Below are positions 1 to 64,000 of a DNA stretch of 64,000 bases, piece after piece (the first letter of the stretch is position 1; the number at the start of each line of letters is the position of its first letter). The translations under genes were made by a program, and so were the position numbers. The DNA comes from Bdellovibrionales bacterium (GTDB lineage: Bacteria > Bdellovibrionota > UBA1018 > CAIMNF01). Below the pieces are notes generated by a model. That model did not search any database. It was given only the letters and a program-made list of their open reading frames with translations, and was not told the DNA's origin. The stretch is taken from the NCBI GenBank assembly GCA_040380025.1, contig JBEIJY010000010.1, forward strand, positions 1-64,000. Reading direction: 5' to 3'.

Positions 1-143
1 CTCGGAGCGTCTGGCTTTGGTGCCCCTCGGATGGGGGGTGTGAGGGCCTCAAGAAGCGGAAATCACACCCCATTCCCGAGGCGCCCCATTTTTTGAGCCA
101 GCTTAAAATTCCCCCGTGATTCCAAAATGTTGCCACCAATTTC

Positions 144-173
144 TTGACTTCGCGCGACGAAAATCGCTACTCT
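144..173 (+). promoter_or_regulatory. Putative sigma70 promoter of mraY (leaderless-type)
   Basis: TTGACT(144-149)-18 nt-TACTCT(168-173)-7 nt-ATG(181); no SD. Confidence 0.6.
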
Positions 174-180
174 CCGGCCT

Positions 181-1257
181 ATGCTCTATTCCCTCCTGTA
201 TCCGCTCCACGAGACTTTCAGTGCGCTCAACGTATTCAAATACATCACCTTCCGCACTCTCGGGGCGATGCTGACCGCGATCGTGTTCAGTCTGTTCTTC
301 GGAGGCCCCTTCATTCGCTGGCTCAAGGCGAAATCGATCGGGCAAAGCATCCGCGAACTCGGCCCCGAATCGCATTACTCAAAAAAAGGCACACCCACCA
401 TGGGAGGAGGCCTCATTCTGGGTGCGATCCTGATCTCGACCCTTCTTTGGTCCGACCTGAAGAGTCTCTACATCTGGGTGTCGCTGTTCGTGCTGGTCGG
501 GATCGGCGTGATCGGCTGGATCGACGACTATAAAAAAGTCGTCATGAAAAACTCAAAAGGCCTGAGCGCCCGGCAAAAGCTCTTGTTCCAGACCCTGGTG
601 GCACTCGTTGCCTCGATCATTCTGTATCAGTTTCGCGATGCCCCGCCCGAACTGCGGTTTCCGTTCTTCAAAGATCTCTCACTTCCGCTCGGGGTGTTCT
701 TCATTCCCTTTTCGACGCTCGTGATTGTCGGCGCCTCGAACGCCGTGAACCTCACCGACGGGCTCGATGGCCTTGCCGTCGGTCCCACGATCACCACCTC
801 GCTCACGTTCGCGGTACTCGCTTATTGCGCCGGCCACCACATGATCGCCGAATATCTGCAAATCCCGATCGTCGACGGGGCAGGGGAGCTCTCGATCTTT
901 CTTGCGAGCACCGGGGCGGCGTGCCTTGGCTTTCTTTGGTTCAATGCCTATCCGGCCGAGGTCTTCATGGGCGATGTCGGAGCCCTCGCCCTGGGCGGCG
1001 CCCTCGGGGTCGCGGCCGTGATCACGAAGAACGAGCTTTTGCTCGTCATCTGCGGCGGAATCTCCGTACTCGAGGCCATTAGCGTCATGATGCAGGTGGC
1101 GTCGTTCAAGCTCACCGGCAAGCGCATCTTTCGCATGGCGCCCCTTCACCATCATTTCGAAAAGAAGGGCTGGCACGAATCGAAAGTCACCGTCCGGTTC
1201 TGGATCATCTCGATCATGCTGTCGGTCGCAACTCTTGCAACTTTAAAACTTCGCTAA
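181..1257 (+). CDS. mraY: Phospho-N-acetylmuramoyl-pentapeptide transferase
   Basis: KKGTPTMGG, NAVNLTDGLDGL, FMGDVG, MAPLHHHFE motifs; multi-TM; heads mur operon. Confidence 0.98.
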   Translation: MLYSLLYPLHETFSALNVFKYITFRTLGAMLTAIVFSLFFGGPFIRWLKAKSIGQSIRELGPESHYSKKGTPTMGGGLILGAILISTLLWSDLKSLYIWVSLFVLVGIGVIGWIDDYKKVVMKNSKGLSARQKLLFQTLVALVASIILYQFRDAPPELRFPFFKDLSLPLGVFFIPFSTLVIVGASNAVNLTDGLDGLAVGPTITTSLTFAVLAYCAGHHMIAEYLQIPIVDGAGELSIFLASTGAACLGFLWFNAYPAEVFMGDVGALALGGALGVAAVITKNELLLVICGGISVLEAISVMMQVASFKLTGKRIFRMAPLHHHFEKKGWHESKVTVRFWIISIMLSVATLATLKLR

Positions 1258-1275
1258 CATCAGGAGCAGTCGGTT

Positions 1276-2661
1276 ATGAGCAAATTCAAAGGTAAAAAAG
1301 TATTGATCGTCGGATGCGGACTCTCGGGAGTCGCATCGGCCAAGTTCTTGGTGCGTCAAGGGGCGCGGGTGATGATCACCGACCAAAAACAGCGCACCGA
1401 GCTTGCCGAGATGATAAAAGAGCTCGGTGACCTGAAAGTCGAATTCGAGTTCGGCGGCCACACAGAACGCTCCTTCATGGGGGCCGACATGATCATCGTG
1501 AGCCCCGGTGTGAACGTGGCCCAGCACTCGCTTCTGCAAGCGGCGCGCGCCAAGGGTACGCCGGTCACAAGCGAGATCGAGCTTGCCGTGGGCGAACTCG
1601 AACAGCCCCTGATCGCCATTACCGGGACGAACGGCAAGTCGACCGTCACGACCCTGACGGGCGAGCTCTTCAAGCACGATCAAAAAACGGCATTCGTGGG
1701 CGGGAACCTCGGCACGCCGCTCATCGACTATGTCACCGCGGGCCAACCGGGCCAGGTCGCGGTGTGCGAGCTTTCGAGCGCGCAGCTCGAACTGACCGAA
1801 AAAATGGTTCCGGCCGTTGCCGTGTTCACGAACATCGATCAAGACCACTTGGATCGCTATGGCACGATGGAAAACTACATCGCAGCCAAAAAGAAGCTTC
1901 TGAAAGTGTGCGACCGGAACTCCTGGGTCGTGCTGAACCATGATGATCCCGTCGTTCGCGGCTTTGCGGGCGAGTGCAGCGGTAAAATCGTGTGGTTCTC
2001 GCTCAAAAGCCCGATCGAGACGGGCGGCGAGTTCGCCGAGCGGTTTTTCGGAGCCTATTACGATGCCGCGAAGAACTCGATCGTCACCAAACTGACAGGC
2101 AAGGACGAGGTGTACAGTCTCGAGCAATTCAAGCTCTTTGGCGATCACAACAAGCAAAATCTGATGGCCTCGATCTGTGCCGCTCGCGTCATGGGTGTGA
2201 GCCAGCAGGCCATTCAAAACTGCATCAATCAGTTCAAGGGGCTTCCGCACCGGCTTGAGTTCGTCCGCAAGAAGGACGGCGTGTACTTCTTCAATGACTC
2301 CAAGGCCACCAACATTCAGAGCGTGCAGGCTTCTTTGAATGCCTTCAAACGCTCGCCGATCATTTTGATCGCAGGCGGCAAGGACAAGAACATGGACTTC
2401 TCGCCGCTTGCGCAGATTGTCCATTCGAAGGTGAAGCTTTTGATTCTGGTGGGCGAGGCGAAAGAGAAGATCAACCGCGCGCTCGGGGATTTTGCCGAGA
2501 CGTATCTGGTCGGAACTTTCGAAGAAGCCGTTCTCATGTCCTTCCAAAAATCGAGAAACGGGGATATTATTTTATTATCACCGGGATGTTCGAGTCAGGA
2601 CCTGTTCCGTGACTTCGAAGAGCGAGGGGACTATTTCAAAAAATTGGTCAATCAGCTTTAA
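1276..2661 (+). CDS. murD: UDP-MurNAc-L-Ala--D-Glu ligase
   Basis: GxGxSG N-terminus, ITGTNGKST P-loop, ELSSAQL, DHLDRY, NDSKATN, LSPGCSS. Confidence 0.97.
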   Translation: MSKFKGKKVLIVGCGLSGVASAKFLVRQGARVMITDQKQRTELAEMIKELGDLKVEFEFGGHTERSFMGADMIIVSPGVNVAQHSLLQAARAKGTPVTSEIELAVGELEQPLIAITGTNGKSTVTTLTGELFKHDQKTAFVGGNLGTPLIDYVTAGQPGQVAVCELSSAQLELTEKMVPAVAVFTNIDQDHLDRYGTMENYIAAKKKLLKVCDRNSWVVLNHDDPVVRGFAGECSGKIVWFSLKSPIETGGEFAERFFGAYYDAAKNSIVTKLTGKDEVYSLEQFKLFGDHNKQNLMASICAARVMGVSQQAIQNCINQFKGLPHRLEFVRKKDGVYFFNDSKATNIQSVQASLNAFKRSPIILIAGGKDKNMDFSPLAQIVHSKVKLLILVGEAKEKINRALGDFAETYLVGTFEEAVLMSFQKSRNGDIILLSPGCSSQDLFRDFEERGDYFKKLVNQL

Positions 2662-3799
2662 GGGGTTTTTCTCAAGACAGCCGGGGGGCGATCTTGTCCT
2701 TCTGGGGCTTGTGCTTTCGATGGTCCTCTTCGGACTATTGATGGTGTACAGCTCTTCGTTCATCTTTGCCGAGGAACGCACCGGAAACGGCTACACGTAC
2801 ATCCTGAAGCAGCTTCTTTACGCCGTGCTCGGCTTTTTTGCGTTTGTGGTGGCCTCGCGGGTCCCTCATCAAAAGTGGTACCAATGGGCTCCGGCGGCGC
2901 TGTTTGCGGTGCTGGCCATGCTGGTGCTCGTGATGATTCCCGGAATCGGCGCCCGTTCGGGAGGCGCCCAACGCTGGATCAACCTCGGGCTCTTTCGGTT
3001 TCAGCCCGGGGAGCTTGCAAAGCTCGTGGGCGTGATGTTCGTGGGCCGCCAGCTCGTGCGCCATCAGCGCGATCTTTCGGACTTCCGGAAGGGCGTGATC
3101 GCCCCGGTGGCCTTGCTCGTTCCCGTGATGATTTTGCTTCTGCTTCAGCCTGATTTCGGTTCGACGGCGCTTCTTGCGGGTACCGCCTTTGTGCTCATGT
3201 ATGTGGCCGGGGTGCGGCCGTTGTTCTTGTTCGGGGGGCTGTTCGGTGCCGGTCTGATGGCGACGGGGCTGATCCTGACCTCGCCCTATCGCATGGCGCG
3301 GGTGATGGCGTTTTTGGACCCCTGGCGGGACCCTGCCGGAAAAGGCTTTCAGGTCATTCAGTCCATGCTCGGTCTTCATAACGGGAGCCTTCTCGGGCAG
3401 GGGCTCGGAAACGGGAAAGAGAAGCTGTTTTTTCTCCCGGAAGCGCACAATGATTTCATCTTCGCCGTGATCGGCGAGGAGCTCGGCTTTGTCGGAGTTG
3501 CGGGCGTGATCCTTGCGTACATTCTGTTCATTTACCGGGGACTCAAAATCTCCTGGGTCGCACTGAGCCAGCGGGGAGACCGCTTCGGGTTTTATCTTGG
3601 TTCCGGAATCTCGCTTTTGCTCGGGCTTCAGGCGTTCATCAACATGGGAGTCGTAATGGGGCTCCTTCCGACCAAGGGGCTCACGCTTCCGCTCATCAGC
3701 TACGGGGGATCGGCCCTGACCCTGAATCTCGCCGCGATTGGAATTTTATACAGCATCTCGAAGGCCAATCAGGGATCGTTCCACAGTATTTATGAATAA
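2609..3799 (+). CDS. ftsW: Cell division SEDS glycosyltransferase (start uncertain; GTG 2609 with CAGGA upstream preferred over 2492)
   Basis: GAQRWI, FQPGELAK, QPDFGS, LPEAHNDFIF, LPTKGLTLPLISYGGS; between murD and murG. Confidence 0.95.
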   Translation: MTSKSEGTISKNWSISFKGFFSRQPGGDLVLLGLVLSMVLFGLLMVYSSSFIFAEERTGNGYTYILKQLLYAVLGFFAFVVASRVPHQKWYQWAPAALFAVLAMLVLVMIPGIGARSGGAQRWINLGLFRFQPGELAKLVGVMFVGRQLVRHQRDLSDFRKGVIAPVALLVPVMILLLLQPDFGSTALLAGTAFVLMYVAGVRPLFLFGGLFGAGLMATGLILTSPYRMARVMAFLDPWRDPAGKGFQVIQSMLGLHNGSLLGQGLGNGKEKLFFLPEAHNDFIFAVIGEELGFVGVAGVILAYILFIYRGLKISWVALSQRGDRFGFYLGSGISLLLGLQAFINMGVVMGLLPTKGLTLPLISYGGSALTLNLAAIGILYSISKANQGSFHSIYE

Positions 3800-3830
3800 C
3801 AGTAGTTATGAGTAACAGTAGTTATGAATA
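3783..3830 (+). repeat. 3 x 16-bp AT-rich tandem repeat spanning the ftsW stop and murG start
   Basis: ACAGTATTTATGAATA / ACAGTAGTTATGAGTA / ACAGTAGTTATGAATA. Confidence 0.9.
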
Positions 3831-4915
3831 AGCGTCTTCTCGTCGCCGGAGGAGGTACAGGCGGTCATATTCTTGCGGGTGTTGCCATTGCCGACGAATG
3901 GAAGCGTCAGGTGCAGTCCGAATTCGGACTCATGCCTGAAGTGCTGTTCGTGGGTGCGAAGGGCGGGCTCGAAGAAACGCTCGTTCCCAAAAACGGCTAC
4001 CCCCTAAAAACCCTCGAAATCGGCGCCTTGAATCGCGTGAATGCACTGACCCGGGTTCTGACCCTGGTCAAGCTCCCGCTTGCGTTCCTGAAGTCGCTTT
4101 TGCTTTTGATTTGGTTCCGGCCGGATGCCGTGATCGGCGTCGGCGGCTATGCCTCGGGGCCCGTGGTGTTGCTCGCGCGCCTGCTTTCGCCCGTTCTGAA
4201 CATCAAGACCGCGATCATCGAGCAGAACTCCGTCGCCGGATTCACGAACCGCATGCTCGGGCGCTGGGTGCATTTTGTGTTTTGCGCCTTTCAGGCCGGA
4301 GCGGCTCCGTTCGATGCCAAAAAAGTCAGGGTCACGGGCAACCCCATCCGTGCCACCTTCAAGAGCCTGCCTCCGTCGAAGAAGGAGCCCTTCACGATGT
4401 TCGTGTTCGGGGGAAGCCAGGGCGCGATGGGAATCAACTCGCTCGTGCTCGAGAGCCTTCCGTACCTGAAAGAAAGCGGAATCCGCATCATTCACCAGAC
4501 CGGCACCAAAGATTACGAGCGGGTGAAAGCCGGCTACGATCGGGCAGGGGTGCAGGCGCGGATCGAGAAGTTCATTTACGACATGGAATCCTGCTACGCC
4601 GAGGCGAGCCTCGTGGTGTGCCGTGCGGGTGCTTCGTCGATGACCGAGCTTTCCTCGGTGGGACGCGCTCCGGTGTTCATTCCGCTCCCGACCGCGGCCG
4701 ACAATCATCAAGAAAAAAACGCCCGGATCTACGAAGCCGATCAGGCGGCCTGGGTGGTACCTCAGGGCAAGCTCACGGGCCAGGAGTTCTCGTCGCTTGT
4801 TTTGGATCTGAAATCCGACCCGGCGAAGATCTCCGGGGTCGAAGAGCGAATCCGCCGGTTTTACCGCCCCGATTCGGCCGATCTCATCGTCAAAACCTTA
4901 CGAGGCCTTGCATGA
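3824..4915 (+). CDS. murG: Undecaprenyl-PP-MurNAc-pentapeptide GlcNAc transferase
   Basis: GGGTGGH, GGYAS, EQN, TGNPIR, GGSQGA, CRAGASS, HQEKNA. Confidence 0.97.
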   Translation: MNKRLLVAGGGTGGHILAGVAIADEWKRQVQSEFGLMPEVLFVGAKGGLEETLVPKNGYPLKTLEIGALNRVNALTRVLTLVKLPLAFLKSLLLLIWFRPDAVIGVGGYASGPVVLLARLLSPVLNIKTAIIEQNSVAGFTNRMLGRWVHFVFCAFQAGAAPFDAKKVRVTGNPIRATFKSLPPSKKEPFTMFVFGGSQGAMGINSLVLESLPYLKESGIRIIHQTGTKDYERVKAGYDRAGVQARIEKFIYDMESCYAEASLVVCRAGASSMTELSSVGRAPVFIPLPTAADNHQEKNARIYEADQAAWVVPQGKLTGQEFSSLVLDLKSDPAKISGVEERIRRFYRPDSADLIVKTLRGLA

Positions 4916-6309
4916 ATCCTGTGTATCGAATTCATTTTGTCGGAATCGGAGGGATCGGCATGAGCGGAATCGCCGAGATCTTCCTTGCACGGGGAATGAC
5001 GGTGACGGGCTCGGATCTTTCTTCGGGCGAATCGACCGAGCGGCTCGTGCGCTTGGGCGCCGAGATTTTTTACGGCCACAACCGGAGCAACGTGAAGGAT
5101 GTCGACGTGGTCGTGATCAGCTCGGCCGTGGGGCCCGAGAATCCCGAGGTGCTCGAAGCGAAAGCGCGCGGGATTCCCGTGATTCCGCGGGCCGAGATGC
5201 TGGCCGAGATCATGCGCGGAAAAACCGGAATCGCCATCGCCGGCACCCACGGCAAGACCACGACGACCTCGATGACCGCGCAAATCCTGATGCGCGCGGG
5301 GCTCGATCCGACGGTGGTCGTCGGCGGACGGGTCGAAGCGATCGGAAGCAATGCGAAGACCGGATCGGGCAGGCTGGTCGTCGCCGAGGCCGACGAGAGT
5401 GACGGGAGTTTTCATTTGCTCCCCGCCACTTATGCGGTGATCACGAACATCGATACCGATCACATGGAATATTACCGCACTCGCGAGAACCTGAATGAAG
5501 CCTTTGTGCAGTTCACAAAAAAGATGCCTTTTTACGGACGCACCTGGCTCTGTTTTGAAGACCCGGGAGTGCGCGCGATTCTTCCGGCGCTCACCAAGCC
5601 CCATGCGACCTACGGATTCACGCTCGAGGCCGACCTTGCGGCCTTGAATGTCGCCACCGTTGCCGATGGCCGTCAGGAGTTCGAGCTCTGGCATCGCGCC
5701 CACCGCACCGAAAAGCACGTGCTTCTTGGTAAAATCGTTTTGAATGTGCTCGGTCTTCACAATGTGTTGAACTCGCTCGGCGCGATCGGCGTTTCGATCG
5801 ACTGCGGCGCTTCGTTCGAGGCGGTGCGGGCGGCTCTTTCGGAGTTCGCGCATGTGCGACGCCGCTTCGACGAGCGGTTTTATTCGCAAAAAACCGGCAT
5901 TCGCGTGATCGACGATTACGGGCACCATCCGACCGAGGTCCGCGCGGTGCTCGCGACCGCAAGGCAGACCGGGCACTCGCGGATCATCACGGTGTTCCAA
6001 CCGCACCGCTACAGCAGGACGCGCCTGTGCTGGGATGACTTTTTGACGTGCTTTCGCGATACCGACCAGCTCCTGATGCTTCCGATTTATCCCGCAGGCG
6101 AGGAGCCGCTTCCCGGCGTCGATTCGGGGATTCTTTCGCATGCGATCGGGGATTCGCTCGGAGGTTCGGTGTCGATCCACGGCGCCGAATCGCTCTCGGA
6201 GGCGGCCGACTGGGTGGTTTCGCACGTGCGTCCGGGCGATCTGGTTTTGACGCTCGGAGCGGGCTCGATCACGCGGCTTGCGGGCGAGCTTTCTTCGCGG
6301 CTCAGCTGA
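4912..6309 (+). CDS. murC: UDP-MurNAc--L-alanine ligase (start at ATG 4912, ATGA overlap with murG)
   Basis: HFVGIGGIGMSG, GTHGKTTTT, EADESDGSF, DDYGHHPTE, FQPHRYSR. Confidence 0.97.
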   Translation: MNPVYRIHFVGIGGIGMSGIAEIFLARGMTVTGSDLSSGESTERLVRLGAEIFYGHNRSNVKDVDVVVISSAVGPENPEVLEAKARGIPVIPRAEMLAEIMRGKTGIAIAGTHGKTTTTSMTAQILMRAGLDPTVVVGGRVEAIGSNAKTGSGRLVVAEADESDGSFHLLPATYAVITNIDTDHMEYYRTRENLNEAFVQFTKKMPFYGRTWLCFEDPGVRAILPALTKPHATYGFTLEADLAALNVATVADGRQEFELWHRAHRTEKHVLLGKIVLNVLGLHNVLNSLGAIGVSIDCGASFEAVRAALSEFAHVRRRFDERFYSQKTGIRVIDDYGHHPTEVRAVLATARQTGHSRIITVFQPHRYSRTRLCWDDFLTCFRDTDQLLMLPIYPAGEEPLPGVDSGILSHAIGDSLGGSVSIHGAESLSEAADWVVSHVRPGDLVLTLGAGSITRLAGELSSRLS

Positions 6310-6353
6310 TTCGGTTGTTTTCAATTTCAATTCTGCCCGTGTAAAATCGAATC

Positions 6354-7787
6354 ATGGCGGCTCCTTTGCACACCTTTGTTCTGAGCGACATCCATCTTGC
6401 CGATGCCGAGCTCGGTGTGCCCGGGAAATCCCTCTGGAAGCGCTACAAGCGGCCCAAGTTTTTTGTCGATCAGAGCTTCCGCCGCCTCCTCCGGCACCTC
6501 GAGGAGCAGGTGGGAAGCGATCCCTGCGAACTCATTCTGAACGGCGACATCTTTGATTTTGATTCGGTGATGCGCCTGCCGCTCCATACGAGCCTGCCGG
6601 TTTCGTGGCTCGAAGAGAAGCGCGGGCTGTTTCCCGAAGAAGAGAAATCCCGCTTCAAGATGGAGGTGATCCTGCAAGATCATCCCGTTTTCGTGCACGC
6701 GCTCCGGGAGTTCATCCAAAAAGGAAACTCCGTGGTGTTCATCGTCGGGAACCACGACATGGAACTCCACTGGCCGATGGTGCAAAAAGAGATCCTGAAG
6801 GCGCTGCACCTCTCCGAGGACGAAGAAAAAAAGGTGCGCTTTTGCGAGTGGTTTTACATCTCGAACGGTGACACGACGATCGAGCACGGAAACCAGTACG
6901 ACGATTACTGCGTTTCGATGAACCCCGTGCACCCGTTCATCCGGAAGGGCCGGAAGGTGATGGTGCGGCTTCCGTTCGGGAACATCGCGGGCCGCTACAT
7001 GGTGAACGGCATGGGGCTCTTCAATCCGCACGTCGAGAGCTCCTTTTTGATGGATCTTCCGCAGTATTTTTACTTTTTTTACCGCTATGCCGTGCGCGTC
7101 CAGCCGCTTCTGCCGCTCACCTGGCTCTGGGGAGCCTTTGTGTCGTTCTGGGCGGCGATGCAGGATGGTCTTTTGCCCGCCATGCGGGACCCGCTCTTCA
7201 CCGAGCAACGGGTCCACGAGGTTGCCGAGAAGGCGAACGCCACTCCCGAAATGGTGCGGATGATGAACGAGCTCAAGGCCCATTCGGCCATCTTCAATCC
7301 GATCAAGATCGCGCGCGAGCTCTGGATCGACCGGTTTTTGATTCTGGCCCTGATCGGATTTGTGAGCTTCAACCTGTATGCGTCGATCCACCTGTGGGTG
7401 CCGATCTCGTCCCTTTGGTTTGCGTTGTTTTTTGTTCTGTTCACTCCGGGGCTCATTTTTTACTCCAGGAACATCAAAAGCGTTGTGGTCGAGACGATGG
7501 AGGAGATTTTCAAGAACGCGCCCATGGTGGCCCGGATCACAAAAACGAAAAGAGTGGTGTTCGGCCACACCCATCGCGAGCTCCATACTGCGGTCGATCA
7601 GGTCGAGGTGTTGAATACCGGCACCTGGTCGCCCGCCTTCAAGGACCCCGAATGCCGCGAGAGTTTCGGAAAGAAATGCTTTGCATGGATTCGCTACCCG
7701 GTCGAAGGGGAGTCCCGCGAGGAGCGAGTGGCCGATCTTTTCGTTTGGAACGATCCCGGACTTGAAAAGATCGCCCTGAGAAAGTAG
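6354..7787 (+). CDS. Calcineurin-like metallophosphoesterase with membrane segments
   Basis: SDIH, GDIFD, GNHD, EHG, FGHTH, NTGTW motifs; two hydrophobic helices before motif V. Confidence 0.85.
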   Translation: MAAPLHTFVLSDIHLADAELGVPGKSLWKRYKRPKFFVDQSFRRLLRHLEEQVGSDPCELILNGDIFDFDSVMRLPLHTSLPVSWLEEKRGLFPEEEKSRFKMEVILQDHPVFVHALREFIQKGNSVVFIVGNHDMELHWPMVQKEILKALHLSEDEEKKVRFCEWFYISNGDTTIEHGNQYDDYCVSMNPVHPFIRKGRKVMVRLPFGNIAGRYMVNGMGLFNPHVESSFLMDLPQYFYFFYRYAVRVQPLLPLTWLWGAFVSFWAAMQDGLLPAMRDPLFTEQRVHEVAEKANATPEMVRMMNELKAHSAIFNPIKIARELWIDRFLILALIGFVSFNLYASIHLWVPISSLWFALFFVLFTPGLIFYSRNIKSVVVETMEEIFKNAPMVARITKTKRVVFGHTHRELHTAVDQVEVLNTGTWSPAFKDPECRESFGKKCFAWIRYPVEGESREERVADLFVWNDPGLEKIALRK

Positions 7788-7796
7788 ACGATTCCG

Positions 7797-9011
7797 ATGA
7801 GAACCGTTTCTGTTGCCGACATCGAGCAGGCGCAAGCCCTGCTCTCGACCATTCTCCCACCCACGCCTCTGGTTCGAAATGAGTGGCTCTCGAACCAATA
7901 CGAGTGCGAGGTGTACCTGAAGCTCGAGACCGTCCAGCCGATCGGGTCATTCAAAATCAGGGGCGCGACCTATCGAATTTCAAAACTCACCCCGGCCGAA
8001 AAAAAGGCGGGCGTGATCGCCGCCAGCGCCGGAAACCACGCCCAGGGAGTCGCCTGGGGGGCACGGCACTTCGGCACCTCGGCGCTGATCGTGATGCCCG
8101 AGACGGCGTCGCTCATGAAGGTCTCGAACACCCAAAGACTGGGCGCCCTCATTCATCAGGACGGCGAGAGCTACGACCAGAGCTTTCAGGCCGCGCAGAG
8201 GCTCATGGCCGAAACGGGCCGTACCTATGTGCATGCGTTTCATGATCCCGATGTGATTGCAGGCCAAGGAACCGTGGGGCTCGAGATCCTGGCCCAACTG
8301 CCCGAGGTCGATGTCGTCGTGACCTCGATCGGTGGCGGCGGACTGTGTTCGGGCATGGGAATCGCACTCAAATCGAAAAAGCCTTCAGTCAGGATCATCG
8401 CCTGCCAGGCCGAGAATGTTTCTGCGATGGCGAAGTCACTCCGGGAGCATCATGTGGTCGAGAGCCCGAATCTCGGCACCATGGCGGACGGAATCGCGGT
8501 GCAGAAGGCGAATCCCGACATGTACGGCATTCTGAGCGGCATCGTCGACGAGATCTTCACCTCGGACGAAGAAGAGATCGCGATGAATGTGCTGAGACTC
8601 ATGGAGACCGGAAAGGTCCTGGGCGAGGGAAGTGCCGCGATCGTGCTGGGCGCGCTCGATCGCTACCGCGACCAGCTCAAAGGGAAAAAGGTCGTGCTCC
8701 TCGTGTGCGGCGGCAACATCGATGTGAATCTGATTTCGCGGATCATCGATCGGGGGCTCATCCGCTCGGGCAGACGACTTCATTTGCGGGTCCGGATCCA
8801 GGATCGTCCCGGCTCGCTCTCGCGCCTGACCGGGCTGATCGCCGCGCATCGCGCGAACATTTTGCAGACGATTCACGACCGTTCCGAGATGAAGATCCGG
8901 CTCGACGAGACCGGAGTCGAGCTTCTGATCGAAACCCGTGGTCCCGAGCACTCGCAAGAACTCGTCGAGGCGCTTCAAAAAGAATGCCGCGGGGTCGACG
9001 TCGTTCTTTAA
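7797..9011 (+). CDS. ilvA: Threonine ammonia-lyase with C-terminal ACT domain
   Basis: GSFKIRGA PLP lysine, ASAGNHAQG, GGGGL, GGNID, DRPGSL ACT. Confidence 0.92.
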   Translation: MRTVSVADIEQAQALLSTILPPTPLVRNEWLSNQYECEVYLKLETVQPIGSFKIRGATYRISKLTPAEKKAGVIAASAGNHAQGVAWGARHFGTSALIVMPETASLMKVSNTQRLGALIHQDGESYDQSFQAAQRLMAETGRTYVHAFHDPDVIAGQGTVGLEILAQLPEVDVVVTSIGGGGLCSGMGIALKSKKPSVRIIACQAENVSAMAKSLREHHVVESPNLGTMADGIAVQKANPDMYGILSGIVDEIFTSDEEEIAMNVLRLMETGKVLGEGSAAIVLGALDRYRDQLKGKKVVLLVCGGNIDVNLISRIIDRGLIRSGRRLHLRVRIQDRPGSLSRLTGLIAAHRANILQTIHDRSEMKIRLDETGVELLIETRGPEHSQELVEALQKECRGVDVVL

Positions 9012-9072
9012 GGCAACCAAACCGCGGCTCGGAGGCAAGTCTTCTTTTCCGGATCAGGGCGGGTTCCTCATT

Positions 9073-10452
9073 TCAAACGCACACCCCAAGCGCCCGGCGC
9101 GCCTCCTCGCGATCATCGAAGTGTCGCTTCTCTCTCCCGATGATCTGGTAATCCTCATGGCCCTTGCCGGCGATCAGCACCACATCGCCCTTCGAGGCCC
9201 GGGCGATCGCGGACTCGATGGCGAGTCTCCGGTCGGCGATGATCTCGTAGTTCTTGGCTTCGATTCCCGATTCGATCTCGCGAAGGATCGCAAGGGGGTC
9301 TTCGGTCCGGGGGTTGTCGCTCGTCAAAATCACGTGGTGCGAGAGTTTCGTTGCGATCTCGCCCATGACCGGTCGCTTGGTCCGGTCGCGATCGCCCCCG
9401 CATCCGAAGACGGTAAAGATTCTCGGGCCTTGAATCGCGAGCAAAACCTTCTCGAGCGCCTCGGGCTTGTGCGCGTAATCGACAAACACGAAGATCCCGC
9501 GCGGGTTCGGAATGAACTCCATTCTTCCCGGGACCCCGGCAAAATCAAAAAGCGCCGCAGAGGCCGCTTCGAGCGAAACTCCAAGCCCCGTTACGATCGT
9601 CAGCGCCGCAAGGATGTTCTCGGCCTGAAATGCCCCGAAGAGCGGGCAGTGAGCCTGAATCCATGGCGCGCTCGGGTTCGCCCGCACCTCGAACGAGATC
9701 CCGCCCGGCGTGGGGGTGAGGTTTTGGATTTGTTCGTTCACCGAAAATCCGCGAATTCCCGGGTTCTCCTCGATGAGCCGTGCGCCGAACGACGAATCGC
9801 GGTTCGAGCAGGCGAACGGGGATTTTCCGAGACCCTTGCTGTATCCGGCGTGCAGGGTGAAGAGGAGCGCCTTCGACGCAAAATAATGATCCAAGGTCGG
9901 GTGGTAATCCATGTGCTCGCGGCTCAGGTTCAAAAAGCACATGGCATCCCACGCGATTCCAAAACAGCGATCCTGATGGAGCGCGTGCGAAGACACTTCC
10001 ATGACAACCGCTTTCGCGCCCATGCCCCGCACCTCCGCAAGCCAGCGCTGGAGAGTCACGGCATCGGGGGTGGTGTTGTCGGTTGGCACCGAGCGGCCTT
10101 GGAATTCCCCGCCGTTCGTGCCGATCCGGGCACAGGGAACCCCGCAGCGATCCAAAAGGTGCTGGACCAGGTAAGAAGTGGTGGTTTTTCCGCTTGTTCC
10201 GGTGATGCCAATCAGCTTGAGCGCATGAGACGGATGCCCGCACATCTCGCTTGCGAGCTCCCCGAGCTTCCTTCGTGCCTGGTCGCCCAGGACCTCCACG
10301 CCCGCGATTCCCGTGTCGCGTTCGGCGAACACCTTCACGGCGCCTCGCTCAAGGGCCTCGCGAATGAACTGGTGTCCGTCGTGGTTTGCGCCCTTCAGGG
10401 CAAAAAAGATCGATCCCGGTTTTACTTCTTTCGAATTCGCGGTGACGTGCAT
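9073..10452 (-). CDS. murE: UDP-MurNAc-dipeptide--meso-DAP ligase
   Basis: GITGTSGKTTT, MEVSSHAL, VDYAH, GCGGDRD, DNPR (DAP-type), AGKGHE. Confidence 0.96.
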   Translation of the reverse strand: MHVTANSKEVKPGSIFFALKGANHDGHQFIREALERGAVKVFAERDTGIAGVEVLGDQARRKLGELASEMCGHPSHALKLIGITGTSGKTTTSYLVQHLLDRCGVPCARIGTNGGEFQGRSVPTDNTTPDAVTLQRWLAEVRGMGAKAVVMEVSSHALHQDRCFGIAWDAMCFLNLSREHMDYHPTLDHYFASKALLFTLHAGYSKGLGKSPFACSNRDSSFGARLIEENPGIRGFSVNEQIQNLTPTPGGISFEVRANPSAPWIQAHCPLFGAFQAENILAALTIVTGLGVSLEAASAALFDFAGVPGRMEFIPNPRGIFVFVDYAHKPEALEKVLLAIQGPRIFTVFGCGGDRDRTKRPVMGEIATKLSHHVILTSDNPRTEDPLAILREIESGIEAKNYEIIADRRLAIESAIARASKGDVVLIAGKGHEDYQIIGREKRHFDDREEARRALGVCV

Positions 10453-10458
10453 GAAATC

Positions 10459-12459
10459 CTACTCTTCCAAAAAGAGCGTAACATGGACGTTCGGAGAAAT
10501 CTGGCTTCCGCTATCGGGTAGTTGGCGTTTGATGAGCCCGAACCCCTTGATTTTGACCTTCGGCAAGAACGGCTTCAGCGCCCGGATCGCTTCTTGGGGA
10601 GTCAGACCTGTCAGGCTCGGCATGACCGGGTGGTCGAGGTTCACTTCTTTCACGCTCTCGATCGACTGCTCGACGATCTCGGCGCTCGATTGGGCGAGTT
10701 TGATCACCTGCGAGTCCTCGTCATTCCGGGGGGCGGGAGTCGGAGTGCTCTCGACGAGTTGCAGGCGCACCTTCTCGGTCGTCGGAATCGAGAACCGGCT
10801 CATGACTTGTTTGACCACGTTCGAAAACAAAGGGGCGGCCGTTTCGCCGGCGTAATACACCCCGCGCGGGTGATCGAGCAAGGTGAGCACGACGATGGGC
10901 TGTTTGATTCCGACCGGAAACCCCAGAAACGAGGCAATGTGGCGCGAAGTCGAATAGCGGCGGGTGGCGGGGTCGACCGTTTGCGCGGTTCCGGTTTTGC
11001 CCGCGATCCGGTAGCCTTCCACGCGGGCCTTGTGTCCTGTTCCTTGCACTCCTTCGGTAACCCCGATCAGCGCATCGGTAACGTCTTTGACGGTTCCCGG
11101 CTTAAAGAGAGCTGTTTTCTTTGGCGATTCAGATTCTTTTCTTTTGAGCAAGGTGGGCTCGACCAAGAACCCGCCATTCGCAAGGGCTCCATAGGCCCGA
11201 AGCATCTGAAGCGGCGTCACCAGAATGCTTTGCCCGAAGCCGATGGTCGCAAGCGTGAGCGGGCGGATCCCTTTGCTGGTGGACGGCGCCCATCCCGAGA
11301 TTTCTCCCGGAAATCCCGTTCCCGTCTTGGTGCCGAACCCGAGATCGCGCAGGCTTTGCACGGTGCGCTCGGCCCCCATCTTGAGCGCCAGCTCCGCCGC
11401 GACGATGTTCGATGAGACTTCGATCATTTTCTTCATCGGGATCATCCCGAAGCGTTCATGCGCTTCGGCCTCGCTAATGACCCGGTTTTGAAGCTTCAGT
11501 TTTCCGTAATGGCCGAAGAGGGAATCGGTGATCTTCAGCACGCCTCTGTTGATCGCCGAGGCGAGCATGAGCGGCTTCATGGTCGAGCCCGGCTCGTACC
11601 CGTCGGTGAGCGCCCGGACTTTTTTCACCCCCCGTAAGTTGGCGGATTGGGCCAGGGCCAGGATCTCGCCGTTTCCGGCATCCATGACGATCACCATGCC
11701 CGAGTCGGAGTTCGTTTTCGTAACGGACTCGTTCAAGGCCTCTTCGATCGAATACTGAAGAGACGAATCAATGCTGAGCTCGACCGCCTCGCCGTCCGCC
11801 ATCTTGGGCTGGTTGTTCGAGGTCATCTGGGTGGGGCGCCCGAATCCGTCCCGGAACGCATCGATCGAGGCGCTCTTGCCGCGAAGCTCGGTGTTCTTCC
11901 AGAGCTCGACGCCCTCGATCCCTTCCGCATCGACATTCACCGTGCCGATCAGCGAGGATGCCACTCCGCCATGCGGGTAGACCCGCTTCATCTCTTTCTC
12001 GATCCAGAGTCCTTCGGGCATTTCACCCGAGGACTGAAGGATTCCTGCCTTTCGGAGTTGCTCCATGCGTGCATCGCTCAGGTGGCGCTCGAACCAGACG
12101 AAGGCTTTTTTCGAATCGAGACGTTTTTTCAGCGCGGGAAGGGGGATTCCGAGCGCATGCGAGAGCAGGTGCATCGTCGCGCGGGCTTTCAAGATCTTTT
12201 GCGGATTTCCGGCAAGAGAGGAGGTCTCGAGATTGATCGCGAGCGGCTCGCCCGTGCGATCGACGATGAGTCCGCGCCTAGGCTTCATCAGAATTTTGGA
12301 TTGGAATTGCTTTCGGGCGAGTCGCTCGAGTCTCGGATCGTGGATGATCTGAAGCCAAGTGGATCGCACGAGCATTCCGACCGAAATCAGCGCAAATACG
12401 CCGATCACAAGAGACAAGCGCACTCGCATCGACTGGATCGAATCAATTGGGGTTCTCAA
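10459..12459 (-). CDS. ftsI: Class B penicillin-binding protein with C-terminal PASTA-like domain
   Basis: RGxIxDR, EPGSTMK (SxxK), SSN, KTGTAQ; position between ftsL and murE. Confidence 0.93.
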   Translation of the reverse strand: MRTPIDSIQSMRVRLSLVIGVFALISVGMLVRSTWLQIIHDPRLERLARKQFQSKILMKPRRGLIVDRTGEPLAINLETSSLAGNPQKILKARATMHLLSHALGIPLPALKKRLDSKKAFVWFERHLSDARMEQLRKAGILQSSGEMPEGLWIEKEMKRVYPHGGVASSLIGTVNVDAEGIEGVELWKNTELRGKSASIDAFRDGFGRPTQMTSNNQPKMADGEAVELSIDSSLQYSIEEALNESVTKTNSDSGMVIVMDAGNGEILALAQSANLRGVKKVRALTDGYEPGSTMKPLMLASAINRGVLKITDSLFGHYGKLKLQNRVISEAEAHERFGMIPMKKMIEVSSNIVAAELALKMGAERTVQSLRDLGFGTKTGTGFPGEISGWAPSTSKGIRPLTLATIGFGQSILVTPLQMLRAYGALANGGFLVEPTLLKRKESESPKKTALFKPGTVKDVTDALIGVTEGVQGTGHKARVEGYRIAGKTGTAQTVDPATRRYSTSRHIASFLGFPVGIKQPIVVLTLLDHPRGVYYAGETAAPLFSNVVKQVMSRFSIPTTEKVRLQLVESTPTPAPRNDEDSQVIKLAQSSAEIVEQSIESVKEVNLDHPVMPSLTGLTPQEAIRALKPFLPKVKIKGFGLIKRQLPDSGSQISPNVHVTLFLEE

Positions 12460-12470
12460 GATTCCTCCCC

Positions 12471-12734
12471 TCAGTCCTTCAGTTGGATCAAACGTTCCGG
12501 CGTGGGGGGGCTCAGATTGAATTTCTGCCTGGCAAGAGATTCGAGCCTTCGGGGGGAGCGGAGCTGGGCGACTTTGAGTTCGAGTTTTTCGTTCTCGAGC
12601 TTCAGGTTGTGCAGGGTCTTGTTCGCCTGGTCGAGCTCATAGGTGGTGTGGACGACATTCAGACGGGTCCAGACTGTCGAGAATGCCAGGGTAATCAACA
12701 CCGGAATGGTCCACAGCGGAACGAACTTGGTCAT
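12471..12734 (-). CDS. ftsL: Cell division protein FtsL
   Basis: Single TM + coiled coil ending LRSPRRLESLA; between rsmH and ftsI. Confidence 0.85.
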   Translation of the reverse strand: MTKFVPLWTIPVLITLAFSTVWTRLNVVHTTYELDQANKTLHNLKLENEKLELKVAQLRSPRRLESLARQKFNLSPPTPERLIQLKD

Positions 12735-12799
12735 CTGGAATCAGAGTAGCTTGATCCCGTTGAAGTTGCAACGATTCCGCCAGCGTCAAAGATTTGGTC

Positions 12800-13741
12800 T
12801 TACTTGCGGATCGCAAACCGGAGCTTCGCGCTTCGCGAGCGGGAATTCGCTTCGACCTCGGACTCATCGGCCTGAAGGGGTTTCTTGAACGGAAGATCAT
12901 AGCGATCGCGATTCCGGAACTCTTCTTTGACGAGCCGGTCCTCGAGCGAATGGAACGACAGGATCGCAATCCTCCCTGAGGGTGACACCGCCGGAAAAAC
13001 CTGGGCGATCAGGGTTTCGAGCTCCTTCAGTTCCTCGTTGATCTGAATCCGGAGCGCCTGGAAGGTCCGGGTCGCGGGATGAATTCCGCGGTGGCGCAAG
13101 GCCGGCGGAAACACCGAGGTGATCGCCTCTGCAAGCTCCGCGGTGTCGAGCGGGAGCTTGCCCTTCGAGCGAAGGTCGACAATCCTTCGTGCGATTTTGC
13201 GCGAGAAGCGCTCCTCGCTGTACCGCCAGATCACATCGGCAAGTTCGGTCTCGCTGACCGAGGCAAGCCATTCCGAAACAGGAACTCCCCGGGTGGTGTT
13301 CATGCGCATGTCGAGCGGCGCCTTGAACCGAAAACTGAATCCGCGGGTCTCGGAATCGATCTGATCGCTCGAGACGCCGAGGTCGGCCAACAGGCCATAA
13401 ATTGGGCGATCTTGAACGAATTTCATCGACTCACTGAAGGAGCCGTGATGGATTTCGAGCCGGCCCTCGGCGAGCTCGCGTTGGAATTTTTTCTGGTTAC
13501 GACCGATTGCGTCAAGATCGCGATCGACCCCGAGAATGCGGCATTGTTGCCGATTCGGAAGAGTGCTGAGTTTTTCGAGGATTCTCGCGGTATGCCCACC
13601 TCCGCCCAGGGTACAGTCGATCAGAATACCCGGCGGGGCCGAGTCGGGAAGCGAGGCGATTCCTTCGACCAGAAAATCGGTGATCGGATCGAGAAGGATC
13701 GGAATATGCGAGGTGTTTTCGGGGACTTGGTTGACTGACAT
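12800..13741 (-). CDS. rsmH: 16S rRNA m4C1402 methyltransferase
   Basis: HIPILL, DCTLGGGGH, DLGVSS, PLDMRM, HPATRTFQALRI, SFHSLEDR, SRSAKLR. Confidence 0.97.
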   Translation of the reverse strand: MSVNQVPENTSHIPILLDPITDFLVEGIASLPDSAPPGILIDCTLGGGGHTARILEKLSTLPNRQQCRILGVDRDLDAIGRNQKKFQRELAEGRLEIHHGSFSESMKFVQDRPIYGLLADLGVSSDQIDSETRGFSFRFKAPLDMRMNTTRGVPVSEWLASVSETELADVIWRYSEERFSRKIARRIVDLRSKGKLPLDTAELAEAITSVFPPALRHRGIHPATRTFQALRIQINEELKELETLIAQVFPAVSPSGRIAILSFHSLEDRLVKEEFRNRDRYDLPFKKPLQADESEVEANSRSRSAKLRFAIRK

Positions 13742-13792
13742 ATCAAGTGATTTCGCTTGTTTAAACCTGACTCGATGGGTAACCTAGGGGTC

Positions 13793-15668
<1,876 letters not shown>

Positions 15669-15686
15669 GGAACCAACCGGGTTTGC

Positions 15687-16298
15687 ATGGCCTATAACAA
15701 GCGCGATCATTATTACCACAAGGCCAAAGACGAGAACTTCGCGGCCCGCTCGATTTACAAGCTCGAGGAGATCGACCAGAAATTCCGCATCATCAAGTCC
15801 GGCATGAAGGTGCTCGACCTCGGGGCCGCTCCGGGATCCTGGTCACAGTATCTTTCGTCCAAGGTGGGCGAGCAGGGGCGCGTGCTCGGAGTCGATCTCA
15901 TCCAGGTGGAGCTCACCCTCCCGAATGCCGTGTTCATCCACGCCGACCTGAGGGACTTGAATCTCGATCAGATCTTCAAAGAGCACGGGTTCGATCCGGT
16001 CTTTGACGGAGTGTTCTCGGACATGGCGCCGAAAACCACGGGCATCCGGATCACCGATCAGGCGCGCTCGATGGAGCTCTGCGAGCTTGCGCTCGATGTG
16101 GCGGACCGGTTCTTGCGCCCGGGCGGGAATTTTGTGTGCAAGTTTTTTCACTCGGACGATTTCGTCGAGCTGAAAAAAAAGATGGAAGCGCGCTTCGGGC
16201 GCGTCGAGGTGCTGCGACCGAAAAGCACCCGTAAAGAATCAAAAGAGATCTTCCTGATCGGAATCTCGAAGAAAAAAACCGGATCCTCCGGATCCTGA
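15687..16298 (+). CDS. rlmE: 23S rRNA Um2552 methyltransferase
   Basis: ARSIYKLEEI, DLGAAPGSWSQ, SDMAP, KSTRKESKE. Confidence 0.95.
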   Translation: MAYNKRDHYYHKAKDENFAARSIYKLEEIDQKFRIIKSGMKVLDLGAAPGSWSQYLSSKVGEQGRVLGVDLIQVELTLPNAVFIHADLRDLNLDQIFKEHGFDPVFDGVFSDMAPKTTGIRITDQARSMELCELALDVADRFLRPGGNFVCKFFHSDDFVELKKKMEARFGRVEVLRPKSTRKESKEIFLIGISKKKTGSSGS

Positions 16299-16309
16299 GA
16301 AAGAGAATC

Positions 16310-17536
16310 ATGACTTCAACGCCTTCAAAAAAAATCTTTGGCCCCCGATCGGGCGAAGCGGTTCCCCCCGCGCCTCCGGGCGAGCCGGGCCCCGTCGCCG
16401 CTTCTGAGCCCGCCGAAGCCCCTGCATCTGAAGCAGTCTCGTGGGAATCGCTGGGTCTTCGCCCCGAGCTCTTGGACCTCATTAAAAAAGCAGGCTTCGA
16501 TACCCCCACACCGGTTCAGGCGCGCGCGATTCCCGAAGCGATGAAGGGGAGCGATCTGATCGTTTCGGCCCAGACCGGAACCGGAAAGACCGCCGCCTTT
16601 GTCTTTCCGCTGATCGAGAAAGTGGCCGGGCGAAACGGTACATTCGGATTGGTGCTCGCACCCACGCGCGAGATCGCGCTCCAGACCCAGGCTGTGCTCG
16701 AGCAGTTCGGAAAGCCGCTTGGCGTGAAGTCGGTGTGTCTGATCGGGGGCAACCCCCTTCGTGCCGACGAGATCATGCTCAAAGATTACCCGACCGTGAT
16801 CGTGGCCACCCCGGGTCGCTTGTGCGATCACATCGAGCGGGGCAATGTCTGGCTTGAGTTTCTCGAAATGCTGATTCTGGACGAGGCCGACCGGATGCTC
16901 GAAATGGGATTCGCGGTACAGCTGAACCGGATTCTCGAAGAGACCCCGAGCACCCGCCAGTCGATGTTGTTCTCGGCGACGCTTCCTCCGCACGTCGAGA
17001 AGCTCGCCAATCGGGGGCTGTATCAGCCAAAACGGATCCAGATCGGGCGCGTCTCGAAGGCCGCGCACACCGTGCAGCAGACCTTCGTGTTCGTCGACGA
17101 AGCAAAGAAAGTCCGCGAGCTCGAACAGCTTTTGTACGATGAGCCCGGGAGCACGATCGTGTTCGTGCGTTCGAAGGACGGTGCCGCGAAGCTCGGACGG
17201 ACGCTTCGGAATCACGGATTCCGCGATGTGACCCAGCTCCACTCGGACCTCGACCAGAAACAGCGCGAACAGGCGCTCATGGATTTCAAGACCGGGCGCT
17301 ACGGGGTCCTGATCGCAACCGATGTCGTGGGCCGCGGGATTCATGTCGACAATGTCGCGCATGTGATCAATTTCGATCTTCCCCGCGAGGCCGAAGATTA
17401 CATCCACCGCATCGGCCGCACGGGCCGCGCGGACGCGACCGGCAAGGCCACGAGCCTCGTGACCTCGCGCGATCGTCTGATTCTCGAAAAAATCGAGAAA
17501 GTCGCCGGCGGCAACGTCAAGCGCGTGAAGCGCTGA
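16310..17536 (+). CDS. DEAD-box RNA helicase
   Basis: Q motif TPVQ, AQTGTGKT, PTRE, TPGR, DEAD, SAT, HRIGRTGR. Confidence 0.95.
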   Translation: MTSTPSKKIFGPRSGEAVPPAPPGEPGPVAASEPAEAPASEAVSWESLGLRPELLDLIKKAGFDTPTPVQARAIPEAMKGSDLIVSAQTGTGKTAAFVFPLIEKVAGRNGTFGLVLAPTREIALQTQAVLEQFGKPLGVKSVCLIGGNPLRADEIMLKDYPTVIVATPGRLCDHIERGNVWLEFLEMLILDEADRMLEMGFAVQLNRILEETPSTRQSMLFSATLPPHVEKLANRGLYQPKRIQIGRVSKAAHTVQQTFVFVDEAKKVRELEQLLYDEPGSTIVFVRSKDGAAKLGRTLRNHGFRDVTQLHSDLDQKQREQALMDFKTGRYGVLIATDVVGRGIHVDNVAHVINFDLPREAEDYIHRIGRTGRADATGKATSLVTSRDRLILEKIEKVAGGNVKRVKR

Positions 17537-17545
17537 GTTTTCGCG

Positions 17546-19678
17546 CTATTCTGATTTGGGCGGGTTCGGGCGCCACTGCTGGATCTCGTTCGAGGTTCCG
17601 GGCAGGCTGTGCGCATCCACATCGAGCGGCTTCAGGAGCGGGTAGCCCGGACGGAATTCGAGATCGGGGTTTCCGTGCGTCTGGGCGCCGAAGAACTTCC
17701 CGTCCTTGAAGAACAACACCTGCGTGTGAATCGGCGACTGGATCGTGAGCGCCTGGAATCCCGCCTTGTAGAAGGTCTCGGCGTAGGCCGGGTCGAGCAT
17801 CGATTGCCCCGAGTTGTACACGCCGTTCTGCCAGCCGGCGAGGTGCGAATCGCCGAGAACCGCGCTTCCCGCCGCGGCTTTTCGTTTGCCGGGGTTCAGG
17901 GGCTTTCCGTACACACCGCCGGTGTGGCCGTGCGCGATCAGCGCATCCGAGAAGTACACCTTGTCTTTCGGACCGAGCACATGCACATGATCCGGATAGC
18001 TCACGCCGATGTCATGCACGAGGTATTCCTTCAAAAAGTTCTTCCCCGCCGTGTGGTACGACTTCATTTTGTTGTAGGCCGCGACATTCAGCGCATCATC
18101 CGCATACCCCGTGGTTGCGAACTTCCGGGCAAGGCGGTCGTAGCAGTGATTCGAGTAATTCAAGAGCCAGTGCGGGGTGTAGCCGCGGGTTTCCTTCACC
18201 GCCCGAAGGAGGTCCTTCACCAGCTCCATTCCCTTGTGCAGGTGCAGGCGGATGTCGGACTCGAGCGGATCGCGCGCAAGTGCCTCTTTTGCCGCCTGAT
18301 CGGCCTCGGTCCAGCGGCTGGCCGCATCGAAATTGAAGGTGTCGTTCGAGGCGAATCCGAGCAGATCGACGGGCTTTCCGTCGGTGCGCTTCAGGCAGGT
18401 CTTCGGATCGATGAACTGCCGGTAGAGCGCCTCGTAGTAGCGCGGATCGTAGTTGGGCGAGTGGGAGTCTCCGAGGGTGATGAAGATCGGAAGATCATAC
18501 ACCGTGCCATCGTTCGCATAGAACTTGTTCAGATCGGCGAATCCCGGCGGAAGGATCCACTCTTCGTCGCCGAACCGGAATGCGCTCGTGCGATCGAGAT
18601 ACGGAATCGCCCGGATGTGGGGTTGCGATTCGAGGCCCAGGCGAAGCTCCTCGGCAAGACCGGTTGATTTTTCGACGAGCAGGATCTGGGTCGCGTGCTC
18701 GGCGTTCTGGATCGAGCTGATGCGCGAGCCGATCGCGGAGCTCGCAAGGTAGTGGCCCGATTCAGTGATCGACCCGGTGGTGAAGATCATCGAGGGGTTT
18801 CGTGAGTCAGCGGGTTTCGGGAGTGCGAGCGAATGCCCGTGGACGAGGATCATGGTTTTTCCGGGCGAGAGCTTTCGATCCATGCCGGTTTCGGGCTTCA
18901 GGGCGCGCGGGGGAAGGGCGACTTCGTTGATCGTGAAGGTGTTGTTCGAGTGGTCGCTCAGGTAAATCTGGAACGGGCTCACGAAGCGGTACTCGGCCGG
19001 CCGGTTCAGCGACTCGGGGAGGCCCGAGCCGATTCCGTATGCCGGTGCGATCACGACGGGAAGATTCGTGGCCGGGGCGAGGTTTTTTCGCAGATTCTCG
19101 ATCGCTTGCTCGATTCCGTTCGCGAGCGGCTGGCCCGAGATGTATCCGCCCACCAAGAAGGCCTGGCTCGACCGAAGCGCGGTTCTGAGTTGGGTTTGCA
19201 CCTCGGGGCTGAATTCGCGCGTATTCACATAGCGGGCGAAGAAGCGCGCGTATTCGGGGTCGCGGGCCGCGGCGTTCGCGAGGAAATCCTCTTCGAATCC
19301 CTTGAAGACCCCCCATTCTTTATGAAACAGCCCCGAGAAGAATTCCTGCTCGGCCGGCGGCAGGCGATCGGCACCGAGTGCGAGCCGGAACTCCTCGAAG
19401 CTCGGCGGATAGCGTTTGTTCGTTTTGACCCACTCGCGGTAATCCGAGTACAGGCGGTCTTGGATTTTCTTCGCTTCTTCGGGGGTGAGGAGCGAGAGGA
19501 TCGTCTTCGCATCCATGCCCTCGATTTGCGGGATTCTGCGATCGGCGAGAATGCTCTTCACGATCGCCTTTCTTGATCCCGCCGGCAGGTTCGGAGTCAG
19601 CAGATCATCGCATTCGTTCGCAAAGGTCGAGATCGCACAAAAAAACAAGGCCGCCAGCACCACCAGAATTCGTTTCAT
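17546..19678 (-). CDS. Secreted metallophosphoesterase-fold protein resembling phage T5 A1
   Basis: Signal peptide MKRILVVLAALFFCAISTFA; TTGSIT, GFADL, LGDSH, SNH, HGHTG, GDSH, GVYNSG in A1-family order; AAGGA SD before ATG 19678. Confidence 0.7.
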   Translation of the reverse strand: MKRILVVLAALFFCAISTFANECDDLLTPNLPAGSRKAIVKSILADRRIPQIEGMDAKTILSLLTPEEAKKIQDRLYSDYREWVKTNKRYPPSFEEFRLALGADRLPPAEQEFFSGLFHKEWGVFKGFEEDFLANAAARDPEYARFFARYVNTREFSPEVQTQLRTALRSSQAFLVGGYISGQPLANGIEQAIENLRKNLAPATNLPVVIAPAYGIGSGLPESLNRPAEYRFVSPFQIYLSDHSNNTFTINEVALPPRALKPETGMDRKLSPGKTMILVHGHSLALPKPADSRNPSMIFTTGSITESGHYLASSAIGSRISSIQNAEHATQILLVEKSTGLAEELRLGLESQPHIRAIPYLDRTSAFRFGDEEWILPPGFADLNKFYANDGTVYDLPIFITLGDSHSPNYDPRYYEALYRQFIDPKTCLKRTDGKPVDLLGFASNDTFNFDAASRWTEADQAAKEALARDPLESDIRLHLHKGMELVKDLLRAVKETRGYTPHWLLNYSNHCYDRLARKFATTGYADDALNVAAYNKMKSYHTAGKNFLKEYLVHDIGVSYPDHVHVLGPKDKVYFSDALIAHGHTGGVYGKPLNPGKRKAAAGSAVLGDSHLAGWQNGVYNSGQSMLDPAYAETFYKAGFQALTIQSPIHTQVLFFKDGKFFGAQTHGNPDLEFRPGYPLLKPLDVDAHSLPGTSNEIQQWRPNPPKSE

Positions 19679-19682
19679 TTCG

Positions 19683-21035
19683 CTATTCCTTCGAAAGCAG
19701 CGCCGAGCAGGGCGCCTCACCGTTCAAAACCGCTTTCACGGTTTTTTCTGACACATCAAATGTTTGCTTCAACGCTTCGACGGCAACGCCCTCGAGGTTC
19801 TTTTTGTTGATCCGCTCGATCATGGGTTTCAGGCCCAGAATGAAGTCCGAGCGGAACACCATCACACTCGCAAGCGTTTGTGTTCCCGCCGAGAGCGCCT
19901 GCGGATTCGCGGTCTGGGCCGGATGGAGGGCCTGATACTGGCTCAGGGGCGCGGTGTTCGCGAGAATGAGCTTCAGCGGGGGCGATCCTACGCCGCCGCG
20001 CCCGTCGGTCGAGCGGATTCCTCGGATTTTGCGCTCGAAAAGATCGGCGGCCGAGGCCACGAGCGAAGGAGTGTCCTCGAAGTAGGTGAGCACATTCGGG
20101 AGCGGAAACGCCCCGTTCGTGCGATCGATCCGGCGCGAGAGCACATAGTCGATGAGGTATTCGAGAATCACGGATTTTCGTTTTGCGCTCGGGGTTTCGG
20201 CCCGCAGGTATTGACTCACCGAGGCCTCATCGTGAGTCTGAAGCGAGGGGTTTGTGAGCGCGAACACGCGATCAAATGCCGAGCCCGGTGCAAGGTGTCC
20301 CGATTCGATCAGGTGGTCGGTTGCGATCGACCATTCGATTCCCGAGTTCCCGCCCATGGTGAGCGCCATGGTCATCACCGGAAAATTCGGGTCCGACGCG
20401 AGCTTGAAGACCGGAAACATCGGGCCGAAGTTGCCCGATGCGGCCATCGCCTTCACCGCATCGACGAGCGGAGTCGATTCGGGTTGGGTGCGGAACTGCT
20501 CGAAGCTCCGGACGGGGTCGAGGTAATAATCGCGCGGATTGAGCTCGATGCCATTCGAGAGCTTGATTTTTTCGTCCTGAAACGAGTTGCCCGGAGTGCG
20601 TACGTTGTGGGGCGATCCCGGATTCGCCGATTCGTAGTGGCCGAACAGATATTTGAGCGGCGTGCGATGATAGGCGCGCACCTTCGATTCGACGCCGCGT
20701 TCCCAGTCCGAGAGCGGGATATCGATGTAGCGGGGGGTCGATTGCCGCGAGGGATCGCTTAGGGGAGAGGTGTATTCGTTCCAAAGAAACACCCGGATCG
20801 GCCGGCTGCCTTCGCCCTGGATCGGGGTCACGTTGCCGTCGATGTCGAACACGAAGATTCGCAACGGGCCCTGATAGTTCACGAGAGTATTGACGAAGCC
20901 GGGCTCGAGGGGAGCCTCTTGCGCCTCTGCATTCGGGGTCCACACAAGGTGCAGGGAGCACGAGAGTGCGAGTCCCCACACGCAAAGCGCCCCTCTTGCG
21001 CGTACAGCAAAATCAAGTCCCTTCCAAACCCTCAT
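19683..21035 (-). CDS. Secreted HAD-superfamily-like protein (start ATG 21035)
   Basis: Signal-like N-terminus ending AEA-Q; motif I FDIDGN, motif IV-like FEDT; GAGGGG SD; 4-nt gap to next gene. Confidence 0.6.
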   Translation of the reverse strand: MRVWKGLDFAVRARGALCVWGLALSCSLHLVWTPNAEAQEAPLEPGFVNTLVNYQGPLRIFVFDIDGNVTPIQGEGSRPIRVFLWNEYTSPLSDPSRQSTPRYIDIPLSDWERGVESKVRAYHRTPLKYLFGHYESANPGSPHNVRTPGNSFQDEKIKLSNGIELNPRDYYLDPVRSFEQFRTQPESTPLVDAVKAMAASGNFGPMFPVFKLASDPNFPVMTMALTMGGNSGIEWSIATDHLIESGHLAPGSAFDRVFALTNPSLQTHDEASVSQYLRAETPSAKRKSVILEYLIDYVLSRRIDRTNGAFPLPNVLTYFEDTPSLVASAADLFERKIRGIRSTDGRGGVGSPPLKLILANTAPLSQYQALHPAQTANPQALSAGTQTLASVMVFRSDFILGLKPMIERINKKNLEGVAVEALKQTFDVSEKTVKAVLNGEAPCSALLSKE

Positions 21036-21248
21036 AGAAACCCCTCTACCCTTGGTAAGACCGTTGACGTGTTCTTTTGGTGTAGTGAAGGAACTTTGAT
21101 TCCTCAAGCGGGATGTTCGATCCTATCCGGATTCTGACATAGTGAATCAATCGATTTCATTTTGTGATTGCCCCGGTCTTCTCTGGCACAAACACTCCAG
21201 CACAATCGAATGGTGCGATTCGGGGGAGTTACGCTAGTCTTTGGAATC

Positions 21249-22916
21249 ATGATCAAACACACCAAGCTTCACGCTCCTCATGGAAATCAGTTGACCTGTC
21301 GCGGGTGGGTTCAAGAAGCCGCCCTTCGCATGCTTTTGAACAATCTCGACCCCGCAGTGGCCGAGAACCCCGATGAGCTGGTCGTATACGGTGGAATCGG
21401 CAAGGCCGCGCGGAACTGGGAGTCCTTCGATGCGATCGTCTCGACTCTGAAGACGCTCGAGGACGACGAGACTCTGCTCATTCAAAGCGGAAAGCCCGTT
21501 GCCGTGTTCAAGTCCCATCCCGATGCGCCCCGGGTGCTTCTTTCGAATTCGATGCTCGTGCCGAAGTGGGCGACGTGGGAGCATTTTCGCGAGCTCGATC
21601 GCGCCGGACTCATGATGTACGGGCAGATGACCGCGGGGTCCTGGATTTACATCGGCACGCAAGGAATCATCCAAGGCACCTACGAGACCTTTGCCGAAGC
21701 GGGACGCCAACACTTCGGGGGCGACCTCTCGGGGCGGGTGGTGGTGACTGCGGGGCTCGGTGGAATGGGTGGCGCCCAACCGCTTGCGGCTTCGATCGCG
21801 GGAGCGGTGTCGCTGAATATCGAGGTCGATCCCGTACGCGCAAAACGCAGAATCGAGACGCGCTACCTCGACGAGCTGTATGAGAATCTTGAGGACGCGC
21901 TTCGCGCGGTCGAATCTGCAAAACACGCAAAAAATCCCCGCTCCATCGGCGTCATCGGGAACGCCGTCGACATTTTGCAAGCGCTCCTCGATCGTGGCTT
22001 CCAGCCCGATCTCATGACCGATCAAACTAGCGCGCATGACGAGCTGAACGGCTATGTCCCGCATGGGCTTTCGGTCGCCGAAGCCGAGAAGCTCCGGCAG
22101 AGCGATCCCGAACGCTATAAGGCGCTCTCGGTGGCGAGCATGGGCCGGCATGTGCAACTCATGCTTGAGTTTCAAAAGCGCGGAACCATCGTGTTTGATT
22201 ACGGCAACAACATCCGCGCCCAGGCCGTGAAGGCCGGGGTCGATCATGCCTTTGATTTTCCGGGCTTTGTTCCGGCCTACATCCGTCCGCAATTTTGCGA
22301 CGGACGCGGGCCCTTCCGGTGGGTGGCGCTCTCGGGCGATCCGGCCGACATCGTCGTGACCGATCAGGCGTTGAAGGAGCTCTTTCCCGCCCACGAAAGC
22401 CTGCATCGCTGGCTCGATGTCGCGGGCGAGCGAATCGCCTTTCAGGGGCTTCCCGCGCGGATCTGCTGGCTCGGGTTCGGCGAGCGCGTGAAGGCCGGGC
22501 TTTTGTTCAATGAGCTCGTGCGCACCAAAAAAGTCAAAGCACCGATCGTGATCGGACGCGATCATCTCGACTGCGGCTCGGTCGCATCGCCGAACCGCGA
22601 GACCGAAGCGATGAAAGACGGCTCGGATGCCGTCGCGGACTGGCCCATTTTGAATGCGCTCATCAATTCGGTGAATGGCGCTTCGTGGGTCAGCGTGCAT
22701 CACGGAGGCGGCGTCGGAATGGGCTACTCGATTCATTCGGGAATGGTGATCGTCGCCGACGGAACTCCCGAGGCCGCGCGGCGCCTCGAGCGCGTGCTGA
22801 CGAGCGATCCCGGCATGGGAGTCGTCCGTCATGCCGATGCGGGCTACGAGAGTGCGATCGCAAACGCAAAGAGCAAGCTCCCGGAATTCGGCGCACGCAT
22901 GCCGATGGTCCGGTAA
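21249..22916 (+). CDS. hutU: Urocanate hydratase
   Basis: [49 protein letters not shown]. Confidence 0.98.
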
Positions 22917-22924
22917 GGGGACGT

Positions 22925-24133
22925 ATGGCGAAGTCTTCTGTGCAGGCATTCATTCATGCCTCGGCCGTTTATACCGGCGAGGCGATCGTCGAAAAAGAAG
23001 GCCGGATGCTCGGGCCCAGCGATGTGTCGGCCATCGCGGACGGCGCGATCGTGTTCGATCAAAAAAAAATCCTTTGGGTCGGAGCGACCCGCGATCTTCC
23101 GGCGCGTTTTCGCGCGGTTCCGAAGACCGACCTGAAAAACCGAAAAGCCGTGATGCCGGGGCTCATCGACTCGCACACCCATTTGGTGTTTGCGGGCTCG
23201 CGTGCCCATGAGTTCGCACGCCGCTGTGCGGGAGCGAGTTATCAAGAAATCGCGGCCGAGGGCGGGGGGATCCTCTCGACCGTGCGGGCAACCCGCGAGG
23301 CGTCTCGGGCACAGTTGTTTCAGGCGGCCCTGAAGCGCGCCCTCATTGCGTATCGCTTCGGAGTCCGAACCATCGAGTGCAAGTCGGGCTACGGGCTCGA
23401 TCACGAGACGGAGCTCAAGTGCTTGAAGGTGGTACAGGACCTGAAGAAAGCCCTGCCGCAGATGACTTTTGTTTCGACCTACCTCGGGGCCCACGCGATT
23501 CCTCCCGAAAAGAAGAAATCAGCGTATCTCGACGAGATGATCCATAAGACCCTTCCCGAGGTACGAAAACAAGGACTCGCGGAGTTCTGCGATGTGTTCA
23601 TCGATGAGGGCTATTACACGGCAAAAGAGGGCGAGCGGATTCTGCGGGCCGCACGAAAGCTCGGCTTCGGCTTGAAGCTCCATGCCGACGAGCTGGGCGA
23701 TACGGGAAGCACCCGTCTTGCGGCAAAGCTCGAGGCCCATTCGGCCGATCATTTGCTTCGGGTCTCGGAGGCCGGAATCCGTGCAATTGCGAAATCAGAC
23801 ACGGTGGCGACGATGTTGCCGGGGACCGCGTTCTCGCTCAAGACCGGCTATGCGCCGGCGCGGGCGCTTCTTGATCGCGGTGCGCGGGTTGCGATCGCAA
23901 CCGACTTCAATCCGGGCTCGTGCTATTCGTTGAATCTTCCGCTCATGATGCATTTTTCGGCGATCGGGCTCGGGATGAATCTCGCCGAGATTTTCGCGGG
24001 CGTGACCTTCTCGGCGGCCGCGAGTCTCGGGCTTCAACACAAAAAAGGCGCGCTTTTGCCCGGGTTCGATTCTGATTTCGTGGTGCTCCCGTACGGAGAG
24101 TTCGAAGAGATGGTTTACAGGATGGGGTGGTAG
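22925..24133 (+). CDS. hutI: Imidazolonepropionase
   Basis: PGLIDSHTH, GGGILSTV, KSGYGL, LHADEL, ATDFNPGS; follows hutU. Confidence 0.95.
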   Translation: MAKSSVQAFIHASAVYTGEAIVEKEGRMLGPSDVSAIADGAIVFDQKKILWVGATRDLPARFRAVPKTDLKNRKAVMPGLIDSHTHLVFAGSRAHEFARRCAGASYQEIAAEGGGILSTVRATREASRAQLFQAALKRALIAYRFGVRTIECKSGYGLDHETELKCLKVVQDLKKALPQMTFVSTYLGAHAIPPEKKKSAYLDEMIHKTLPEVRKQGLAEFCDVFIDEGYYTAKEGERILRAARKLGFGLKLHADELGDTGSTRLAAKLEAHSADHLLRVSEAGIRAIAKSDTVATMLPGTAFSLKTGYAPARALLDRGARVAIATDFNPGSCYSLNLPLMMHFSAIGLGMNLAEIFAGVTFSAAASLGLQHKKGALLPGFDSDFVVLPYGEFEEMVYRMGW

Positions 24134-24135
24134 TC

Positions 24136-25170
24136 ATGCAAAAAATCGTCATTCATTCGCCGGGGGATTATCAAAAACTGAAAATCGAAACTCATCCCGA
24201 TCTCGAACCCGGTGCGGGCGAGGTCGTCGTCGAGACGCGCGCCTCGGGGGTGAATTACGCCGATGTCTGCGTGCGCTGGGGGGTGTACGAGTCGGCAAAG
24301 CGCTTTGTGGGTTGGCCCATCACCCCCGGCTTCGAATTCGCAGGAACCGTGAAGCGCATCGGATCGGGAGTGTCGCGGGTTCGGGTCGGGGATCGCGTCT
24401 TCGGGGTGACCTTTTTTAACGCCTACGCAAGCGAGGTGCTCGCCAAAGAGAAGCATCTTTTTTCGATTCCGGAAGGATTCTCGTTCGAAGAGGCGGCGGC
24501 GTTTCCCTCGGTCTTCATGACCGCGTATCATCCGCTCTTTCAGCTGATTCGGGTTCCGCCGCGCGCGAAGGTGCTGATTCACTCGGCCGGAGGCGGAGTG
24601 GGGTCTGCCGCGGTCCAGCTTTGTCGCGCCTACGGGTTTGAATCGACCGGGGTGGTCGGGGCATCACACAAGGTCGAATATGTGCGTTCTTTGGGCGCAA
24701 ACCATGTGATCGACAAATCGAGTGAGGATTGGGTGAAGCGCGCGCAAGAAATCGCCCCGAACGGATTTGACGCGGTGATGGATGCGAACGGACCCGCCAC
24801 CTTGCGCGAGAGTTATCGGGTGCTTCGCGCCACCGGAAAGCTCATCGCCTACGGATCGCATACCATGCTTCCGCAATCCGCCACGGGCAGGATGAACTAT
24901 CTGAAGGCCGCCTGGGGGCTTTTGCGGATGCCGCGCTTCGATCCGCTCCGACTGTTCACCGACAACAAGAGCATCATCGGGTTCAATCTCTCGTTTTTGT
25001 TCGATCGCGATGACCTGGTCAAAGAGGGAATGGACACGCTCCTGGGGCTCGTGCGCGAGGGGAGGATTCAGGCTCCGAAGGTGACGGCGTTTCCGTATCA
25101 AAAGGTCAAAGAAGCGCACCACTTGATCGAGTCGGGCCGCTCCACCGGAAAGATCGTGCTCACATTTTGA
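24136..25170 (+). CDS. Medium-chain dehydrogenase/reductase (VAT-1/quinone oxidoreductase-like)
   Basis: GVNYAD, TPGFEFAG, HSAGGGVG, STGKIVL. Confidence 0.88.
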   Translation: MQKIVIHSPGDYQKLKIETHPDLEPGAGEVVVETRASGVNYADVCVRWGVYESAKRFVGWPITPGFEFAGTVKRIGSGVSRVRVGDRVFGVTFFNAYASEVLAKEKHLFSIPEGFSFEEAAAFPSVFMTAYHPLFQLIRVPPRAKVLIHSAGGGVGSAAVQLCRAYGFESTGVVGASHKVEYVRSLGANHVIDKSSEDWVKRAQEIAPNGFDAVMDANGPATLRESYRVLRATGKLIAYGSHTMLPQSATGRMNYLKAAWGLLRMPRFDPLRLFTDNKSIIGFNLSFLFDRDDLVKEGMDTLLGLVREGRIQAPKVTAFPYQKVKEAHHLIESGRSTGKIVLTF

Positions 25171-25253
25171 AAACTACCCCCCCATTGGGCGTGCCCGCAC
25201 GGCGCAAAAGCACAATCAAAACGGTAGTTTACACATTTTAAGAGGGATTCATT

Positions 25254-25865
25254 TCACTCGGAGAGCCATTTTTCGAGCAGTTGGTGGATTTCTTCGGTGT
25301 TCCACTCACGGCCGCCGGCCTCGACCATCAGGATTTTGCGGTCCTTGTCGATCACGACGGTCAGGGGAATCGCATTCAGCTCGAAGAGGTTCCCGAGCGA
25401 TCCGCCCTTGTCGGTGAAGGTCGGGAAGGTGATGCCGAGGCTCTTTGCCATGTTCTCGGCCGCCGGAATCGGATTCTCGTCGACATTCACACCCAAGATC
25501 TCGAATCCACGGGAGGCGTACTTTTCGCGAAGCTGAACGAGCGAAGGCATTTCTTCGAGACACGCCTCGCACCAGGTCGCCCAAAAGTTCAGGAGCATGA
25601 CCTTGTGGGGAAGATCCGAGAGACGGATTTTTGACTGGTCAAACCGGATGAGCTCCAGATCAGGCACCTGACTGCCCTCGGCGACCTCGATGTGGGGCTG
25701 GGCGGTGCGAAGGTCCTTTTGAAACGAGAGCTTCACCGCCATCAGGGCTGACACAACGGCGATCAGGATCGCGATCACCGGGATCAAAAGCCTCTTCCGG
25801 CTCGGGGGTTCGGGTGTCAGATAAGCATTGCCGGATTGCGGCTCCAGGTTTTCTGAATCTTCCAT
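25254..25865 (-). CDS. TlpA/ResA-family thiol-disulfide oxidoreductase
   Basis: N-terminal TM; LNFWATWCEAC. Confidence 0.9.
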   Translation of the reverse strand: MEDSENLEPQSGNAYLTPEPPSRKRLLIPVIAILIAVVSALMAVKLSFQKDLRTAQPHIEVAEGSQVPDLELIRFDQSKIRLSDLPHKVMLLNFWATWCEACLEEMPSLVQLREKYASRGFEILGVNVDENPIPAAENMAKSLGITFPTFTDKGGSLGNLFELNAIPLTVVIDKDRKILMVEAGGREWNTEEIHQLLEKWLSE

Positions 25866-25894
25866 ATCGGTCGAGTCTATCTTAAAATGGGATT

Positions 25895-26116
25895 GTGGGA
25901 AAGCGTTCCAATCAATCAGGGCAAGCGATTATCGAATATGTGATCATGCTTGCGATCGTTCTTTCGGTCTCGAGCATCGTGCAATACGGAATGACCACCT
26001 CGCGAAACAAACTCTGGAAGAAAATCATCTGCGATGTGAGTGCGCCCTGCCCCGGGTGTGCCTCGCCGGAGTCGGCGAAGAACACCCTGAGGTCAGGCGG
26101 AGATTGCGAGCGCTGA
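25895..26116 (+). CDS. Flp/TadE-like type IVb pilin-like protein
   Basis: G|QAIIEY prepilin motif followed by hydrophobic helix; Cys-rich C-terminus. Confidence 0.7.
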   Translation: MGKRSNQSGQAIIEYVIMLAIVLSVSSIVQYGMTTSRNKLWKKIICDVSAPCPGCASPESAKNTLRSGGDCER

Positions 26117-26127
26117 GAGCGCGATCT

Positions 26128-27249
<1,122 letters not shown>

Positions 27250-27410
27250 TGCGTGCTCCTTTTGCTTTGATTCCATTGCAAGGTCGGTTCCAAGCCCCGG
27301 GCGTTGCAAAACCAGTTTCAGCGGCTTGGAACGGCGGATTTCGGAGGACCCGTACAGGATTCGGACCTTGATTCTCTTCAGAATGGGGATATCGTCTCGA
27401 TCCCCGAATT

Positions 27411-27440
27411 GCAATTGAAAGCAATCGAAAGCAATTGAAA
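27411..27440. repeat. 3 x 10-bp tandem repeat GCAAT(T/C)GAAA upstream of recA
   Basis: gcaattgaaa gcaatcgaaa gcaattgaaa read directly. Confidence 0.85.
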
Positions 27441-27453
27441 AGCGGGATTTCGG

Positions 27454-30291
27454 TCAGAAACGAATCAGGAACGGCACCGACATCAACTTACAGACGGTGT
27501 TCCAATCCTCAGACTTTTTCAGGTTCTCTGACCCTGGGCCATGGAAGTAGGGAGTGAAAACATTGTCGCACACCACCGACCACAGCAAAAACTTACCCAT
27601 GAAGGCCGGGATTGCTCCGGGTTTGTTCCAAAATGTTCTGATGTGGCTCTGAAAACTAGCGGAACCTATCGGAAAGTCTCCGATCGAGAGAGTCCGAATG
27701 GATTGCTCTGCTTTCACAAATGCCTCGGACGAGGGAAGACTCGCATTTTTGAGCGGACTGATCAGGAGTTCCGCTTCGCGGCTACCGATCTGCCCGGCTC
27801 GAGAGAGGGCCTCGATCTCGGCTATGATCTGAGTTCTTCCCTCCTCCGGAATGGTTCTCAGGTACGAGTACTGCATGGTCAGGGAGCCACGCTCGATTTG
27901 TGCAGAGAAGTTTCCGGGTTGTGAGATGAATTCCTGAAACAGTCTTCGCACTGTAACTTTCGTTGTCGCATTCAGTAATACTTTCTCTTCGACTTCGGCT
28001 GCGGCTCGAAGGCAGAGCTCCAGAACCTCCGGCAAGGGCCGCGAGGACGGGGTGCGCAGAGCAATTGGGCCGATTTCCGCGTATTTTTGTTTAAAAATAT
28101 CGAGGATGATTTCTTGTTCATTTACCGGAAACGAACTCACTCTCGCTTGTAGCGCCACCTCGAGAGACTGGATCATTTTTTCTTGATCCGAGAGATTTTG
28201 AGCGAAAATTACCGCGATTTTTTGTTGGTGCGCCGCACTCATGAAGTGGGCCGCATCGTCAATGGCAAGGCGGATTTGTCCGGTCGGTCCGTTCCAGATG
28301 CCCACGTATTGATTGGTTTTCGTGGCGACGTAATTCCGTTTTGTCCTGAGGTTCTGCAAAAGCGCATCGAATCCGCCTTGGGCAGTAGAAACTTGTCTGA
28401 TCGCAAGTCCGACATCCGCAAGAGTCGCGACTCCCGAGAGCACCGCATTCAAACGAAGATTTTTGAATTCCTGGAGCTGCCCCCGGGTGATTTCAAGAAG
28501 CTTCATGTTGTTTGCGCCGATCGCCGCTTCTTGAAACAGGTCTGCTTTTTCGCGCGCCTCATCCGCGCGAAGCCAGAAGTAGTGCGTACCGTAGGCGTTC
28601 ATGGCGATGTTCGTTGTCCATAATCCGCCGGCAACGAGAGGTGCCGCCTCGCCCCCGGTTGCGATCACCAGAGCCGTTCCCGCGACCGCTTGGCCCCAGA
28701 ATACGACATCGTCCCATGCTTTTTGTTTTTCGTTCCGGAGGTTCAGATTTTTCAGGGCTGTACACAGATCCGTCTGATTCTGTTTTGTTCCGAGCAGAAC
28801 CAAGGCTTCCCCTGCAGCGGTCGGGGCAAGTTCGGTCAGCTCTTCGATGCTTTGTTGAATGAGCCCATCATCCAAATATTCATGGGGGCGAAGGGCGGTT
28901 TGCAATTTTGTTGCATATTCATTCGTTTTTACGATCGCTTTTTGTGCGGCCGTGGTCAGAATCTGTTGATCGCTCGTTGAACTCGTAGCGGAACACTGAA
29001 GATGAGTGGCTGAAGGCATTCCGTCTTCTTGCTTTGCCATGGCATCGGTCATCATCAAAAGTCCGGCACCGCCCTGAAACACGAACTGGAGCAGGATGTT
29101 TTTTCGGTTTTGATTGAAAGTGACGAGAGCCTGGTCCCGTGCGGAGATGGACTGGATTGCGATCGGGCCCCCATTCGGACTTGTTCTTGATAAAACCGCG
29201 ATTTCTTCATCCACTGCGCGTTCAAGACGCTTTCCGAGCTCCGTATCTTTGAACTCCCGAAACTCATACCCGAGATCTTTAAGCGAGGAGCAGAGTCCCT
29301 CCACTGCGGCCCCGACCTTTCCGGGATCCCGACCCATTTTGCCCGTGCGCTGATCGTTCTGAATCAGGGCGAGGACCCGGTCTCTGATTTCCTGGCGCAT
29401 GCCCTCGCTGCAAGGTCTGCAGGTGTCCGAGATCGCTGTATCTACCAGGCTTTCGAGAAGGTTCTCGGCGGGATTCAGATTCAGGAACTGGTGCTCGAGG
29501 GTCACCCGGTTCCGGATCGCGGAGATCAGGGCGCGTTCGTAAATTTTGCCGCGAAACAGGATTTTTTTCGCTTTTGCTGTGATCTCATCAGCAGAAAGTT
29601 CTGGACGGGGTATCCCGGGTATGGAGGCCGCGACAAGTTGGTCTTGTCGAGGATGAAGAAAGTCGCTTCCGTCGAGCCTCGGAGTCTCGCTCTTCAACCA
29701 ACTGTTCTTCACTCGTTCGAGAGTAGAAGAGAAATAGGAATCTCTGGCGTAAAAAGGAAGATTTCCTTGTTGAAACAGGAAGCAACTCGAGTTCCAGAGG
29801 CCCTCATTGCAGTACGAATGCCGGTTGATCCCTGAAATCACCTGTCGATAGATTGGGCAGTCTTTGTTGTGAATGCACTCGCCCAGAAACGCTTCGATCG
29901 ACAAAGTCTCAAGAAGGGAACTGAACTCGGTGATGATCCGGCCGAGTTGCGGATCCTTTTGGGTTGCATCTGATTCGAGTTTGGACCCGAGAAGCCTGTT
30001 TTGCAGCTGTGTAAGAGCGCCTTCAGAATCCGGATCAATTCCGGCTTCTTTCATTATTTCTCTTTGAATGGTCTCGAGAGCTCTTTGTCCGGCCTGCATG
30101 CGAAGGTTCGGGTCAAGATCGGGGTCGCGGGCCAGGATGAGGCTTTCTTCGATGGGTTGCAGAGGGAGGGCGTTTTGGGCATGTGCGAGAGGACAAGCGA
30201 GCGTCGAAATGAGGATCAAAAAAATGCCAAGCATCGCGGGTATCCTTCTTTCCGAACGGGTCGATCGGAATGTGCCTCGGAGGTCTGCCAT
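27454..30291 (-). CDS. Large secreted hypothetical protein with central hydrophobic hairpin (start 30291 or 30234)
   Basis: Long ORF; signal peptide ending AHA-Q; VAGTALVIATGGEAAPLVAGG; TTGATT-17-TACAAT promoter at 30330-30302; visibly more AT-rich than flanks. Confidence 0.75.
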   Translation of the reverse strand: MADLRGTFRSTRSERRIPAMLGIFLILISTLACPLAHAQNALPLQPIEESLILARDPDLDPNLRMQAGQRALETIQREIMKEAGIDPDSEGALTQLQNRLLGSKLESDATQKDPQLGRIITEFSSLLETLSIEAFLGECIHNKDCPIYRQVISGINRHSYCNEGLWNSSCFLFQQGNLPFYARDSYFSSTLERVKNSWLKSETPRLDGSDFLHPRQDQLVAASIPGIPRPELSADEITAKAKKILFRGKIYERALISAIRNRVTLEHQFLNLNPAENLLESLVDTAISDTCRPCSEGMRQEIRDRVLALIQNDQRTGKMGRDPGKVGAAVEGLCSSLKDLGYEFREFKDTELGKRLERAVDEEIAVLSRTSPNGGPIAIQSISARDQALVTFNQNRKNILLQFVFQGGAGLLMMTDAMAKQEDGMPSATHLQCSATSSTSDQQILTTAAQKAIVKTNEYATKLQTALRPHEYLDDGLIQQSIEELTELAPTAAGEALVLLGTKQNQTDLCTALKNLNLRNEKQKAWDDVVFWGQAVAGTALVIATGGEAAPLVAGGLWTTNIAMNAYGTHYFWLRADEAREKADLFQEAAIGANNMKLLEITRGQLQEFKNLRLNAVLSGVATLADVGLAIRQVSTAQGGFDALLQNLRTKRNYVATKTNQYVGIWNGPTGQIRLAIDDAAHFMSAAHQQKIAVIFAQNLSDQEKMIQSLEVALQARVSSFPVNEQEIILDIFKQKYAEIGPIALRTPSSRPLPEVLELCLRAAAEVEEKVLLNATTKVTVRRLFQEFISQPGNFSAQIERGSLTMQYSYLRTIPEEGRTQIIAEIEALSRAGQIGSREAELLISPLKNASLPSSEAFVKAEQSIRTLSIGDFPIGSASFQSHIRTFWNKPGAIPAFMGKFLLWSVVCDNVFTPYFHGPGSENLKKSEDWNTVCKLMSVPFLIRF

Positions 30292-30403
30292 AACGCGGCG
30301 AATTGTAGCGCTGTGCACTAAAAAAATCAAGTAAAGATTCCAATGTAGAACGAAATAGTCTGTTTTTAGCTCGGGTTCTTTTTTGTTTGACCTCCCTTAT
30401 TGC

Positions 30404-30424
30404 TATTGATAATCATTATCAATA
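30404..30424. promoter_or_regulatory. Fur box (perfect 10-1-10 palindrome)
   Basis: TATTGATAAT-C-ATTATCAATA contains GATAATCATTATC of the Fur consensus; abuts the ATG of a TonB receptor. Confidence 0.9.
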
Positions 30425-32524
30425 ATGAACTCCAAATCTCTGTTCGCCTTTGTTTTTTTTGCATTCATTTCAATGACTTATTCTTCTTTGGCCCAAGAGT
30501 CCCGACTCGATGTCGTAAAGGTCCAAGAGTCCCGCGACTCGGTGTTTTTCGACGAGGCGACCCCTCGCGATGCCGATCGGGCCGTCATTTTACGGGGCAA
30601 GAAGGTCACTCAGACCAAGCTCGAGGCCCTGCCCGAGCTTTCGACGAACCAGCACCGCCAGGCCTTCACGAAGGTCCCGGGACTCTTGGTCAGCGAGGTC
30701 TCGAACGATGGCTTCGCGTCCTTCAATTACCGCGGGCAGGGCGATCCGCACGAGTCGATGAATCTTTTGCTTCTTCAGGACGGGGCCCCGATCAGTGCCG
30801 ACCTGTATGGCTACCCCGCGAATTATTATGTGCCCCCCTATGACTGGGTCGAGGGGGTCGAGTTTGTTCGGGGTGGGGCCGGGTTGATGTACGGACCCCT
30901 CCCCGGAGGAGCATTGAATTATCGACTAAAGCGCCCGAAACCCGTCGACAGACTCGGCGGCTCGATTGGCGCGCGCTTTGGTTCGAATTCCTTTCAGGCC
31001 TACAATGCCGATGCCCGCTTCACGCTCGGATCGACCGACTCGCTTGTGACCCTTCATCGGAGGCTCGGTGACGGGTTTCGCATCGACAATAGCGATTTCG
31101 ACATCGGAGCGGGAGCCGTCCGCACCGAGACCCGGCTTTCTTCGAGCGAAAAACTGCGCGTGGAATTCGAGCATTATCAATCCGACTTCGGAGATGCCGG
31201 GGGCCTCGCGCTCGAGTCGGGTGCGAATCGCGTTCGTTTTTCTGAAAACCGCTTCGGGACCACCCTGAGCAACGACCGGCTCCAGATTCGACGAACCGGG
31301 GGCGTGCTCGGGTACTCGAAAAAACTCGTAGGCGGCGGCGTTTGGGATTCGCGCCTCATGGTGCATTCGTTTGATCGCGACAGTTTCCGGCAGAACGGCT
31401 CTGGGTTTGGCACCATTCCCTCCGGCACAACCAACACCATCCAAAAACAATCCTTCACCACGGCCTCCCTCGACAGCCGCGTGAAGTTCAACCCTGATTT
31501 CTTCGGGGTCCGGAACACGCTGAGCGCCGGGGGCACATTTTACTATGTGGATTCGCCCTTCCGGCAGTTCACGGGTGCGACTCCGGATGCAAGAACTGGC
31601 GACCTGAAGAAGGAACTCATGCGGAACTCGCGCGTGGTGTCTTTGTTCTTGGAAGACCGCTTCGAGTGGGGCGCGTTTTCGCTCACGCCCGGAGTGCGCA
31701 TCGAGAACATTTACCAGTCGATCCGGGAGCGTCTGAATGTCGGTTCGACGAGCCCGCTCCGGAGCGATTCGGATTGGCAACATGTGCCGCTCTTCGGCCT
31801 CGGCATGGGCTACGGCTTCGCCGACGGGTCGGAGTGGTATGCGAACGTGTCGGAGGCCTACAAGGCCGGCACCTATGGCGATGTGATTCCGACCAATACC
31901 AACGAGGAGGTGAACTCCGACATCAAGGAATCGCGCTCGATTCAGGCCGAAACGGGCTACCGCGGACGAAACGACTGGCTTCAGTGGGACAGCTCGGTTT
32001 TTTACATCCGCTACGCGAATCAGTTCGGACGGGTGAACCAAGGCGGGAACGATGTTTTCCTGAACACCGGTGCGGCCCGGTATTTCGGCTGGGACGGGTC
32101 GCTCGAGGCCGATCTCGGACACTGGGTCGGAGTACTGAAGAACATTCACCTCTACGGAAACTTCTCGGCCTTGAACGCCCGATTCACGGGCGGATACGCC
32201 ATTGGCGCGACTCCGCAGTATGCGCCGAAATATCTGGTCCGCTCGGGCGTTCTTGCGTACCCGTCCGAAGGAACCAAGATCGCGCTCATGAATACGTTCG
32301 TGACGGATCACTACGGTTACGATAATAATACCCAAGACCGATTTATTCCCACCTATCGGGTGTGGGACCTCACGGTCGAGACCCGGCTGTTCCAAAGCCG
32401 CTACCGGCTCACGGGCGGGGTGAACAACCTGTTCGATTCGGCCCATTGGACCCGGGTTCGGAGCAACGGCGTGGACCCGGCCCTGCCGAGGAACTTCTAC
32501 CTCGGGCTCAGCGCGAATTTGTAG
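30425..32524 (+). CDS. TonB-dependent outer-membrane receptor (FecA-like)
   Basis: Signal peptide, plug motifs (VPGL, DGAPI, VEFVRGG..LMYGP..GGALN), C-terminal NNLFD...PRNFYLGLSANL. Confidence 0.93.
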   Translation: MNSKSLFAFVFFAFISMTYSSLAQESRLDVVKVQESRDSVFFDEATPRDADRAVILRGKKVTQTKLEALPELSTNQHRQAFTKVPGLLVSEVSNDGFASFNYRGQGDPHESMNLLLLQDGAPISADLYGYPANYYVPPYDWVEGVEFVRGGAGLMYGPLPGGALNYRLKRPKPVDRLGGSIGARFGSNSFQAYNADARFTLGSTDSLVTLHRRLGDGFRIDNSDFDIGAGAVRTETRLSSSEKLRVEFEHYQSDFGDAGGLALESGANRVRFSENRFGTTLSNDRLQIRRTGGVLGYSKKLVGGGVWDSRLMVHSFDRDSFRQNGSGFGTIPSGTTNTIQKQSFTTASLDSRVKFNPDFFGVRNTLSAGGTFYYVDSPFRQFTGATPDARTGDLKKELMRNSRVVSLFLEDRFEWGAFSLTPGVRIENIYQSIRERLNVGSTSPLRSDSDWQHVPLFGLGMGYGFADGSEWYANVSEAYKAGTYGDVIPTNTNEEVNSDIKESRSIQAETGYRGRNDWLQWDSSVFYIRYANQFGRVNQGGNDVFLNTGAARYFGWDGSLEADLGHWVGVLKNIHLYGNFSALNARFTGGYAIGATPQYAPKYLVRSGVLAYPSEGTKIALMNTFVTDHYGYDNNTQDRFIPTYRVWDLTVETRLFQSRYRLTGGVNNLFDSAHWTRVRSNGVDPALPRNFYLGLSANL

Positions 32525-32575
32525 CTTCAACCGAAATCGAAAGAGTTGTTTTTCGCGAGGACCGTTCTTTGACTC

Positions 32576-32605
32576 TTGCTTGAGCGATGAAGCCGAATCT
32601 ATAGT
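32576..32605 (+). promoter_or_regulatory. Putative sigma70 promoter of the four-gene cassette
   Basis: TTGCTT-18-TATAGT. Confidence 0.4.
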
Positions 32606-32650
32606 GCCGCCAAAACATCATTTCTTTGGCCGCAACGAGGAGGGTTCCGT

Positions 32651-32854
32651 TTGAAGAAGGTGGAAGATCAGGTTTGGATCAGTGTCCCGCTTGCCGTGCT
32701 CATCTCGGCGATTTCAGCTCTGGAGGATCGCTCCGGTGTGAAACCGGATGCCGAACTCAATTCGACGACACTCGAATCCGGCGTGATTTACCACTCTTTG
32801 TTCGCGAATTCCTCTCCCTGCCTGAGTGGCGTGGACAGACGGTCCCGGACATGA
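32651..32854 (+). CDS. 67-aa small protein, candidate precursor/signal peptide
   Basis: GAGGAGG SD 7 nt before TTG; stop overlaps next ATG (ATGA 32851-32854); MKK + hydrophobic stretch. Confidence 0.7.
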   Translation: MKKVEDQVWISVPLAVLISAISALEDRSGVKPDAELNSTTLESGVIYHSLFANSSPCLSGVDRRSRT

Positions 32855-34323
32855 CGGTCTTCGGTCTTCCCGAAGAAATGCAAATCAAAGCCCGCGAAAA
32901 GACCGGGCTTTCCGATGCTGCTTCGGCCGACCTCGCGATCCGCGAAACTCTCCGGTTTCTTTATCTTTCCGCTCATGCAGACCGGCCGCTTTTTTTCACC
33001 GGCGATGAGACGGTCGACCGCGTCTGGCATTTTTTCATCACCGAGACCGAATTTTATGCAAACCTTTGTGATCGGATCCGACCCGGCTGTTTTGTCCACC
33101 ATCGGGGAATTCCCTACTCGGAGTACTGCGCGCAAAAGACCCCGAAGGAGCTCCTCGAAGAGCATTTCTCGTGGCTTGCTTCGTATGTCAGGAGCTTCGG
33201 CGAGATCGAGCCCGACGCGATTTTATTTCTTCCTCTCGCGCAAAACCTGATGGAGAGGCTCGGAAGCACTCTTCCGGAGTTGAATGCGCTCGCGAAGCGC
33301 TTGGTGCCCGGGTCGCAGAGCCATCCTGCACGGACGTTTTGTCTTGAGGAGGTTCTCAATGCTCTCCGGTTGCGGCAGGTCGAGCTCGATCAGGATTCGG
33401 TTCTGCTCTTCGCCACCGTTCGCGAGATGCTTCAGGGCGTGCGGGCTGCATCCGGGCGCGAAATCACAAACGATGAGCTGATCCAAGTGTTCTCGGTTTC
33501 GACTGCGCTCGGGTTCGCTCTCTGGCAGCACCTGGCCGCGATGGAGCGCATCGGGAATTCCTCGCGGTGGCGCGAGCAAAATCCCGCACGCTTCGCGGAG
33601 TTTGAAAAAGGACTCCGGACGATCGGCCTTGCCACCACCCATCTTGCCAAACCAGAGGGATCGCCCTTGCGGGGCGAGCGCATCGAGGGGGGCTACCGCG
33701 TGAACGGTGCCGTGCCCTGGTGTTCGGGATATGCCGCCTTTGATGAGGTGGTGATCGGCTTTGATGCGGGAGACTCCCTTGTTTTCGCATTGTCGCCCAT
33801 GCCCGACGGATCCGAGGCATTCGGGAGCTGGGAGGCATCGCCCATGAGGCTCGGAGCCTTGAATTCGACCCGGACCTTTTCGGCGAAGATCAAGGATTTG
33901 ATCGTCTCCGATCGCGATGTGATCTCGATCCGGAAAAAATCAGATCCGGTCCCCGGGACCGCTTCCCGGTATCGCATGCCCGAGATCGGAATGGCATCGG
34001 GTGCGATCGAAGAAATCCGTCGGATGATTCTTCGGGATCCGACCGGGGAGCCCGTCCGGATTGCGATGGATCGGCTCGAACAAAAAATCTCAAGACTTCT
34101 CGCGCTGATTCGCGAGGATTCAAGGCCGCTTTCGGATGCGGATCACCTACAAAAGGCGGATCTCATCCGGGATGCCACGCGGCTTCTTGTGATCGCTTCG
34201 GGGGGCGCCGCCCTTTTGCAGGGCAGTCCGGCCGCTAGACGCTCCCTGGAGGCTCTGCTTGTCGATGTGGTGATTCAGCCGGTCTCGGTACTAAAAAGAA
34301 AGATCGAGGCCTCCGGTTCATGA
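32851..34323 (+). CDS. Fusion of GRDP/DUF1399-like domain and acyl-CoA dehydrogenase-like flavoprotein
   Basis: N-term ETLRFLYL..VDRVWH..TET..Y..LC..FVHH; C-term ALGFALWQH, GGYRVNGAVPWCSG, ALNSTRT, ASGGAAL. Confidence 0.72.
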   Translation: MTVFGLPEEMQIKAREKTGLSDAASADLAIRETLRFLYLSAHADRPLFFTGDETVDRVWHFFITETEFYANLCDRIRPGCFVHHRGIPYSEYCAQKTPKELLEEHFSWLASYVRSFGEIEPDAILFLPLAQNLMERLGSTLPELNALAKRLVPGSQSHPARTFCLEEVLNALRLRQVELDQDSVLLFATVREMLQGVRAASGREITNDELIQVFSVSTALGFALWQHLAAMERIGNSSRWREQNPARFAEFEKGLRTIGLATTHLAKPEGSPLRGERIEGGYRVNGAVPWCSGYAAFDEVVIGFDAGDSLVFALSPMPDGSEAFGSWEASPMRLGALNSTRTFSAKIKDLIVSDRDVISIRKKSDPVPGTASRYRMPEIGMASGAIEEIRRMILRDPTGEPVRIAMDRLEQKISRLLALIREDSRPLSDADHLQKADLIRDATRLLVIASGGAALLQGSPAARRSLEALLVDVVIQPVSVLKRKIEASGS

Positions 34324-35675
34324 TCAGCCGCGGACGCTTCTGGGGGTGCATTGCCGGAATCCTTGTCTCTCTTTTTTGCGAAGCCCGCGAGCTTCGGTAC
34401 TGTGTCTCGGTTCCCGATCCCGGTTTGGATCCGTTTCGCGAGATCGTGGATGGTCAGCAGGTCGCGGCGTACTTCCTGATGACCAGGCCGTATTTGTCGC
34501 AAAATTCCGAGCCCGGGATTCTGTCGGCGTTTGGGGTGTCCCCCGACGGATCCGTATTTACGGGTCGTGTGAATCCGGCCTTGCGCTTCAATGACGGATC
34601 GCCGGTTTCCCCCCTTGAGGCCGCGTACGGAATCGTCCGCGGCCTTTCGGTCCGCCCCCTCGGCCGGAAGATCGCCATCGATGGCTCCCGATTCAAAGAC
34701 GGAATCCGTGTGATCGATGCACAGACCTTCGAGATTCATCTCCGTTCGAAAATCCGGAATCAGGTGGGAGTGCTTCGGGAGGCGCTTTCGAATGGTTCCT
34801 CGCACAATCGGATGTGGCCCGTGAAGCTCACGAACGGGCGCTATGATCCTGCGGCGCCGGTGATCGTGGCGCGGTTTCCGTATTCGTTCGATCGGGGCGA
34901 TGTCGTGTTTCGCGCGGGCGCAGAGAAAATCCGCATCGTCGGCCGCGACCGGTGCAAAGATGCCGAGTTCGGTCTGGTTCCCGATTTGTTCGAGACTTCC
35001 CGCGGGCGATATCACCGGGTCCGCTCGCGGGCCGCGCGGCAGATCAGCGTGCAAACCCATTCGATCCGCGTCGATCAGAACGCCCGGGCCGCACTGATCG
35101 GATGGATCCGGAGTGCTTTCGTGAATCTTCCCGATGAGCTCGCCACCGAGAGTGTCGGAAGTTTTTTTTTGGAAGGAGAGGGCGGGCACGATCCGGCGAG
35201 CCGCTGGGAGAACAGGTATGATGAGGCTGTTCTCGGGAGCCGCGAGTGGGTGCTCGCGGTCGAAAACCCCGCATTCGTCCAATTGATTGCTCGAAAAGCG
35301 GCGAAGGACGGCTTCCGGATCCGTTTTGTTCCTTTTGCCGGGAGCAATGCGGCCTATGATGCGCGGGTGATCGCATCGGCCATTCACGGAACACGCCATG
35401 TGATCCTCCAGGACCTTCTGGAGTGGAGCGAGAGCCGCACTCTTTTTGCGAAAACCCCGGCCACCGTGCGCGCGCTCGAGCGGATCTCCGCACTCTCGGC
35501 CTCGACGATTCCTCCGCCCCCGGCCGTATTCCACGAGTTCGAACGGATTTCGCGCCGGGAGTCGTCTTTCGCGCCGGTCGCGAGGCGCTTTGTTCAGGCG
35601 TATTCAAAGGTCGGAGCACCTTTGGTATTGAATCTCAACGAATTCGGAGAGCATCACTTTCATGAGCCCCGTTGA
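34320..35675 (+). CDS. Divergent family-5 (Opp/Dpp-like) solute-binding protein, no permease nearby
   Basis: Signal-like N-terminus; SPDGSVFT...LRFNDGSPVSP motif; ATGA overlap with upstream gene. Confidence 0.65.
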   Translation: MISRGRFWGCIAGILVSLFCEARELRYCVSVPDPGLDPFREIVDGQQVAAYFLMTRPYLSQNSEPGILSAFGVSPDGSVFTGRVNPALRFNDGSPVSPLEAAYGIVRGLSVRPLGRKIAIDGSRFKDGIRVIDAQTFEIHLRSKIRNQVGVLREALSNGSSHNRMWPVKLTNGRYDPAAPVIVARFPYSFDRGDVVFRAGAEKIRIVGRDRCKDAEFGLVPDLFETSRGRYHRVRSRAARQISVQTHSIRVDQNARAALIGWIRSAFVNLPDELATESVGSFFLEGEGGHDPASRWENRYDEAVLGSREWVLAVENPAFVQLIARKAAKDGFRIRFVPFAGSNAAYDARVIASAIHGTRHVILQDLLEWSESRTLFAKTPATVRALERISALSASTIPPPPAVFHEFERISRRESSFAPVARRFVQAYSKVGAPLVLNLNEFGEHHFHEPR

Positions 35676-37437
35676 AGAATCCCCGCCATTCCGACAAAAA
35701 AAGGAATTCGAGACAAGGACCTTCCTGTACCGCATCGGAGCCACGGTGGCCGTGTTCTTCGCTCTGACTCTAGTGATCGGCAATGTCATTGCCGGATACC
35801 ATCTCGAGAAACTGCAGGCAGACGAAACGGAGTTCCTGTTCCGGTCGATCGAATCGGGACCGCTCTCGTTTGCGCGACTCCAGTCGGTCGAGCTGGCACG
35901 GCAGGCACTCGAGCGGCTCATGGGAAGCGGGAGCGAACTTGCCCGCGGCGTGCGATCGGTCGAGATTCTCGGCGGAGAGGGCTTTCGGTACAGCTACGCA
36001 TCGTGGGTCGGCGGGGAGACGGCTTCGGCCCCGCCCGAATGCCTGCTTCGTACGGAGCGAAATTACACCTACCCGGATGCCGTTCATGCCTTTCGGGTCG
36101 GGATCGGAATTGACCGGTGCCGGTTCGTTCGTGGGTTCTCCGAGATGCGTTGGGTGTCGATTTTTCTCGTGCTTTTGCTTTCGTGCGTGATGCTCTCGGT
36201 CCTCATTTTCCTGTTCCGTCCGCTCTTTCGCTCGATCCGGATCGCCGAGAAGATTCTCCGCGAGGATGCTTCGGTTTCGGATCTGAAAAAAATCCCCTTT
36301 CTCCCCATTCAGCGACTGGCTTCGGGCGCGGTCCAGCAAATGAAGCGGGAGCGGGAGCTCGCGCAGGTGCGGGTCGCCCAACAGGTGGGGCATGACATTC
36401 GCTCGCCGCTTTCGGCGCTCGAGATGGTTTCGTACGAGTTACCGGGGATTCCCGAAGATAGGCGCATGATCGTGCGGAACGCGATCCGGAGAATCCGCGA
36501 CATTGCGAATCTTTTGTCGCATCGGTCACCGGACTGGAGTTCCCCGCCCGAGGAGCACGGAGCGAAGCCACTCGAAACCGTACTCGTGTTTCCGCTTCTC
36601 GATGAGCTCGTGTCCGAGAAACGCTTCGAGTTCCGCGAGAAACCGGGAATCGATGTCGAATTCGACCAGGATGACGCCTGTTACGGGCTCTCGATCCGGG
36701 TGGATCCGCTCGAATTCAAGCGCGCGGTCTCGAATCTGATCAACAACTCCGTCGAGGCCCTCGATTCAAAAGGGGGAGTCGTTCGGATCCGTGCCGGAAA
36801 AACCGATGCGGATGAGGTGTTCATCGAGGTTGCCGATACCGGGCATGGCATGTCTCCCGATTTGCTCTCGCGGATCGGGGTCCGCGGAATGACTTTCGGA
36901 AAACCGGGCGGTTCGGGCCTCGGGCTCGCGCACGCAAAAGAATTCGCCGCTCGCTCGGGAGGCCGGATCGCCATCGAATCCGAGCCCGGAGCCGGTACGG
37001 CAGTCAGGATTCTTCTGCCGCGCGCGGAGGCGCCGGAGTGGTTCGCCCGCGATCTTCGACTCGATGCGGGTGCAACGGTAATCGTGGTCGATGACGAGCA
37101 GACCGTGCATCAGGTTTGGAAGAATCGAATCGAAACCGGCGGAGGGAACGAACGGGGGATCTTGGTGCGGAGTTTTTTCTCTCCGGAAGCGGTTCGGGTA
37201 TTTTGCCGCGAGGAATTTCTTGATCTCGAAGACCCGGTATTCTTGGTCGATTACGAAATCAGCGGTCCCGGCGGGACCACGGGACTGGATTTGATTTCCG
37301 GACTCGGGATCGAATCCCGGTCCTGTCTGGTCACGAGCCATTACGCAGAGCCCGAAATCATCGCGGAATGCGTACGGCGCGGGGTCAGAATGATTCCAAA
37401 ATCCATGTCAGGATTCGTTCCGATCCGGATCGCCTGA
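35662..37437 (+). CDS. Hybrid sensor histidine kinase with C-terminal receiver
   Basis: Two TMs; H-box QVGHDIRSPL, N-box NLINNSVEA, DTGHGM, GSGLGL; receiver VVDDE..VDY..TSH..PK. Confidence 0.93.
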   Translation: MSPVEESPPFRQKKEFETRTFLYRIGATVAVFFALTLVIGNVIAGYHLEKLQADETEFLFRSIESGPLSFARLQSVELARQALERLMGSGSELARGVRSVEILGGEGFRYSYASWVGGETASAPPECLLRTERNYTYPDAVHAFRVGIGIDRCRFVRGFSEMRWVSIFLVLLLSCVMLSVLIFLFRPLFRSIRIAEKILREDASVSDLKKIPFLPIQRLASGAVQQMKRERELAQVRVAQQVGHDIRSPLSALEMVSYELPGIPEDRRMIVRNAIRRIRDIANLLSHRSPDWSSPPEEHGAKPLETVLVFPLLDELVSEKRFEFREKPGIDVEFDQDDACYGLSIRVDPLEFKRAVSNLINNSVEALDSKGGVVRIRAGKTDADEVFIEVADTGHGMSPDLLSRIGVRGMTFGKPGGSGLGLAHAKEFAARSGGRIAIESEPGAGTAVRILLPRAEAPEWFARDLRLDAGATVIVVDDEQTVHQVWKNRIETGGGNERGILVRSFFSPEAVRVFCREEFLDLEDPVFLVDYEISGPGGTTGLDLISGLGIESRSCLVTSHYAEPEIIAECVRRGVRMIPKSMSGFVPIRIA

Positions 37438-37482
37438 TTCATCTTGTTTCACTGATTTTGCTCGTGTACGGTCTCAAAACCC

Positions 37483-39600
37483 ATGGATCGCGAACTTGAT
37501 TTCGACTTCACTTTTGACGCTGCGGATTTTCAATCGGATGTCCCCGGCGAGAGAGGTCCTCCGCGCCCCGCTCCGGCATTTCTCGATTCGCTGAACCCGC
37601 CCCAGCGTGAAGCCGTATTGCAAACCGAAGGACCGCTTCTGGTGCTGGCCGGTGCCGGGTCCGGAAAAACCAAAATGCTGACGAGCCGGATCGCCTACCT
37701 GATTTCGCATCTCGGGGTCAGGCCCTGGCAGATCCTCGCCGTGACCTTCACGAACAAGGCTGCGGGCGAGATGCGCGAGCGGGTTTATGGAATTCTCGAA
37801 AAACAGGGCATGCAACGCCATGAGGTGCAGGGGCCGCTCGACATCGGAACGTTCCATGCGATCTGCGCGCGGATCCTGCGGCGCGAGGCCGACCGCTTGC
37901 CGTTCACCCAGCCTTTTGTGATCTTCGACGACAGCGACCAGCTTTCGCTCCTGAAGTCGATCGTGAAGCAAATGGGGCTCGATGACAAAATGTACCCGCC
38001 GAAGAGCTTTCAGTACGCGATCAACCGGCTGAAGTGCGATGCGATCGATCCCGACAGTCCGCTCGCGAAATCCGGCCGGAGCATCGATCGCAAACTGCCC
38101 GAGGTCTGGGCCGCGTATTCGCGGGCGATGATCGAGAACAATGCGCTCGATTTCGGCGAGATGATCGTCGCCACCTACCGATTGCTCCGGGACAACCCGG
38201 ATGTGCTTCGCAAGTATCAGCATCGCTACCGCTACATCCATGTCGACGAGTATCAGGATACGAACCGTGCGCAGTATCTGCTCTTGTCGCTGCTCGCAAG
38301 CCCCGTGCACGGCGGTCACGGGAACATCTGCGTCGTGGGCGACGAGGACCAGTCGATTTATGGCTGGCGCGGTGCGGACATCCGCAACATTCTCGATTTC
38401 GAGCGCGAGTACCCGGGCGCCCATGTGGTGAAGCTCGAGCAGAACTACCGCTCGACCCAGGTGATCGTCGAGGCCGCCTCGGCGCTGATCGCCCACAATT
38501 CCCAGCGAAAAAACAAAACCCTCTTCAGCGAGCAAGAGGAGGGCGATCCCATTGTGCGGCTCCAATGCCCCGATGACCGCTTCGAGGCCGAGGTGATCGT
38601 GAAAGAGATCAGGCGCCTCACCGCGGAACATCCCGAGCTCGCGCTGAATGAGTTTGCCGTGTTTTACCGCACCCATGCGCAGTCGCGGCTGGTCGAGGAA
38701 TTTTTGCGGCAGGCGAAGCTCCCGTACAAAGTGGTGGGCGGCTTGCGCTTCTTCGATCGCAAAGAAATCAAGGATGTGATGGCCTACCTCAGGCTCGTCT
38801 ACAATCACTCCGATTCGATCTCGTTCAAGCGGATCATCAACGTACCCGCCCGCGGAATCGGGAAGACCACGCTCGACAAGCTCGAAGGAGCCTGGGGCCA
38901 GCAGGGCTCGCTCTGGGATTTCTTCGCACGCGAGCTCCAAGGCGGGGAGCTGTTTTCGGGAAGAACCCTGAAGAAGCTCCAGGAGTTCCGCAGGCTCGTC
39001 GAGGGCTGGATCCAGGATCAGCCCAAGATGCTCGTGAGCGAGCTGTACCACCGCATTCTGGACGACACCCGCTATGTCGAGGAGCTGAAGGCCGAGGGCA
39101 CCGATGAGGCTCTCGAGCGCATCGACAACCTCGAGGAATTCAACTCGGTGATCGTCGAGTTCGAGGAGCGCGAGCTCGAGGGGCTTTCGGCGAAGGACCA
39201 GGAGCTCAGAAAGCCGCTCCTGCTCGGGCGTTTTCTGGAGCAGACCGCGCTCGCCGAGTCGCCCGATACCGACGGAGTCGCGGCAAGCGTCCAGCTCATG
39301 ACCTTCCACGCCTGCAAGGGACTCGAGTTCCCGGTGGTGTTCATGCTCGGGGTCGAAGAGGGACTGTTTCCTTCGGTTCGGGGTGATGAATCGAGCAAGG
39401 ATGCCGAGGAGGTCGAAGAGGAGCGCAGGCTTTGCTATGTCGGCATGACCCGCGCACGCGAGCGCCTCTACATGAGTCACGCATCCTTTCGCCGCGTCTG
39501 GGGCGATCTGCTGTACCAATATCCGGCACGGTTCTTCAAAGAGATCCCCGAGAAGTTCGTCGAAGTCCGGGATTACTCAAAAGCGGCCGGCAGGTTTTGA
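37483..39600 (+). CDS. uvrD: UvrD/PcrA SF1 DNA helicase
   Basis: LNPPQ, AGAGSGKT, TFTNKAA, VDEYQD, QSIYGWRGA, QNYRST, KGLEF, EERRLCYVGMTRAR. Confidence 0.95.
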   Translation: MDRELDFDFTFDAADFQSDVPGERGPPRPAPAFLDSLNPPQREAVLQTEGPLLVLAGAGSGKTKMLTSRIAYLISHLGVRPWQILAVTFTNKAAGEMRERVYGILEKQGMQRHEVQGPLDIGTFHAICARILRREADRLPFTQPFVIFDDSDQLSLLKSIVKQMGLDDKMYPPKSFQYAINRLKCDAIDPDSPLAKSGRSIDRKLPEVWAAYSRAMIENNALDFGEMIVATYRLLRDNPDVLRKYQHRYRYIHVDEYQDTNRAQYLLLSLLASPVHGGHGNICVVGDEDQSIYGWRGADIRNILDFEREYPGAHVVKLEQNYRSTQVIVEAASALIAHNSQRKNKTLFSEQEEGDPIVRLQCPDDRFEAEVIVKEIRRLTAEHPELALNEFAVFYRTHAQSRLVEEFLRQAKLPYKVVGGLRFFDRKEIKDVMAYLRLVYNHSDSISFKRIINVPARGIGKTTLDKLEGAWGQQGSLWDFFARELQGGELFSGRTLKKLQEFRRLVEGWIQDQPKMLVSELYHRILDDTRYVEELKAEGTDEALERIDNLEEFNSVIVEFEERELEGLSAKDQELRKPLLLGRFLEQTALAESPDTDGVAASVQLMTFHACKGLEFPVVFMLGVEEGLFPSVRGDESSKDAEEVEEERRLCYVGMTRARERLYMSHASFRRVWGDLLYQYPARFFKEIPEKFVEVRDYSKAAGRF

Positions 39601-39620
39601 GGGGAGTGGGCGGTGGGGTG

Positions 39621-39675
39621 ATTGCCCAAAATGGTAAATCTCATTGCCCAAAAATGATATTTTAATTGCCCAAAA
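39621..39675 (+). promoter_or_regulatory. Three ATTGCCCAAAA direct repeats at 22-bp period; third overlaps the -35
   Basis: Copies start at 39621, 39643, 39665; TTGCCC(39666)-17-TATCCT(39689)-6-ATG(39701). Confidence 0.8.
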
Positions 39676-39700
39676 GTGAAAATGCAGCTATCCTATTGAT

Positions 39701-40861
39701 ATGACAAGATTTTGGGAGTCCCCCGGATGGGAGGAGTCAGATCCGCATTTGCACTCTTTGCGGAAGATGCCGTTCCGAAGATCCTTTCCTGATGTTCGAT
39801 TGGGAGCCGGCGTATTCGTGATCCGCGGTCCGAGGCAGATCGGGAAAACATCGTTCCTGAAGACGCTGCTTTCGGGGGCCACGCGGGCCGGAAAACGCTG
39901 TTTTTACCTGAGTTGCGAGGCGATCAGCACCCATGTCGAGTTGCTTGAGATTCTGAAATCACTTTCCGGATCCGAGTTTTTGTTTCTCGATGAGGTCTCC
40001 TTCGTGCCCGAGTGGTCGCGGGCGGTGAAGTCTTTGGTGGACGCCGGCTCGACCCAAGGGTTTTTCATCACCGGTTCGAATGCGAATGACTTGCGAAAAG
40101 GTCTCGATTTGATGCCCGGACGTTGGGGTGGGGGCGGGGAAATCAGGATTTTGCCGATGCTCTTCGATGAGTTTTCGGCGATGCGGGCGAGTGCGGGGTT
40201 CAGGAAGTTGGACCGGATCGAGGAGCTCGAGCTTTTCTTCAAGATTGGCGGATTTCCGCTCGCAGTCGCCGAAAGCGGCGATGACGGGCGAGTGCCGCAG
40301 AAATCAATGCGCTCCTATCTGCAGTGGATCCAAGGAGATTTGGTCAAGCTGGGAAAGATCGAGGTCTATGGCCGCGAATTGATGGGCCAGATCGCGCGCA
40401 CGCTCGGATCAAGCATGAGTTTGCAGACTCTTGCTTCGAAGACGCAGATGGGATCCCATCACACCGCGCAGGAATATGTGCAAATTCTCGAGGCTTGCTT
40501 TGCACTGCGAACGCTTTATTGCATCGATCCCGATGAGGAGAATTTCCGGTTCCGCAAAGAGAAGAAGTTCTATTTCACCGATCCCCTCATTTATCAGATC
40601 GCGATGGATTGGGCCGGTTTCAAGGTTCCCGCGAACTTTTGCGAAAAAATCGCAGAGCAGGTCGCCCACGAAACACTTGCCCGGGAGCACCGGCGATTCG
40701 GATACTTCAGCAACAAGAACGGGGAAGTCGACTTCCTGAAGCCGAAGGAGTGGGCGATCGAGGTGAAGTGGGCCGATGCGGCCACGAATCTTTCAAAAAC
40801 CTATTTGAATCTTGCAGTGCCTGAAAAAAAAGTCTGGATCAAACAGAACTATCTGAAATAG
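39701..40861 (+). CDS. AAA_14/DUF4143-family ATPase with C-terminal nuclease-like motif
   Basis: GPRQIGKT, FLDEV, ITGS, GGFP, KFYFTDP, EVDF..AIEVK. Confidence 0.88.
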   Translation: MTRFWESPGWEESDPHLHSLRKMPFRRSFPDVRLGAGVFVIRGPRQIGKTSFLKTLLSGATRAGKRCFYLSCEAISTHVELLEILKSLSGSEFLFLDEVSFVPEWSRAVKSLVDAGSTQGFFITGSNANDLRKGLDLMPGRWGGGGEIRILPMLFDEFSAMRASAGFRKLDRIEELELFFKIGGFPLAVAESGDDGRVPQKSMRSYLQWIQGDLVKLGKIEVYGRELMGQIARTLGSSMSLQTLASKTQMGSHHTAQEYVQILEACFALRTLYCIDPDEENFRFRKEKKFYFTDPLIYQIAMDWAGFKVPANFCEKIAEQVAHETLAREHRRFGYFSNKNGEVDFLKPKEWAIEVKWADAATNLSKTYLNLAVPEKKVWIKQNYLK

Positions 40862-40882
40862 CGCGCGATTGCGGGCGGGGGG

Positions 40883-41200
40883 TCACTTTTCGCTCGGCAG
40901 CCCCATCTTGAGCCAGTCCGGAAACCCGCCCATGTCGACACAGCGGATGTCCTGCACCCCGATCGAGCCCAGGATCTGCCCCGCCATGACAGCGCGGCCG
41001 CCGGAGCGGCAGTAAATGTACACGGTCTTGAAGCCTGTGATCTCGCCGGTGTGATTCAGAAGCGTATCGACCGGAATGTTCTTCGCGCCCGGCACGTGCC
41101 CCTCGGCGAACTCGCCCGGAGTCCGCACGTCGAGAATGAGTTCGTGGTCGGCCTGGTTCCGGGTCGCAGAGTGAAGCTCCGTCATCGTCAGTGTCTTCAT
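40883..41200 (-). CDS. Rhodanese-like domain protein
   Basis: LDVRTPGEFAEGHVPGA, YCRSGGRA, GGFPDW. Confidence 0.9.
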   Translation of the reverse strand: MKTLTMTELHSATRNQADHELILDVRTPGEFAEGHVPGAKNIPVDTLLNHTGEITGFKTVYIYCRSGGRAVMAGQILGSIGVQDIRCVDMGGFPDWLKMGLPSEK

Positions 41201-41288
41201 GATGATCAAGAATACCATGATCCCGATCGCGCCGACAAAGGCAAAAAAGATTCGTCAGCCTTGGCGGAATGTGGCATTTTCCTACTAT

Positions 41289-41591
41289 ATGGTCGAGGTG
41301 AACGAAGCTCTGATCCGCAAGGTGGCCGCGCTCTCGATGCTCGAACTCGAGGAGTCCGGAGTCGCCGATTACGTAAAGTCGATCGGCGAGATTCTGAAGC
41401 ATGTCGAACAGCTTTCTTCGGTCGACACCACGGGCATCGAGCCCATGCTTCACGGAATTGACGGTCCTCTGCGCCTCCGCGAGGACATGGTGGAGGATTT
41501 CGGCAGGGACGAACATGGAACGCCCAAGGTGGTGGCAAGCGCCCCCGAGGTCGAGCATGACGGCTTCAAGGTGCCGAGAATCATCGGTTGA
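41289..41591 (+). CDS. gatC: Asp/Glu-tRNA amidotransferase subunit C
   Basis: VAALSML, VDTTGIEP, LRED, FKVPRII; precedes gatA. Confidence 0.9.
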   Translation: MVEVNEALIRKVAALSMLELEESGVADYVKSIGEILKHVEQLSSVDTTGIEPMLHGIDGPLRLREDMVEDFGRDEHGTPKVVASAPEVEHDGFKVPRIIG

Positions 41592-41613
41592 TCAACGGGG
41601 GAGTCAGGCGACC

Positions 41614-43068
41614 ATGAGAACCATCCGCGAGATTCACGACGCATTCGATTCGGGGCGCGAAACCCCCCTTTCGCTCACCGAGCGATACTTGGGCAAGATC
41701 GCGAAAAGTCCCCACAACGCCTGGATCACCCTGTGCGGGGAGCGCGCCCTCCGGCAGGCCGAAGAACAGAACCTCAAGCTGAAGTCAAAGCACGGCGGGA
41801 GAGTCCCGCGCGAAGCCGAGCCTCTTTTCGGCATTCCCCTCGGAATCAAAGACAACCTCGTGATCGAGAATATTCGCACCACCTGCGCTTCGCGGATTCT
41901 TGATTCCTATCTTCCGCCTTATACGGCGACGGCGGTGCTGCGCCTCGAAACAGCGGGCGCGATCCCGCTTGGAAAGCTGAATCTCGATGAGTTCGCCATG
42001 GGCAGTTCGAACGAGAACTCCGCCTATGGCCCCGTTCTCCATCCGACGCATCCGGATCGTGTGCCGGGAGGATCGAGCGGCGGATCCGGAGCGGCCGTTG
42101 CGGCCGATCTGTGCTTTGCGGCGCTCGGAACCGATACCGGCGGATCGATCCGGCTTCCGGCTTCGTTTTGCGGCGTGGTGGGGATGAAGCCGACCTACGG
42201 GCGCATTTCGCGTTACGGACAGATCGCGTTCGCATCGTCGCTCGATCAGATCGGACCGATGACCCGCTCCGTGGAGGATGCGGCGGTTCTCGCGCAGGTG
42301 ATGTCCGGGGTCGATTCGATGGATTCGACTTCTTCAGACCAACCGGTCGAAGACTGGGGCGCGATCGTTCGAGCACTCGGGGATTCCCCGTCGGCAAAGG
42401 GTCTGCGAGTGGGAGTTCCCGCGGAGTATTTCATCGACGGAATCGACCCGGAAGTCCGTTCTGCGATCGAGGCCCGCATCGAAACGCTACATGCGCAGGG
42501 AGCTGCGATCGTTCCCGTGTCGCTTCCGCATACCCGGTTTGCCGTGTCGACCTATTACCTGATCGCCGTCTCGGAGGCGTCCTCGAATCTTTCGCGCTTT
42601 GACGGCGTCCGCTTCGGGCTTCGTCCCGCAGATGCGATGCGCTCGGGAGGACTTCGCGAGTTTTATCAGAAGGTGCGCGCGAATTTCGGTCCCGAGGTCA
42701 AGCGAAGGATCATTCTCGGAAACTTCGCGCTCTCGAGCGGGTACTGCGAGGATTATTTTCAAAAAGCGGCAAAAGTACGTCGCCTCATGCGCATGGATTT
42801 CGAGAACGCGTTCCGCTCGGTCGATGTGATGGTGTCGCCCGTGGCGCCGACGACCGCGTTTCGTCTGGGCGAGAAGTCAAAAAATCCGCTTCAGATGTAT
42901 CTGACGGACATCTTCACCATTCCGGCCTCGCTCGCGGGGCTTCCCGCGATGAGCGTTCCGGTCGGAACGGATTCCGGGGGGCTTCCGATCGGGATGCAGC
43001 TGATCGCTCCGCGATTTGGGGAATCCTCCTTGTTCCGTGCGGCGCGGATCGTGGAGGCGAACACATGA
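41614..43068 (+). CDS. gatA: Asp/Glu-tRNA amidotransferase subunit A
   Basis: GIKDN, NLDEFAMGSS, PGGSSGGS, DTGGSIRLPA, GPEVKRRI. Confidence 0.96.
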   Translation: MRTIREIHDAFDSGRETPLSLTERYLGKIAKSPHNAWITLCGERALRQAEEQNLKLKSKHGGRVPREAEPLFGIPLGIKDNLVIENIRTTCASRILDSYLPPYTATAVLRLETAGAIPLGKLNLDEFAMGSSNENSAYGPVLHPTHPDRVPGGSSGGSGAAVAADLCFAALGTDTGGSIRLPASFCGVVGMKPTYGRISRYGQIAFASSLDQIGPMTRSVEDAAVLAQVMSGVDSMDSTSSDQPVEDWGAIVRALGDSPSAKGLRVGVPAEYFIDGIDPEVRSAIEARIETLHAQGAAIVPVSLPHTRFAVSTYYLIAVSEASSNLSRFDGVRFGLRPADAMRSGGLREFYQKVRANFGPEVKRRIILGNFALSSGYCEDYFQKAAKVRRLMRMDFENAFRSVDVMVSPVAPTTAFRLGEKSKNPLQMYLTDIFTIPASLAGLPAMSVPVGTDSGGLPIGMQLIAPRFGESSLFRAARIVEANT

Positions 43069-44564
43069 GTATCCGTCATGCCGGGATGCCGGTCGATGTG
43101 AATACCCGCTTCGAAACCGTGATCGGGCTCGAGGTGCATGTCCAGCTTGCGACCGAATCGAAGATCTTCTCGTCCTCGCGGGCGCGCCTTGCAGGCGACC
43201 AATCCGTGGCGGATGAGGCGGTGAATTCGAACACCGATCCGGTGTGTGCCGGTCATCCCGGGACCCTGCCGGTTCTGAACAAAAAAGCGGTCGAGTACGC
43301 GGTGCGTGCCGGGATCGCACTCGGGTGCGCGATCCGCTTGCGCAGTGTTTTTGCCCGAAAGCACTATTTCTATCCGGATTCCCCGAAAGGCTATCAAATC
43401 TCGCAATTCGATCTTCCGGCGTGCGGCCCGGGACAGCTCGAAATCGAGCTCGGCGAGGAAGGAGAGGACTCCAGAACCATCCGGATCGAGCGGATCCACC
43501 TCGAGGAAGATGCCGGCAAGAACGTGCACTTCCCGTCGTACAGTCTGGTGAATCTGAATCGCGCGGGCGTTCCCCTGATCGAGATCGTGAGTGCTCCCGA
43601 CATGCGGACGGCGGCCGAAGCGGGTGCCTATCTGCGAAAACTGTACGCGATCGTGACCTCGATCGGCGTCTGCGACGGAAACCTCGAAGAAGGGAATTTC
43701 CGGTGTGACGCGAATGTGTCGATCCGTCCCGAAGGGGCGCAAGGCTTCGGCACGCGCGTCGAGATCAAGAACGTGAACTCCTTCCGTTTCGTCGAAAAGG
43801 CGATCGAATACGAGGCCGAGCGGCAAAGGCAGGTGATCCTCTCGGGCGATTCCCTCGTACAAGAGACGCGCCTTTATGATGCCCAGAAGAACCGCACTTT
43901 TTCGATGCGGACCAAGGAAGAGGCCGAGGATTACCGGTATTTCCCCGATCCCGACCTGCCGCCGCTCGAGCTTTCCCCGGACTGGGTCGAGTCGATCCGA
44001 AAGACACTCCCCGAGCTTCCCGATCAAAAGCGCGATCGGTTCATGCAAACCTTCGGGCTCGGCCGGCACGAGGCGGCGCTGATCTCGTCGGGTGCCGAGA
44101 CCGCAAGGTTTTTCGAGGAAGCCGTGGCCCTTGCGGGCGCGGGCGCCGCACGAACGATTGCGAATCTCATGAATGGCGAGATCCTGCGTCTTCTGAATGA
44201 AGAAAATATCGCATTGGGCGAATCGCGGTTCACCCCCGCCGCACTGGCCGCACTTGCCGGGTTTATCGCAGAGAAATTCGTTTCGAGCACGGGGGCCAAA
44301 CAGGTTCTCGGAGTTCTTTTTCGCGAGGGCGGAGAGGTGAGCGCGATCATCGACCGCGAGGGGCTTCGTCAGGTAAGTGATTCTTCGGCGCTCGAGCCCG
44401 TGATCGACCGTGTGCTCGAGGCGAACCCGAAGCAGGTCGCCGAATACCGGGCGGGCAAAGAGAAGGTGATTGGGTTTTTGGTGGGGCAGACCATGAAGGC
44501 AAGCGGTGGGAAGGCTGATCCGGCGCTCCTTCAGGAAATCTTGCTCCGGAAACTGAAAGGATGA
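43065..44564 (+). CDS. gatB: Asp/Glu-tRNA amidotransferase subunit B
   Basis: IGLEVHVQL, YFYPDSPKGYQISQ, HLEEDAGK, RCDANVS, DYRYFPDPDL. Confidence 0.97.
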   Translation: MSIRHAGMPVDVNTRFETVIGLEVHVQLATESKIFSSSRARLAGDQSVADEAVNSNTDPVCAGHPGTLPVLNKKAVEYAVRAGIALGCAIRLRSVFARKHYFYPDSPKGYQISQFDLPACGPGQLEIELGEEGEDSRTIRIERIHLEEDAGKNVHFPSYSLVNLNRAGVPLIEIVSAPDMRTAAEAGAYLRKLYAIVTSIGVCDGNLEEGNFRCDANVSIRPEGAQGFGTRVEIKNVNSFRFVEKAIEYEAERQRQVILSGDSLVQETRLYDAQKNRTFSMRTKEEAEDYRYFPDPDLPPLELSPDWVESIRKTLPELPDQKRDRFMQTFGLGRHEAALISSGAETARFFEEAVALAGAGAARTIANLMNGEILRLLNEENIALGESRFTPAALAALAGFIAEKFVSSTGAKQVLGVLFREGGEVSAIIDREGLRQVSDSSALEPVIDRVLEANPKQVAEYRAGKEKVIGFLVGQTMKASGGKADPALLQEILLRKLKG

Positions 44565-44573
44565 GTTGAGCAG

Positions 44574-47015
44574 ATGAAAAAAGCGATGAAAATTCTGGGA
44601 GTCGTGGCAGGCGTGTTTCTGGTGCTGATTCTGACGATCCCGTTCTTTGTGCAGGTGGACCGGTTCCGCCCCGAGATCGTGAAGGCGGTGAACAGCCGGA
44701 TCAACGGGGAGCTCGAGCTCGGCAAACTGAGCCTGAGTCTTTGGGGCCGGATCCGGATCGATGTCGACGGGGTGAAACTCAAAGATACCCAAAAAAACGA
44801 GCTCCTCTCGGTGAAGGACGCTTCGTTTGACATGCCTTATCTCTCGGTGATCTCGGGATCGCCTTTGATTACCTTCGTGATGAAGGAGCCCTCGATTCAG
44901 GTCGAAAAAGACCGGGCGGGGAAGATCAATCTTTTGAGCTTGGTGAAGTCCGAGCCTGTTGCCGCTCCCGCGCCCGGGAGCTCGGCTCCGGGATCGGCAC
45001 CGGGATCGGCACCGGGATCGGCACCGGGAGAGGCAGATAAGCCCTCCGCCGCACCTCCCGTGAAGACGGAGCTGCCGTCACTCGCACGGAACGCGCACTT
45101 CGGGCTTTCGGTCGAGAACGCCAAGGTCCTCTACCGCGATCAGGCGCTTTCGCTCACGAACACGATCGACCGGCTCAATCTTCGGGTGAAGGATTTTTCG
45201 CTTTCCCGCAAGACCGAGATCGAGCTCTGGGCCGATCTGAAGACCCGCATGGGAGAAGACCTCTCGCTCGAAGGTCCGCTTCGCTTTCGCATGGATCTCG
45301 TGCCCGAGGTCTCGGGCGGGGAGTTCCGGAGCGCGAATGTCAGTGCGACCTTCTCGGCCGATGATCTCGTCATCAGCAAGGGCCGCCTATTCATGAAAGC
45401 AAAGGGGATTCCGGCGCACTTTGACTTCATTGCCAATCTGGATCCGTCCGGGCTGAAGCTGAAGGAGGCAAAGGCCTTCTTTCATAATGCCGAGATCGTT
45501 CTCTCGGGAGTGTTCCACAAAGAAAACGGCGCGGATTTTCGCTTCGAGGCCAAACCAGTCGAACTGAAGCCCTGGTCCGAGCTCGTGCCCATGCTGAAGG
45601 AGTACGAGCTCGAAGGAAAACTCGGCCTCAAGGGAGAGACCAAAGGAAAGACCGAATCGTTGCGGTACTCGGCCGATCTCTCGATCGACGGACTTTCGGC
45701 GAAGGGGCCGCATTTGAAGGCGAAGCCCGTGCTGAACGGCGCGGTTCGGATCGTGACCGATCAGATCGAAAAGCTCTCGATCACGATGAAGGGCCCCGGA
45801 AACGAGCTCGTGCTGGACGGAAAAATCATCTCGTTCTCGAAGCCCCGTGTGACCTTCGCGCTGAACTCGAAGGGAATGGACCTCGACCAGTGGATCGAGT
45901 TCCCGGAACCCTCGAAGGCCGCGAAGGTGGCACCGAAAGAAGCATCAAAAGAAGCATCAAAAGAAGCGGGCGCTCCGGAGGGCGGAAAGCCGGCTGCGAC
46001 CGCAGGATCGTCTCCCGCTGAAGAAAACTACGACTCCATGCTTGATCCGCTTCGTTCGAATGCGATCGCAAAAGAAGCGACCGTCGACGGAAGTGTCTCG
46101 ATCGCATTCCTGAAGGCGAAGGGGGTCCGGCTGGATGATCTCCGTGCGAAGCTTCAGGTCCGGAATCTCGTCGCATCGATGACCGGTCTGGGATTCCGCA
46201 TGTTCGACGGCTCCTTGAACGGCACCTTTTCGACCGACCTGAAGCCGAAGGAGCCGGTGTACACGATGGCATTCTCGGTGAATGGTCTCGACATGCAAAA
46301 AGCCGTCGAATCGCAGTTCGCAAGCTTCCGGAATACGCTCACAGGCAAGCTCTCGGCATCCCTCCAGGGCGGGGGCGCGAGCTTCCGGCCCGAGCTTGCC
46401 ACCAAGCGGCTGCAGATGAAAGGCGACTTCAAGGTCGTGAACGGCGCATTCCGCTCGATCGACATCGTGAAGATGGCGAGCGAGGCGATCAATGGCTCGC
46501 TCGGCAAGATCGCCGAGAAGGTTCCCGTGCTGAAAGGCAAGAACCTGAAGGTGGGCGCGAATGTCGACTCGAAGTACGAGCTCATTTCGAGCTCCTTCAC
46601 GATCCGCGACGGGGTCCTCGATGCGCCGAACTTCGTGGCCAAGGCGGCCCCGAAGAGCGGCATCGATCTGAAGGGATCGACCCGGATGGGGCTCATCGAT
46701 GAGTCACTCGACGCGAAGTGGGAATTGAGCGATACCCAGCGCGTGACCGGCGCCGATCAGCTCAGTGTCGATGTGGCCGGCAAGACCATCCGCAATTTTC
46801 TTGCGAAGTCCGAAAAGGATCCGGTGATTCTTCCCGTCACCGTGGGATGCAAATGGAGCGCTCCCTGCACCAAGTACGAACAGGTTCCCGAGTATCTGGC
46901 TGGAGTCGCGGCCGGCCGCTTGAGCAACGTGGCCCAGGACGTGGTGAAGCAAAAGGTGCAAGAGACCCTGAAAAAAGGCGTCGGGGAGGCCCTGAAGGGC
47001 CTCTTCGGACGGTGA
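44574..47015 (+). CDS. AsmA-family envelope protein
   Basis: N-terminal TM anchor, beta-rich body, low-complexity linkers (GSAP x3, KEAS repeats). Confidence 0.75.
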   Translation: MKKAMKILGVVAGVFLVLILTIPFFVQVDRFRPEIVKAVNSRINGELELGKLSLSLWGRIRIDVDGVKLKDTQKNELLSVKDASFDMPYLSVISGSPLITFVMKEPSIQVEKDRAGKINLLSLVKSEPVAAPAPGSSAPGSAPGSAPGSAPGEADKPSAAPPVKTELPSLARNAHFGLSVENAKVLYRDQALSLTNTIDRLNLRVKDFSLSRKTEIELWADLKTRMGEDLSLEGPLRFRMDLVPEVSGGEFRSANVSATFSADDLVISKGRLFMKAKGIPAHFDFIANLDPSGLKLKEAKAFFHNAEIVLSGVFHKENGADFRFEAKPVELKPWSELVPMLKEYELEGKLGLKGETKGKTESLRYSADLSIDGLSAKGPHLKAKPVLNGAVRIVTDQIEKLSITMKGPGNELVLDGKIISFSKPRVTFALNSKGMDLDQWIEFPEPSKAAKVAPKEASKEASKEAGAPEGGKPAATAGSSPAEENYDSMLDPLRSNAIAKEATVDGSVSIAFLKAKGVRLDDLRAKLQVRNLVASMTGLGFRMFDGSLNGTFSTDLKPKEPVYTMAFSVNGLDMQKAVESQFASFRNTLTGKLSASLQGGGASFRPELATKRLQMKGDFKVVNGAFRSIDIVKMASEAINGSLGKIAEKVPVLKGKNLKVGANVDSKYELISSSFTIRDGVLDAPNFVAKAAPKSGIDLKGSTRMGLIDESLDAKWELSDTQRVTGADQLSVDVAGKTIRNFLAKSEKDPVILPVTVGCKWSAPCTKYEQVPEYLAGVAAGRLSNVAQDVVKQKVQETLKKGVGEALKGLFGR

Positions 47016-47027
47016 CGGGGGCGTGCG

Positions 47028-47945
47028 ATGATTCGCGCTTCGATCGATCTCGGAACCAATACTTGTTTGTTGCTCGTGAAAGAAGACACTCCGCAGGGAG
47101 AGCGCGTTCTTCATGACGAATCGAACATCGTAAGGCTCGGCGAGGGCGTCGCCAATTCCGGAGTCCTGAACGATTCCGCCATGGCCCGCGCCCGGGAATG
47201 TCTGGAGCGCTATGTGCGAACCGCCCGGCGCTTCGGAATCGAGGCATCCGGGATCATTGCGGTCGGAACCGCCCAGGCCCGCGATGCGAGCAATGCGGGC
47301 GGGTTTTTTCGCGATCTCGAACAATCGCTCGGGCTCCGATTCCGGATTCTCACGGGTGAGGAAGAAGCGCGGGCGACATTTCTCGGGGCGCTCCCGCCGG
47401 GCTCGGATCCGCGGAATGCGGTGGTGATGGACATCGGCGGCGGGAGCACCGAGCTTGTGGCGATGCCCCGGCCTGACAAAAGCATTTCGGGGGAGAGTCT
47501 CGGAATCGGTGCGGTCCGGATCACCGAGAAGTTTTTGCTCTCGGACCCGGTGAGCGATGCCGAGTTCTGGGCCGCCGAGGATGCGATCAACCGTGCTCTT
47601 GCCGTTCTGAAGCCCTGGCGCAAGAGCTTGGAGCGGGAAGGGGAACCTCTGCGATTCGTGGCCGTCGCCGGAACCGCCGTGACCCTCGCGATGCTTCAGC
47701 TCGGAATCGAGGAGTTCCGCGCCGACCGGATTGACGGAACGAAGATCACGCGGGGAGACGCGCATCGTCTGGTCGAAGAACTGAAGTGGCGCACGGTTTC
47801 GGAGCGGAAGACCATGCCGGGAATGGAAGCGAAGCGCGCCGATGTGATTCTGGCAGGGGCGCTGATTTTTTGGAGAGTGATGGAGGAGTTGGATCTGCCC
47901 GTGGCCGAAATTTCGACCCGTGGCCTGCGCTACGGGGTTTTTTAG
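47028..47945 (+). CDS. ppx: Ppx/GppA exopolyphosphatase (short type)
   Basis: IDLGTNT, VRLGEG, GEEEA, DIGGGSTE, RADVILAG, GLRYG. Confidence 0.92.
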   Translation: MIRASIDLGTNTCLLLVKEDTPQGERVLHDESNIVRLGEGVANSGVLNDSAMARARECLERYVRTARRFGIEASGIIAVGTAQARDASNAGGFFRDLEQSLGLRFRILTGEEEARATFLGALPPGSDPRNAVVMDIGGGSTELVAMPRPDKSISGESLGIGAVRITEKFLLSDPVSDAEFWAAEDAINRALAVLKPWRKSLEREGEPLRFVAVAGTAVTLAMLQLGIEEFRADRIDGTKITRGDAHRLVEELKWRTVSERKTMPGMEAKRADVILAGALIFWRVMEELDLPVAEISTRGLRYGVF

Positions 47946-48154
47946 CGGATCATGCGCAGAAGTTTTCGTGCGAGTTCCGGGTCACGGGCCTGAAGTCTCC
48001 GGATCAGGGAGGCGCGGAACGAGGGGTCGGCGAATCGCAACATCTCGATGACCTGGCCGAGGCCATCGACGCGGATTTCGCGCTCGGAGGTCTCGGGTGC
48101 GGATCGGGCGGGGGACGGGCTTCCGGTTTCCATCGGTCTTGTTTCGCGGCTCAT
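47942..48154 (-). CDS. Small protein resembling one FliG armadillo segment
   Basis: GLGQVIEML...RDPELARKL recalls FliG GG..AEIL..DPELA; ATGA-coupled to upstream ORF. Confidence 0.5.
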   Translation of the reverse strand: MSRETRPMETGSPSPARSAPETSEREIRVDGLGQVIEMLRFADPSFRASLIRRLQARDPELARKLLRMIR

Positions 48155-48588
48155 GAGGGTTTTCCTTTCTCGTTCGCCTGGGTTCGATACCCTTCGGCGA
48201 TCTTGCGATATTGCTCCTGCAAACGGGTGATCTGCTCTTCTCCCGTTCTTTTTTCCTGATCGATCCGGCTCGCATACTGCGCGTGGATTTTTTCGGCCTC
48301 TTTTTCGCCCGCTTCCTGCTCCGAGGCGGTGAGGGCGCGGTTCCGCTCGCGGATGGCGGCGAGTTTCTGCCCGAGCGCCTCGGCTTCGTTCGAGATTCTC
48401 ACGTCGAAATCCTTGCGGATCTGCTCGAGCTGGCGGTTCTGGTCCTCGATGGTCTTCGAGAGGTTCTCGCGGTGTTGCTCTTCTTTTTGGCGGATTTCGG
48501 CCTCGCGGTCCTTCTCGAGACGGGCGAGGTGACTGCGGTACCGGATCTCGTCGACATTGTTTCCCGATCCATTCATCGCCTGGGCCAT
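48151..48588 (-). CDS. Hypothetical coiled-coil protein
   Basis: E/K/Q/R-rich helical 145 aa; GAGGAG SD upstream. Confidence 0.7.
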   Translation of the reverse strand: MAQAMNGSGNNVDEIRYRSHLARLEKDREAEIRQKEEQHRENLSKTIEDQNRQLEQIRKDFDVRISNEAEALGQKLAAIRERNRALTASEQEAGEKEAEKIHAQYASRIDQEKRTGEEQITRLQEQYRKIAEGYRTQANEKGKPS

Positions 48589-48681
48589 CGCAAACTCCTC
48601 ATTCCCGATGATCTCAGTCCCGAAAACCCTTCACAACGGGCAAAAAATGCCTATACTCGGGGGCAAGGAATCAAACACCGC

Positions 48682-48987
48682 ATGAGCGCCGATACCCGCG
48701 AATTCACCGTGATGGGCCATAAAGTTGTCATTCAGGATCCGGCCGAGGCCGAGCTCGCCGCGCTCGCGCTCGGGCTGGTGAACGAGACGATCGATCGCAT
48801 CCAGTCCCGCCAGCACGGTCTGACCGCGCCCCAGATCACCACGCTCGCCCTCCTCGAAATCGCCGGAAACCTCGTGAAAGACCGCCAGGCCATCGATCGG
48901 TACCGCTCGGAGCTCGATCGCAAGTGCACGGCCCTCATGGGCGAGATCGCGGCTTTTCATCGCACCAATGCCATGGAGCGCCCCTGA
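48682..48987 (+). CDS. zapA: Cell division protein ZapA
   Basis: ~100 aa, beta-beta-helix then LALLEIA coiled coil; directly upstream of fau; TATACT and AAGGA upstream. Confidence 0.7.
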   Translation: MSADTREFTVMGHKVVIQDPAEAELAALALGLVNETIDRIQSRQHGLTAPQITTLALLEIAGNLVKDRQAIDRYRSELDRKCTALMGEIAAFHRTNAMERP

Positions 48988-49625
48988 AGAAGCAGTTGCG
49001 CAATCATTATCTGGGCCTGACCGCCAAGATGGGCTTTGCCGAACTGATGGACCGCTCAGCAGGCCTGAGTGCCCGTTTTTTTGGTTTTTCTGCCGCGAAT
49101 TCGCATGTTTTCTCGCATCGCCATGTGGTGAGCTTCCATCCGTTTTCGAGCGAACCGCAGATCAACATCGAGCGTGAGGCGCGCGATGAACCGTATCAGG
49201 TGGCCTACGTGCGCATCGAGAGCTGGGATCGGCGCGAGATGACCGCGCGGGCCGCCCGGCGCGATACGCCCGATCTCTGGGAGGAGTTCGAGGCCGGGAA
49301 GGGCATCCGGATCCATCAGCCCCGGGCTCTTCAGCCGCTCTGCGAACGCGACGAGGTCGCCGCGATTCTCGTTCCCGGTGCCGCATTCACGCCCTCGGGA
49401 ATCCGCCTCGGTCGGGGAGCCGGATTCTACGATCGCTTTCTCAGGCTCTATCCCGCCGCCCTTCGGGTGGGGATCGCCTTCGACGTCCAGATGACCGATG
49501 CCCTTCCGTTTGATGAGTGGGATGAGCGGGTCGACATCGTCTTGACGGACCGTTCGGAGTATTCCTCGAAATTCTATGAGGAATGGCGAATTCACGGTAA
49601 AATCTGGAACAGGACCTCCTCATGA
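48984..49625 (+). CDS. fau: 5-formyltetrahydrofolate cyclo-ligase (start uncertain, possibly CTG 48984)
   Basis: KKQLR, VPGAAF...RLGRGAGFYDRFL, DEWDERVD. Confidence 0.88.
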   Translation: MKKQLRNHYLGLTAKMGFAELMDRSAGLSARFFGFSAANSHVFSHRHVVSFHPFSSEPQINIEREARDEPYQVAYVRIESWDRREMTARAARRDTPDLWEEFEAGKGIRIHQPRALQPLCERDEVAAILVPGAAFTPSGIRLGRGAGFYDRFLRLYPAALRVGIAFDVQMTDALPFDEWDERVDIVLTDRSEYSSKFYEEWRIHGKIWNRTSS

Positions 49626-50449
49626 TGAAAGTTCTTTTTTTCGGCGATGTTTTTGGAAAACCCGGGCGCCAGGCGGTGAAGCTTGCGATCCTGAAGCTCA
49701 TGCCCGAGCACTGTCCCGATTTCATCATCGTGAACGGCGAGAATGCGGCCCACGGGCGGGGAATCACCGAAAAATTCGCCGAAGAGCTGTTCGCGATGGG
49801 GGTCGATGCGATCACCACGGGCAACCATGCTTGGGATCAGCCCGATTCCAGCGCGTTCTTCTCGAAGTGCGAGCGTGTGCTCCGTCCCGCGAACTATCCC
49901 GAGGCCGATCCTGACCCGGTTCCCGGCCGGGGCGTTGTCGTTCTGGAATCGCGGAATCGTCCGGGGCTTAAGCTCGGGCTGGTGTTGCTCATGGGGCGTG
50001 TGTTCATGGACGCCCTGGAGTGTCCTTTTCATCGCGGAAAAAAAGAGATCCGGAAGCTGCGGGATCGGGGCATCCGGAACATCCTCGTCGATTTTCATGG
50101 CGAGGCGAGTTCCGAAAAACAGGCATTCACCTATTATGTCGACGGCGAGGTCTCGGCCGTGCTCGGAACCCACTCCCATGTCCAGACCGCTGACGAGCGG
50201 GTCACTCCGAACGGAACCGCCGCGATCACCGATGTCGGAATGAGCGGTTGCTTTGATTCGGTGATCGGCACCAAGAAAGAGATTTCAATCCGCAAATTCG
50301 TGACGAAGATGCCGGTCCGCTTCGAGCCGGCCGAGGGGCCCGGCGGCTACGGTGCGGTTTTGATCGAAATCGACGAGAAAACCGGCAAGGCGCTCCGGAT
50401 TCTTCGATTCCGCGAAGAGGTCGTCCGCTTGGAGGGCGTGAGCCTGTGA
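49622..50449 (+). CDS. ymdB: TIGR00282/YmdB-family metallophosphoesterase
   Basis: GDVFGKPGR, NGENAAHG, TGNH, RPANYP, DFHGEASSEK, GTHSHVQTAD. Confidence 0.93.
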   Translation: MMKVLFFGDVFGKPGRQAVKLAILKLMPEHCPDFIIVNGENAAHGRGITEKFAEELFAMGVDAITTGNHAWDQPDSSAFFSKCERVLRPANYPEADPDPVPGRGVVVLESRNRPGLKLGLVLLMGRVFMDALECPFHRGKKEIRKLRDRGIRNILVDFHGEASSEKQAFTYYVDGEVSAVLGTHSHVQTADERVTPNGTAAITDVGMSGCFDSVIGTKKEISIRKFVTKMPVRFEPAEGPGGYGAVLIEIDEKTGKALRILRFREEVVRLEGVSL

Positions 50450-51153
50450 AGCAACATTCCGATTCGTATTCGCGGTTCGTCTCGTGGGTCCAGCGCGACA
50501 TGACTCAGGCGCGGTCGCTCGTGAACCGCAAGGTGTTCAGTGTGGTGCTCTGGTGCCTTGTCATGCCGATGGTGATTTCCTTCCTGCTCCGCGGGATCCG
50601 CTTGCTCGATCTGCCGATGCCAATCCGATTTCCGGAATCGGTTTTGCTCCTGCCCGCTTTTTTGTACGCGCTCGTTGCGCTCTGGCCGACTCTGCGCGAT
50701 CTTCCCCGGGTAATCCGGATCGGCGGACTCGGTGTGCTCCTCGAAGAAAGCCGGAGCGAGGTGGAGTGGATCGAAACCACGGCTTCGCGCCTCCGGCAGG
50801 AGATTCCACTCACCGCCAAAGAATGGAAGCTGATCGAGTTCCATCTTTCGGAGGACATTGAGCGAATGTCCTCGAAAAACCGCTATCTCTCGGTTCTTAC
50901 GGCTGTCGTATTGTTCTTCATGTACCAGTTCCTCGATTCCGACGTGGGAGGGGTTCTCCCCGCCGGAGACGGTCCTATGGGCGTGTTCGTGAACTGGGTC
51001 GATCAGTTCTCGCAGTGGGGAACCCAGCTCCTTGCGATTCTGCTTTTTTCAGCCTTGTTTTACCTGTCCGGGGTCCAGCTGCAGCGGTATCTGGTTCGCT
51101 ATCGGGTGTGTGTGAAGCGTCTTGCGCGTTTTGACGGCGACAGCGAGGTCTGA
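50446..51153 (+). CDS. Hypothetical membrane protein (4 TM)
   Basis: Four hydrophobic helices; GTGA overlap with ymdB. Confidence 0.7.
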   Translation: MKQHSDSYSRFVSWVQRDMTQARSLVNRKVFSVVLWCLVMPMVISFLLRGIRLLDLPMPIRFPESVLLLPAFLYALVALWPTLRDLPRVIRIGGLGVLLEESRSEVEWIETTASRLRQEIPLTAKEWKLIEFHLSEDIERMSSKNRYLSVLTAVVLFFMYQFLDSDVGGVLPAGDGPMGVFVNWVDQFSQWGTQLLAILLFSALFYLSGVQLQRYLVRYRVCVKRLARFDGDSEV

Positions 51154-51180
51154 AACAGGCCAGCGATCAGAAAGAAGCAG

Positions 51181-51519
51181 TCAGGGAGCCGGACACGCCC
51201 CATCGGTGCCGCAGGCTTCTTCTTCACGGGCTTCGGGTTTGCCCGCGCCGCATTTTCTTCCGCAGTTTCCCGCTCCGCAATTTCCGCTTCCGCATTTCGA
51301 TACCGGGGTGAACTCCCACGCGCGCTCGACATCATTCAGGGTGCGGATCGCCTCGAACAGGTTCTCGAATCGGCGGAATCCCACCGTCTCGCCCGTGGTG
51401 TGGCGGACAATGAAGGCCTGATAGGTGCCCGGAACCTCCCGGTCCTCCGAGATGCCGCCCATGAGCTCTTCATCCATCAAAAAGCCCTTCTGATAATTGT
51501 CCGGCGTGAACTTCTGCAT
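51181..51519 (-). CDS. Small protein with Cys-Gly repeat tail
   Basis: KCGSGNCGAGNCGRKCGAGK...ACGTDGAC; TTGACT-17-TAAACT-6-ATG upstream. Confidence 0.75.
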   Translation of the reverse strand: MQKFTPDNYQKGFLMDEELMGGISEDREVPGTYQAFIVRHTTGETVGFRRFENLFEAIRTLNDVERAWEFTPVSKCGSGNCGAGNCGRKCGAGKPEAREEEACGTDGACPAP

Positions 51520-51574
51520 GGGTGGAGTTTAGGGGACGGTACCCGAAAAGTCAAAATGCGGGTAAACTGACGGA

Positions 51575-52345
51575 GTGAAGCCCAAATCCTCCCCATTTGC
51601 CAAAGGACGGGTCCCGCTCGAGCGGGCGCTCTCGAAGCTCGGTCGCGCCTCCCGGACCGAGGCACGAGCCCTGATTCTTGCCGGCCGGGTGAAGGTTCAC
51701 GGCTCCATCGAGAAAAACCCCGATCGCCCGGTGAACCCCGATACCGCGCACATCGAAGTGGCCGGAGAAAAAACCGTCCGCGAGGAATCCCGTGTGGTTT
51801 CGTTCCATAAACCGAAGGGTGTCCTCACCACCAAGCGCGATCCCGAGGGCCGAAAGACCATTTACGATCTGCTCCCCGAGGAGCTTCGGTCGCTTCATCC
51901 GGTCGGGCGGCTCGATCTTCACACCTCGGGGTTGCTCTTGCTCACGAACGACACCCGAATCTCGAGCTTCCTTACTGATCCTGTGAACGCGATCCCGCGT
52001 ACCTATGTGGTCGGGGTCGAGGGAGAAGTGACCCCGGAGGCCGTAATGCGCATGCAAGAGGGGGTTCAGGACGACGGAGAGATTCTTCGGGCCCGCGAGG
52101 TCGAGGTCCGGAAGAAAAGCAAAAAGGAATCCTTGCTCCTTCTGACGCTCGAAGAAGGAAAAAACCGCGAGATCCGCAGGCTTTGTCTGGCCCTCGGCCA
52201 TGAGGTGCGGAGCTTGAAGAGGATTTCCTTCGGTTCCTTTCCTCTCGAAGATCTGGCGCCCGGGGCGTGGCGGGAGGAGAATCCGGCGCTCCACCCCGAA
52301 ATCTCACCCGCGAATGTGCCATCCCCGGGGCTTCGTGAAGGCTAG
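51575..52345 (+). CDS. rRNA pseudouridine synthase, RsuA/RluB family
   Basis: S4 domain (SRTEA..LI..GRV), HKPKG, VGRLD, GLLLLTND, EGKNREIRR. Confidence 0.93.
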   Translation: MKPKSSPFAKGRVPLERALSKLGRASRTEARALILAGRVKVHGSIEKNPDRPVNPDTAHIEVAGEKTVREESRVVSFHKPKGVLTTKRDPEGRKTIYDLLPEELRSLHPVGRLDLHTSGLLLLTNDTRISSFLTDPVNAIPRTYVVGVEGEVTPEAVMRMQEGVQDDGEILRAREVEVRKKSKKESLLLLTLEEGKNREIRRLCLALGHEVRSLKRISFGSFPLEDLAPGAWREENPALHPEISPANVPSPGLREG

Positions 52346-53668
52346 GATTCCCAAGGTCGAGAGGGTGGCCCCGAGGCCCGAGTGCTTCCGGCCGGCCCAG
52401 GGCAGGTAGGGGCTCACGCGGTCACAGCAGTTCACATACGAGGTGCCCGAATCGACTTTTGCAAGAATCCGCTCGGCCCGCTCGCGGTTTGACGAATACA
52501 CCGAAGCCGTGAGTCCGTATTCGCAGTCATTCATGAGGCGCACGGCCTCATCATCGGTTTCGACCTTCATGACTCCGATGATCGGGCCGAAGCTCTCTTC
52601 GGTCATGACTCGCATGGAGTGATTCACATCATGGAGCACTGTGGGCTCGAAAAACGCGCCCTTTCCGGCGAGGCGCTTTCCGCCCGTAAGAACCCGCGCT
52701 CCCTTTCGGACTGCGTCCTCGATTTGCGCTTCGAGAAATGCAAGGTGCGCGGGCCTCGTCAGCGAGCCTTGCTGAAAGGACCGATCGAGCGGGTTCCCGA
52801 CCCGGAGAGCCTTCACCTCGTGTTCAAACAGCGCAAGGAACGCGCCATACACGCGCTCGTGAACATACACGCGCTCGACTGCGCAACAACTCTGCCCGTT
52901 GTTGTAAAAACAGCCTTCGGCGACCGCTTGGGCAATCTGCTTCAGGTCTTTTCCGTCATCGGCGACATACAGCGGGTCTTTCCCGCCCAGTTCGAGTCCG
53001 ACCGGCACGAGCTTCCCTGCGACCCGTTCCGCAATGCGCTTGCCGGTCCGGTAACTGCCGGTGAAGAAATACCCGTCGAGCGAAAGATCGAGAAGCATCT
53101 CGCCCGCCCGCGCATCACCGATCACAGGAACGAAAAGCTCTTTCGGCACCCCCGCGCGATGCAAAAGCTCAGCAATCCGGAGGCCCGTGATCGTCGCGAA
53201 TTCCGAGGGCTTGTAGAGCACCGCGTTTCCGGCGATCAGTGCGGGCACGAACACGTTTACTCCCACGAGCCAAGGGTAGTTCCAGGCCGAGATATTCGCG
53301 ATCACTCCGAGCGGATCAAAGGCGATTCTTTCTTCGGTCGTCCCGTCGGTGCGGACCACCCGGGATTGCAGGGTCGAAGCCGATTGCTCCAAAAAGAATC
53401 GAATCCGGCTTCGCGCCCCGTTCAGCTCATTGAGCGATTCTTGAATCGGTTTTCCGACCTCTTGGGTCAGATCGCGTGCGAGGCTCTCGCGGTTCTCGTC
53501 GATCAGGTCATGAAACCGGGCAAGGCACGAAATCCGATGCTCGATCGGAAACGCCGCCCACGACGATTGCGCTGTCTTGGCGGCCTTCCACTTGGCCGAC
53601 ACCGAGGACTCGGTGTCTTCGGGGACTTCGCGGATCAGTTCTTCGGTCGCAGGATTCAGGATTTTCAT
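52304..53668 (-). CDS. Aldehyde dehydrogenase
   Basis: AWNYP, KPSE, FTGS, LELGGKDP, NNGQSCC, EESFGP. Confidence 0.95.
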   Translation of the reverse strand: MKILNPATEELIREVPEDTESSVSAKWKAAKTAQSSWAAFPIEHRISCLARFHDLIDENRESLARDLTQEVGKPIQESLNELNGARSRIRFFLEQSASTLQSRVVRTDGTTEERIAFDPLGVIANISAWNYPWLVGVNVFVPALIAGNAVLYKPSEFATITGLRIAELLHRAGVPKELFVPVIGDARAGEMLLDLSLDGYFFTGSYRTGKRIAERVAGKLVPVGLELGGKDPLYVADDGKDLKQIAQAVAEGCFYNNGQSCCAVERVYVHERVYGAFLALFEHEVKALRVGNPLDRSFQQGSLTRPAHLAFLEAQIEDAVRKGARVLTGGKRLAGKGAFFEPTVLHDVNHSMRVMTEESFGPIIGVMKVETDDEAVRLMNDCEYGLTASVYSSNRERAERILAKVDSGTSYVNCCDRVSPYLPWAGRKHSGLGATLSTLGILAFTKPRGWHIRG

Positions 53669-54408
53669 CGCGTTCGCTCCAAAAAGAAATCAAGCAGGGG
53701 TGCGGGATCGGCAACGACGGCTCCCAAGGTATGAGAAAACTCCGGATGCCATTGCACGCCCATCAGCAAATGCCGGTCGGGGTCGCCGTGGTGGAAGGCT
53801 TCGATCAGGCCGTCGTCCGAGGCGCGGGCATCCACCGTCAGTCCGTCTCCCAAGGTCCGGATTCCCTGATGATGCACGGAATTCACGACAAGCGTGCGAG
53901 TCCCGTGAATCCGCGCGATCAGGCTTTCTTCGGGGCACTCGATTTTGTGATGAACGCGATCATACAGGGTCGCATTGCGATGCTCGACAGGGGTTTTCGT
54001 CTCGAGCGCAAGGTCCTGGTGGAGGGTCCCTCCGAAGTACACGTTCATGAGCTGGAATCCCCTGCAAATGCCGAGCACGGGTTTTTCGTGTTTCACGGCC
54101 CAGTCGAGGATCCGAAGCTCATACTGATCCCGATGGGGATCCCCGGGCCAACGGCCGTTTTCGATCGGCTCGGCGCCATAAGAGGAGGGCGCGATGTCGG
54201 CCCCGCCCTGAAACACGAATCCGTTCATCTCGTTCAGAATCGGCTCGAGTTCGCCGAAGGGCAGATCGGGCAGAAGAACCGGCATGACTCCGGGCCGCGC
54301 AAGGAAGCGGCTCATGTCGTGTTCCAGGTAGCTCAGCTGTTTTGGCCCGAAAACCGTCCGTGACGGATCCGGGTAAAAAAAACAGGCGCTGACCCCGATT
54401 CGGATCAT
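53665..54408 (-). CDS. Gamma-glutamyl-amide hydrolase (PuuD-like, peptidase C26)
   Basis: GGADI, GICRG, VNSVHHQ, VQWHPE. Confidence 0.92.
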   Translation of the reverse strand: MIRIGVSACFFYPDPSRTVFGPKQLSYLEHDMSRFLARPGVMPVLLPDLPFGELEPILNEMNGFVFQGGADIAPSSYGAEPIENGRWPGDPHRDQYELRILDWAVKHEKPVLGICRGFQLMNVYFGGTLHQDLALETKTPVEHRNATLYDRVHHKIECPEESLIARIHGTRTLVVNSVHHQGIRTLGDGLTVDARASDDGLIEAFHHGDPDRHLLMGVQWHPEFSHTLGAVVADPAPLLDFFLERTR

Positions 54409-55562
54409 GCCAGCGCCTTCCGGTACAGCTCCGCAAAGTCGGCACGGGTCACGGGGCGCTCATTCGAGGCATGGCAGGGATCCAGAATCGCAAGGTCGGC
54501 CAGACGATCGACGTGCGACTCGGTGACCCCGAGAGATCCGAGGGACGGAGGAATCCCGAGCTTGTGGTTCAGGTCTTTCAGCCACGAAATGAAGCCCCGT
54601 CCGCTCTGGTCTTCGAGCCCGATCGTGATCGCGATGGTCTTCATCCGCGCTTCCGAAACCGGAAGATTGAACTCCATTCCGTGCGGAATCATGACCGCAT
54701 TCGCAAGACCATGGTGCATGTCGACCAGGGTCGAGAGGGGATGGGCAAGCGAGTGCACGATGCCGAGGCCCTTCTGGAAGGCGGTGGCGCCCATCAGTGC
54801 TCCCATCATCATCTTCGCTCGCGCCTCGATGGTCGGCGCATTCGTCGCGGCTTCGAGACTCTGCGAAATCAGGCGGATTCCTTGCAAGGCCACCCCGTCA
54901 CAGAGCGGCGAAAAGCCTTTTGCCAGATACGCCTCGACACAATGGGTGAGCGCGTCCATTCCGGTTGCGGCCGTCACCTGCGGAGGAAGTCCCATGGTCA
55001 GCTCGGGATCGGCGAACACTTTTTTCGCCATCAGGCGCGGCGAAAAAAGAATCTTCTTTTCGTGGGTCTTGTCATCCGCGATCACGGTCGAGCGTCCCAC
55101 TTCCGAGCCGGTCCCCGAGGTGGTGGGAACGGTGATGAAGTAGGGAATCGCCGCGGTCACAAAGCGGTCGCCCCCGAGGGCATCGTCATAGGCGAACAGG
55201 TCGAGCTCGTGATGGGCCTTCAGCGCGATCGCGCGCGCGACGTCCATGCTGGCGCCCCCGCCGAAGCCCACGATCGAGTCACAGCGGTTCGAGTGAAACG
55301 CTTCTACCCCGCTCATGACGTCCGATTTCTTCGGGTTTTTCGAGATTCCCGAAAAGACCGTCGACTGCACGCCGGCCTCCTTCATTCCTCGCAGGACCTT
55401 TTCGAAGACAGGGAGCTTCATCAGGCCCGGGTCGGACACTACGAGCACGTTGTCGAGTCCGAGCTCCTTCAGGTGCGGACCGAGCTCGTCGATCACGCCA
55501 CAGCCGAAGCGAATCGAGGTGGGGAAGTTGTATTGGTAGCGGGATCGGGGATCGAATGCCAT
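54405..55562 (-). CDS. Iron-containing alcohol dehydrogenase
   Basis: GGGASMD, PTTSGTGSE, GMDALTHCVE, HSLAH, HHGLAN. Confidence 0.94.
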   Translation of the reverse strand: MAFDPRSRYQYNFPTSIRFGCGVIDELGPHLKELGLDNVLVVSDPGLMKLPVFEKVLRGMKEAGVQSTVFSGISKNPKKSDVMSGVEAFHSNRCDSIVGFGGGASMDVARAIALKAHHELDLFAYDDALGGDRFVTAAIPYFITVPTTSGTGSEVGRSTVIADDKTHEKKILFSPRLMAKKVFADPELTMGLPPQVTAATGMDALTHCVEAYLAKGFSPLCDGVALQGIRLISQSLEAATNAPTIEARAKMMMGALMGATAFQKGLGIVHSLAHPLSTLVDMHHGLANAVMIPHGMEFNLPVSEARMKTIAITIGLEDQSGRGFISWLKDLNHKLGIPPSLGSLGVTESHVDRLADLAILDPCHASNERPVTRADFAELYRKALA

Positions 55563-55579
55563 GGTTGGTTCTCCTTCTT

Positions 55580-56920
55580 TCAGATGATCTCAAAATATCG
55601 TTTGTATTCCCAGTCGGTCACGGCTTTTGCGTGTTGCTTCCACTCCCATTCGCGGGTGGCGGTGAAGTGGTCCACAAACTCCGGTCCGAACAGCTCACGG
55701 GCAAGCGCCGACCCCTTCATGGCCTGGGTCGCATTCCAGAGGTTCCCGGGCAGAACCCCGTTTGAGAGGTCGCGATAGCCGTTCCCGACGGTCGGCTTCA
55801 CGGTGAGCTTCATTTTTTTGCGCACGCCGTAGAGCCCGGACGCAAGCGATGCCGCATGGGCAAGATAGGGGTTGGCGTCACTTCCGACGACCCGAAGCTC
55901 GATGCGCGTCGATTTCGCTCCGGCCGGGAGGGCGCGGATGCTGGTGGTGCGATTGTCGATCGCCCAGGTCACCGTAGTCGGAGCCCAAGCGCCCTCCACC
56001 AGACGCTTGTACGAGTTGATGGTGGGGGCATACATCGGCAGGATTTCGGGCATGCAGTGCAGAAGTCCCGCAAGGTAGCTTTCCATGATCGGGCTCATGC
56101 CGGTTTTCGATTTCGGATCATGAAACAGGTTCTTTTTTCCGTCCCACAGACTCTGGTGCAAATGCCCCGAGCAACCGGGAAGTTTCTCGCTGATCTTCGC
56201 CATGAAGGTCGGCATGATGCCATAAGGAAGACCGATTTCTTTCACGCCGGACTTGAAGAGTACCGCACGATCGGCCGATTCGAGCACATCGGCATACAGA
56301 ATCGCGGCCTCGAGGACTCCCGGGCCGGTTTCGGTATGAAGCCCCTCGAGCGGCACGCGGAACTCGTGCATGAGATCATACAGATCGTTCAAAAACGGAG
56401 CGTTCTTCGCCATGCGAAGAAGCGAGTACCCGAACATTCCGGGGGTCAGCGGTTCCGGCTCGCGGAACTGCCGTTCGTTCAGCGCTTCGGTCGTCTCGCG
56501 GAAGTTGAACCACTCGAATTCCTGGCCAAAAAAAGCCGAGTAGCCCTCTTTTTCGGCAGTAGAACGGATGCGCTTCAGCAAGTTCCGGGGGCAGACCGCG
56601 TTGTCGAAGTCCCCCAAAAAGAACGAGACATTCTGATCCCACGGTACTTTTCGAAACGTCGAGGGATCGATCTTCGCCGTGGCATCCGGGTAGCCGGTGT
56701 GCCAGCCCGTGAATTTCATGCCCTCGTATGCCTGATCGCCCGAGTCCCAGCCAAAGACGACGTTGCAGAATCCGAAACCGCCGTCCAGGCTCCCGATGAA
56801 TTTGTCTTTGTGCAGGTACTTCCCGCGGAGGATCCCGTCGATGTCGGTGATGGCCACCTTCACTTTGGGGTTCGGGGACGCTTTGACTTCTTCGATGATC
56901 CGGCCGGGATTCAACTTCAA
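55580..56920 (-). CDS. Glutamine synthetase-like gamma-glutamyl ligase (start TTG 56920 after AAGGAG)
   Basis: DIDGILRGK, EFEW, HTETGPGVLE, FMAK, GCSGHLHQS, NSYKRL, DNRT, ELR, NPY. Confidence 0.9.
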   Translation of the reverse strand: MKLNPGRIIEEVKASPNPKVKVAITDIDGILRGKYLHKDKFIGSLDGGFGFCNVVFGWDSGDQAYEGMKFTGWHTGYPDATAKIDPSTFRKVPWDQNVSFFLGDFDNAVCPRNLLKRIRSTAEKEGYSAFFGQEFEWFNFRETTEALNERQFREPEPLTPGMFGYSLLRMAKNAPFLNDLYDLMHEFRVPLEGLHTETGPGVLEAAILYADVLESADRAVLFKSGVKEIGLPYGIMPTFMAKISEKLPGCSGHLHQSLWDGKKNLFHDPKSKTGMSPIMESYLAGLLHCMPEILPMYAPTINSYKRLVEGAWAPTTVTWAIDNRTTSIRALPAGAKSTRIELRVVGSDANPYLAHAASLASGLYGVRKKMKLTVKPTVGNGYRDLSNGVLPGNLWNATQAMKGSALARELFGPEFVDHFTATREWEWKQHAKAVTDWEYKRYFEII

Positions 56921-56930
56921 GGGAGTCTCC

Positions 56931-58355
56931 TTACTCAGCGATGTTCCGGGCTGCGGAACGGGTGCGGGTCCGCACTCGTCGCCAGCCGAACGCCATGATG
57001 ATGAGACCAAGATACAGCAGACCGAGTCTTCCGTTAAAGAAAAACATCGCGCCCAGACTCACAAGAGCGATCACCAGAGCCAGCGCCTGGCTTGCAGGGT
57101 ACAGGGGTGCACGGAAGGGACGGGGGAGCCCGGGGTCGCGGATCCGGAGCACGAAGAAGGAGGCAAGCGAGACCGTATAGAGGGTGATCGCTCCGAAGCA
57201 TGCAAGCGTGATGATCTCGGAGGTCTTCCCCGAGAACAGGGCCGCAAGTCCGACGATCAGATTCGCAATCAGCGCGTTTGCGGGGGTCTTGAACCTCGGA
57301 TGGATTCGCGCAAGCGGCGCCGGAAGCTCGCCTGATCTTCCGAGCTCGAGAGTCACGCGACCGGCGGCCAGGATCAGCCCGTGGAACGACGCGATCAGTC
57401 CGAAGAGTCCTACCGTCAAGAGCAGATGATATAGCACGTGGCTTTTCGGAATGAGCTGCGCCAGGGCGAGGGGCAGGGGAGAATCCGAGGTGGCAGATGA
57501 CCCCGGAACGGGATGCACCACGGCCTCCCAGCCTGCGACACCGACGGCCGAAAAAAAGGTGAGCGCGCAAAGAACAATCAAGGTCGCGATCGAAGATCCG
57601 AACCCGATCAGGACATTCCGCTGGGGATTCACGGTTTCTTCGGCGACATTCGCGATGCCCTCGATGCCAAGAAAGAACCAGATCGCAAACGGAATCGAAG
57701 CGAAGATTCCGGGAACACCATTCGGAAATGCGTTCCGGGCCAGGTGATCGAATTCAAAGCGAGGCAAGGTGACTCCGGCAAAGATCAAAAGCTCCACCAC
57801 CGCAAGCACCGTGACGGCGAGTTCGAAGCGCGCCGCGGTCCGAACGCCGAAGACATTCAGCGCCGTGAAGCCGGCAAACGCGCATGCCGCGATGGCGAGC
57901 ACGGGCACTCCGGGCAGAAATTCATGAAAATACGCATCGATTGCGAACGCGATCGCGGGAGGCGCGAACACGAACTCGATCCATTGGGCGACTCCGGCCA
58001 GATACCCGAACCGGGGCCCGAGGGCGCGGGTGGCGTAATCGAATCCGCCTCCGGCTTTCGGAATCGCGCAGGCGAGTTCGGCATAGCTCAAGGTGAAAAA
58101 CCCGTACATCAGGGCGATCATGCCGGTGGCGATTCCGAGGCCCAATGTTCCGCCCTCCGGAAGCCCGAGATTCCAGCCAAAGTACATGCCCGAGATCACA
58201 TAGCCGACGCCCAGGCCCCAGAGCATGAAGGGGCCCAATGATCGATCGAGTTTGATTTCTTGATTCGGATTTCCCTTCCCCACGGCAGGATCGTATCGGA
58301 GGGAGGGGGAAAGTCCATCCTCGTTTTGGTGTTCCGGAGCGCGCTGTTCAATCAT
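56931..58355 (-). CDS. eat: Ethanolamine permease (APC family); alternative start GTG 58283
   Basis: LWGLGVGYVISGMYFGWN, FAIWFFLGIEG, GLIASFHG typical of Eat. Confidence 0.85.
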   Translation of the reverse strand: MIEQRAPEHQNEDGLSPSLRYDPAVGKGNPNQEIKLDRSLGPFMLWGLGVGYVISGMYFGWNLGLPEGGTLGLGIATGMIALMYGFFTLSYAELACAIPKAGGGFDYATRALGPRFGYLAGVAQWIEFVFAPPAIAFAIDAYFHEFLPGVPVLAIAACAFAGFTALNVFGVRTAARFELAVTVLAVVELLIFAGVTLPRFEFDHLARNAFPNGVPGIFASIPFAIWFFLGIEGIANVAEETVNPQRNVLIGFGSSIATLIVLCALTFFSAVGVAGWEAVVHPVPGSSATSDSPLPLALAQLIPKSHVLYHLLLTVGLFGLIASFHGLILAAGRVTLELGRSGELPAPLARIHPRFKTPANALIANLIVGLAALFSGKTSEIITLACFGAITLYTVSLASFFVLRIRDPGLPRPFRAPLYPASQALALVIALVSLGAMFFFNGRLGLLYLGLIIMAFGWRRVRTRTRSAARNIAE

Positions 58356-58493
58356 AAAAATTGATCGTAAATCCTGATGAACGCACAGTAGGCAGAGTTT
58401 TTCGAGAGAATCGCTTCGACGCGCACTTTCCTCTTCAAATGCGGAATCATTCTGCTAGATTCCCGCTTCCTGCAGTCCGGGTTAAGGGAGGAA

Positions 58494-61400
58494 GTGTCGG
58501 TGGAATCAAAAGGGGCGTTTCGGTTTTTTTCGTCGCAGGTTCTTGCGGCGATTCTGGTGTTCCAGTTCTCATTCTCGCCGCTCGCGCGGGCGCAGACGAT
58601 CCCGCCCCAGGATCCCCCGGGTGCGGATCTTTCGGGAACCGAGGGCTTCGAGGCGAACGATCCCGGTCTGTTCCATTCGACCGATCCGACCCAGCCTGCG
58701 AGCGAGGCCGAGGCGATCCGGGACGCCGAAGAACTCAAAAAAGTCATCGAGGGCACGAGCTCCCGTGTCCGGCTTCGGGTCGACACCTACGGGTTTTACG
58801 ACCTCCTTGCCGATGAATCCTTCGCCTCGAAGGGAATCACCGTTCCCTCGTCGCTTGTCGAGCATGTGCTTCTTCCCGATGGACGGTTCGAGCTCCGGTA
58901 TCGGAACGAAAAAGTCCTCGAATCCCGCTTTCGGGTCAGTTCCGTCGCGCGCTTCGGCGACTTCCTTGTGTTTGTCGAAGACGGCTCCTATCTGTCTTCG
59001 ATTCCTGAAGCCGACCGCGCAAAGGTCACCGTCGAGACCGGAATCCAGTATTTGTCGTTCATCGATCTCGGCCGCTACTCGGGAATGTTCGGCCAGACCC
59101 AGAGCACTCCGCCGGTATTCACCTTGCCGGTCGCTTCGGCCGGGAAAATCGCAGGTTTTGAGACTTCCCAACGGGACCTCGTCCTTCTTTCGGGCGCGGG
59201 TGTTCCGGTCCGGCTTCCCCGGCGGGTACTCGAAGCGTGGTCGCGGAACATCTACGGAGTCGCCATCGATGTGACCGCAAGGCTTCTCGAGCCCCGAACC
59301 TACTCCACGCTCGGAGGCGTGGTCGAAGAGCTCGAGCAGTACTTCAAAGAAGCCGCCGACCATGCGGCGATGAGCGATCTTCCGGCCGAGGTCCGGGCGA
59401 GAGAAGAAATCCGCGGCCGTTTGATCGAGAAGATCCGCCAGAACCGGCTTGACCCCTCGGAGCTCACGCAAGACGAGACCGTCCGGCAGGGGGTGCTTCA
59501 GACCACCAAGTCCATCGAGCTTCAGGGCCGCGTTGCGACCCGCTTGCGGCTGTTGTGGCAGAGACTCAGTTTTCCGGCTCCGATCGAATCGGCAAAGACC
59601 GTGAAGGAGTCGCTCGCTCTCATGGCCTACGGGCTCACAAAGAAGGGTTCGGAGCGAACGGGGGCGCTCAAGGAATCGGGGCTCCAGCTTTTGAACTCGC
59701 GGTTCGCAAAAATCGCGATCCGTCTTGGAATTCCGGTCGCATCGGCCGCCATGCTCGGGCACCTCTACCCCGCAGAGACCGCGCAGTTTTATTATCAGGC
59801 CCTTCAACAAGGGTCGACGGTCCTTCACAGCGCCTCGGGCTTTACCAGAAACCTGTTTGATCTCGGGCTCGACTCGGTCGTCGAGACCCTGAAAGGCCTC
59901 TCACCGCAGAATTTCTACCAAGCCTACCTCGCCGAAGGAAAAGCCTCGAAGTTCGCGGTGGGACTGGGTGCGATCTTCAGCACTGGTCTTGCGATCATTG
60001 CCACTCCGATTCTGGTGGTGAATTCGTGGATGCTTGCGAAGGATCTGAAGAAAAAGGGGAGTTTTAGCATTCAGGCCTTCATCGAGCGCCAGCAAGAACA
60101 GCTCGCCTCCCACCTGAAGGTCCAGTCCGAGACCCAAAAAAGGCTCTCGGAACGGTTCGGAGCCGAATCTTCGACCGAGTTCTCGGCCCAAGACACCGAC
60201 GAGGTGAAGCGGATCCTTGCCGAAATTTCAGAACGCGAGCGGGGCGCGCTTTCGAAGGCACTCGAACGCGCCAAGGCCTCGGCTTCGGAGTTTCAAAAGA
60301 ATTTTGTCGAGAAGGTGCGCTCCTGGCGGCTCTTTCGCAAAAAGACATACGACACTCCGGGCGGGGTGTTCGCGAGCTCCGATGCGAATCCGAATCATCT
60401 GACCGAAATTTCCGAACTGCCGGCCGGAGAGATCCTCGATGCCGATCTCATCGCGCAGGGACGGATCCGCTCGTTCGGTTCGGCGCTCCAGAGCTTTCTG
60501 ATCAGTTACCCGTCGATCACCGAGGGGTTCTCGTCCTTGGTGCGGGGATGGAACGGATTCACCATCTTTCGTCGCGTGTTCTGGAGTCCTTCTCTTTGGG
60601 TCATTCAGACGCTCTACCCGAACTTCTCGAATGTCGCGCTCGGGGACGGGGCTTCGCGGGAACTCACCATTCCCTCGCGCGCGAACGGGGGCTTGGATCC
60701 GACGCCTCTGGCAATGAAGCGCGTGTTCCAGTTCCTGACCTTCAGCTCGAATCTTGACCTGATCCGGGCGTGGGAAAAAAAGATCATCCCGGTCGAAAAG
60801 GCGATCCTCGCGCAGGCGATGGATCACGGCTTCGCCGCGCTTGCCGCGAAAATTCGGAGTGAGGGCGGGGACCTGAAGCCCCTGCTTCAGAACCTGACCT
60901 CGATGGGAGACCCGAAGTTCCAGAGTATCGCGTGGAAGCAAAAAGTGTTCTTCATGCGAACCGTCGAATCGGTCACGGCGCGGAGTCTGCAAAAGTTCTT
61001 GATGGAGCTTGCGGTCGATTCCGATCTTGCCGACCCCGAGGCGGGAGAACTCAAGATTCCGGAGCTGAAGCAAAAAACGCTGGGGCTTTTGGACCGGATT
61101 CAGATCGATCCCGAGACGGCAAAGCGCCTCGTGTCCGAGGTTGTGTCAGAAGGCCTTGCGCTCCGCGATGCCAACAAGAGCGCGAGTCGCTTCAATCCGG
61201 CCGTGATGATCGATCGTCTGCGGGTGAATTCGCTCGAGATCGTCGATCCCAAGAACTCGCCCTCCTTCAAGCGCATCCAGGTCGTGCTCGAGATGATGCA
61301 AAAGCCCGAGTCGATGCCGCGTGCGGTGCGGGCCACGCTTTCTTCGCTCGTCATGGCAAAACTGATCGGCGTCGGTGTGACCCTGATTGCGCTCTCGGGG

Positions 61401-62246
61401 ATGCAGGGAAGCGTGCTTCAGCCGTTTTACCCGGACGAGATGTTCGGGCCGAATAGCTATTTTTACATGGGACGGTACCCCTTCGTGAACGGGCTACTGG
61501 TCGGGCTCGGAACGGCCATGATGTCGAACGCCTGGGTGAAGCTTCAGCAGGATGCCTCGCACTCAGACCACTTCGGGCAGGTGCCGACCGGAATCGACGC
61601 GAAAAAAAGCTACCTGAGCTGGTTTTACAAGCAGAGCTTCCGGAACCCCGAGAACACCTTCTGGGGGAACCAGCGAACCTATTGGAACATCATCTGGGGC
61701 AACATGAAGCCCGCATTCGTATTGATGCTGGTCACGAACATGGTGGGGCTCGGGCGGTTTGATCTCGATGGTTATATTGCGGGCTATTTGCTGAGTTTTG
61801 GCATCATGAACACGGGCTTCAACATGATGATGGAGCAGGGGAGCGAGTTCGCCTCGTACTACCCGCTCAAGGACTTCCCCGAGCGCCTGCGCGGGCATCC
61901 GCTCGTGCAGGAGTACCTCGTAAAAAAACAGCAGGTGTATCGCTTCTATTTTGCGTTCTTCGAGAAGACCTTCGTCGACTTGCAAGAGATGATCATCGGG
62001 AATTTCGAGCGCATGGGAAGCACCCTTGCGACCGTGACCTACAAAAACGAGGCCTTCCTTCGGATGCTCTTCGGGGGCTTCACCCCGACCGAGATCGTGT
62101 ATTCCGGAGTGGAATGGCTCAAGATGAAAACCGCGGCGATTCCCCTGCTGGGCGCTGCGGTCGAAGGCGCCGGGAACTTTTGCGAGCGGCTGTTGACCCG
62201 AGGGTACACCTCTTGGGACAAGGTCAAGGGGCCGTCCGAGGACTGA
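58494..62246 (+). CDS. Large hypothetical exported/multi-pass membrane protein (1250 aa)
   Basis: Signal peptide ending ARA-Q; GGAGG SD; several hydrophobic helices in central and C-terminal parts. Confidence 0.8.
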   Translation: MSVESKGAFRFFSSQVLAAILVFQFSFSPLARAQTIPPQDPPGADLSGTEGFEANDPGLFHSTDPTQPASEAEAIRDAEELKKVIEGTSSRVRLRVDTYGFYDLLADESFASKGITVPSSLVEHVLLPDGRFELRYRNEKVLESRFRVSSVARFGDFLVFVEDGSYLSSIPEADRAKVTVETGIQYLSFIDLGRYSGMFGQTQSTPPVFTLPVASAGKIAGFETSQRDLVLLSGAGVPVRLPRRVLEAWSRNIYGVAIDVTARLLEPRTYSTLGGVVEELEQYFKEAADHAAMSDLPAEVRAREEIRGRLIEKIRQNRLDPSELTQDETVRQGVLQTTKSIELQGRVATRLRLLWQRLSFPAPIESAKTVKESLALMAYGLTKKGSERTGALKESGLQLLNSRFAKIAIRLGIPVASAAMLGHLYPAETAQFYYQALQQGSTVLHSASGFTRNLFDLGLDSVVETLKGLSPQNFYQAYLAEGKASKFAVGLGAIFSTGLAIIATPILVVNSWMLAKDLKKKGSFSIQAFIERQQEQLASHLKVQSETQKRLSERFGAESSTEFSAQDTDEVKRILAEISERERGALSKALERAKASASEFQKNFVEKVRSWRLFRKKTYDTPGGVFASSDANPNHLTEISELPAGEILDADLIAQGRIRSFGSALQSFLISYPSITEGFSSLVRGWNGFTIFRRVFWSPSLWVIQTLYPNFSNVALGDGASRELTIPSRANGGLDPTPLAMKRVFQFLTFSSNLDLIRAWEKKIIPVEKAILAQAMDHGFAALAAKIRSEGGDLKPLLQNLTSMGDPKFQSIAWKQKVFFMRTVESVTARSLQKFLMELAVDSDLADPEAGELKIPELKQKTLGLLDRIQIDPETAKRLVSEVVSEGLALRDANKSASRFNPAVMIDRLRVNSLEIVDPKNSPSFKRIQVVLEMMQKPESMPRAVRATLSSLVMAKLIGVGVTLIALSGMQGSVLQPFYPDEMFGPNSYFYMGRYPFVNGLLVGLGTAMMSNAWVKLQQDASHSDHFGQVPTGIDAKKSYLSWFYKQSFRNPENTFWGNQRTYWNIIWGNMKPAFVLMLVTNMVGLGRFDLDGYIAGYLLSFGIMNTGFNMMMEQGSEFASYYPLKDFPERLRGHPLVQEYLVKKQQVYRFYFAFFEKTFVDLQEMIIGNFERMGSTLATVTYKNEAFLRMLFGGFTPTEIVYSGVEWLKMKTAAIPLLGAAVEGAGNFCERLLTRGYTSWDKVKGPSED

Positions 62247-64000
62247 TCACCAGCCGGAGTAGCGGTAAAGAAAGGACCGTGACCCTGAGTCCTGGCTGAC
62301 AAAAAACAAGAAATCTCCAAGACCGAGAAAGTTCGAGCCCTCGTCATCGCCGTAGGGGTCCAGGTCGGCAAGCTGGCTCACGGTGGTTCCGTCATACCGG
62401 TAGATTTTGCGTCGAATTCCGTTGCTCGCCGTGAAGTACAGTTTGGTGCCGACTGCGCTCAGGCCATGCGGGTTGTCGGTTCCCCCCGGGTTCATATTCG
62501 AGATCGGGACGACCAAGGTGCCGTCAAAGCGGTAGATTTTTTGGTTGGATCCGTTGCTTGCGACAAAATATAAATTCCCGCCTAGCACCGTTAGATTCGA
62601 CGCAAAATCACTCCCGCCCGGATTCGTATTCGAAATTGGGGTGACAGCGGTTCCGTCGTACCGATACACTTTGCTTCCGGTTCCCGGATCGGCCACAAAG
62701 TAAAGATTGCTTCCTTGCACGGCAAGAGATCCCGCACTGTCACTGCCCCCAGGATTTACGTTCGAAATCTGCGAGATGGATGTTCCATCGTAGCGATACA
62801 CTTTCGTGAAACCCGAGTTATCGGTTGCAGTAAAAAACAAATTGCTTCCTTGTGCCGCCAGATCTTCAGGGATATCACTCCCCGCCGGGTTCACATTCGA
62901 GATCTGCGAGATGCTGGTTCCATCATACCGGTACACTTTTGCGCCCGATCCCGCATCTGCCGAGAAATACAAATCCGTGCCCACGAAGGTCAAGCCCGTG
63001 GGATCATCGCTTCCGCCCGGGTTCAAATTCGAAATTCGCGCGCTCGAGGTTCCATCGTAGCGGTACACTTTTGCGCCTGTTCCCGGATCCCCCCGAAAAT
63101 ACAAGTCTGATCCGGATGCCGTCAGAAATGCAGTTTCGTCGCTTCCGCTCGGATTCAAATCCGTGATTTGTTCGACCTCATTTCCGTCGAACGAATAAAT
63201 TTTGTATTTGTTCCGCGAGTCGCGGGCCGCGACAAAGTACAAAGCGTCTCCAAGGACCGCAAGATTCGAGGGGGCGTCACTGAGTCCCGAAAAAGAGCTC
63301 GAAAGGCGGCTCACGCTTGTCCCGTCGTACCGATACAGGCCGAATCCGTTGCCATCATTCGCACTGAAGTACAGATCCGAACCAATCGCAGTGAGGCGTC
63401 CGGCCGAGTCATTACCCCCCGGGTTCACGTTCGAGACCTGGGTGACCAACCCGCCGCTGTAGCGATACACCTTGGTTCCCGCGCCGGCATTGGCAGTGAA
63501 GTACAAATCCGCTCCGGCACCGGCAAGGTTTGCCGGAGAATCGTTCCCGCCCGGATTCACGTTCGAGATTTGGCTCACGGATGTGCCGTCATAGCGATAG
63601 ACCTTCGTGAAACCGGATGCGCCGATTGCCGAAAAATACAGATTCCCCGCAGAGACAGTAAGGTAACCGGGACCGTCGGTCCCTCCCGGGTTCACATTCG
63701 AGATCTGGCTTACGGATGTGCCGTCATAGCGATAGACTTTGGTGTTGGACCCGTCACTCGTGGCCGAAAAATAAAGGTTCGTTCCCAAGGCAGTCAGTTG
63801 CAAAGGATCATCACTCCCCGTCGGGTTCACATCGGGTACCTGGCTCACGACCCCGCCGCTTACGCGAAACAGTTCGGTGTTGGTGCCGTTGGATCCCCGA
63901 AAATAAAGATCCGTGCCGACCGGAGTGAGAAAGGTGGGCATGTCCGGCCCCCCCGGATTCACATTTGAAATTTGGGTGACCGAGGTTCCATCGTAGCGGT
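62247..64000 (-). CDS. ELWxxDGT-like repeat (beta-propeller) protein, 5' end outside window
   Basis: About 12 repeats of QISNVNPGGxD..L...G..LYFxA....KVYRYDGT; frame stays open to position 64000. Confidence 0.85.
   Translation of the reverse strand, partial: RYDGTSVTQISNVNPGGPDMPTFLTPVGTDLYFRGSNGTNTELFRVSGGVVSQVPDVNPTGSDDPLQLTALGTNLYFSATSDGSNTKVYRYDGTSVSQISNVNPGGTDGPGYLTVSAGNLYFSAIGASGFTKVYRYDGTSVSQISNVNPGGNDSPANLAGAGADLYFTANAGAGTKVYRYSGGLVTQVSNVNPGGNDSAGRLTAIGSDLYFSANDGNGFGLYRYDGTSVSRLSSSFSGLSDAPSNLAVLGDALYFVAARDSRNKYKIYSFDGNEVEQITDLNPSGSDETAFLTASGSDLYFRGDPGTGAKVYRYDGTSSARISNLNPGGSDDPTGLTFVGTDLYFSADAGSGAKVYRYDGTSISQISNVNPAGSDIPEDLAAQGSNLFFTATDNSGFTKVYRYDGTSISQISNVNPGGSDSAGSLAVQGSNLYFVADPGTGSKVYRYDGTAVTPISNTNPGGSDFASNLTVLGGNLYFVASNGSNQKIYRFDGTLVVPISNMNPGGTDNPHGLSAVGTKLYFTASNGIRRKIYRYDGTTVSQLADLDPYGDDEGSNFLGLGDFLFFVSQDSGSRSFLYRYSGW

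What the first reader, a model, noticed from the sequence alone, without database searches (positions are those of the whole stretch)
17546..19678. Signal-peptide-bearing homolog of phage T5 A1: possible domesticated DNA-degrading effector
Seen: Sec signal peptide, then PPRALKPETG..ILVHGH..TTGSIT..H..LLVE..HIR..GFADL..LGDSH..SNH..HGHTG..GDSH..GVYNSG. From memory this matches the motif order of T5 A1-like phage proteins (PTA..PLSG, TTG..T, H..VE, F.DL, GD.H, SNH, HGH.G, GH.H, G.Y.VG). Known: T5 A1 is needed for host DNA degradation and second-step transfer. No phage genes flank it. Inference: a phage enzyme recruited for export, e.g. to digest prey nucleic acid. Caveat: motif II (NDTFN) and motif V (GDSH instead of GHxH) are degenerate, so activity may be altered or lost.
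Basis: partly seen in the sequence, partly recalled or inferred. Interest (0 to 1): 0.78.

Follow-up and report, generated by a model that had tools for sequence, protein, structure and literature searches.

The report
Exported T5-A1-like nuclease with phosphatase partner
A Bdellovibrio-type bacterium carries an export-tagged relative of the phage T5 protein that destroys its host's chromosome, paired in a two-gene unit with an undescribed exported phosphatase, which together probably break down DNA outside the cytoplasm.

Summary
The gene is real (17546-19678, minus strand, 710 aa) and is a remote but clear homolog of phage T5 A1: family profile versus A1 probability 99.96%, 438 columns, covering A1's middle and catalytic domains. 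It belongs to a family found in 42 of 401 sampled genomes of the host's phylum, each with a signal-peptide-like start; no complete viral homolog has one. A relative's pair passed complex prediction (0.76 versus best control 0.00), docking through a loop and tail that most phage A1s lack. All but one of the core metallophosphoesterase residues are kept; one His is Asp. Best reading: an exported DNase plus phosphatase. Not shown: nuclease activity, delivery into prey, and the phage-to-cell direction (exported and viral proteins form two sides of one branch; the root is unknown). Six literature searches found no description.

The parts
17546..19678 (-). Exported T5 A1-like metallophosphoesterase gene, 710 aa (P0001)
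   Evidence: AlphaFold2 model mean pLDDT 88.6, pTM 0.87; single copy in the genome
19619..19678 (-). Sec-type signal peptide, residues 1-20 (cleavage after STFA read by eye)
   Evidence: sequence directly; hydropathy heuristic; residues 1-35 only 17-40% identical in four close orthologs while staying hydrophobic
19598..19612 (-). Cys tag (CDDLL, residues 23-27) just behind the signal peptide
   Evidence: a Cys lies in the first 75 residues of 76 of 78 exported members; C-x3-hydrophobic behind a signal peptide in 22 of 256 exported-looking ORFs of this genome against 4 of 256 at mid-protein
19169..19591 (-). Helical N-terminal region, residues 30-170; helix-turn-helix-like in many family members
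   Evidence: model; 15 of 48 members hit Sigma70_r3 and 36 of 78 hit a profile of viral A1 N-termini, but this protein hits neither
18494..19168 (-). A1-specific middle domain, residues 171-395 (TTG, H328, E336, R356, D382 conserved with phage A1)
   Evidence: 73-80% identical in close orthologs
18626..18661 (-). About 10-residue insertion loop (residues 340-351) absent from T5 A1; predicted docking site for the partner
   Evidence: loop of 16 or more residues in 76 of 78 exported members, 13 or fewer in 75 of 78 viral ones
17684..18493 (-). Calcineurin-like metallophosphoesterase domain, residues 396-665: D404, H406, D446, N510, H511, H583, D610, H612
   Evidence: PolD DP1 exonuclease Z 13.0, rmsd 3.5, 213 aligned; SbcD Z 11.8; 83-89% identical in close orthologs
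17549..17683 (-). C-terminal tail, residues 666-710, specific to the exported family; part of the predicted interface
   Evidence: median tail 46 residues in exported members against 2 in viral ones; [DN]Q-aromatic/Leu motif in 57 of 78 against 0 of 78
19683..21035 (-). Upstream partner gene, 450 aa (P0063): exported HAD-fold phosphatase of a family without a Pfam or PHROG model; start codon uncertain (a TTG lies at 21107)
20832..20846 (-). HAD motif I of the partner (D64-x-D66-G-N); with T226, K287 and E320-D321 the four HAD motifs
   Evidence: D64 in 34 of 35, D66 in 33 of 35, T/S226 in 35 of 35, K287 in 35 of 35 aligned partners
19695..19709 (-). C-terminal Cys tag of the partner (CSALL, residues 443-447)
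   Evidence: Cys invariant in 35 of 35 partners

Best explanation
A two-gene operon makes two Sec-exported enzymes that bind each other and break down DNA outside the producer's cytoplasm. Shown by sequence and modelling: gene 2 is a T5 A1 homolog with a near-complete two-metal phosphoesterase site; gene 1 is a HAD-fold phosphatase; both carry signal-peptide-like starts and a lineage-typical Cys tag; the pair is conserved across 14 families of the phylum. Predicted: the two form a complex through a loop and tail gained by the exported A1 lineage. Inferred: the A1-like subunit hydrolyses DNA (as A1 does in vivo and as its nearest solved folds DP1 and SbcD/Mre11 do) and the HAD subunit removes phosphate from the products or from 3' ends, giving nucleosides and phosphate, a functional parallel of T5's A1 plus Dmp with a different phosphatase. 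Export keeps the nuclease away from the producer's own chromosome. The likeliest substrate is prey or environmental DNA; whether the pair stays in the periplasm, is released or enters prey is open. Step odds: A1 homology 0.97; export 0.9; operon 0.95; physical complex 0.75; DNA is the substrate 0.55; phage-to-cell direction 0.6; delivery into living prey 0.3.
For: Homology: (a typical member hits 1125 phage records, T5 A1 itself 1135). Export: 42 of 46 strong genome hits and 46 of 51 representative hits have a hydrophobic N-terminus; 97 of 99 viral loci do not, the 2 flagged being a 5'-cut fragment and an internal start. Active site and selection. Fold. Partner: adjacent upstream in 38 of 42 genomes, 14 with a 4-base overlap; 4 of the 38 and 3 more in a second phylum were not in the training alignment; no partner-profile hit below E 1 beside any of 99 viral loci. 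Complex: 0.76 against best control 0.00, a mark reached by 116 of 157 solved and 2 of 215 mismatched pairs, runs agreeing in at least 87% of contacts, partner pLDDT at least 86; interface maps on the family-specific loop and tail. A1 alone digests the E. coli chromosome in vivo (10.64898/2026.04.02.716235). Relatives of the HAD are fused to PLD-like phosphodiesterase domains in 2 of 12 fetched weaker hits.
Against: No activity data; A1 itself has not been shown to cut DNA in vitro and may act through a host nuclease (same paper). This protein sits on a long stem (1.91 changes per site), has Asp for the first motif V His, hits no HTH model, and its partner has TMGG for the usual TxRG, so its chemistry may differ from the family's. 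LpxH scores Z 11.2 and ten other folds reach Z 10 or more; a fold shows no substrate. The complex was modelled for genome G238's pair, not this one. Four of 42 genomes lack the partner, and two of three of those checked keep the loop. The module is not tied to purine auxotrophy: PurD is in 39 of 42 carriers against 266 of 359 others; no CNT nucleoside transporter domain was found in G000. The host's lifestyle is unknown.
Confidence: 0.5

Rival explanations
1. The pair is an exported small-molecule phosphoesterase cascade (nucleotides, dinucleotides, cyclic nucleotides or lipid phosphates), like the coupled Calcineurin-CE plus HAD dNTP sink, not a DNase.
For: A calcineurin-like enzyme bound to a HAD phosphatase acts on dNTPs in PUA-Cal-HAD (10.64898/2026.01.15.699771, abstract and section list). 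LpxH, YfcE and nucleotidases are among the fold matches. The partner's top folds are tied within 1 Z.
Against: The whole A1 architecture, not only the catalytic domain, is kept; top folds are DP1 and SbcD; many members keep HTH-like N-terminal domains.
Confidence: 0.22
2. The pair is a periplasmic guard that destroys DNA entering the cell (phage or plasmid), i.e. a phage weapon turned to defence.
For: Patchy spread (3 of 15 genomes of the genus) and a gene tree that does not follow host kinship are typical of defence genes.
Against: Neighbours of 18 wide-flank loci are mostly housekeeping or unknown genes, not defence islands (nearest genes scanned); the Cys tag is shared with many other exported enzymes of the genome. 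PADLOC was not searched.
Confidence: 0.1
3. In this subclade the A1-like subunit is altered or inactive and serves as a scaffold or DNA-binding carrier for the phosphatase.
For: H-to-D at motif V, H-to-N before the motif II Asp, long stem branch, odd partner motif II.
Against: The catalytic domain is the most conserved part (83-89% against 52-57% for the N-terminal helices); seven of eight core residues are kept; Asp can bind metal (established chemistry, recalled); GDSH recurs in another exported clade and in a phage.
Confidence: 0.1
4. On origin only: the exported family is not domesticated from phage; it is the cellular sister or even the donor of phage A1.
For: Exported and viral rows form two sides of one branch (SH-like 92 with 163 rows; SH-aLRT 99 with 46 rows); neither nests in the other without a root; diversity among exported rows (mean path 3.15) exceeds that between the two viral groups (2.77).
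Against: Viral A1s occur in phages of Gamma- and Alphaproteobacteria, Bacteroidota and Cyanobacteria, while exported ones were found only in the host's phylum and one other; signal peptide, loop and tail look like additions; signal-less A1 genes occur in mobile-looking regions of the same phylum, a plausible route in.
Confidence: 0.35

Closest known systems
Phage T5 A1 (T5.004, PHROG 1745 'DNA transfer protein')
   Same: Middle domain and calcineurin-like domain align over A1 residues 91-556; core residues shared. A1 is necessary and sufficient for host DNA degradation in vivo (10.64898/2026.04.02.716235; read: first of five parts and passages).
   Different: Cellular, chromosomal, signal peptide, Cys tag, longer helical N-terminus, 10-residue loop and 45-residue tail, His-to-Asp at motif V, operon partner; no A2, no phage genes; about 20% identity at profile level.
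Phage T5 Dmp (deoxynucleoside-5'-monophosphatase) and the A1 + Dmp demolition kit
   Same: Dmp shows HAD motifs and phage Dmps appear among the partner's viral fold hits (rank 4, E 6.7e-3); same logic of nuclease plus phosphatase.
   Different: Only motif I aligns between the partner family and T5 Dmp (probability 12%); the partner's nearer kin are a widespread HAD family of the phylum (188 further genomes), so it is an analog, not an ortholog. dmp is not adjacent to A1 in T5.
PolD DP1 proofreading exonuclease and SbcD/Mre11 nucleases
   Same: Best solved folds for residues 365-661 (Z 13.0 and 11.8).
   Different: Cytoplasmic replication/repair subunits; match covers about 200 of 710 residues at 11-12% identity.
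T4 polynucleotide kinase 3'-phosphatase (HAD)
   Same: Top solved fold for the partner (Z 9.0, rmsd 2.8, 132 aligned).
   Different: Tied within 1 Z with generic HADs; no kinase domain; exported; large insertions.
Secreted nucleases of Bdellovibrio bacteriovorus (Bd0934, Bd3507, Bd1244, Bd1934)
   Same: Exported DNases of the same phylum, released during predation; none is essential and the enzymes that digest prey DNA are not precisely known (PMC7925074; read: first of seven parts).
   Different: No evidence of homology was sought or found; no exported A1-like gene was found in the 53 sampled genomes of family f21, which holds many closed genomes (only two signal-less copies).
PUA-Calcineurin-CE-HAD anti-phage system
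   Same: A calcineurin-like enzyme physically loaded with a HAD phosphatase, acting as a two-step cascade (10.64898/2026.01.15.699771; abstract and section list only).
   Different: Cytoplasmic, PUA-sensor-gated, acts on dNTPs; no PUA domain or A1 middle domain link was seen here; homology not tested.

Membership tests
T5 A1-like proteins (PHROG 1745) | Profile match over both the A1 middle domain and the catalytic domain | tested here: met
T5 A1-like proteins (PHROG 1745) | Core residues DxH, D, NH, H, HxH | tested here: inconclusive
   seven of eight kept; first His of HxH is Asp610 (His in 77 of 78 viral and 64 of 78 exported rows)
T5 A1-like proteins (PHROG 1745) | Phage-encoded, cytoplasmic, no signal peptide | tested here: not met
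   chromosomal with signal peptide; viral homologs lack one
T5 A1-like proteins (PHROG 1745) | Degrades chromosomal DNA when expressed in a cell | not testable with these tools
   needs expression or enzyme assay
T5 A1-like proteins (PHROG 1745) | Works with A2 in second-step DNA transfer | not tested
   no phage context in the flanks; A2 was not searched for in the genome
Calcineurin-like metallophosphoesterase superfamily | Fold and ordered metal-binding motifs | tested here: met
   4 of 48 members hit PF00149 at E up to 0.01, this protein does not
HAD superfamily (partner) | Rossmannoid HAD fold with DxD, T/S, K and acidic motif IV | tested here: met
   nearly all of the 50 listed fold matches are HAD-type proteins, Z 6.8-9.0; motif counts; no Pfam HAD model reaches its cut-off
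T5 Dmp family (partner) | Sequence homology beyond motif I | tested here: not met
   18 columns, probability 12%
Bacterial lipoprotein | Lipobox ending the signal peptide with Cys at +1 | tested here: not met
   Cys23 follows ANE, three residues past the likely cleavage site, and lies at variable distance in homologs; read by eye
Prophage gene | Phage genes in the flanks or foreign composition | tested here: not met
Prey-delivered effector | Transfer into prey and upregulation on prey contact | not testable with these tools
   no culture or expression data at hand

The most novel reading that the evidence does not exclude
An ancestor of Bdellovibrio-type bacteria captured the chromosome-destroying enzyme of T5-like phages, made it safe by adding an export signal, grew a docking loop on it for a native phosphatase, and uses the resulting two-enzyme machine, routed by a shared cysteine tag, to dissolve prey chromosomes down to nucleosides: a phage host-takeover weapon turned into a predator's digestive enzyme, and a naturally exported A1 whose biochemistry could settle whether A1 is itself a DNase.
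Probability: 0.25. Interest if true: 0.85.

Novelty: new variant of a known kind. Interest (0 to 1): 0.7.

Why it matters
Two open questions become testable. Whether T5 A1 is itself a DNase has not been shown in vitro, and cloning it is hard because it is toxic (10.64898/2026.04.02.716235); an exported, naturally self-safe homolog family gives dozens of candidates for biochemistry and structure. Which enzymes Bdellovibrio-type bacteria use to digest prey DNA is not precisely known (PMC7925074); this is a new candidate class in uncultured lineages. It would also be a case of a lytic-phage takeover protein living on as an exported cellular enzyme with a newly gained partner interface.

Tried and rejected
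No Pfam family for either protein; no solved-structure sequence match of meaning (designed repeats and sigma factors only); no usable ESM Atlas hit; word-index homolog searches returned only 5, 5 and 4 proteins and were superseded by the full HMMER scan. Foldseek against the PDB gave no match at E 0.001. Sixty-three weak genome matches (frames of about 250-330 aa, nearly all on the N-terminal part) were set aside as probable sigma factors without being fetched. Idea that the partner is T5 Dmp: rejected. Idea that the two Cys tags join the pair by a disulfide: not supported, neither Cys is named in the predicted interface (unnamed residues are uncertain) and the tag is genome-wide. Idea that the module offsets purine auxotrophy: rejected family-wide, though G000 itself has no PurD match. 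Promoter and terminator scans were at chance level (1 against 1.1; 6 against 4.6). No RNA holder was listed. Rooting the tree and the one-clade test were not run. PADLOC and NCBIfam were not searched. The genome-collection pattern scan worked only with a narrow six-sequence alignment (12 loci), so it does not bound the family's range. Literature: searches listed no paper on exported A1 homologs or this pair (listings and abstract starts only, except the three papers named); bioRxiv supplements of the T5 paper, which may list non-phage A1 homologs, were not seen.

Full report
Observation. The ORF is at 17546-19678 on the minus strand and gives 710 residues. It is single-copy in a 2.35-Mb, 98%-complete genome, lies between a DEAD-box helicase gene and the urocanase gene with no phage genes near, and has native composition. 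Four close orthologs are 70-76% identical; identity rises from 17-40% in the first 35 residues to 83-89% in the catalytic domain, as expected of an enzyme under selection behind a signal peptide.

A1 homology. The protein alone hits PHROG 1745 at E 2.9e-5 and T5 A1 only weakly. A full HMMER scan gave 51 relatives; an alignment of 48 full-length ones (A2; the three signal-less hits and four fragments left out) aligns to T5 A1 over 438 columns, residues 91-556, probability 99.96%, and 45 of the 48 hit PHROG 1745. A typical member finds 1125 phage records, T5 A1 finds 1135, with the same host genera. The model (pLDDT 88.6) matches three 495-608-residue viral proteins best (that the first is the Ochrobactrum phage A1-like protein is my inference from its length) and, among solved structures, PolD DP1 and SbcD.

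An exported family. Of the 51 relatives 46 start with a hydrophobic segment, 2 are internal fragments and the 3 weakest have none. In 401 genomes sampled from the host's phylum 46 have a strong match (E below 1e-49): 42, from 15 families, are signal-peptide-like and 4 are not (one scored 2.19 against my first cut-off of 2.2, which I then lowered to 2.15 and checked by eye). The four without sit among mobile-looking genes (integrase and SSB; UvrD, DnaB and TrbI; or short unknown ORFs). Of 99 viral loci 97 score negative; the two flagged are a cut fragment and an internal start. This is a hydropathy heuristic, not SignalP. Named carriers are Bdellovibrionota (Oligoflexia, Bacteriovoracaceae, Bdellovibrionales) or unplaced 'Deltaproteobacteria'; I infer the same phylum for this genome. 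In 131 genomes of a second phylum three more carry exported-looking copies. Predation by the host is not shown; it has secretin genes (6 matches).

Active site. In 163 aligned rows (78 exported, 78 viral, 7 signal-less; 28 of 191 near-duplicates dropped) H406, D446, N510 and H511 are invariant and D404 is Asp in 162; H583 is kept in 76 and H612 in 77 of the 78 exported rows. By the Mre11 scheme (recalled) these are six metal ligands and the catalytic His; the seventh ligand is Asp610 here, His in most. Asp occurs in 12 exported rows from more than one subclade and in one phage, while the nearest outer relatives keep His. The His before the motif II Asp, Asn here, is not a canonical ligand (recalled).

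The missed partner. The upstream ORF 19683-21035 ends four bases before the ATG. A 350-460-residue gene abuts the A1-like gene in most loci. Thirty-five such proteins align with a hydrophobic start, DxDx[T/S/N], T/S, an invariant Lys, an acidic motif IV and an invariant C-terminal Cys. They have no Pfam or PHROG family but fold as HAD phosphatases, T4 PNKP 3'-phosphatase first among near ties. In the same 401 genomes the profile's 38 best-scoring genomes (E 4e-39 or better; cut-off chosen afterwards) are all among the 42 carriers; 34 were in the training set, 4 were not, two of these with a stop or shift in the gene and two split by contig ends. The four carriers without it are all of family f23. 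A further 188 genomes hold weaker relatives, of which 12 were fetched: cytoplasmic, exported, and two fused to PLD-like domains. So the partner comes from a native HAD family, not from T5 Dmp. The three second-phylum loci also have it upstream.

Complex. For genome G238's pair, with 32-row alignments, the model supports binding without showing it: 0.76 against a best control of 0.00; the mark was reached by 116 of 157 solved and 2 of 215 mismatched pairs; runs agree in at least 87% of contacts; partner pLDDT at least 86. I found no solved complex of this kind to be remembered. The interface centres on a loop equal to residues 344-351 here and on the tail, both absent from T5 A1; the loop spans 16 or more residues in 76 of 78 exported rows and 13 or fewer in 75 of 78 viral rows; one of three partnerless members checked has lost it, two have not.

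Cys tag. Both proteins carry C-x-x-L-L, one behind the signal peptide, one at the C-terminus. With heuristic gene calls the motif C-x3-hydrophobic is enriched in this genome's exported-looking proteins: 22 of 256 against 4 at the N-terminus, 22 of 290 against 8 at the C-terminus. It is a lineage feature, also noted by earlier unchecked scan notes, not a link special to this pair.

Origin. On core columns only, exported rows form one side of a branch (92 in FastTree with 163 rows; 99 in IQ-TREE with 46 rows, six signal-less long-branch rows left out): one origin is consistent with the data. They do not visibly nest among phages; without a root the direction is open. Wide viral host range and the look of added parts favour phage to cell, as inference only. 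This protein's clade has a long stem, and same-genus genomes carry copies from another subclade, so transfer or differential loss has occurred.

Mechanism. Most likely both proteins leave the cytoplasm by Sec, bind each other, and the A1-like subunit cuts DNA while the HAD subunit strips phosphate from products or ends. Activity, substrate and destination are inferred. Against a simple feeding story, carriers are not purine auxotrophs as a rule (39 of 42 have PurD) and no CNT transporter domain was found here.

Novelty. Six searches listed no paper on exported A1 homologs or this pair; the 2026 T5 preprint describes A1 as mainly a Demerecviridae gene and does not mention Bdellovibrio (supplements unseen). 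An earlier unchecked scan note on another genome reaches the same reading; I saw it, after finding the pair, and it is not independent support. Verdict: a real, conserved, apparently undescribed exported variant of the A1 family with a new phosphatase partner; interest 0.7.

Noticed in passing
G000 genome-wide, e.g. G000:C1:96796-98930, C29:24702-28605, C34:776-3214: Many exported-looking proteins carry a C-x-x-L-L tag at either the mature N-terminus or the C-terminus; in C1 a C-terminally tagged gene directly precedes an N-terminally tagged one, as in this operon.
   Followed up: partly
L176:1372-3759 (minus), P0051: Some exported A1-like proteins lack the N-terminal Cys and have one near the C-terminus instead, so the tag can change ends.
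   Followed up: no
L163-L174: An undescribed HAD family (FDFDDN ... ITARGH ... SDDD) without a Pfam model is present in about half of the phylum's sampled genomes, in cytoplasmic, exported and PLD-fused forms.
   Followed up: partly
L016:3738-4274 and L030:799-1332: In two partnerless carriers the upstream gene is instead a roughly 180-residue exported protein starting RDLTYK, similar in both.
   Followed up: no
L007:3811-4971 (plus): A second, weaker HAD-family copy lies directly downstream of the A1-like gene in this locus.
   Followed up: no
L043:6940-10461: An 1174-residue exported A1-like protein, about 400 residues longer than usual.
   Followed up: no
L036:8905-10467: A 5'-nucleotidase gene follows the pair on the same strand in this genome.
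   Followed up: no
L011 and L013: The partner gene is interrupted by a stop or frame shift in two genomes; assembly error not excluded.
   Followed up: no
G000: No PurD match in this 98%-complete genome nor in most of its genus (4 of 14 others have one).
   Followed up: partly

Follow-up and report, generated by a model that had tools for sequence, protein, structure and literature searches.

Analysis of a 64,000-nt stretch of contig JBEIJY010000010.1 from a Bdellovibrionales bacterium (the window) showed that four genes at 32651–37437, all on the + strand and encoding in order a precursor-like peptide, a two-domain enzyme, a solute-binding protein (SBP) and a membrane histidine kinase, are one coupled unit inherited together. 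The cassette is rare and occurs in Bdellovibrio-like bacteria. Whether it is a make-and-sense cassette of the RiPP type, with leader-guided modification of a Cys, Sec export and sensing of the product as a self signal by the SBP and kinase, is evenly balanced in our judgement.

The layout was reconfirmed from the sequence. The peptide gene (67 aa, TTG start; 32651..32854, +) was preceded by the Shine-Dalgarno sequence GAGGAGG (32637..32643, +), 7 nt 5' of the TTG. ATGA overlaps joined the peptide and enzyme genes (32851–54) and the enzyme and SBP genes (34320–23), and the SBP and kinase genes shared 14 nt (35662–75). The mechanical ORF track opened the enzyme at 32626, and in-frame starts were limited to 32626, 32674 and 32851. 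Because the gene call in the protein collection was 490 aa, 32851 was taken as the best start; 32626 was rejected on this call and the survey of starts. Relative to 32851, most enzyme homologs carried 10–40 extra N-terminal residues. The initial annotation had described the same ribosome-binding site, overlaps and early ORF opening, and had reported no ABC permease/ATPase or DNA-binding regulator; a scan of the 47 larger window ORFs likewise found no ABC permease/ATPase and no response regulator.

A weak, tentative sigma-70-like promoter candidate (TTGCTT-N18-TATAGT, 32577..32606, +; 8/12 consensus matches by script, sub-threshold in the promoter scan) lay within the 126-nt gap downstream of a TonB-dependent receptor gene. 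This receptor gene was rejected as a cassette part, being absent from every other cassette locus examined. A sigma-54 promoter was also rejected as a general feature: the intergenic DNA of the window held no motif, and candidates (8–10 of 11 matches) were found in just 5 of 13 upstream regions, a count made without a control. A search for an empty insertion site found none. The three same-genus genomes inspected carry glmU before uvrD, but in G000 glmU is on another contig; the region is therefore rearranged.

Among 401 genomes of the phylum, the profiles of the enzyme, the SBP subfamily and the kinase sensor domain all picked one and the same set of 8. The SBP scores showed a gap from 556 to 39 bits; 7 of the 8 positive genomes had gone into the SBP profile and 6 into the sensor profile, and 4–11 candidates were scored per genome. 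No full-length SBP-subfamily member and no copy of the sensor domain was found without the enzyme in the 401 genomes; the initial annotation had held that homologous SBP/kinase pairs lacking peptide or enzyme would speak against its proposal, and this subfamily yielded no pair without the enzyme. An order-wide search of 116 genomes gave no additional cassette. Nine loci carried all four genes in order on a single contig, and the other 5 loci were cut by contig ends, none contradicting this order. Gene order and motifs were kept at about 30% protein identity amid differing flanking genes. Across the 9 loci, the pairwise identities of enzyme, SBP and kinase co-varied (Spearman 0.73–0.80, permutation p 0.0005–0.0025), which points to a shared history and does not in itself amount to a ligand-receptor fit. 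In the loci examined, no protease, exporter or response regulator recurred beside the cassette.

An ORF of 60–101 aa with a hydrophobic N-terminus and a near-terminal Cys was located upstream of the enzyme in 13/13 loci with upstream DNA. The Cys was present in all 13 peptides, and the leader Trp and the Pro of Pro-Cys in 12 each. The window peptide consisted of a hydrophobic leader- or signal-like segment led by Trp9 (residues 7–24), the core F-A-N-S-S-P56-C57 and a 10-residue tail. Leader and Pro-Cys occurred jointly in 11 of 13 cassette peptides vs 5 of 12,876 comparable ORF segments of the own genome, the pattern having been derived from the cassette peptides themselves and one of the five matches being the window ORF. 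Four loci read later (L014, L042, L043 and L045) all had the Trp-leader and Pro-Cys. A protein search with the peptide profile returned only members of its own alignment or a near copy, so it added no independent family members.

The 67-aa ORF is a conserved gene, beyond what chance would give; the initial annotation had made its proposal depend on this conservation. As expected of RiPP loci, 13/13 loci paired a tailoring gene with a short precursor, encoded in the genome, that has a leader and a conserved core. The predicted N-terminal leader and the enzyme recurred as foreseen, but the C-terminal core, expected to vary freely, kept its Pro-Cys: about 7 residues round it were conserved, while the linker length and the tail (5–18 aa) varied. 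AxA-like cleavage motifs were present in 11/13 peptides; the window peptide and that of L010 lacked the pattern, and the N-region of the window peptide had a net charge of 0.

Co-folding of peptide and enzyme, a check proposed at the outset, gave a complex score of 0.61 vs 0.00 for the best of 3 controls; 116 of 157 solved pairs attained the mark for this score, as did 2 of 215 mismatched pairs. The runs had at least 41% of contacts in common, and partner pLDDT was at least 42 (43–49). The predicted interface comprised peptide residues 7–24 on the N-terminal domain of the enzyme only, in a groove of helices 38–44, 99–115 and 137–153. At the level of the model this supports leader binding; the Cys core was placed without confidence and the peptide fold was uncertain.

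The enzyme N-terminal domain (about aa 1–157; 32851..33321, +) was assigned by family annotation, conservation and the model as PF27765 (UCP032817-like) and remotely GRDP-like. The PF27765 membership came from precomputed hits on the window enzyme and 4 homologs (Atlas 0.92, 27/30 hits), not from a score against the model cut-off. The enzyme had no match in the copies of Pfam and NCBIfam scanned, that Pfam copy being without the PF27765 model. PF07173 (GRDP-like, DUF1399) was not matched at E ≤ 0.1, short of its cut-off; the N-terminal domain did align with an intermediate protein that passes this cut-off (hhalign probability 97.8), and a DxxWH...Y...C...H motif was common to both. E32, D56, W59, H60, Y69 and H84 were invariant, and the Glu/Asp/His/His set of the E32/D56/H60/H84 type is a putative metal site. 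The predicted model had a pLDDT of 93. Foldseek returned nothing at E ≤ 0.001, and the best VIA-align Z was 3.4 among 48,161 chains; as modelled, the domain is thus without a solved-structure match, which does not prove a new fold.

Stand-alone PF27765/GRDP-like genes had a Cys-ending short ORF upstream in 18 of 23 loci vs 50 of 177 control genes. Two further such proteins (L077 and L080) bore Cys repeats on their own C-terminus, six in tandem in L080, and fusions of the domain to SAM methyltransferases (8 clusters) and to a cupin occurred as well. In the cassette it is instead fused to an acyl-CoA dehydrogenase (ACAD) fold, behind a separate Pro-Cys peptide. No biochemistry is known for the PF27765/PF07173 family; a search on the accessions turned up papers on plants and fungi together with a single plant-microbe review.

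The enzyme C-terminal domain (about aa 161–490; 33331..34323, +) had the acyl-CoA dehydrogenase/flavin-monooxygenase fold according to Foldseek (E 1.3e-10), PDB profile matches (E 1e-15 to IVD, 4e-7 to C2) and column counts. It shared the three-domain fold of the superfamily (IVD, MCAD; C2/HsaA/DszC; PigA) at 10–17% identity, but E/D378 and Q476 stood in place of the conserved catalytic Glu. At the two catalytic Glu positions, of MCAD type and IVD type, HMM/sequence alignment gave I/V/G/L/F/P (I475) in the former column; the latter fell in a variable region (370–373) whose common residues did not include Glu. Family-specific residues were Q226, H227, T263, H264, E/D378 (36/37) and Q476. The GLATTH and GxxPWxxG segments aligned with the flavin-site segments of ACADs. 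The best match of the fusion profile was C2, an ACAD-fold flavin monooxygenase, but columns 474–476 held no His and no flavin reductase recurred in the cassette loci; a C-terminal catalytic His and a partner reductase are marks of the C2/HsaA/DszC monooxygenases. By its residues at the catalytic Glu positions, the ACAD half is not a canonical dehydrogenase. About 25 stand-alone ACAD-half clusters were found; in L009 (= G114) and L012 the half occurred without peptide, SBP or kinase, the L012 contig ending at the gene. A literature search found no ACAD-fold RiPP maturase.

The 451-aa SBP (34320..35675, +) had a signal-like N-terminus and was divergent and family-5-like by remote profile similarity. 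Against SBP_bac_5 (PF00496) it scored E=0.085 and 12.4 bits, under the cut-off of 32.4, and its relatives (3e-6 to 5e-4, 19.7–27 bits) were also all under the curated cut-off; PF00496 was precomputed on 7 of 11 relatives. Profile matches were nearly all family-5 (best E 1.4e-4, N-terminal part only), which indicated remote homology to the OppA/NikA type, with nickel-binding proteins among the weak matches. Transporter genes were absent alongside, and in the 401 genomes the SBP was located solely directly behind the enzyme. The 591-aa kinase (35662..37437, +) was identified by a HATPase_c match (E=4e-20) and motif residues; it had transmembrane segments at about 21–39 and 167–185, a periplasmic sensor with invariant C127/C153, and an H244 box.

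The domain labels of the initial annotation (GRDP, ACAD, family-5 SBP) therefore stood at a remote level only. Its hybrid kinase was correct for the window, where a C-terminal receiver with phospho-acceptor Asp (D477, D478, D530, T558 and K580) accompanies H-box and HATPase, but is not a conserved feature, the receiver being missing in 5 of 9 kinases. It had also taken family-5 SBPs as peptide binders and named LuxP/LuxQ, with a different SBP class, as a precedent for SBP-kinase receptors; CBP-ChiS is the closer precedent, and family-5 SBPs bind sugars, nickel and opines as well (PMC8050422).

In the proposed mechanism, the Trp-led hydrophobic N-terminus is predicted to dock in the PF27765-domain groove in the cytoplasm and act as leader. 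The PF27765 domain would modify the core Cys through its putative Glu/Asp/His/His metal site, and the fused ACAD-fold flavoprotein may add a second oxidation at or beside Pro-Cys, oxygenation or an unusual desaturation being likelier than classical acyl-CoA dehydrogenation. The peptide N-terminus would double as Sec signal, so that a dedicated exporter would be unneeded, and the product is probably trimmed. Bufferins offer a precedent for Sec-signal RiPP precursors, but the BufA1 signal peptide is dispensable for modification (PMC11626156), a point against the proposed mechanism. The transporter-less SBP may then bind the product and present it to the cassette-specific sensor domain, and the kinase would signal to a regulator whose gene lies elsewhere. 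The outcome would be a self or density signal. Control of a kinase by a family-5 SBP has precedent in CBP-ChiS (PMC8050422).

Other readings were weighed against this make-and-sense reading. A chance neighbourhood, with a spurious small ORF or an enzyme unrelated to the SBP-kinase pair, could draw on the four own-genome paralogs of the kinase catalytic core (33–44% identity), which have no SBP or enzyme relative beside them; it is very unlikely because the ORF is present at every locus with upstream DNA and the SBP and sensor profiles coincide with the enzyme, with order and motifs conserved across differing flanks. It is improbable, though worth serious thought, that the cassette is a metal-status sensor, the modified Cys peptide being a periplasmic metallophore and the SBP-kinase sensing the metal-peptide in its own periplasm instead of an intercellular signal. 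Bufferins, which have a Sec signal and modified Cys, are periplasmic copper binders (PMC11626156), family-5 SBPs include nickel binders (PMC8050422), nickel-binding proteins were among the weak profile matches, and the gene before the cassette in the window encodes a TonB-dependent receptor. The receptor is, however, confined to this locus among those examined, one Cys is conserved here vs several in bufferins, and the cassette had no MNIO/DUF692, metal exporter or ECF sigma gene among its neighbours.

A structural or regulatory role for the peptide, its helix completing or gating the PF27765 domain while the enzyme acts on a small metabolite that the SBP-kinase pair senses, is unlikely. The sole confident predicted contact is the N-terminal helix and the ACAD half can stand alone, but this reading leaves unexplained why an invariant Cys lies some 35–70 residues away from the helix that docks, why Cys cores of diverse kinds accompany stand-alone domains, and why L080 bears tandem repeats. 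Pearlins are the model for a scaffold peptide, a carrier on which the two domains would convert Cys or Pro-Cys into an excised small molecule, the SBP ligand. The short conserved stretch with its free linker and tail fits this, substrates bound to a carrier are used by ACAD-fold enzymes (the Foldseek matches included acyl-ACP dehydrogenases and PigA), and an exported product of 40–75 aa seems large for an SBP pocket; the Cys is internal, however, no ligase or protease recurs, and the signal-like N-termini suggest export of the peptide itself, which makes this reading distinctly unlikely.

More broadly, PF27765/GRDP-like proteins, a family that reaches from bacteria to plants, could be leader-binding, Cys-modifying metalloenzymes defining a new RiPP class, here joined to an ACAD-fold maturase to yield a Pro-Cys-derived signal read by an SBP-kinase for self-signalling in diderm Bdellovibrionota; we put this forward tentatively, as possible but short of probable. 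The cassette offers this uncharacterised family a testable substrate-enzyme pair with a 67-aa substrate, a predicted docking segment and an invariant Cys, and the outcome would also be informative for the many stand-alone copies and for the GRDP proteins of plants. With this cassette the ACAD fold may join the RiPP maturases. The cassette is also a candidate case of signalling by a modified peptide in a phylum that is diderm and largely predatory; a candidate SBP-kinase receptor would here replace the direct peptide-binding kinases of Gram-positive systems.

In the literature searched, with subscription journals mostly outside the search, no cassette with this enzyme was described. In the Gram-positive agr (AgrBDC) and ComQXP systems, precursor, tailoring enzyme and histidine kinase share one operon, with a conserved Cys in agr; the cassette differs in its diderm host, candidate periplasmic SBP receptor, unrelated enzyme and lack of an adjacent response regulator. 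Bufferins (BufA with the MNIO BufB and the DUF2063 protein BufC) resemble it in their small precursor, which has a conserved Cys and an N-terminus of Sec type, and in lacking a dedicated exporter (PMC11626156, PMC12452194); Table S2 of PMC12452194 contains small Cys ORFs with signal peptides. Neither the genes of the cassette nor the window ORFs that were scanned included a DUF692 enzyme or a DUF2063 partner, and the cassette has instead one Cys in Pro-Cys and a co-encoded candidate SBP-kinase receptor. Both CBP-ChiS of Vibrio and LuxP-LuxQ place a membrane sensor kinase under the control of a periplasmic SBP; CBP, a member of SBP_bac_5 (PMC8050422), binds chitin oligosaccharides and also serves transport, while LuxP is of another SBP class. 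Unlike the cassette, neither pair comes with genes for a precursor peptide and a tailoring enzyme.

Re-reading of the sequence confirmed the four-gene layout on the forward strand given in the initial annotation, with its Shine-Dalgarno sequence and all three overlaps: peptide (32651-32854), enzyme (32851-34323), solute-binding protein (SBP; 34320-35675) and histidine kinase (35662-37437). The 2.35-Mb genome (G000, in which the window is G000:C10:1-64000) carried one copy each of the peptide, enzyme and SBP genes, and four paralogs of the kinase core with 33-44% identity.

The cassette is one unit. The order peptide-enzyme-SBP-kinase was found on a single contig at nine loci (the window and the homologous loci L004, L005, L007, L008, L010, L014, L042, and L045); L006, L011, L013, L043, and L047 were broken by contig ends, their remaining genes agreed with this order, and the genome of L043 had the kinase at the start of a separate contig. 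In one sample of 401 genomes of the phylum, the fused enzyme occurred in 7, and G275 carried a C-terminal part of it where a contig ends. Full-length SBPs of the cassette subfamily (556-678 bits; next match 39 bits) and the kinase sensor domain were found in the same 8 of the 401 genomes as the enzyme, with an SBP profile built from seven and a sensor profile from six of these eight, and with only 4-11 candidates scored per genome. Among those candidates, no extra copy of the SBP subfamily or sensor domain lacked the enzyme, which upheld the proposed coupling of receptor and enzyme. Over the nine loci, the pairwise identities of enzyme, SBP and kinase (medians 30, 34, and 24%) co-varied (rho 0.73-0.80); this shows a shared history and not a ligand-receptor fit. 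The distribution of the cassette was patchy, the flanking genes differed from locus to locus, and the 16 same-genus genomes searched yielded no cassette.

The cassette peptide is a real gene. Enzyme-based searches gave 12 further loci with upstream DNA, or 13 with the window (L041, L044, and L046 duplicated L004, L005, and L009, and each pair was counted once). A recurrent short ORF with a conserved leader and a variable core had been anticipated. An ORF of 60-101 aa lay directly upstream of the enzyme at all 13 loci and a leader Trp was present in 12, but the core was not freely variable, containing Cys in 13/13 and Pro before it in 12/13. In the alignment, the core approximated F-x-x-S-[S/T]-P-C, followed by a variable tail of 5-18 aa. 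The joint leader and Pro-Cys pattern, built from the cassette peptides themselves, matched 11 of these 13 and 5 of 12,876 comparable ORF segments in G000, one of the five being the cassette peptide ORF itself; the Trp leader and Pro-Cys were present in all four loci examined after the pattern was first recognised. The N-termini were hydrophobic (best 12-residue Kyte-Doolittle value 1.6-2.5), and scanning of the 13 peptides revealed AxA-like motifs in 11, but none in those of the window and L010. In the alignment, the four long peptides of 98-101 aa (L004:9555-9851, L013:237-542, L042:2971-3267, and L043:4619-4915) had in common an insertion of the form DGS-x-x-(F/I)-x-x-(E/S)DG-x-x-I, which may be a small beta-hairpin domain separating the leader from the core.

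The enzyme model was confident (pLDDT 92.5). Its N-domain was PF27765 (UCP032817-like), remotely related to the GRDP-like PF07173, and structure searches returned no match for it among solved structures. Because E32, D56, W59, H60, Y69, and H84 were invariant in 37/37 fusion rows and 35/35 domain-alignment rows, the N-domain has a putative metal site. Structure and profile comparison showed an acyl-CoA dehydrogenase (ACAD) fold in the C-terminal part, which by sequence alignment had no Glu at either canonical catalytic position; Q226, T263, W290, and G380 were kept in 37/37 fusion rows and E/D378 in 36/37. Among the best 150 matches (50%-identity representatives), 32 were full-length fusions. 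The remainder included the ACAD half or the N-domain on its own, and also the N-domain joined to a class I SAM methyltransferase (eight clusters) or to a cupin (one), namely P0082, P0086, P0087, P0088, P0091, P0094, P0096, P0109, and P0104. At L009:9959-10981 and L012:4581-5213, the ACAD half stood alone, with no peptide, SBP or kinase; the L009 copy precedes the gene of an NAD(P)-binding protein.

The complex prediction for peptide and enzyme scored 0.61 (best control 0.00), a mark that 116 of 157 solved pairs attained, as did 2 of 215 mismatched ones; for self-built alignments, these counts are only approximate. The runs had at least 41% of contacts in common, with a partner pLDDT of at least 42. 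The prediction supported the supposed enzyme-precursor pairing in part: the leader (residues 7-24) was docked on the N-domain helices, in a predicted confident interface placing Trp9 against residues 39, 42, 43, 107, and 111, but the Cys core was left unplaced.

By remote homology, the SBP belongs to family 5. The kinase has an intact H-box and two membrane helices, between which lies a sensor of roughly 120 aa containing two invariant Cys. The term "hybrid" suited the window kinase, which has a receiver, but only 4/9 aligned kinases have one; the phosphoryl group therefore has to be passed to a regulator whose gene lies elsewhere. Scanning of the 47 larger window ORFs revealed no ABC permease or ABC ATPase, as annotated initially, and no response regulator. 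One hybrid kinase paralog, whose sensor region is of a different, multi-membrane type, lay behind a methyltransferase-like gene (G000:C7:8017-11191). Large window ORFs without a Pfam match were found at 17546-19720 (724 aa, minus strand), 21234-22949 (571 aa, minus), 58494-62246 (1250 aa, plus) and 27454-30330 (958 aa, minus); the last had a signal-like start and a GC3 of 0.58, low against that of the receptor and uvrD genes (0.74-0.79). An AAA_14 + DUF4143 ATPase (39701-40861, plus) between uvrD and a rhodanese-like gene was missing from that site in three same-genus genomes keeping uvrD-rhodanese-gatC.

A short upstream ORF with Cys in its last 16 residues was present at 18 of 23 stand-alone GRDP-like loci and 50 of 177 control genes, the 23 being those examined of 36 found, with hand-chosen ORF starts and related loci that are non-independent. 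At L054:4573-9583, a peptide ending KPTCF, a stand-alone GRDP-like gene, MFS, SBP_bac_5 (above cut-off) and a histidine kinase stood in one row; this is a candidate second make-and-sense layout, and its genome (G295) additionally carries the ACAD-fusion cassette. At L080:1165-2004 (minus), the domain was fused to six tandem Cys-containing TALCIGENPDA repeats; this protein looks like a self-contained enzyme-plus-core, and its gene is followed by one resembling the TauD-like dioxygenase of L056. In a second family, a signal-type peptide of 60-100 aa ending T-C-G-x-G-S-H-G(-x-x-x-D-P-V) accompanied a stand-alone GRDP-like gene, usually with a GNAT acetyltransferase gene (L048:4216-5478, L052:4399-5728, L055:4113-5399, L085, L088, and L093). 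At L083, L086, L087, L089, L090, L091, L096, L098, and L030, the stand-alone GRDP-like gene was preceded by a very short peptide (28-45 aa) that is rich in Lys, has a leader of the form L/I-I-x-K/R-I/L and ends in CC, CxC or CxxC; the L096 row continues to a cytochrome P450 gene.

We give about even chances to a pathway in which the peptide leader would guide Cys modification, a second, flavin-dependent oxidation would follow, the product would be exported by Sec, and the SBP-kinase pair would sense it as a self signal. Against this pathway stand the solitary ACAD halves of L009 and L012, the absence of a protease or regulator linked to the cassette, and the bufferin signal peptide, dispensable for modification (PMC11626156); family-5 SBPs, moreover, bind sugars, nickel and opines as well (PMC8050422). 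Sensing of a metal through a bufferin-like product is unlikely. It is rather unlikely that the peptide is only a partner of the enzyme and not a substrate, and quite improbable that it is a scaffold for a small molecule. Chance neighbourhood of genes kept in one order from locus to locus is hardly credible.

PMC12452194, whose main text contains neither "Bdellovibrio" nor "acyl-CoA dehydrogenase", discusses TIGR04222 and precursors with a signal peptide as substrates of MNIO enzymes. The literature search found no account of the cassette, nor any of PF27765 acting as a RiPP enzyme. The cassette is real and conserved, and is a candidate for RiPP-type signalling with putative chemistry, undescribed in the literature searched; the systems with which it is compared are Agr, ComQXP and the pearlins.
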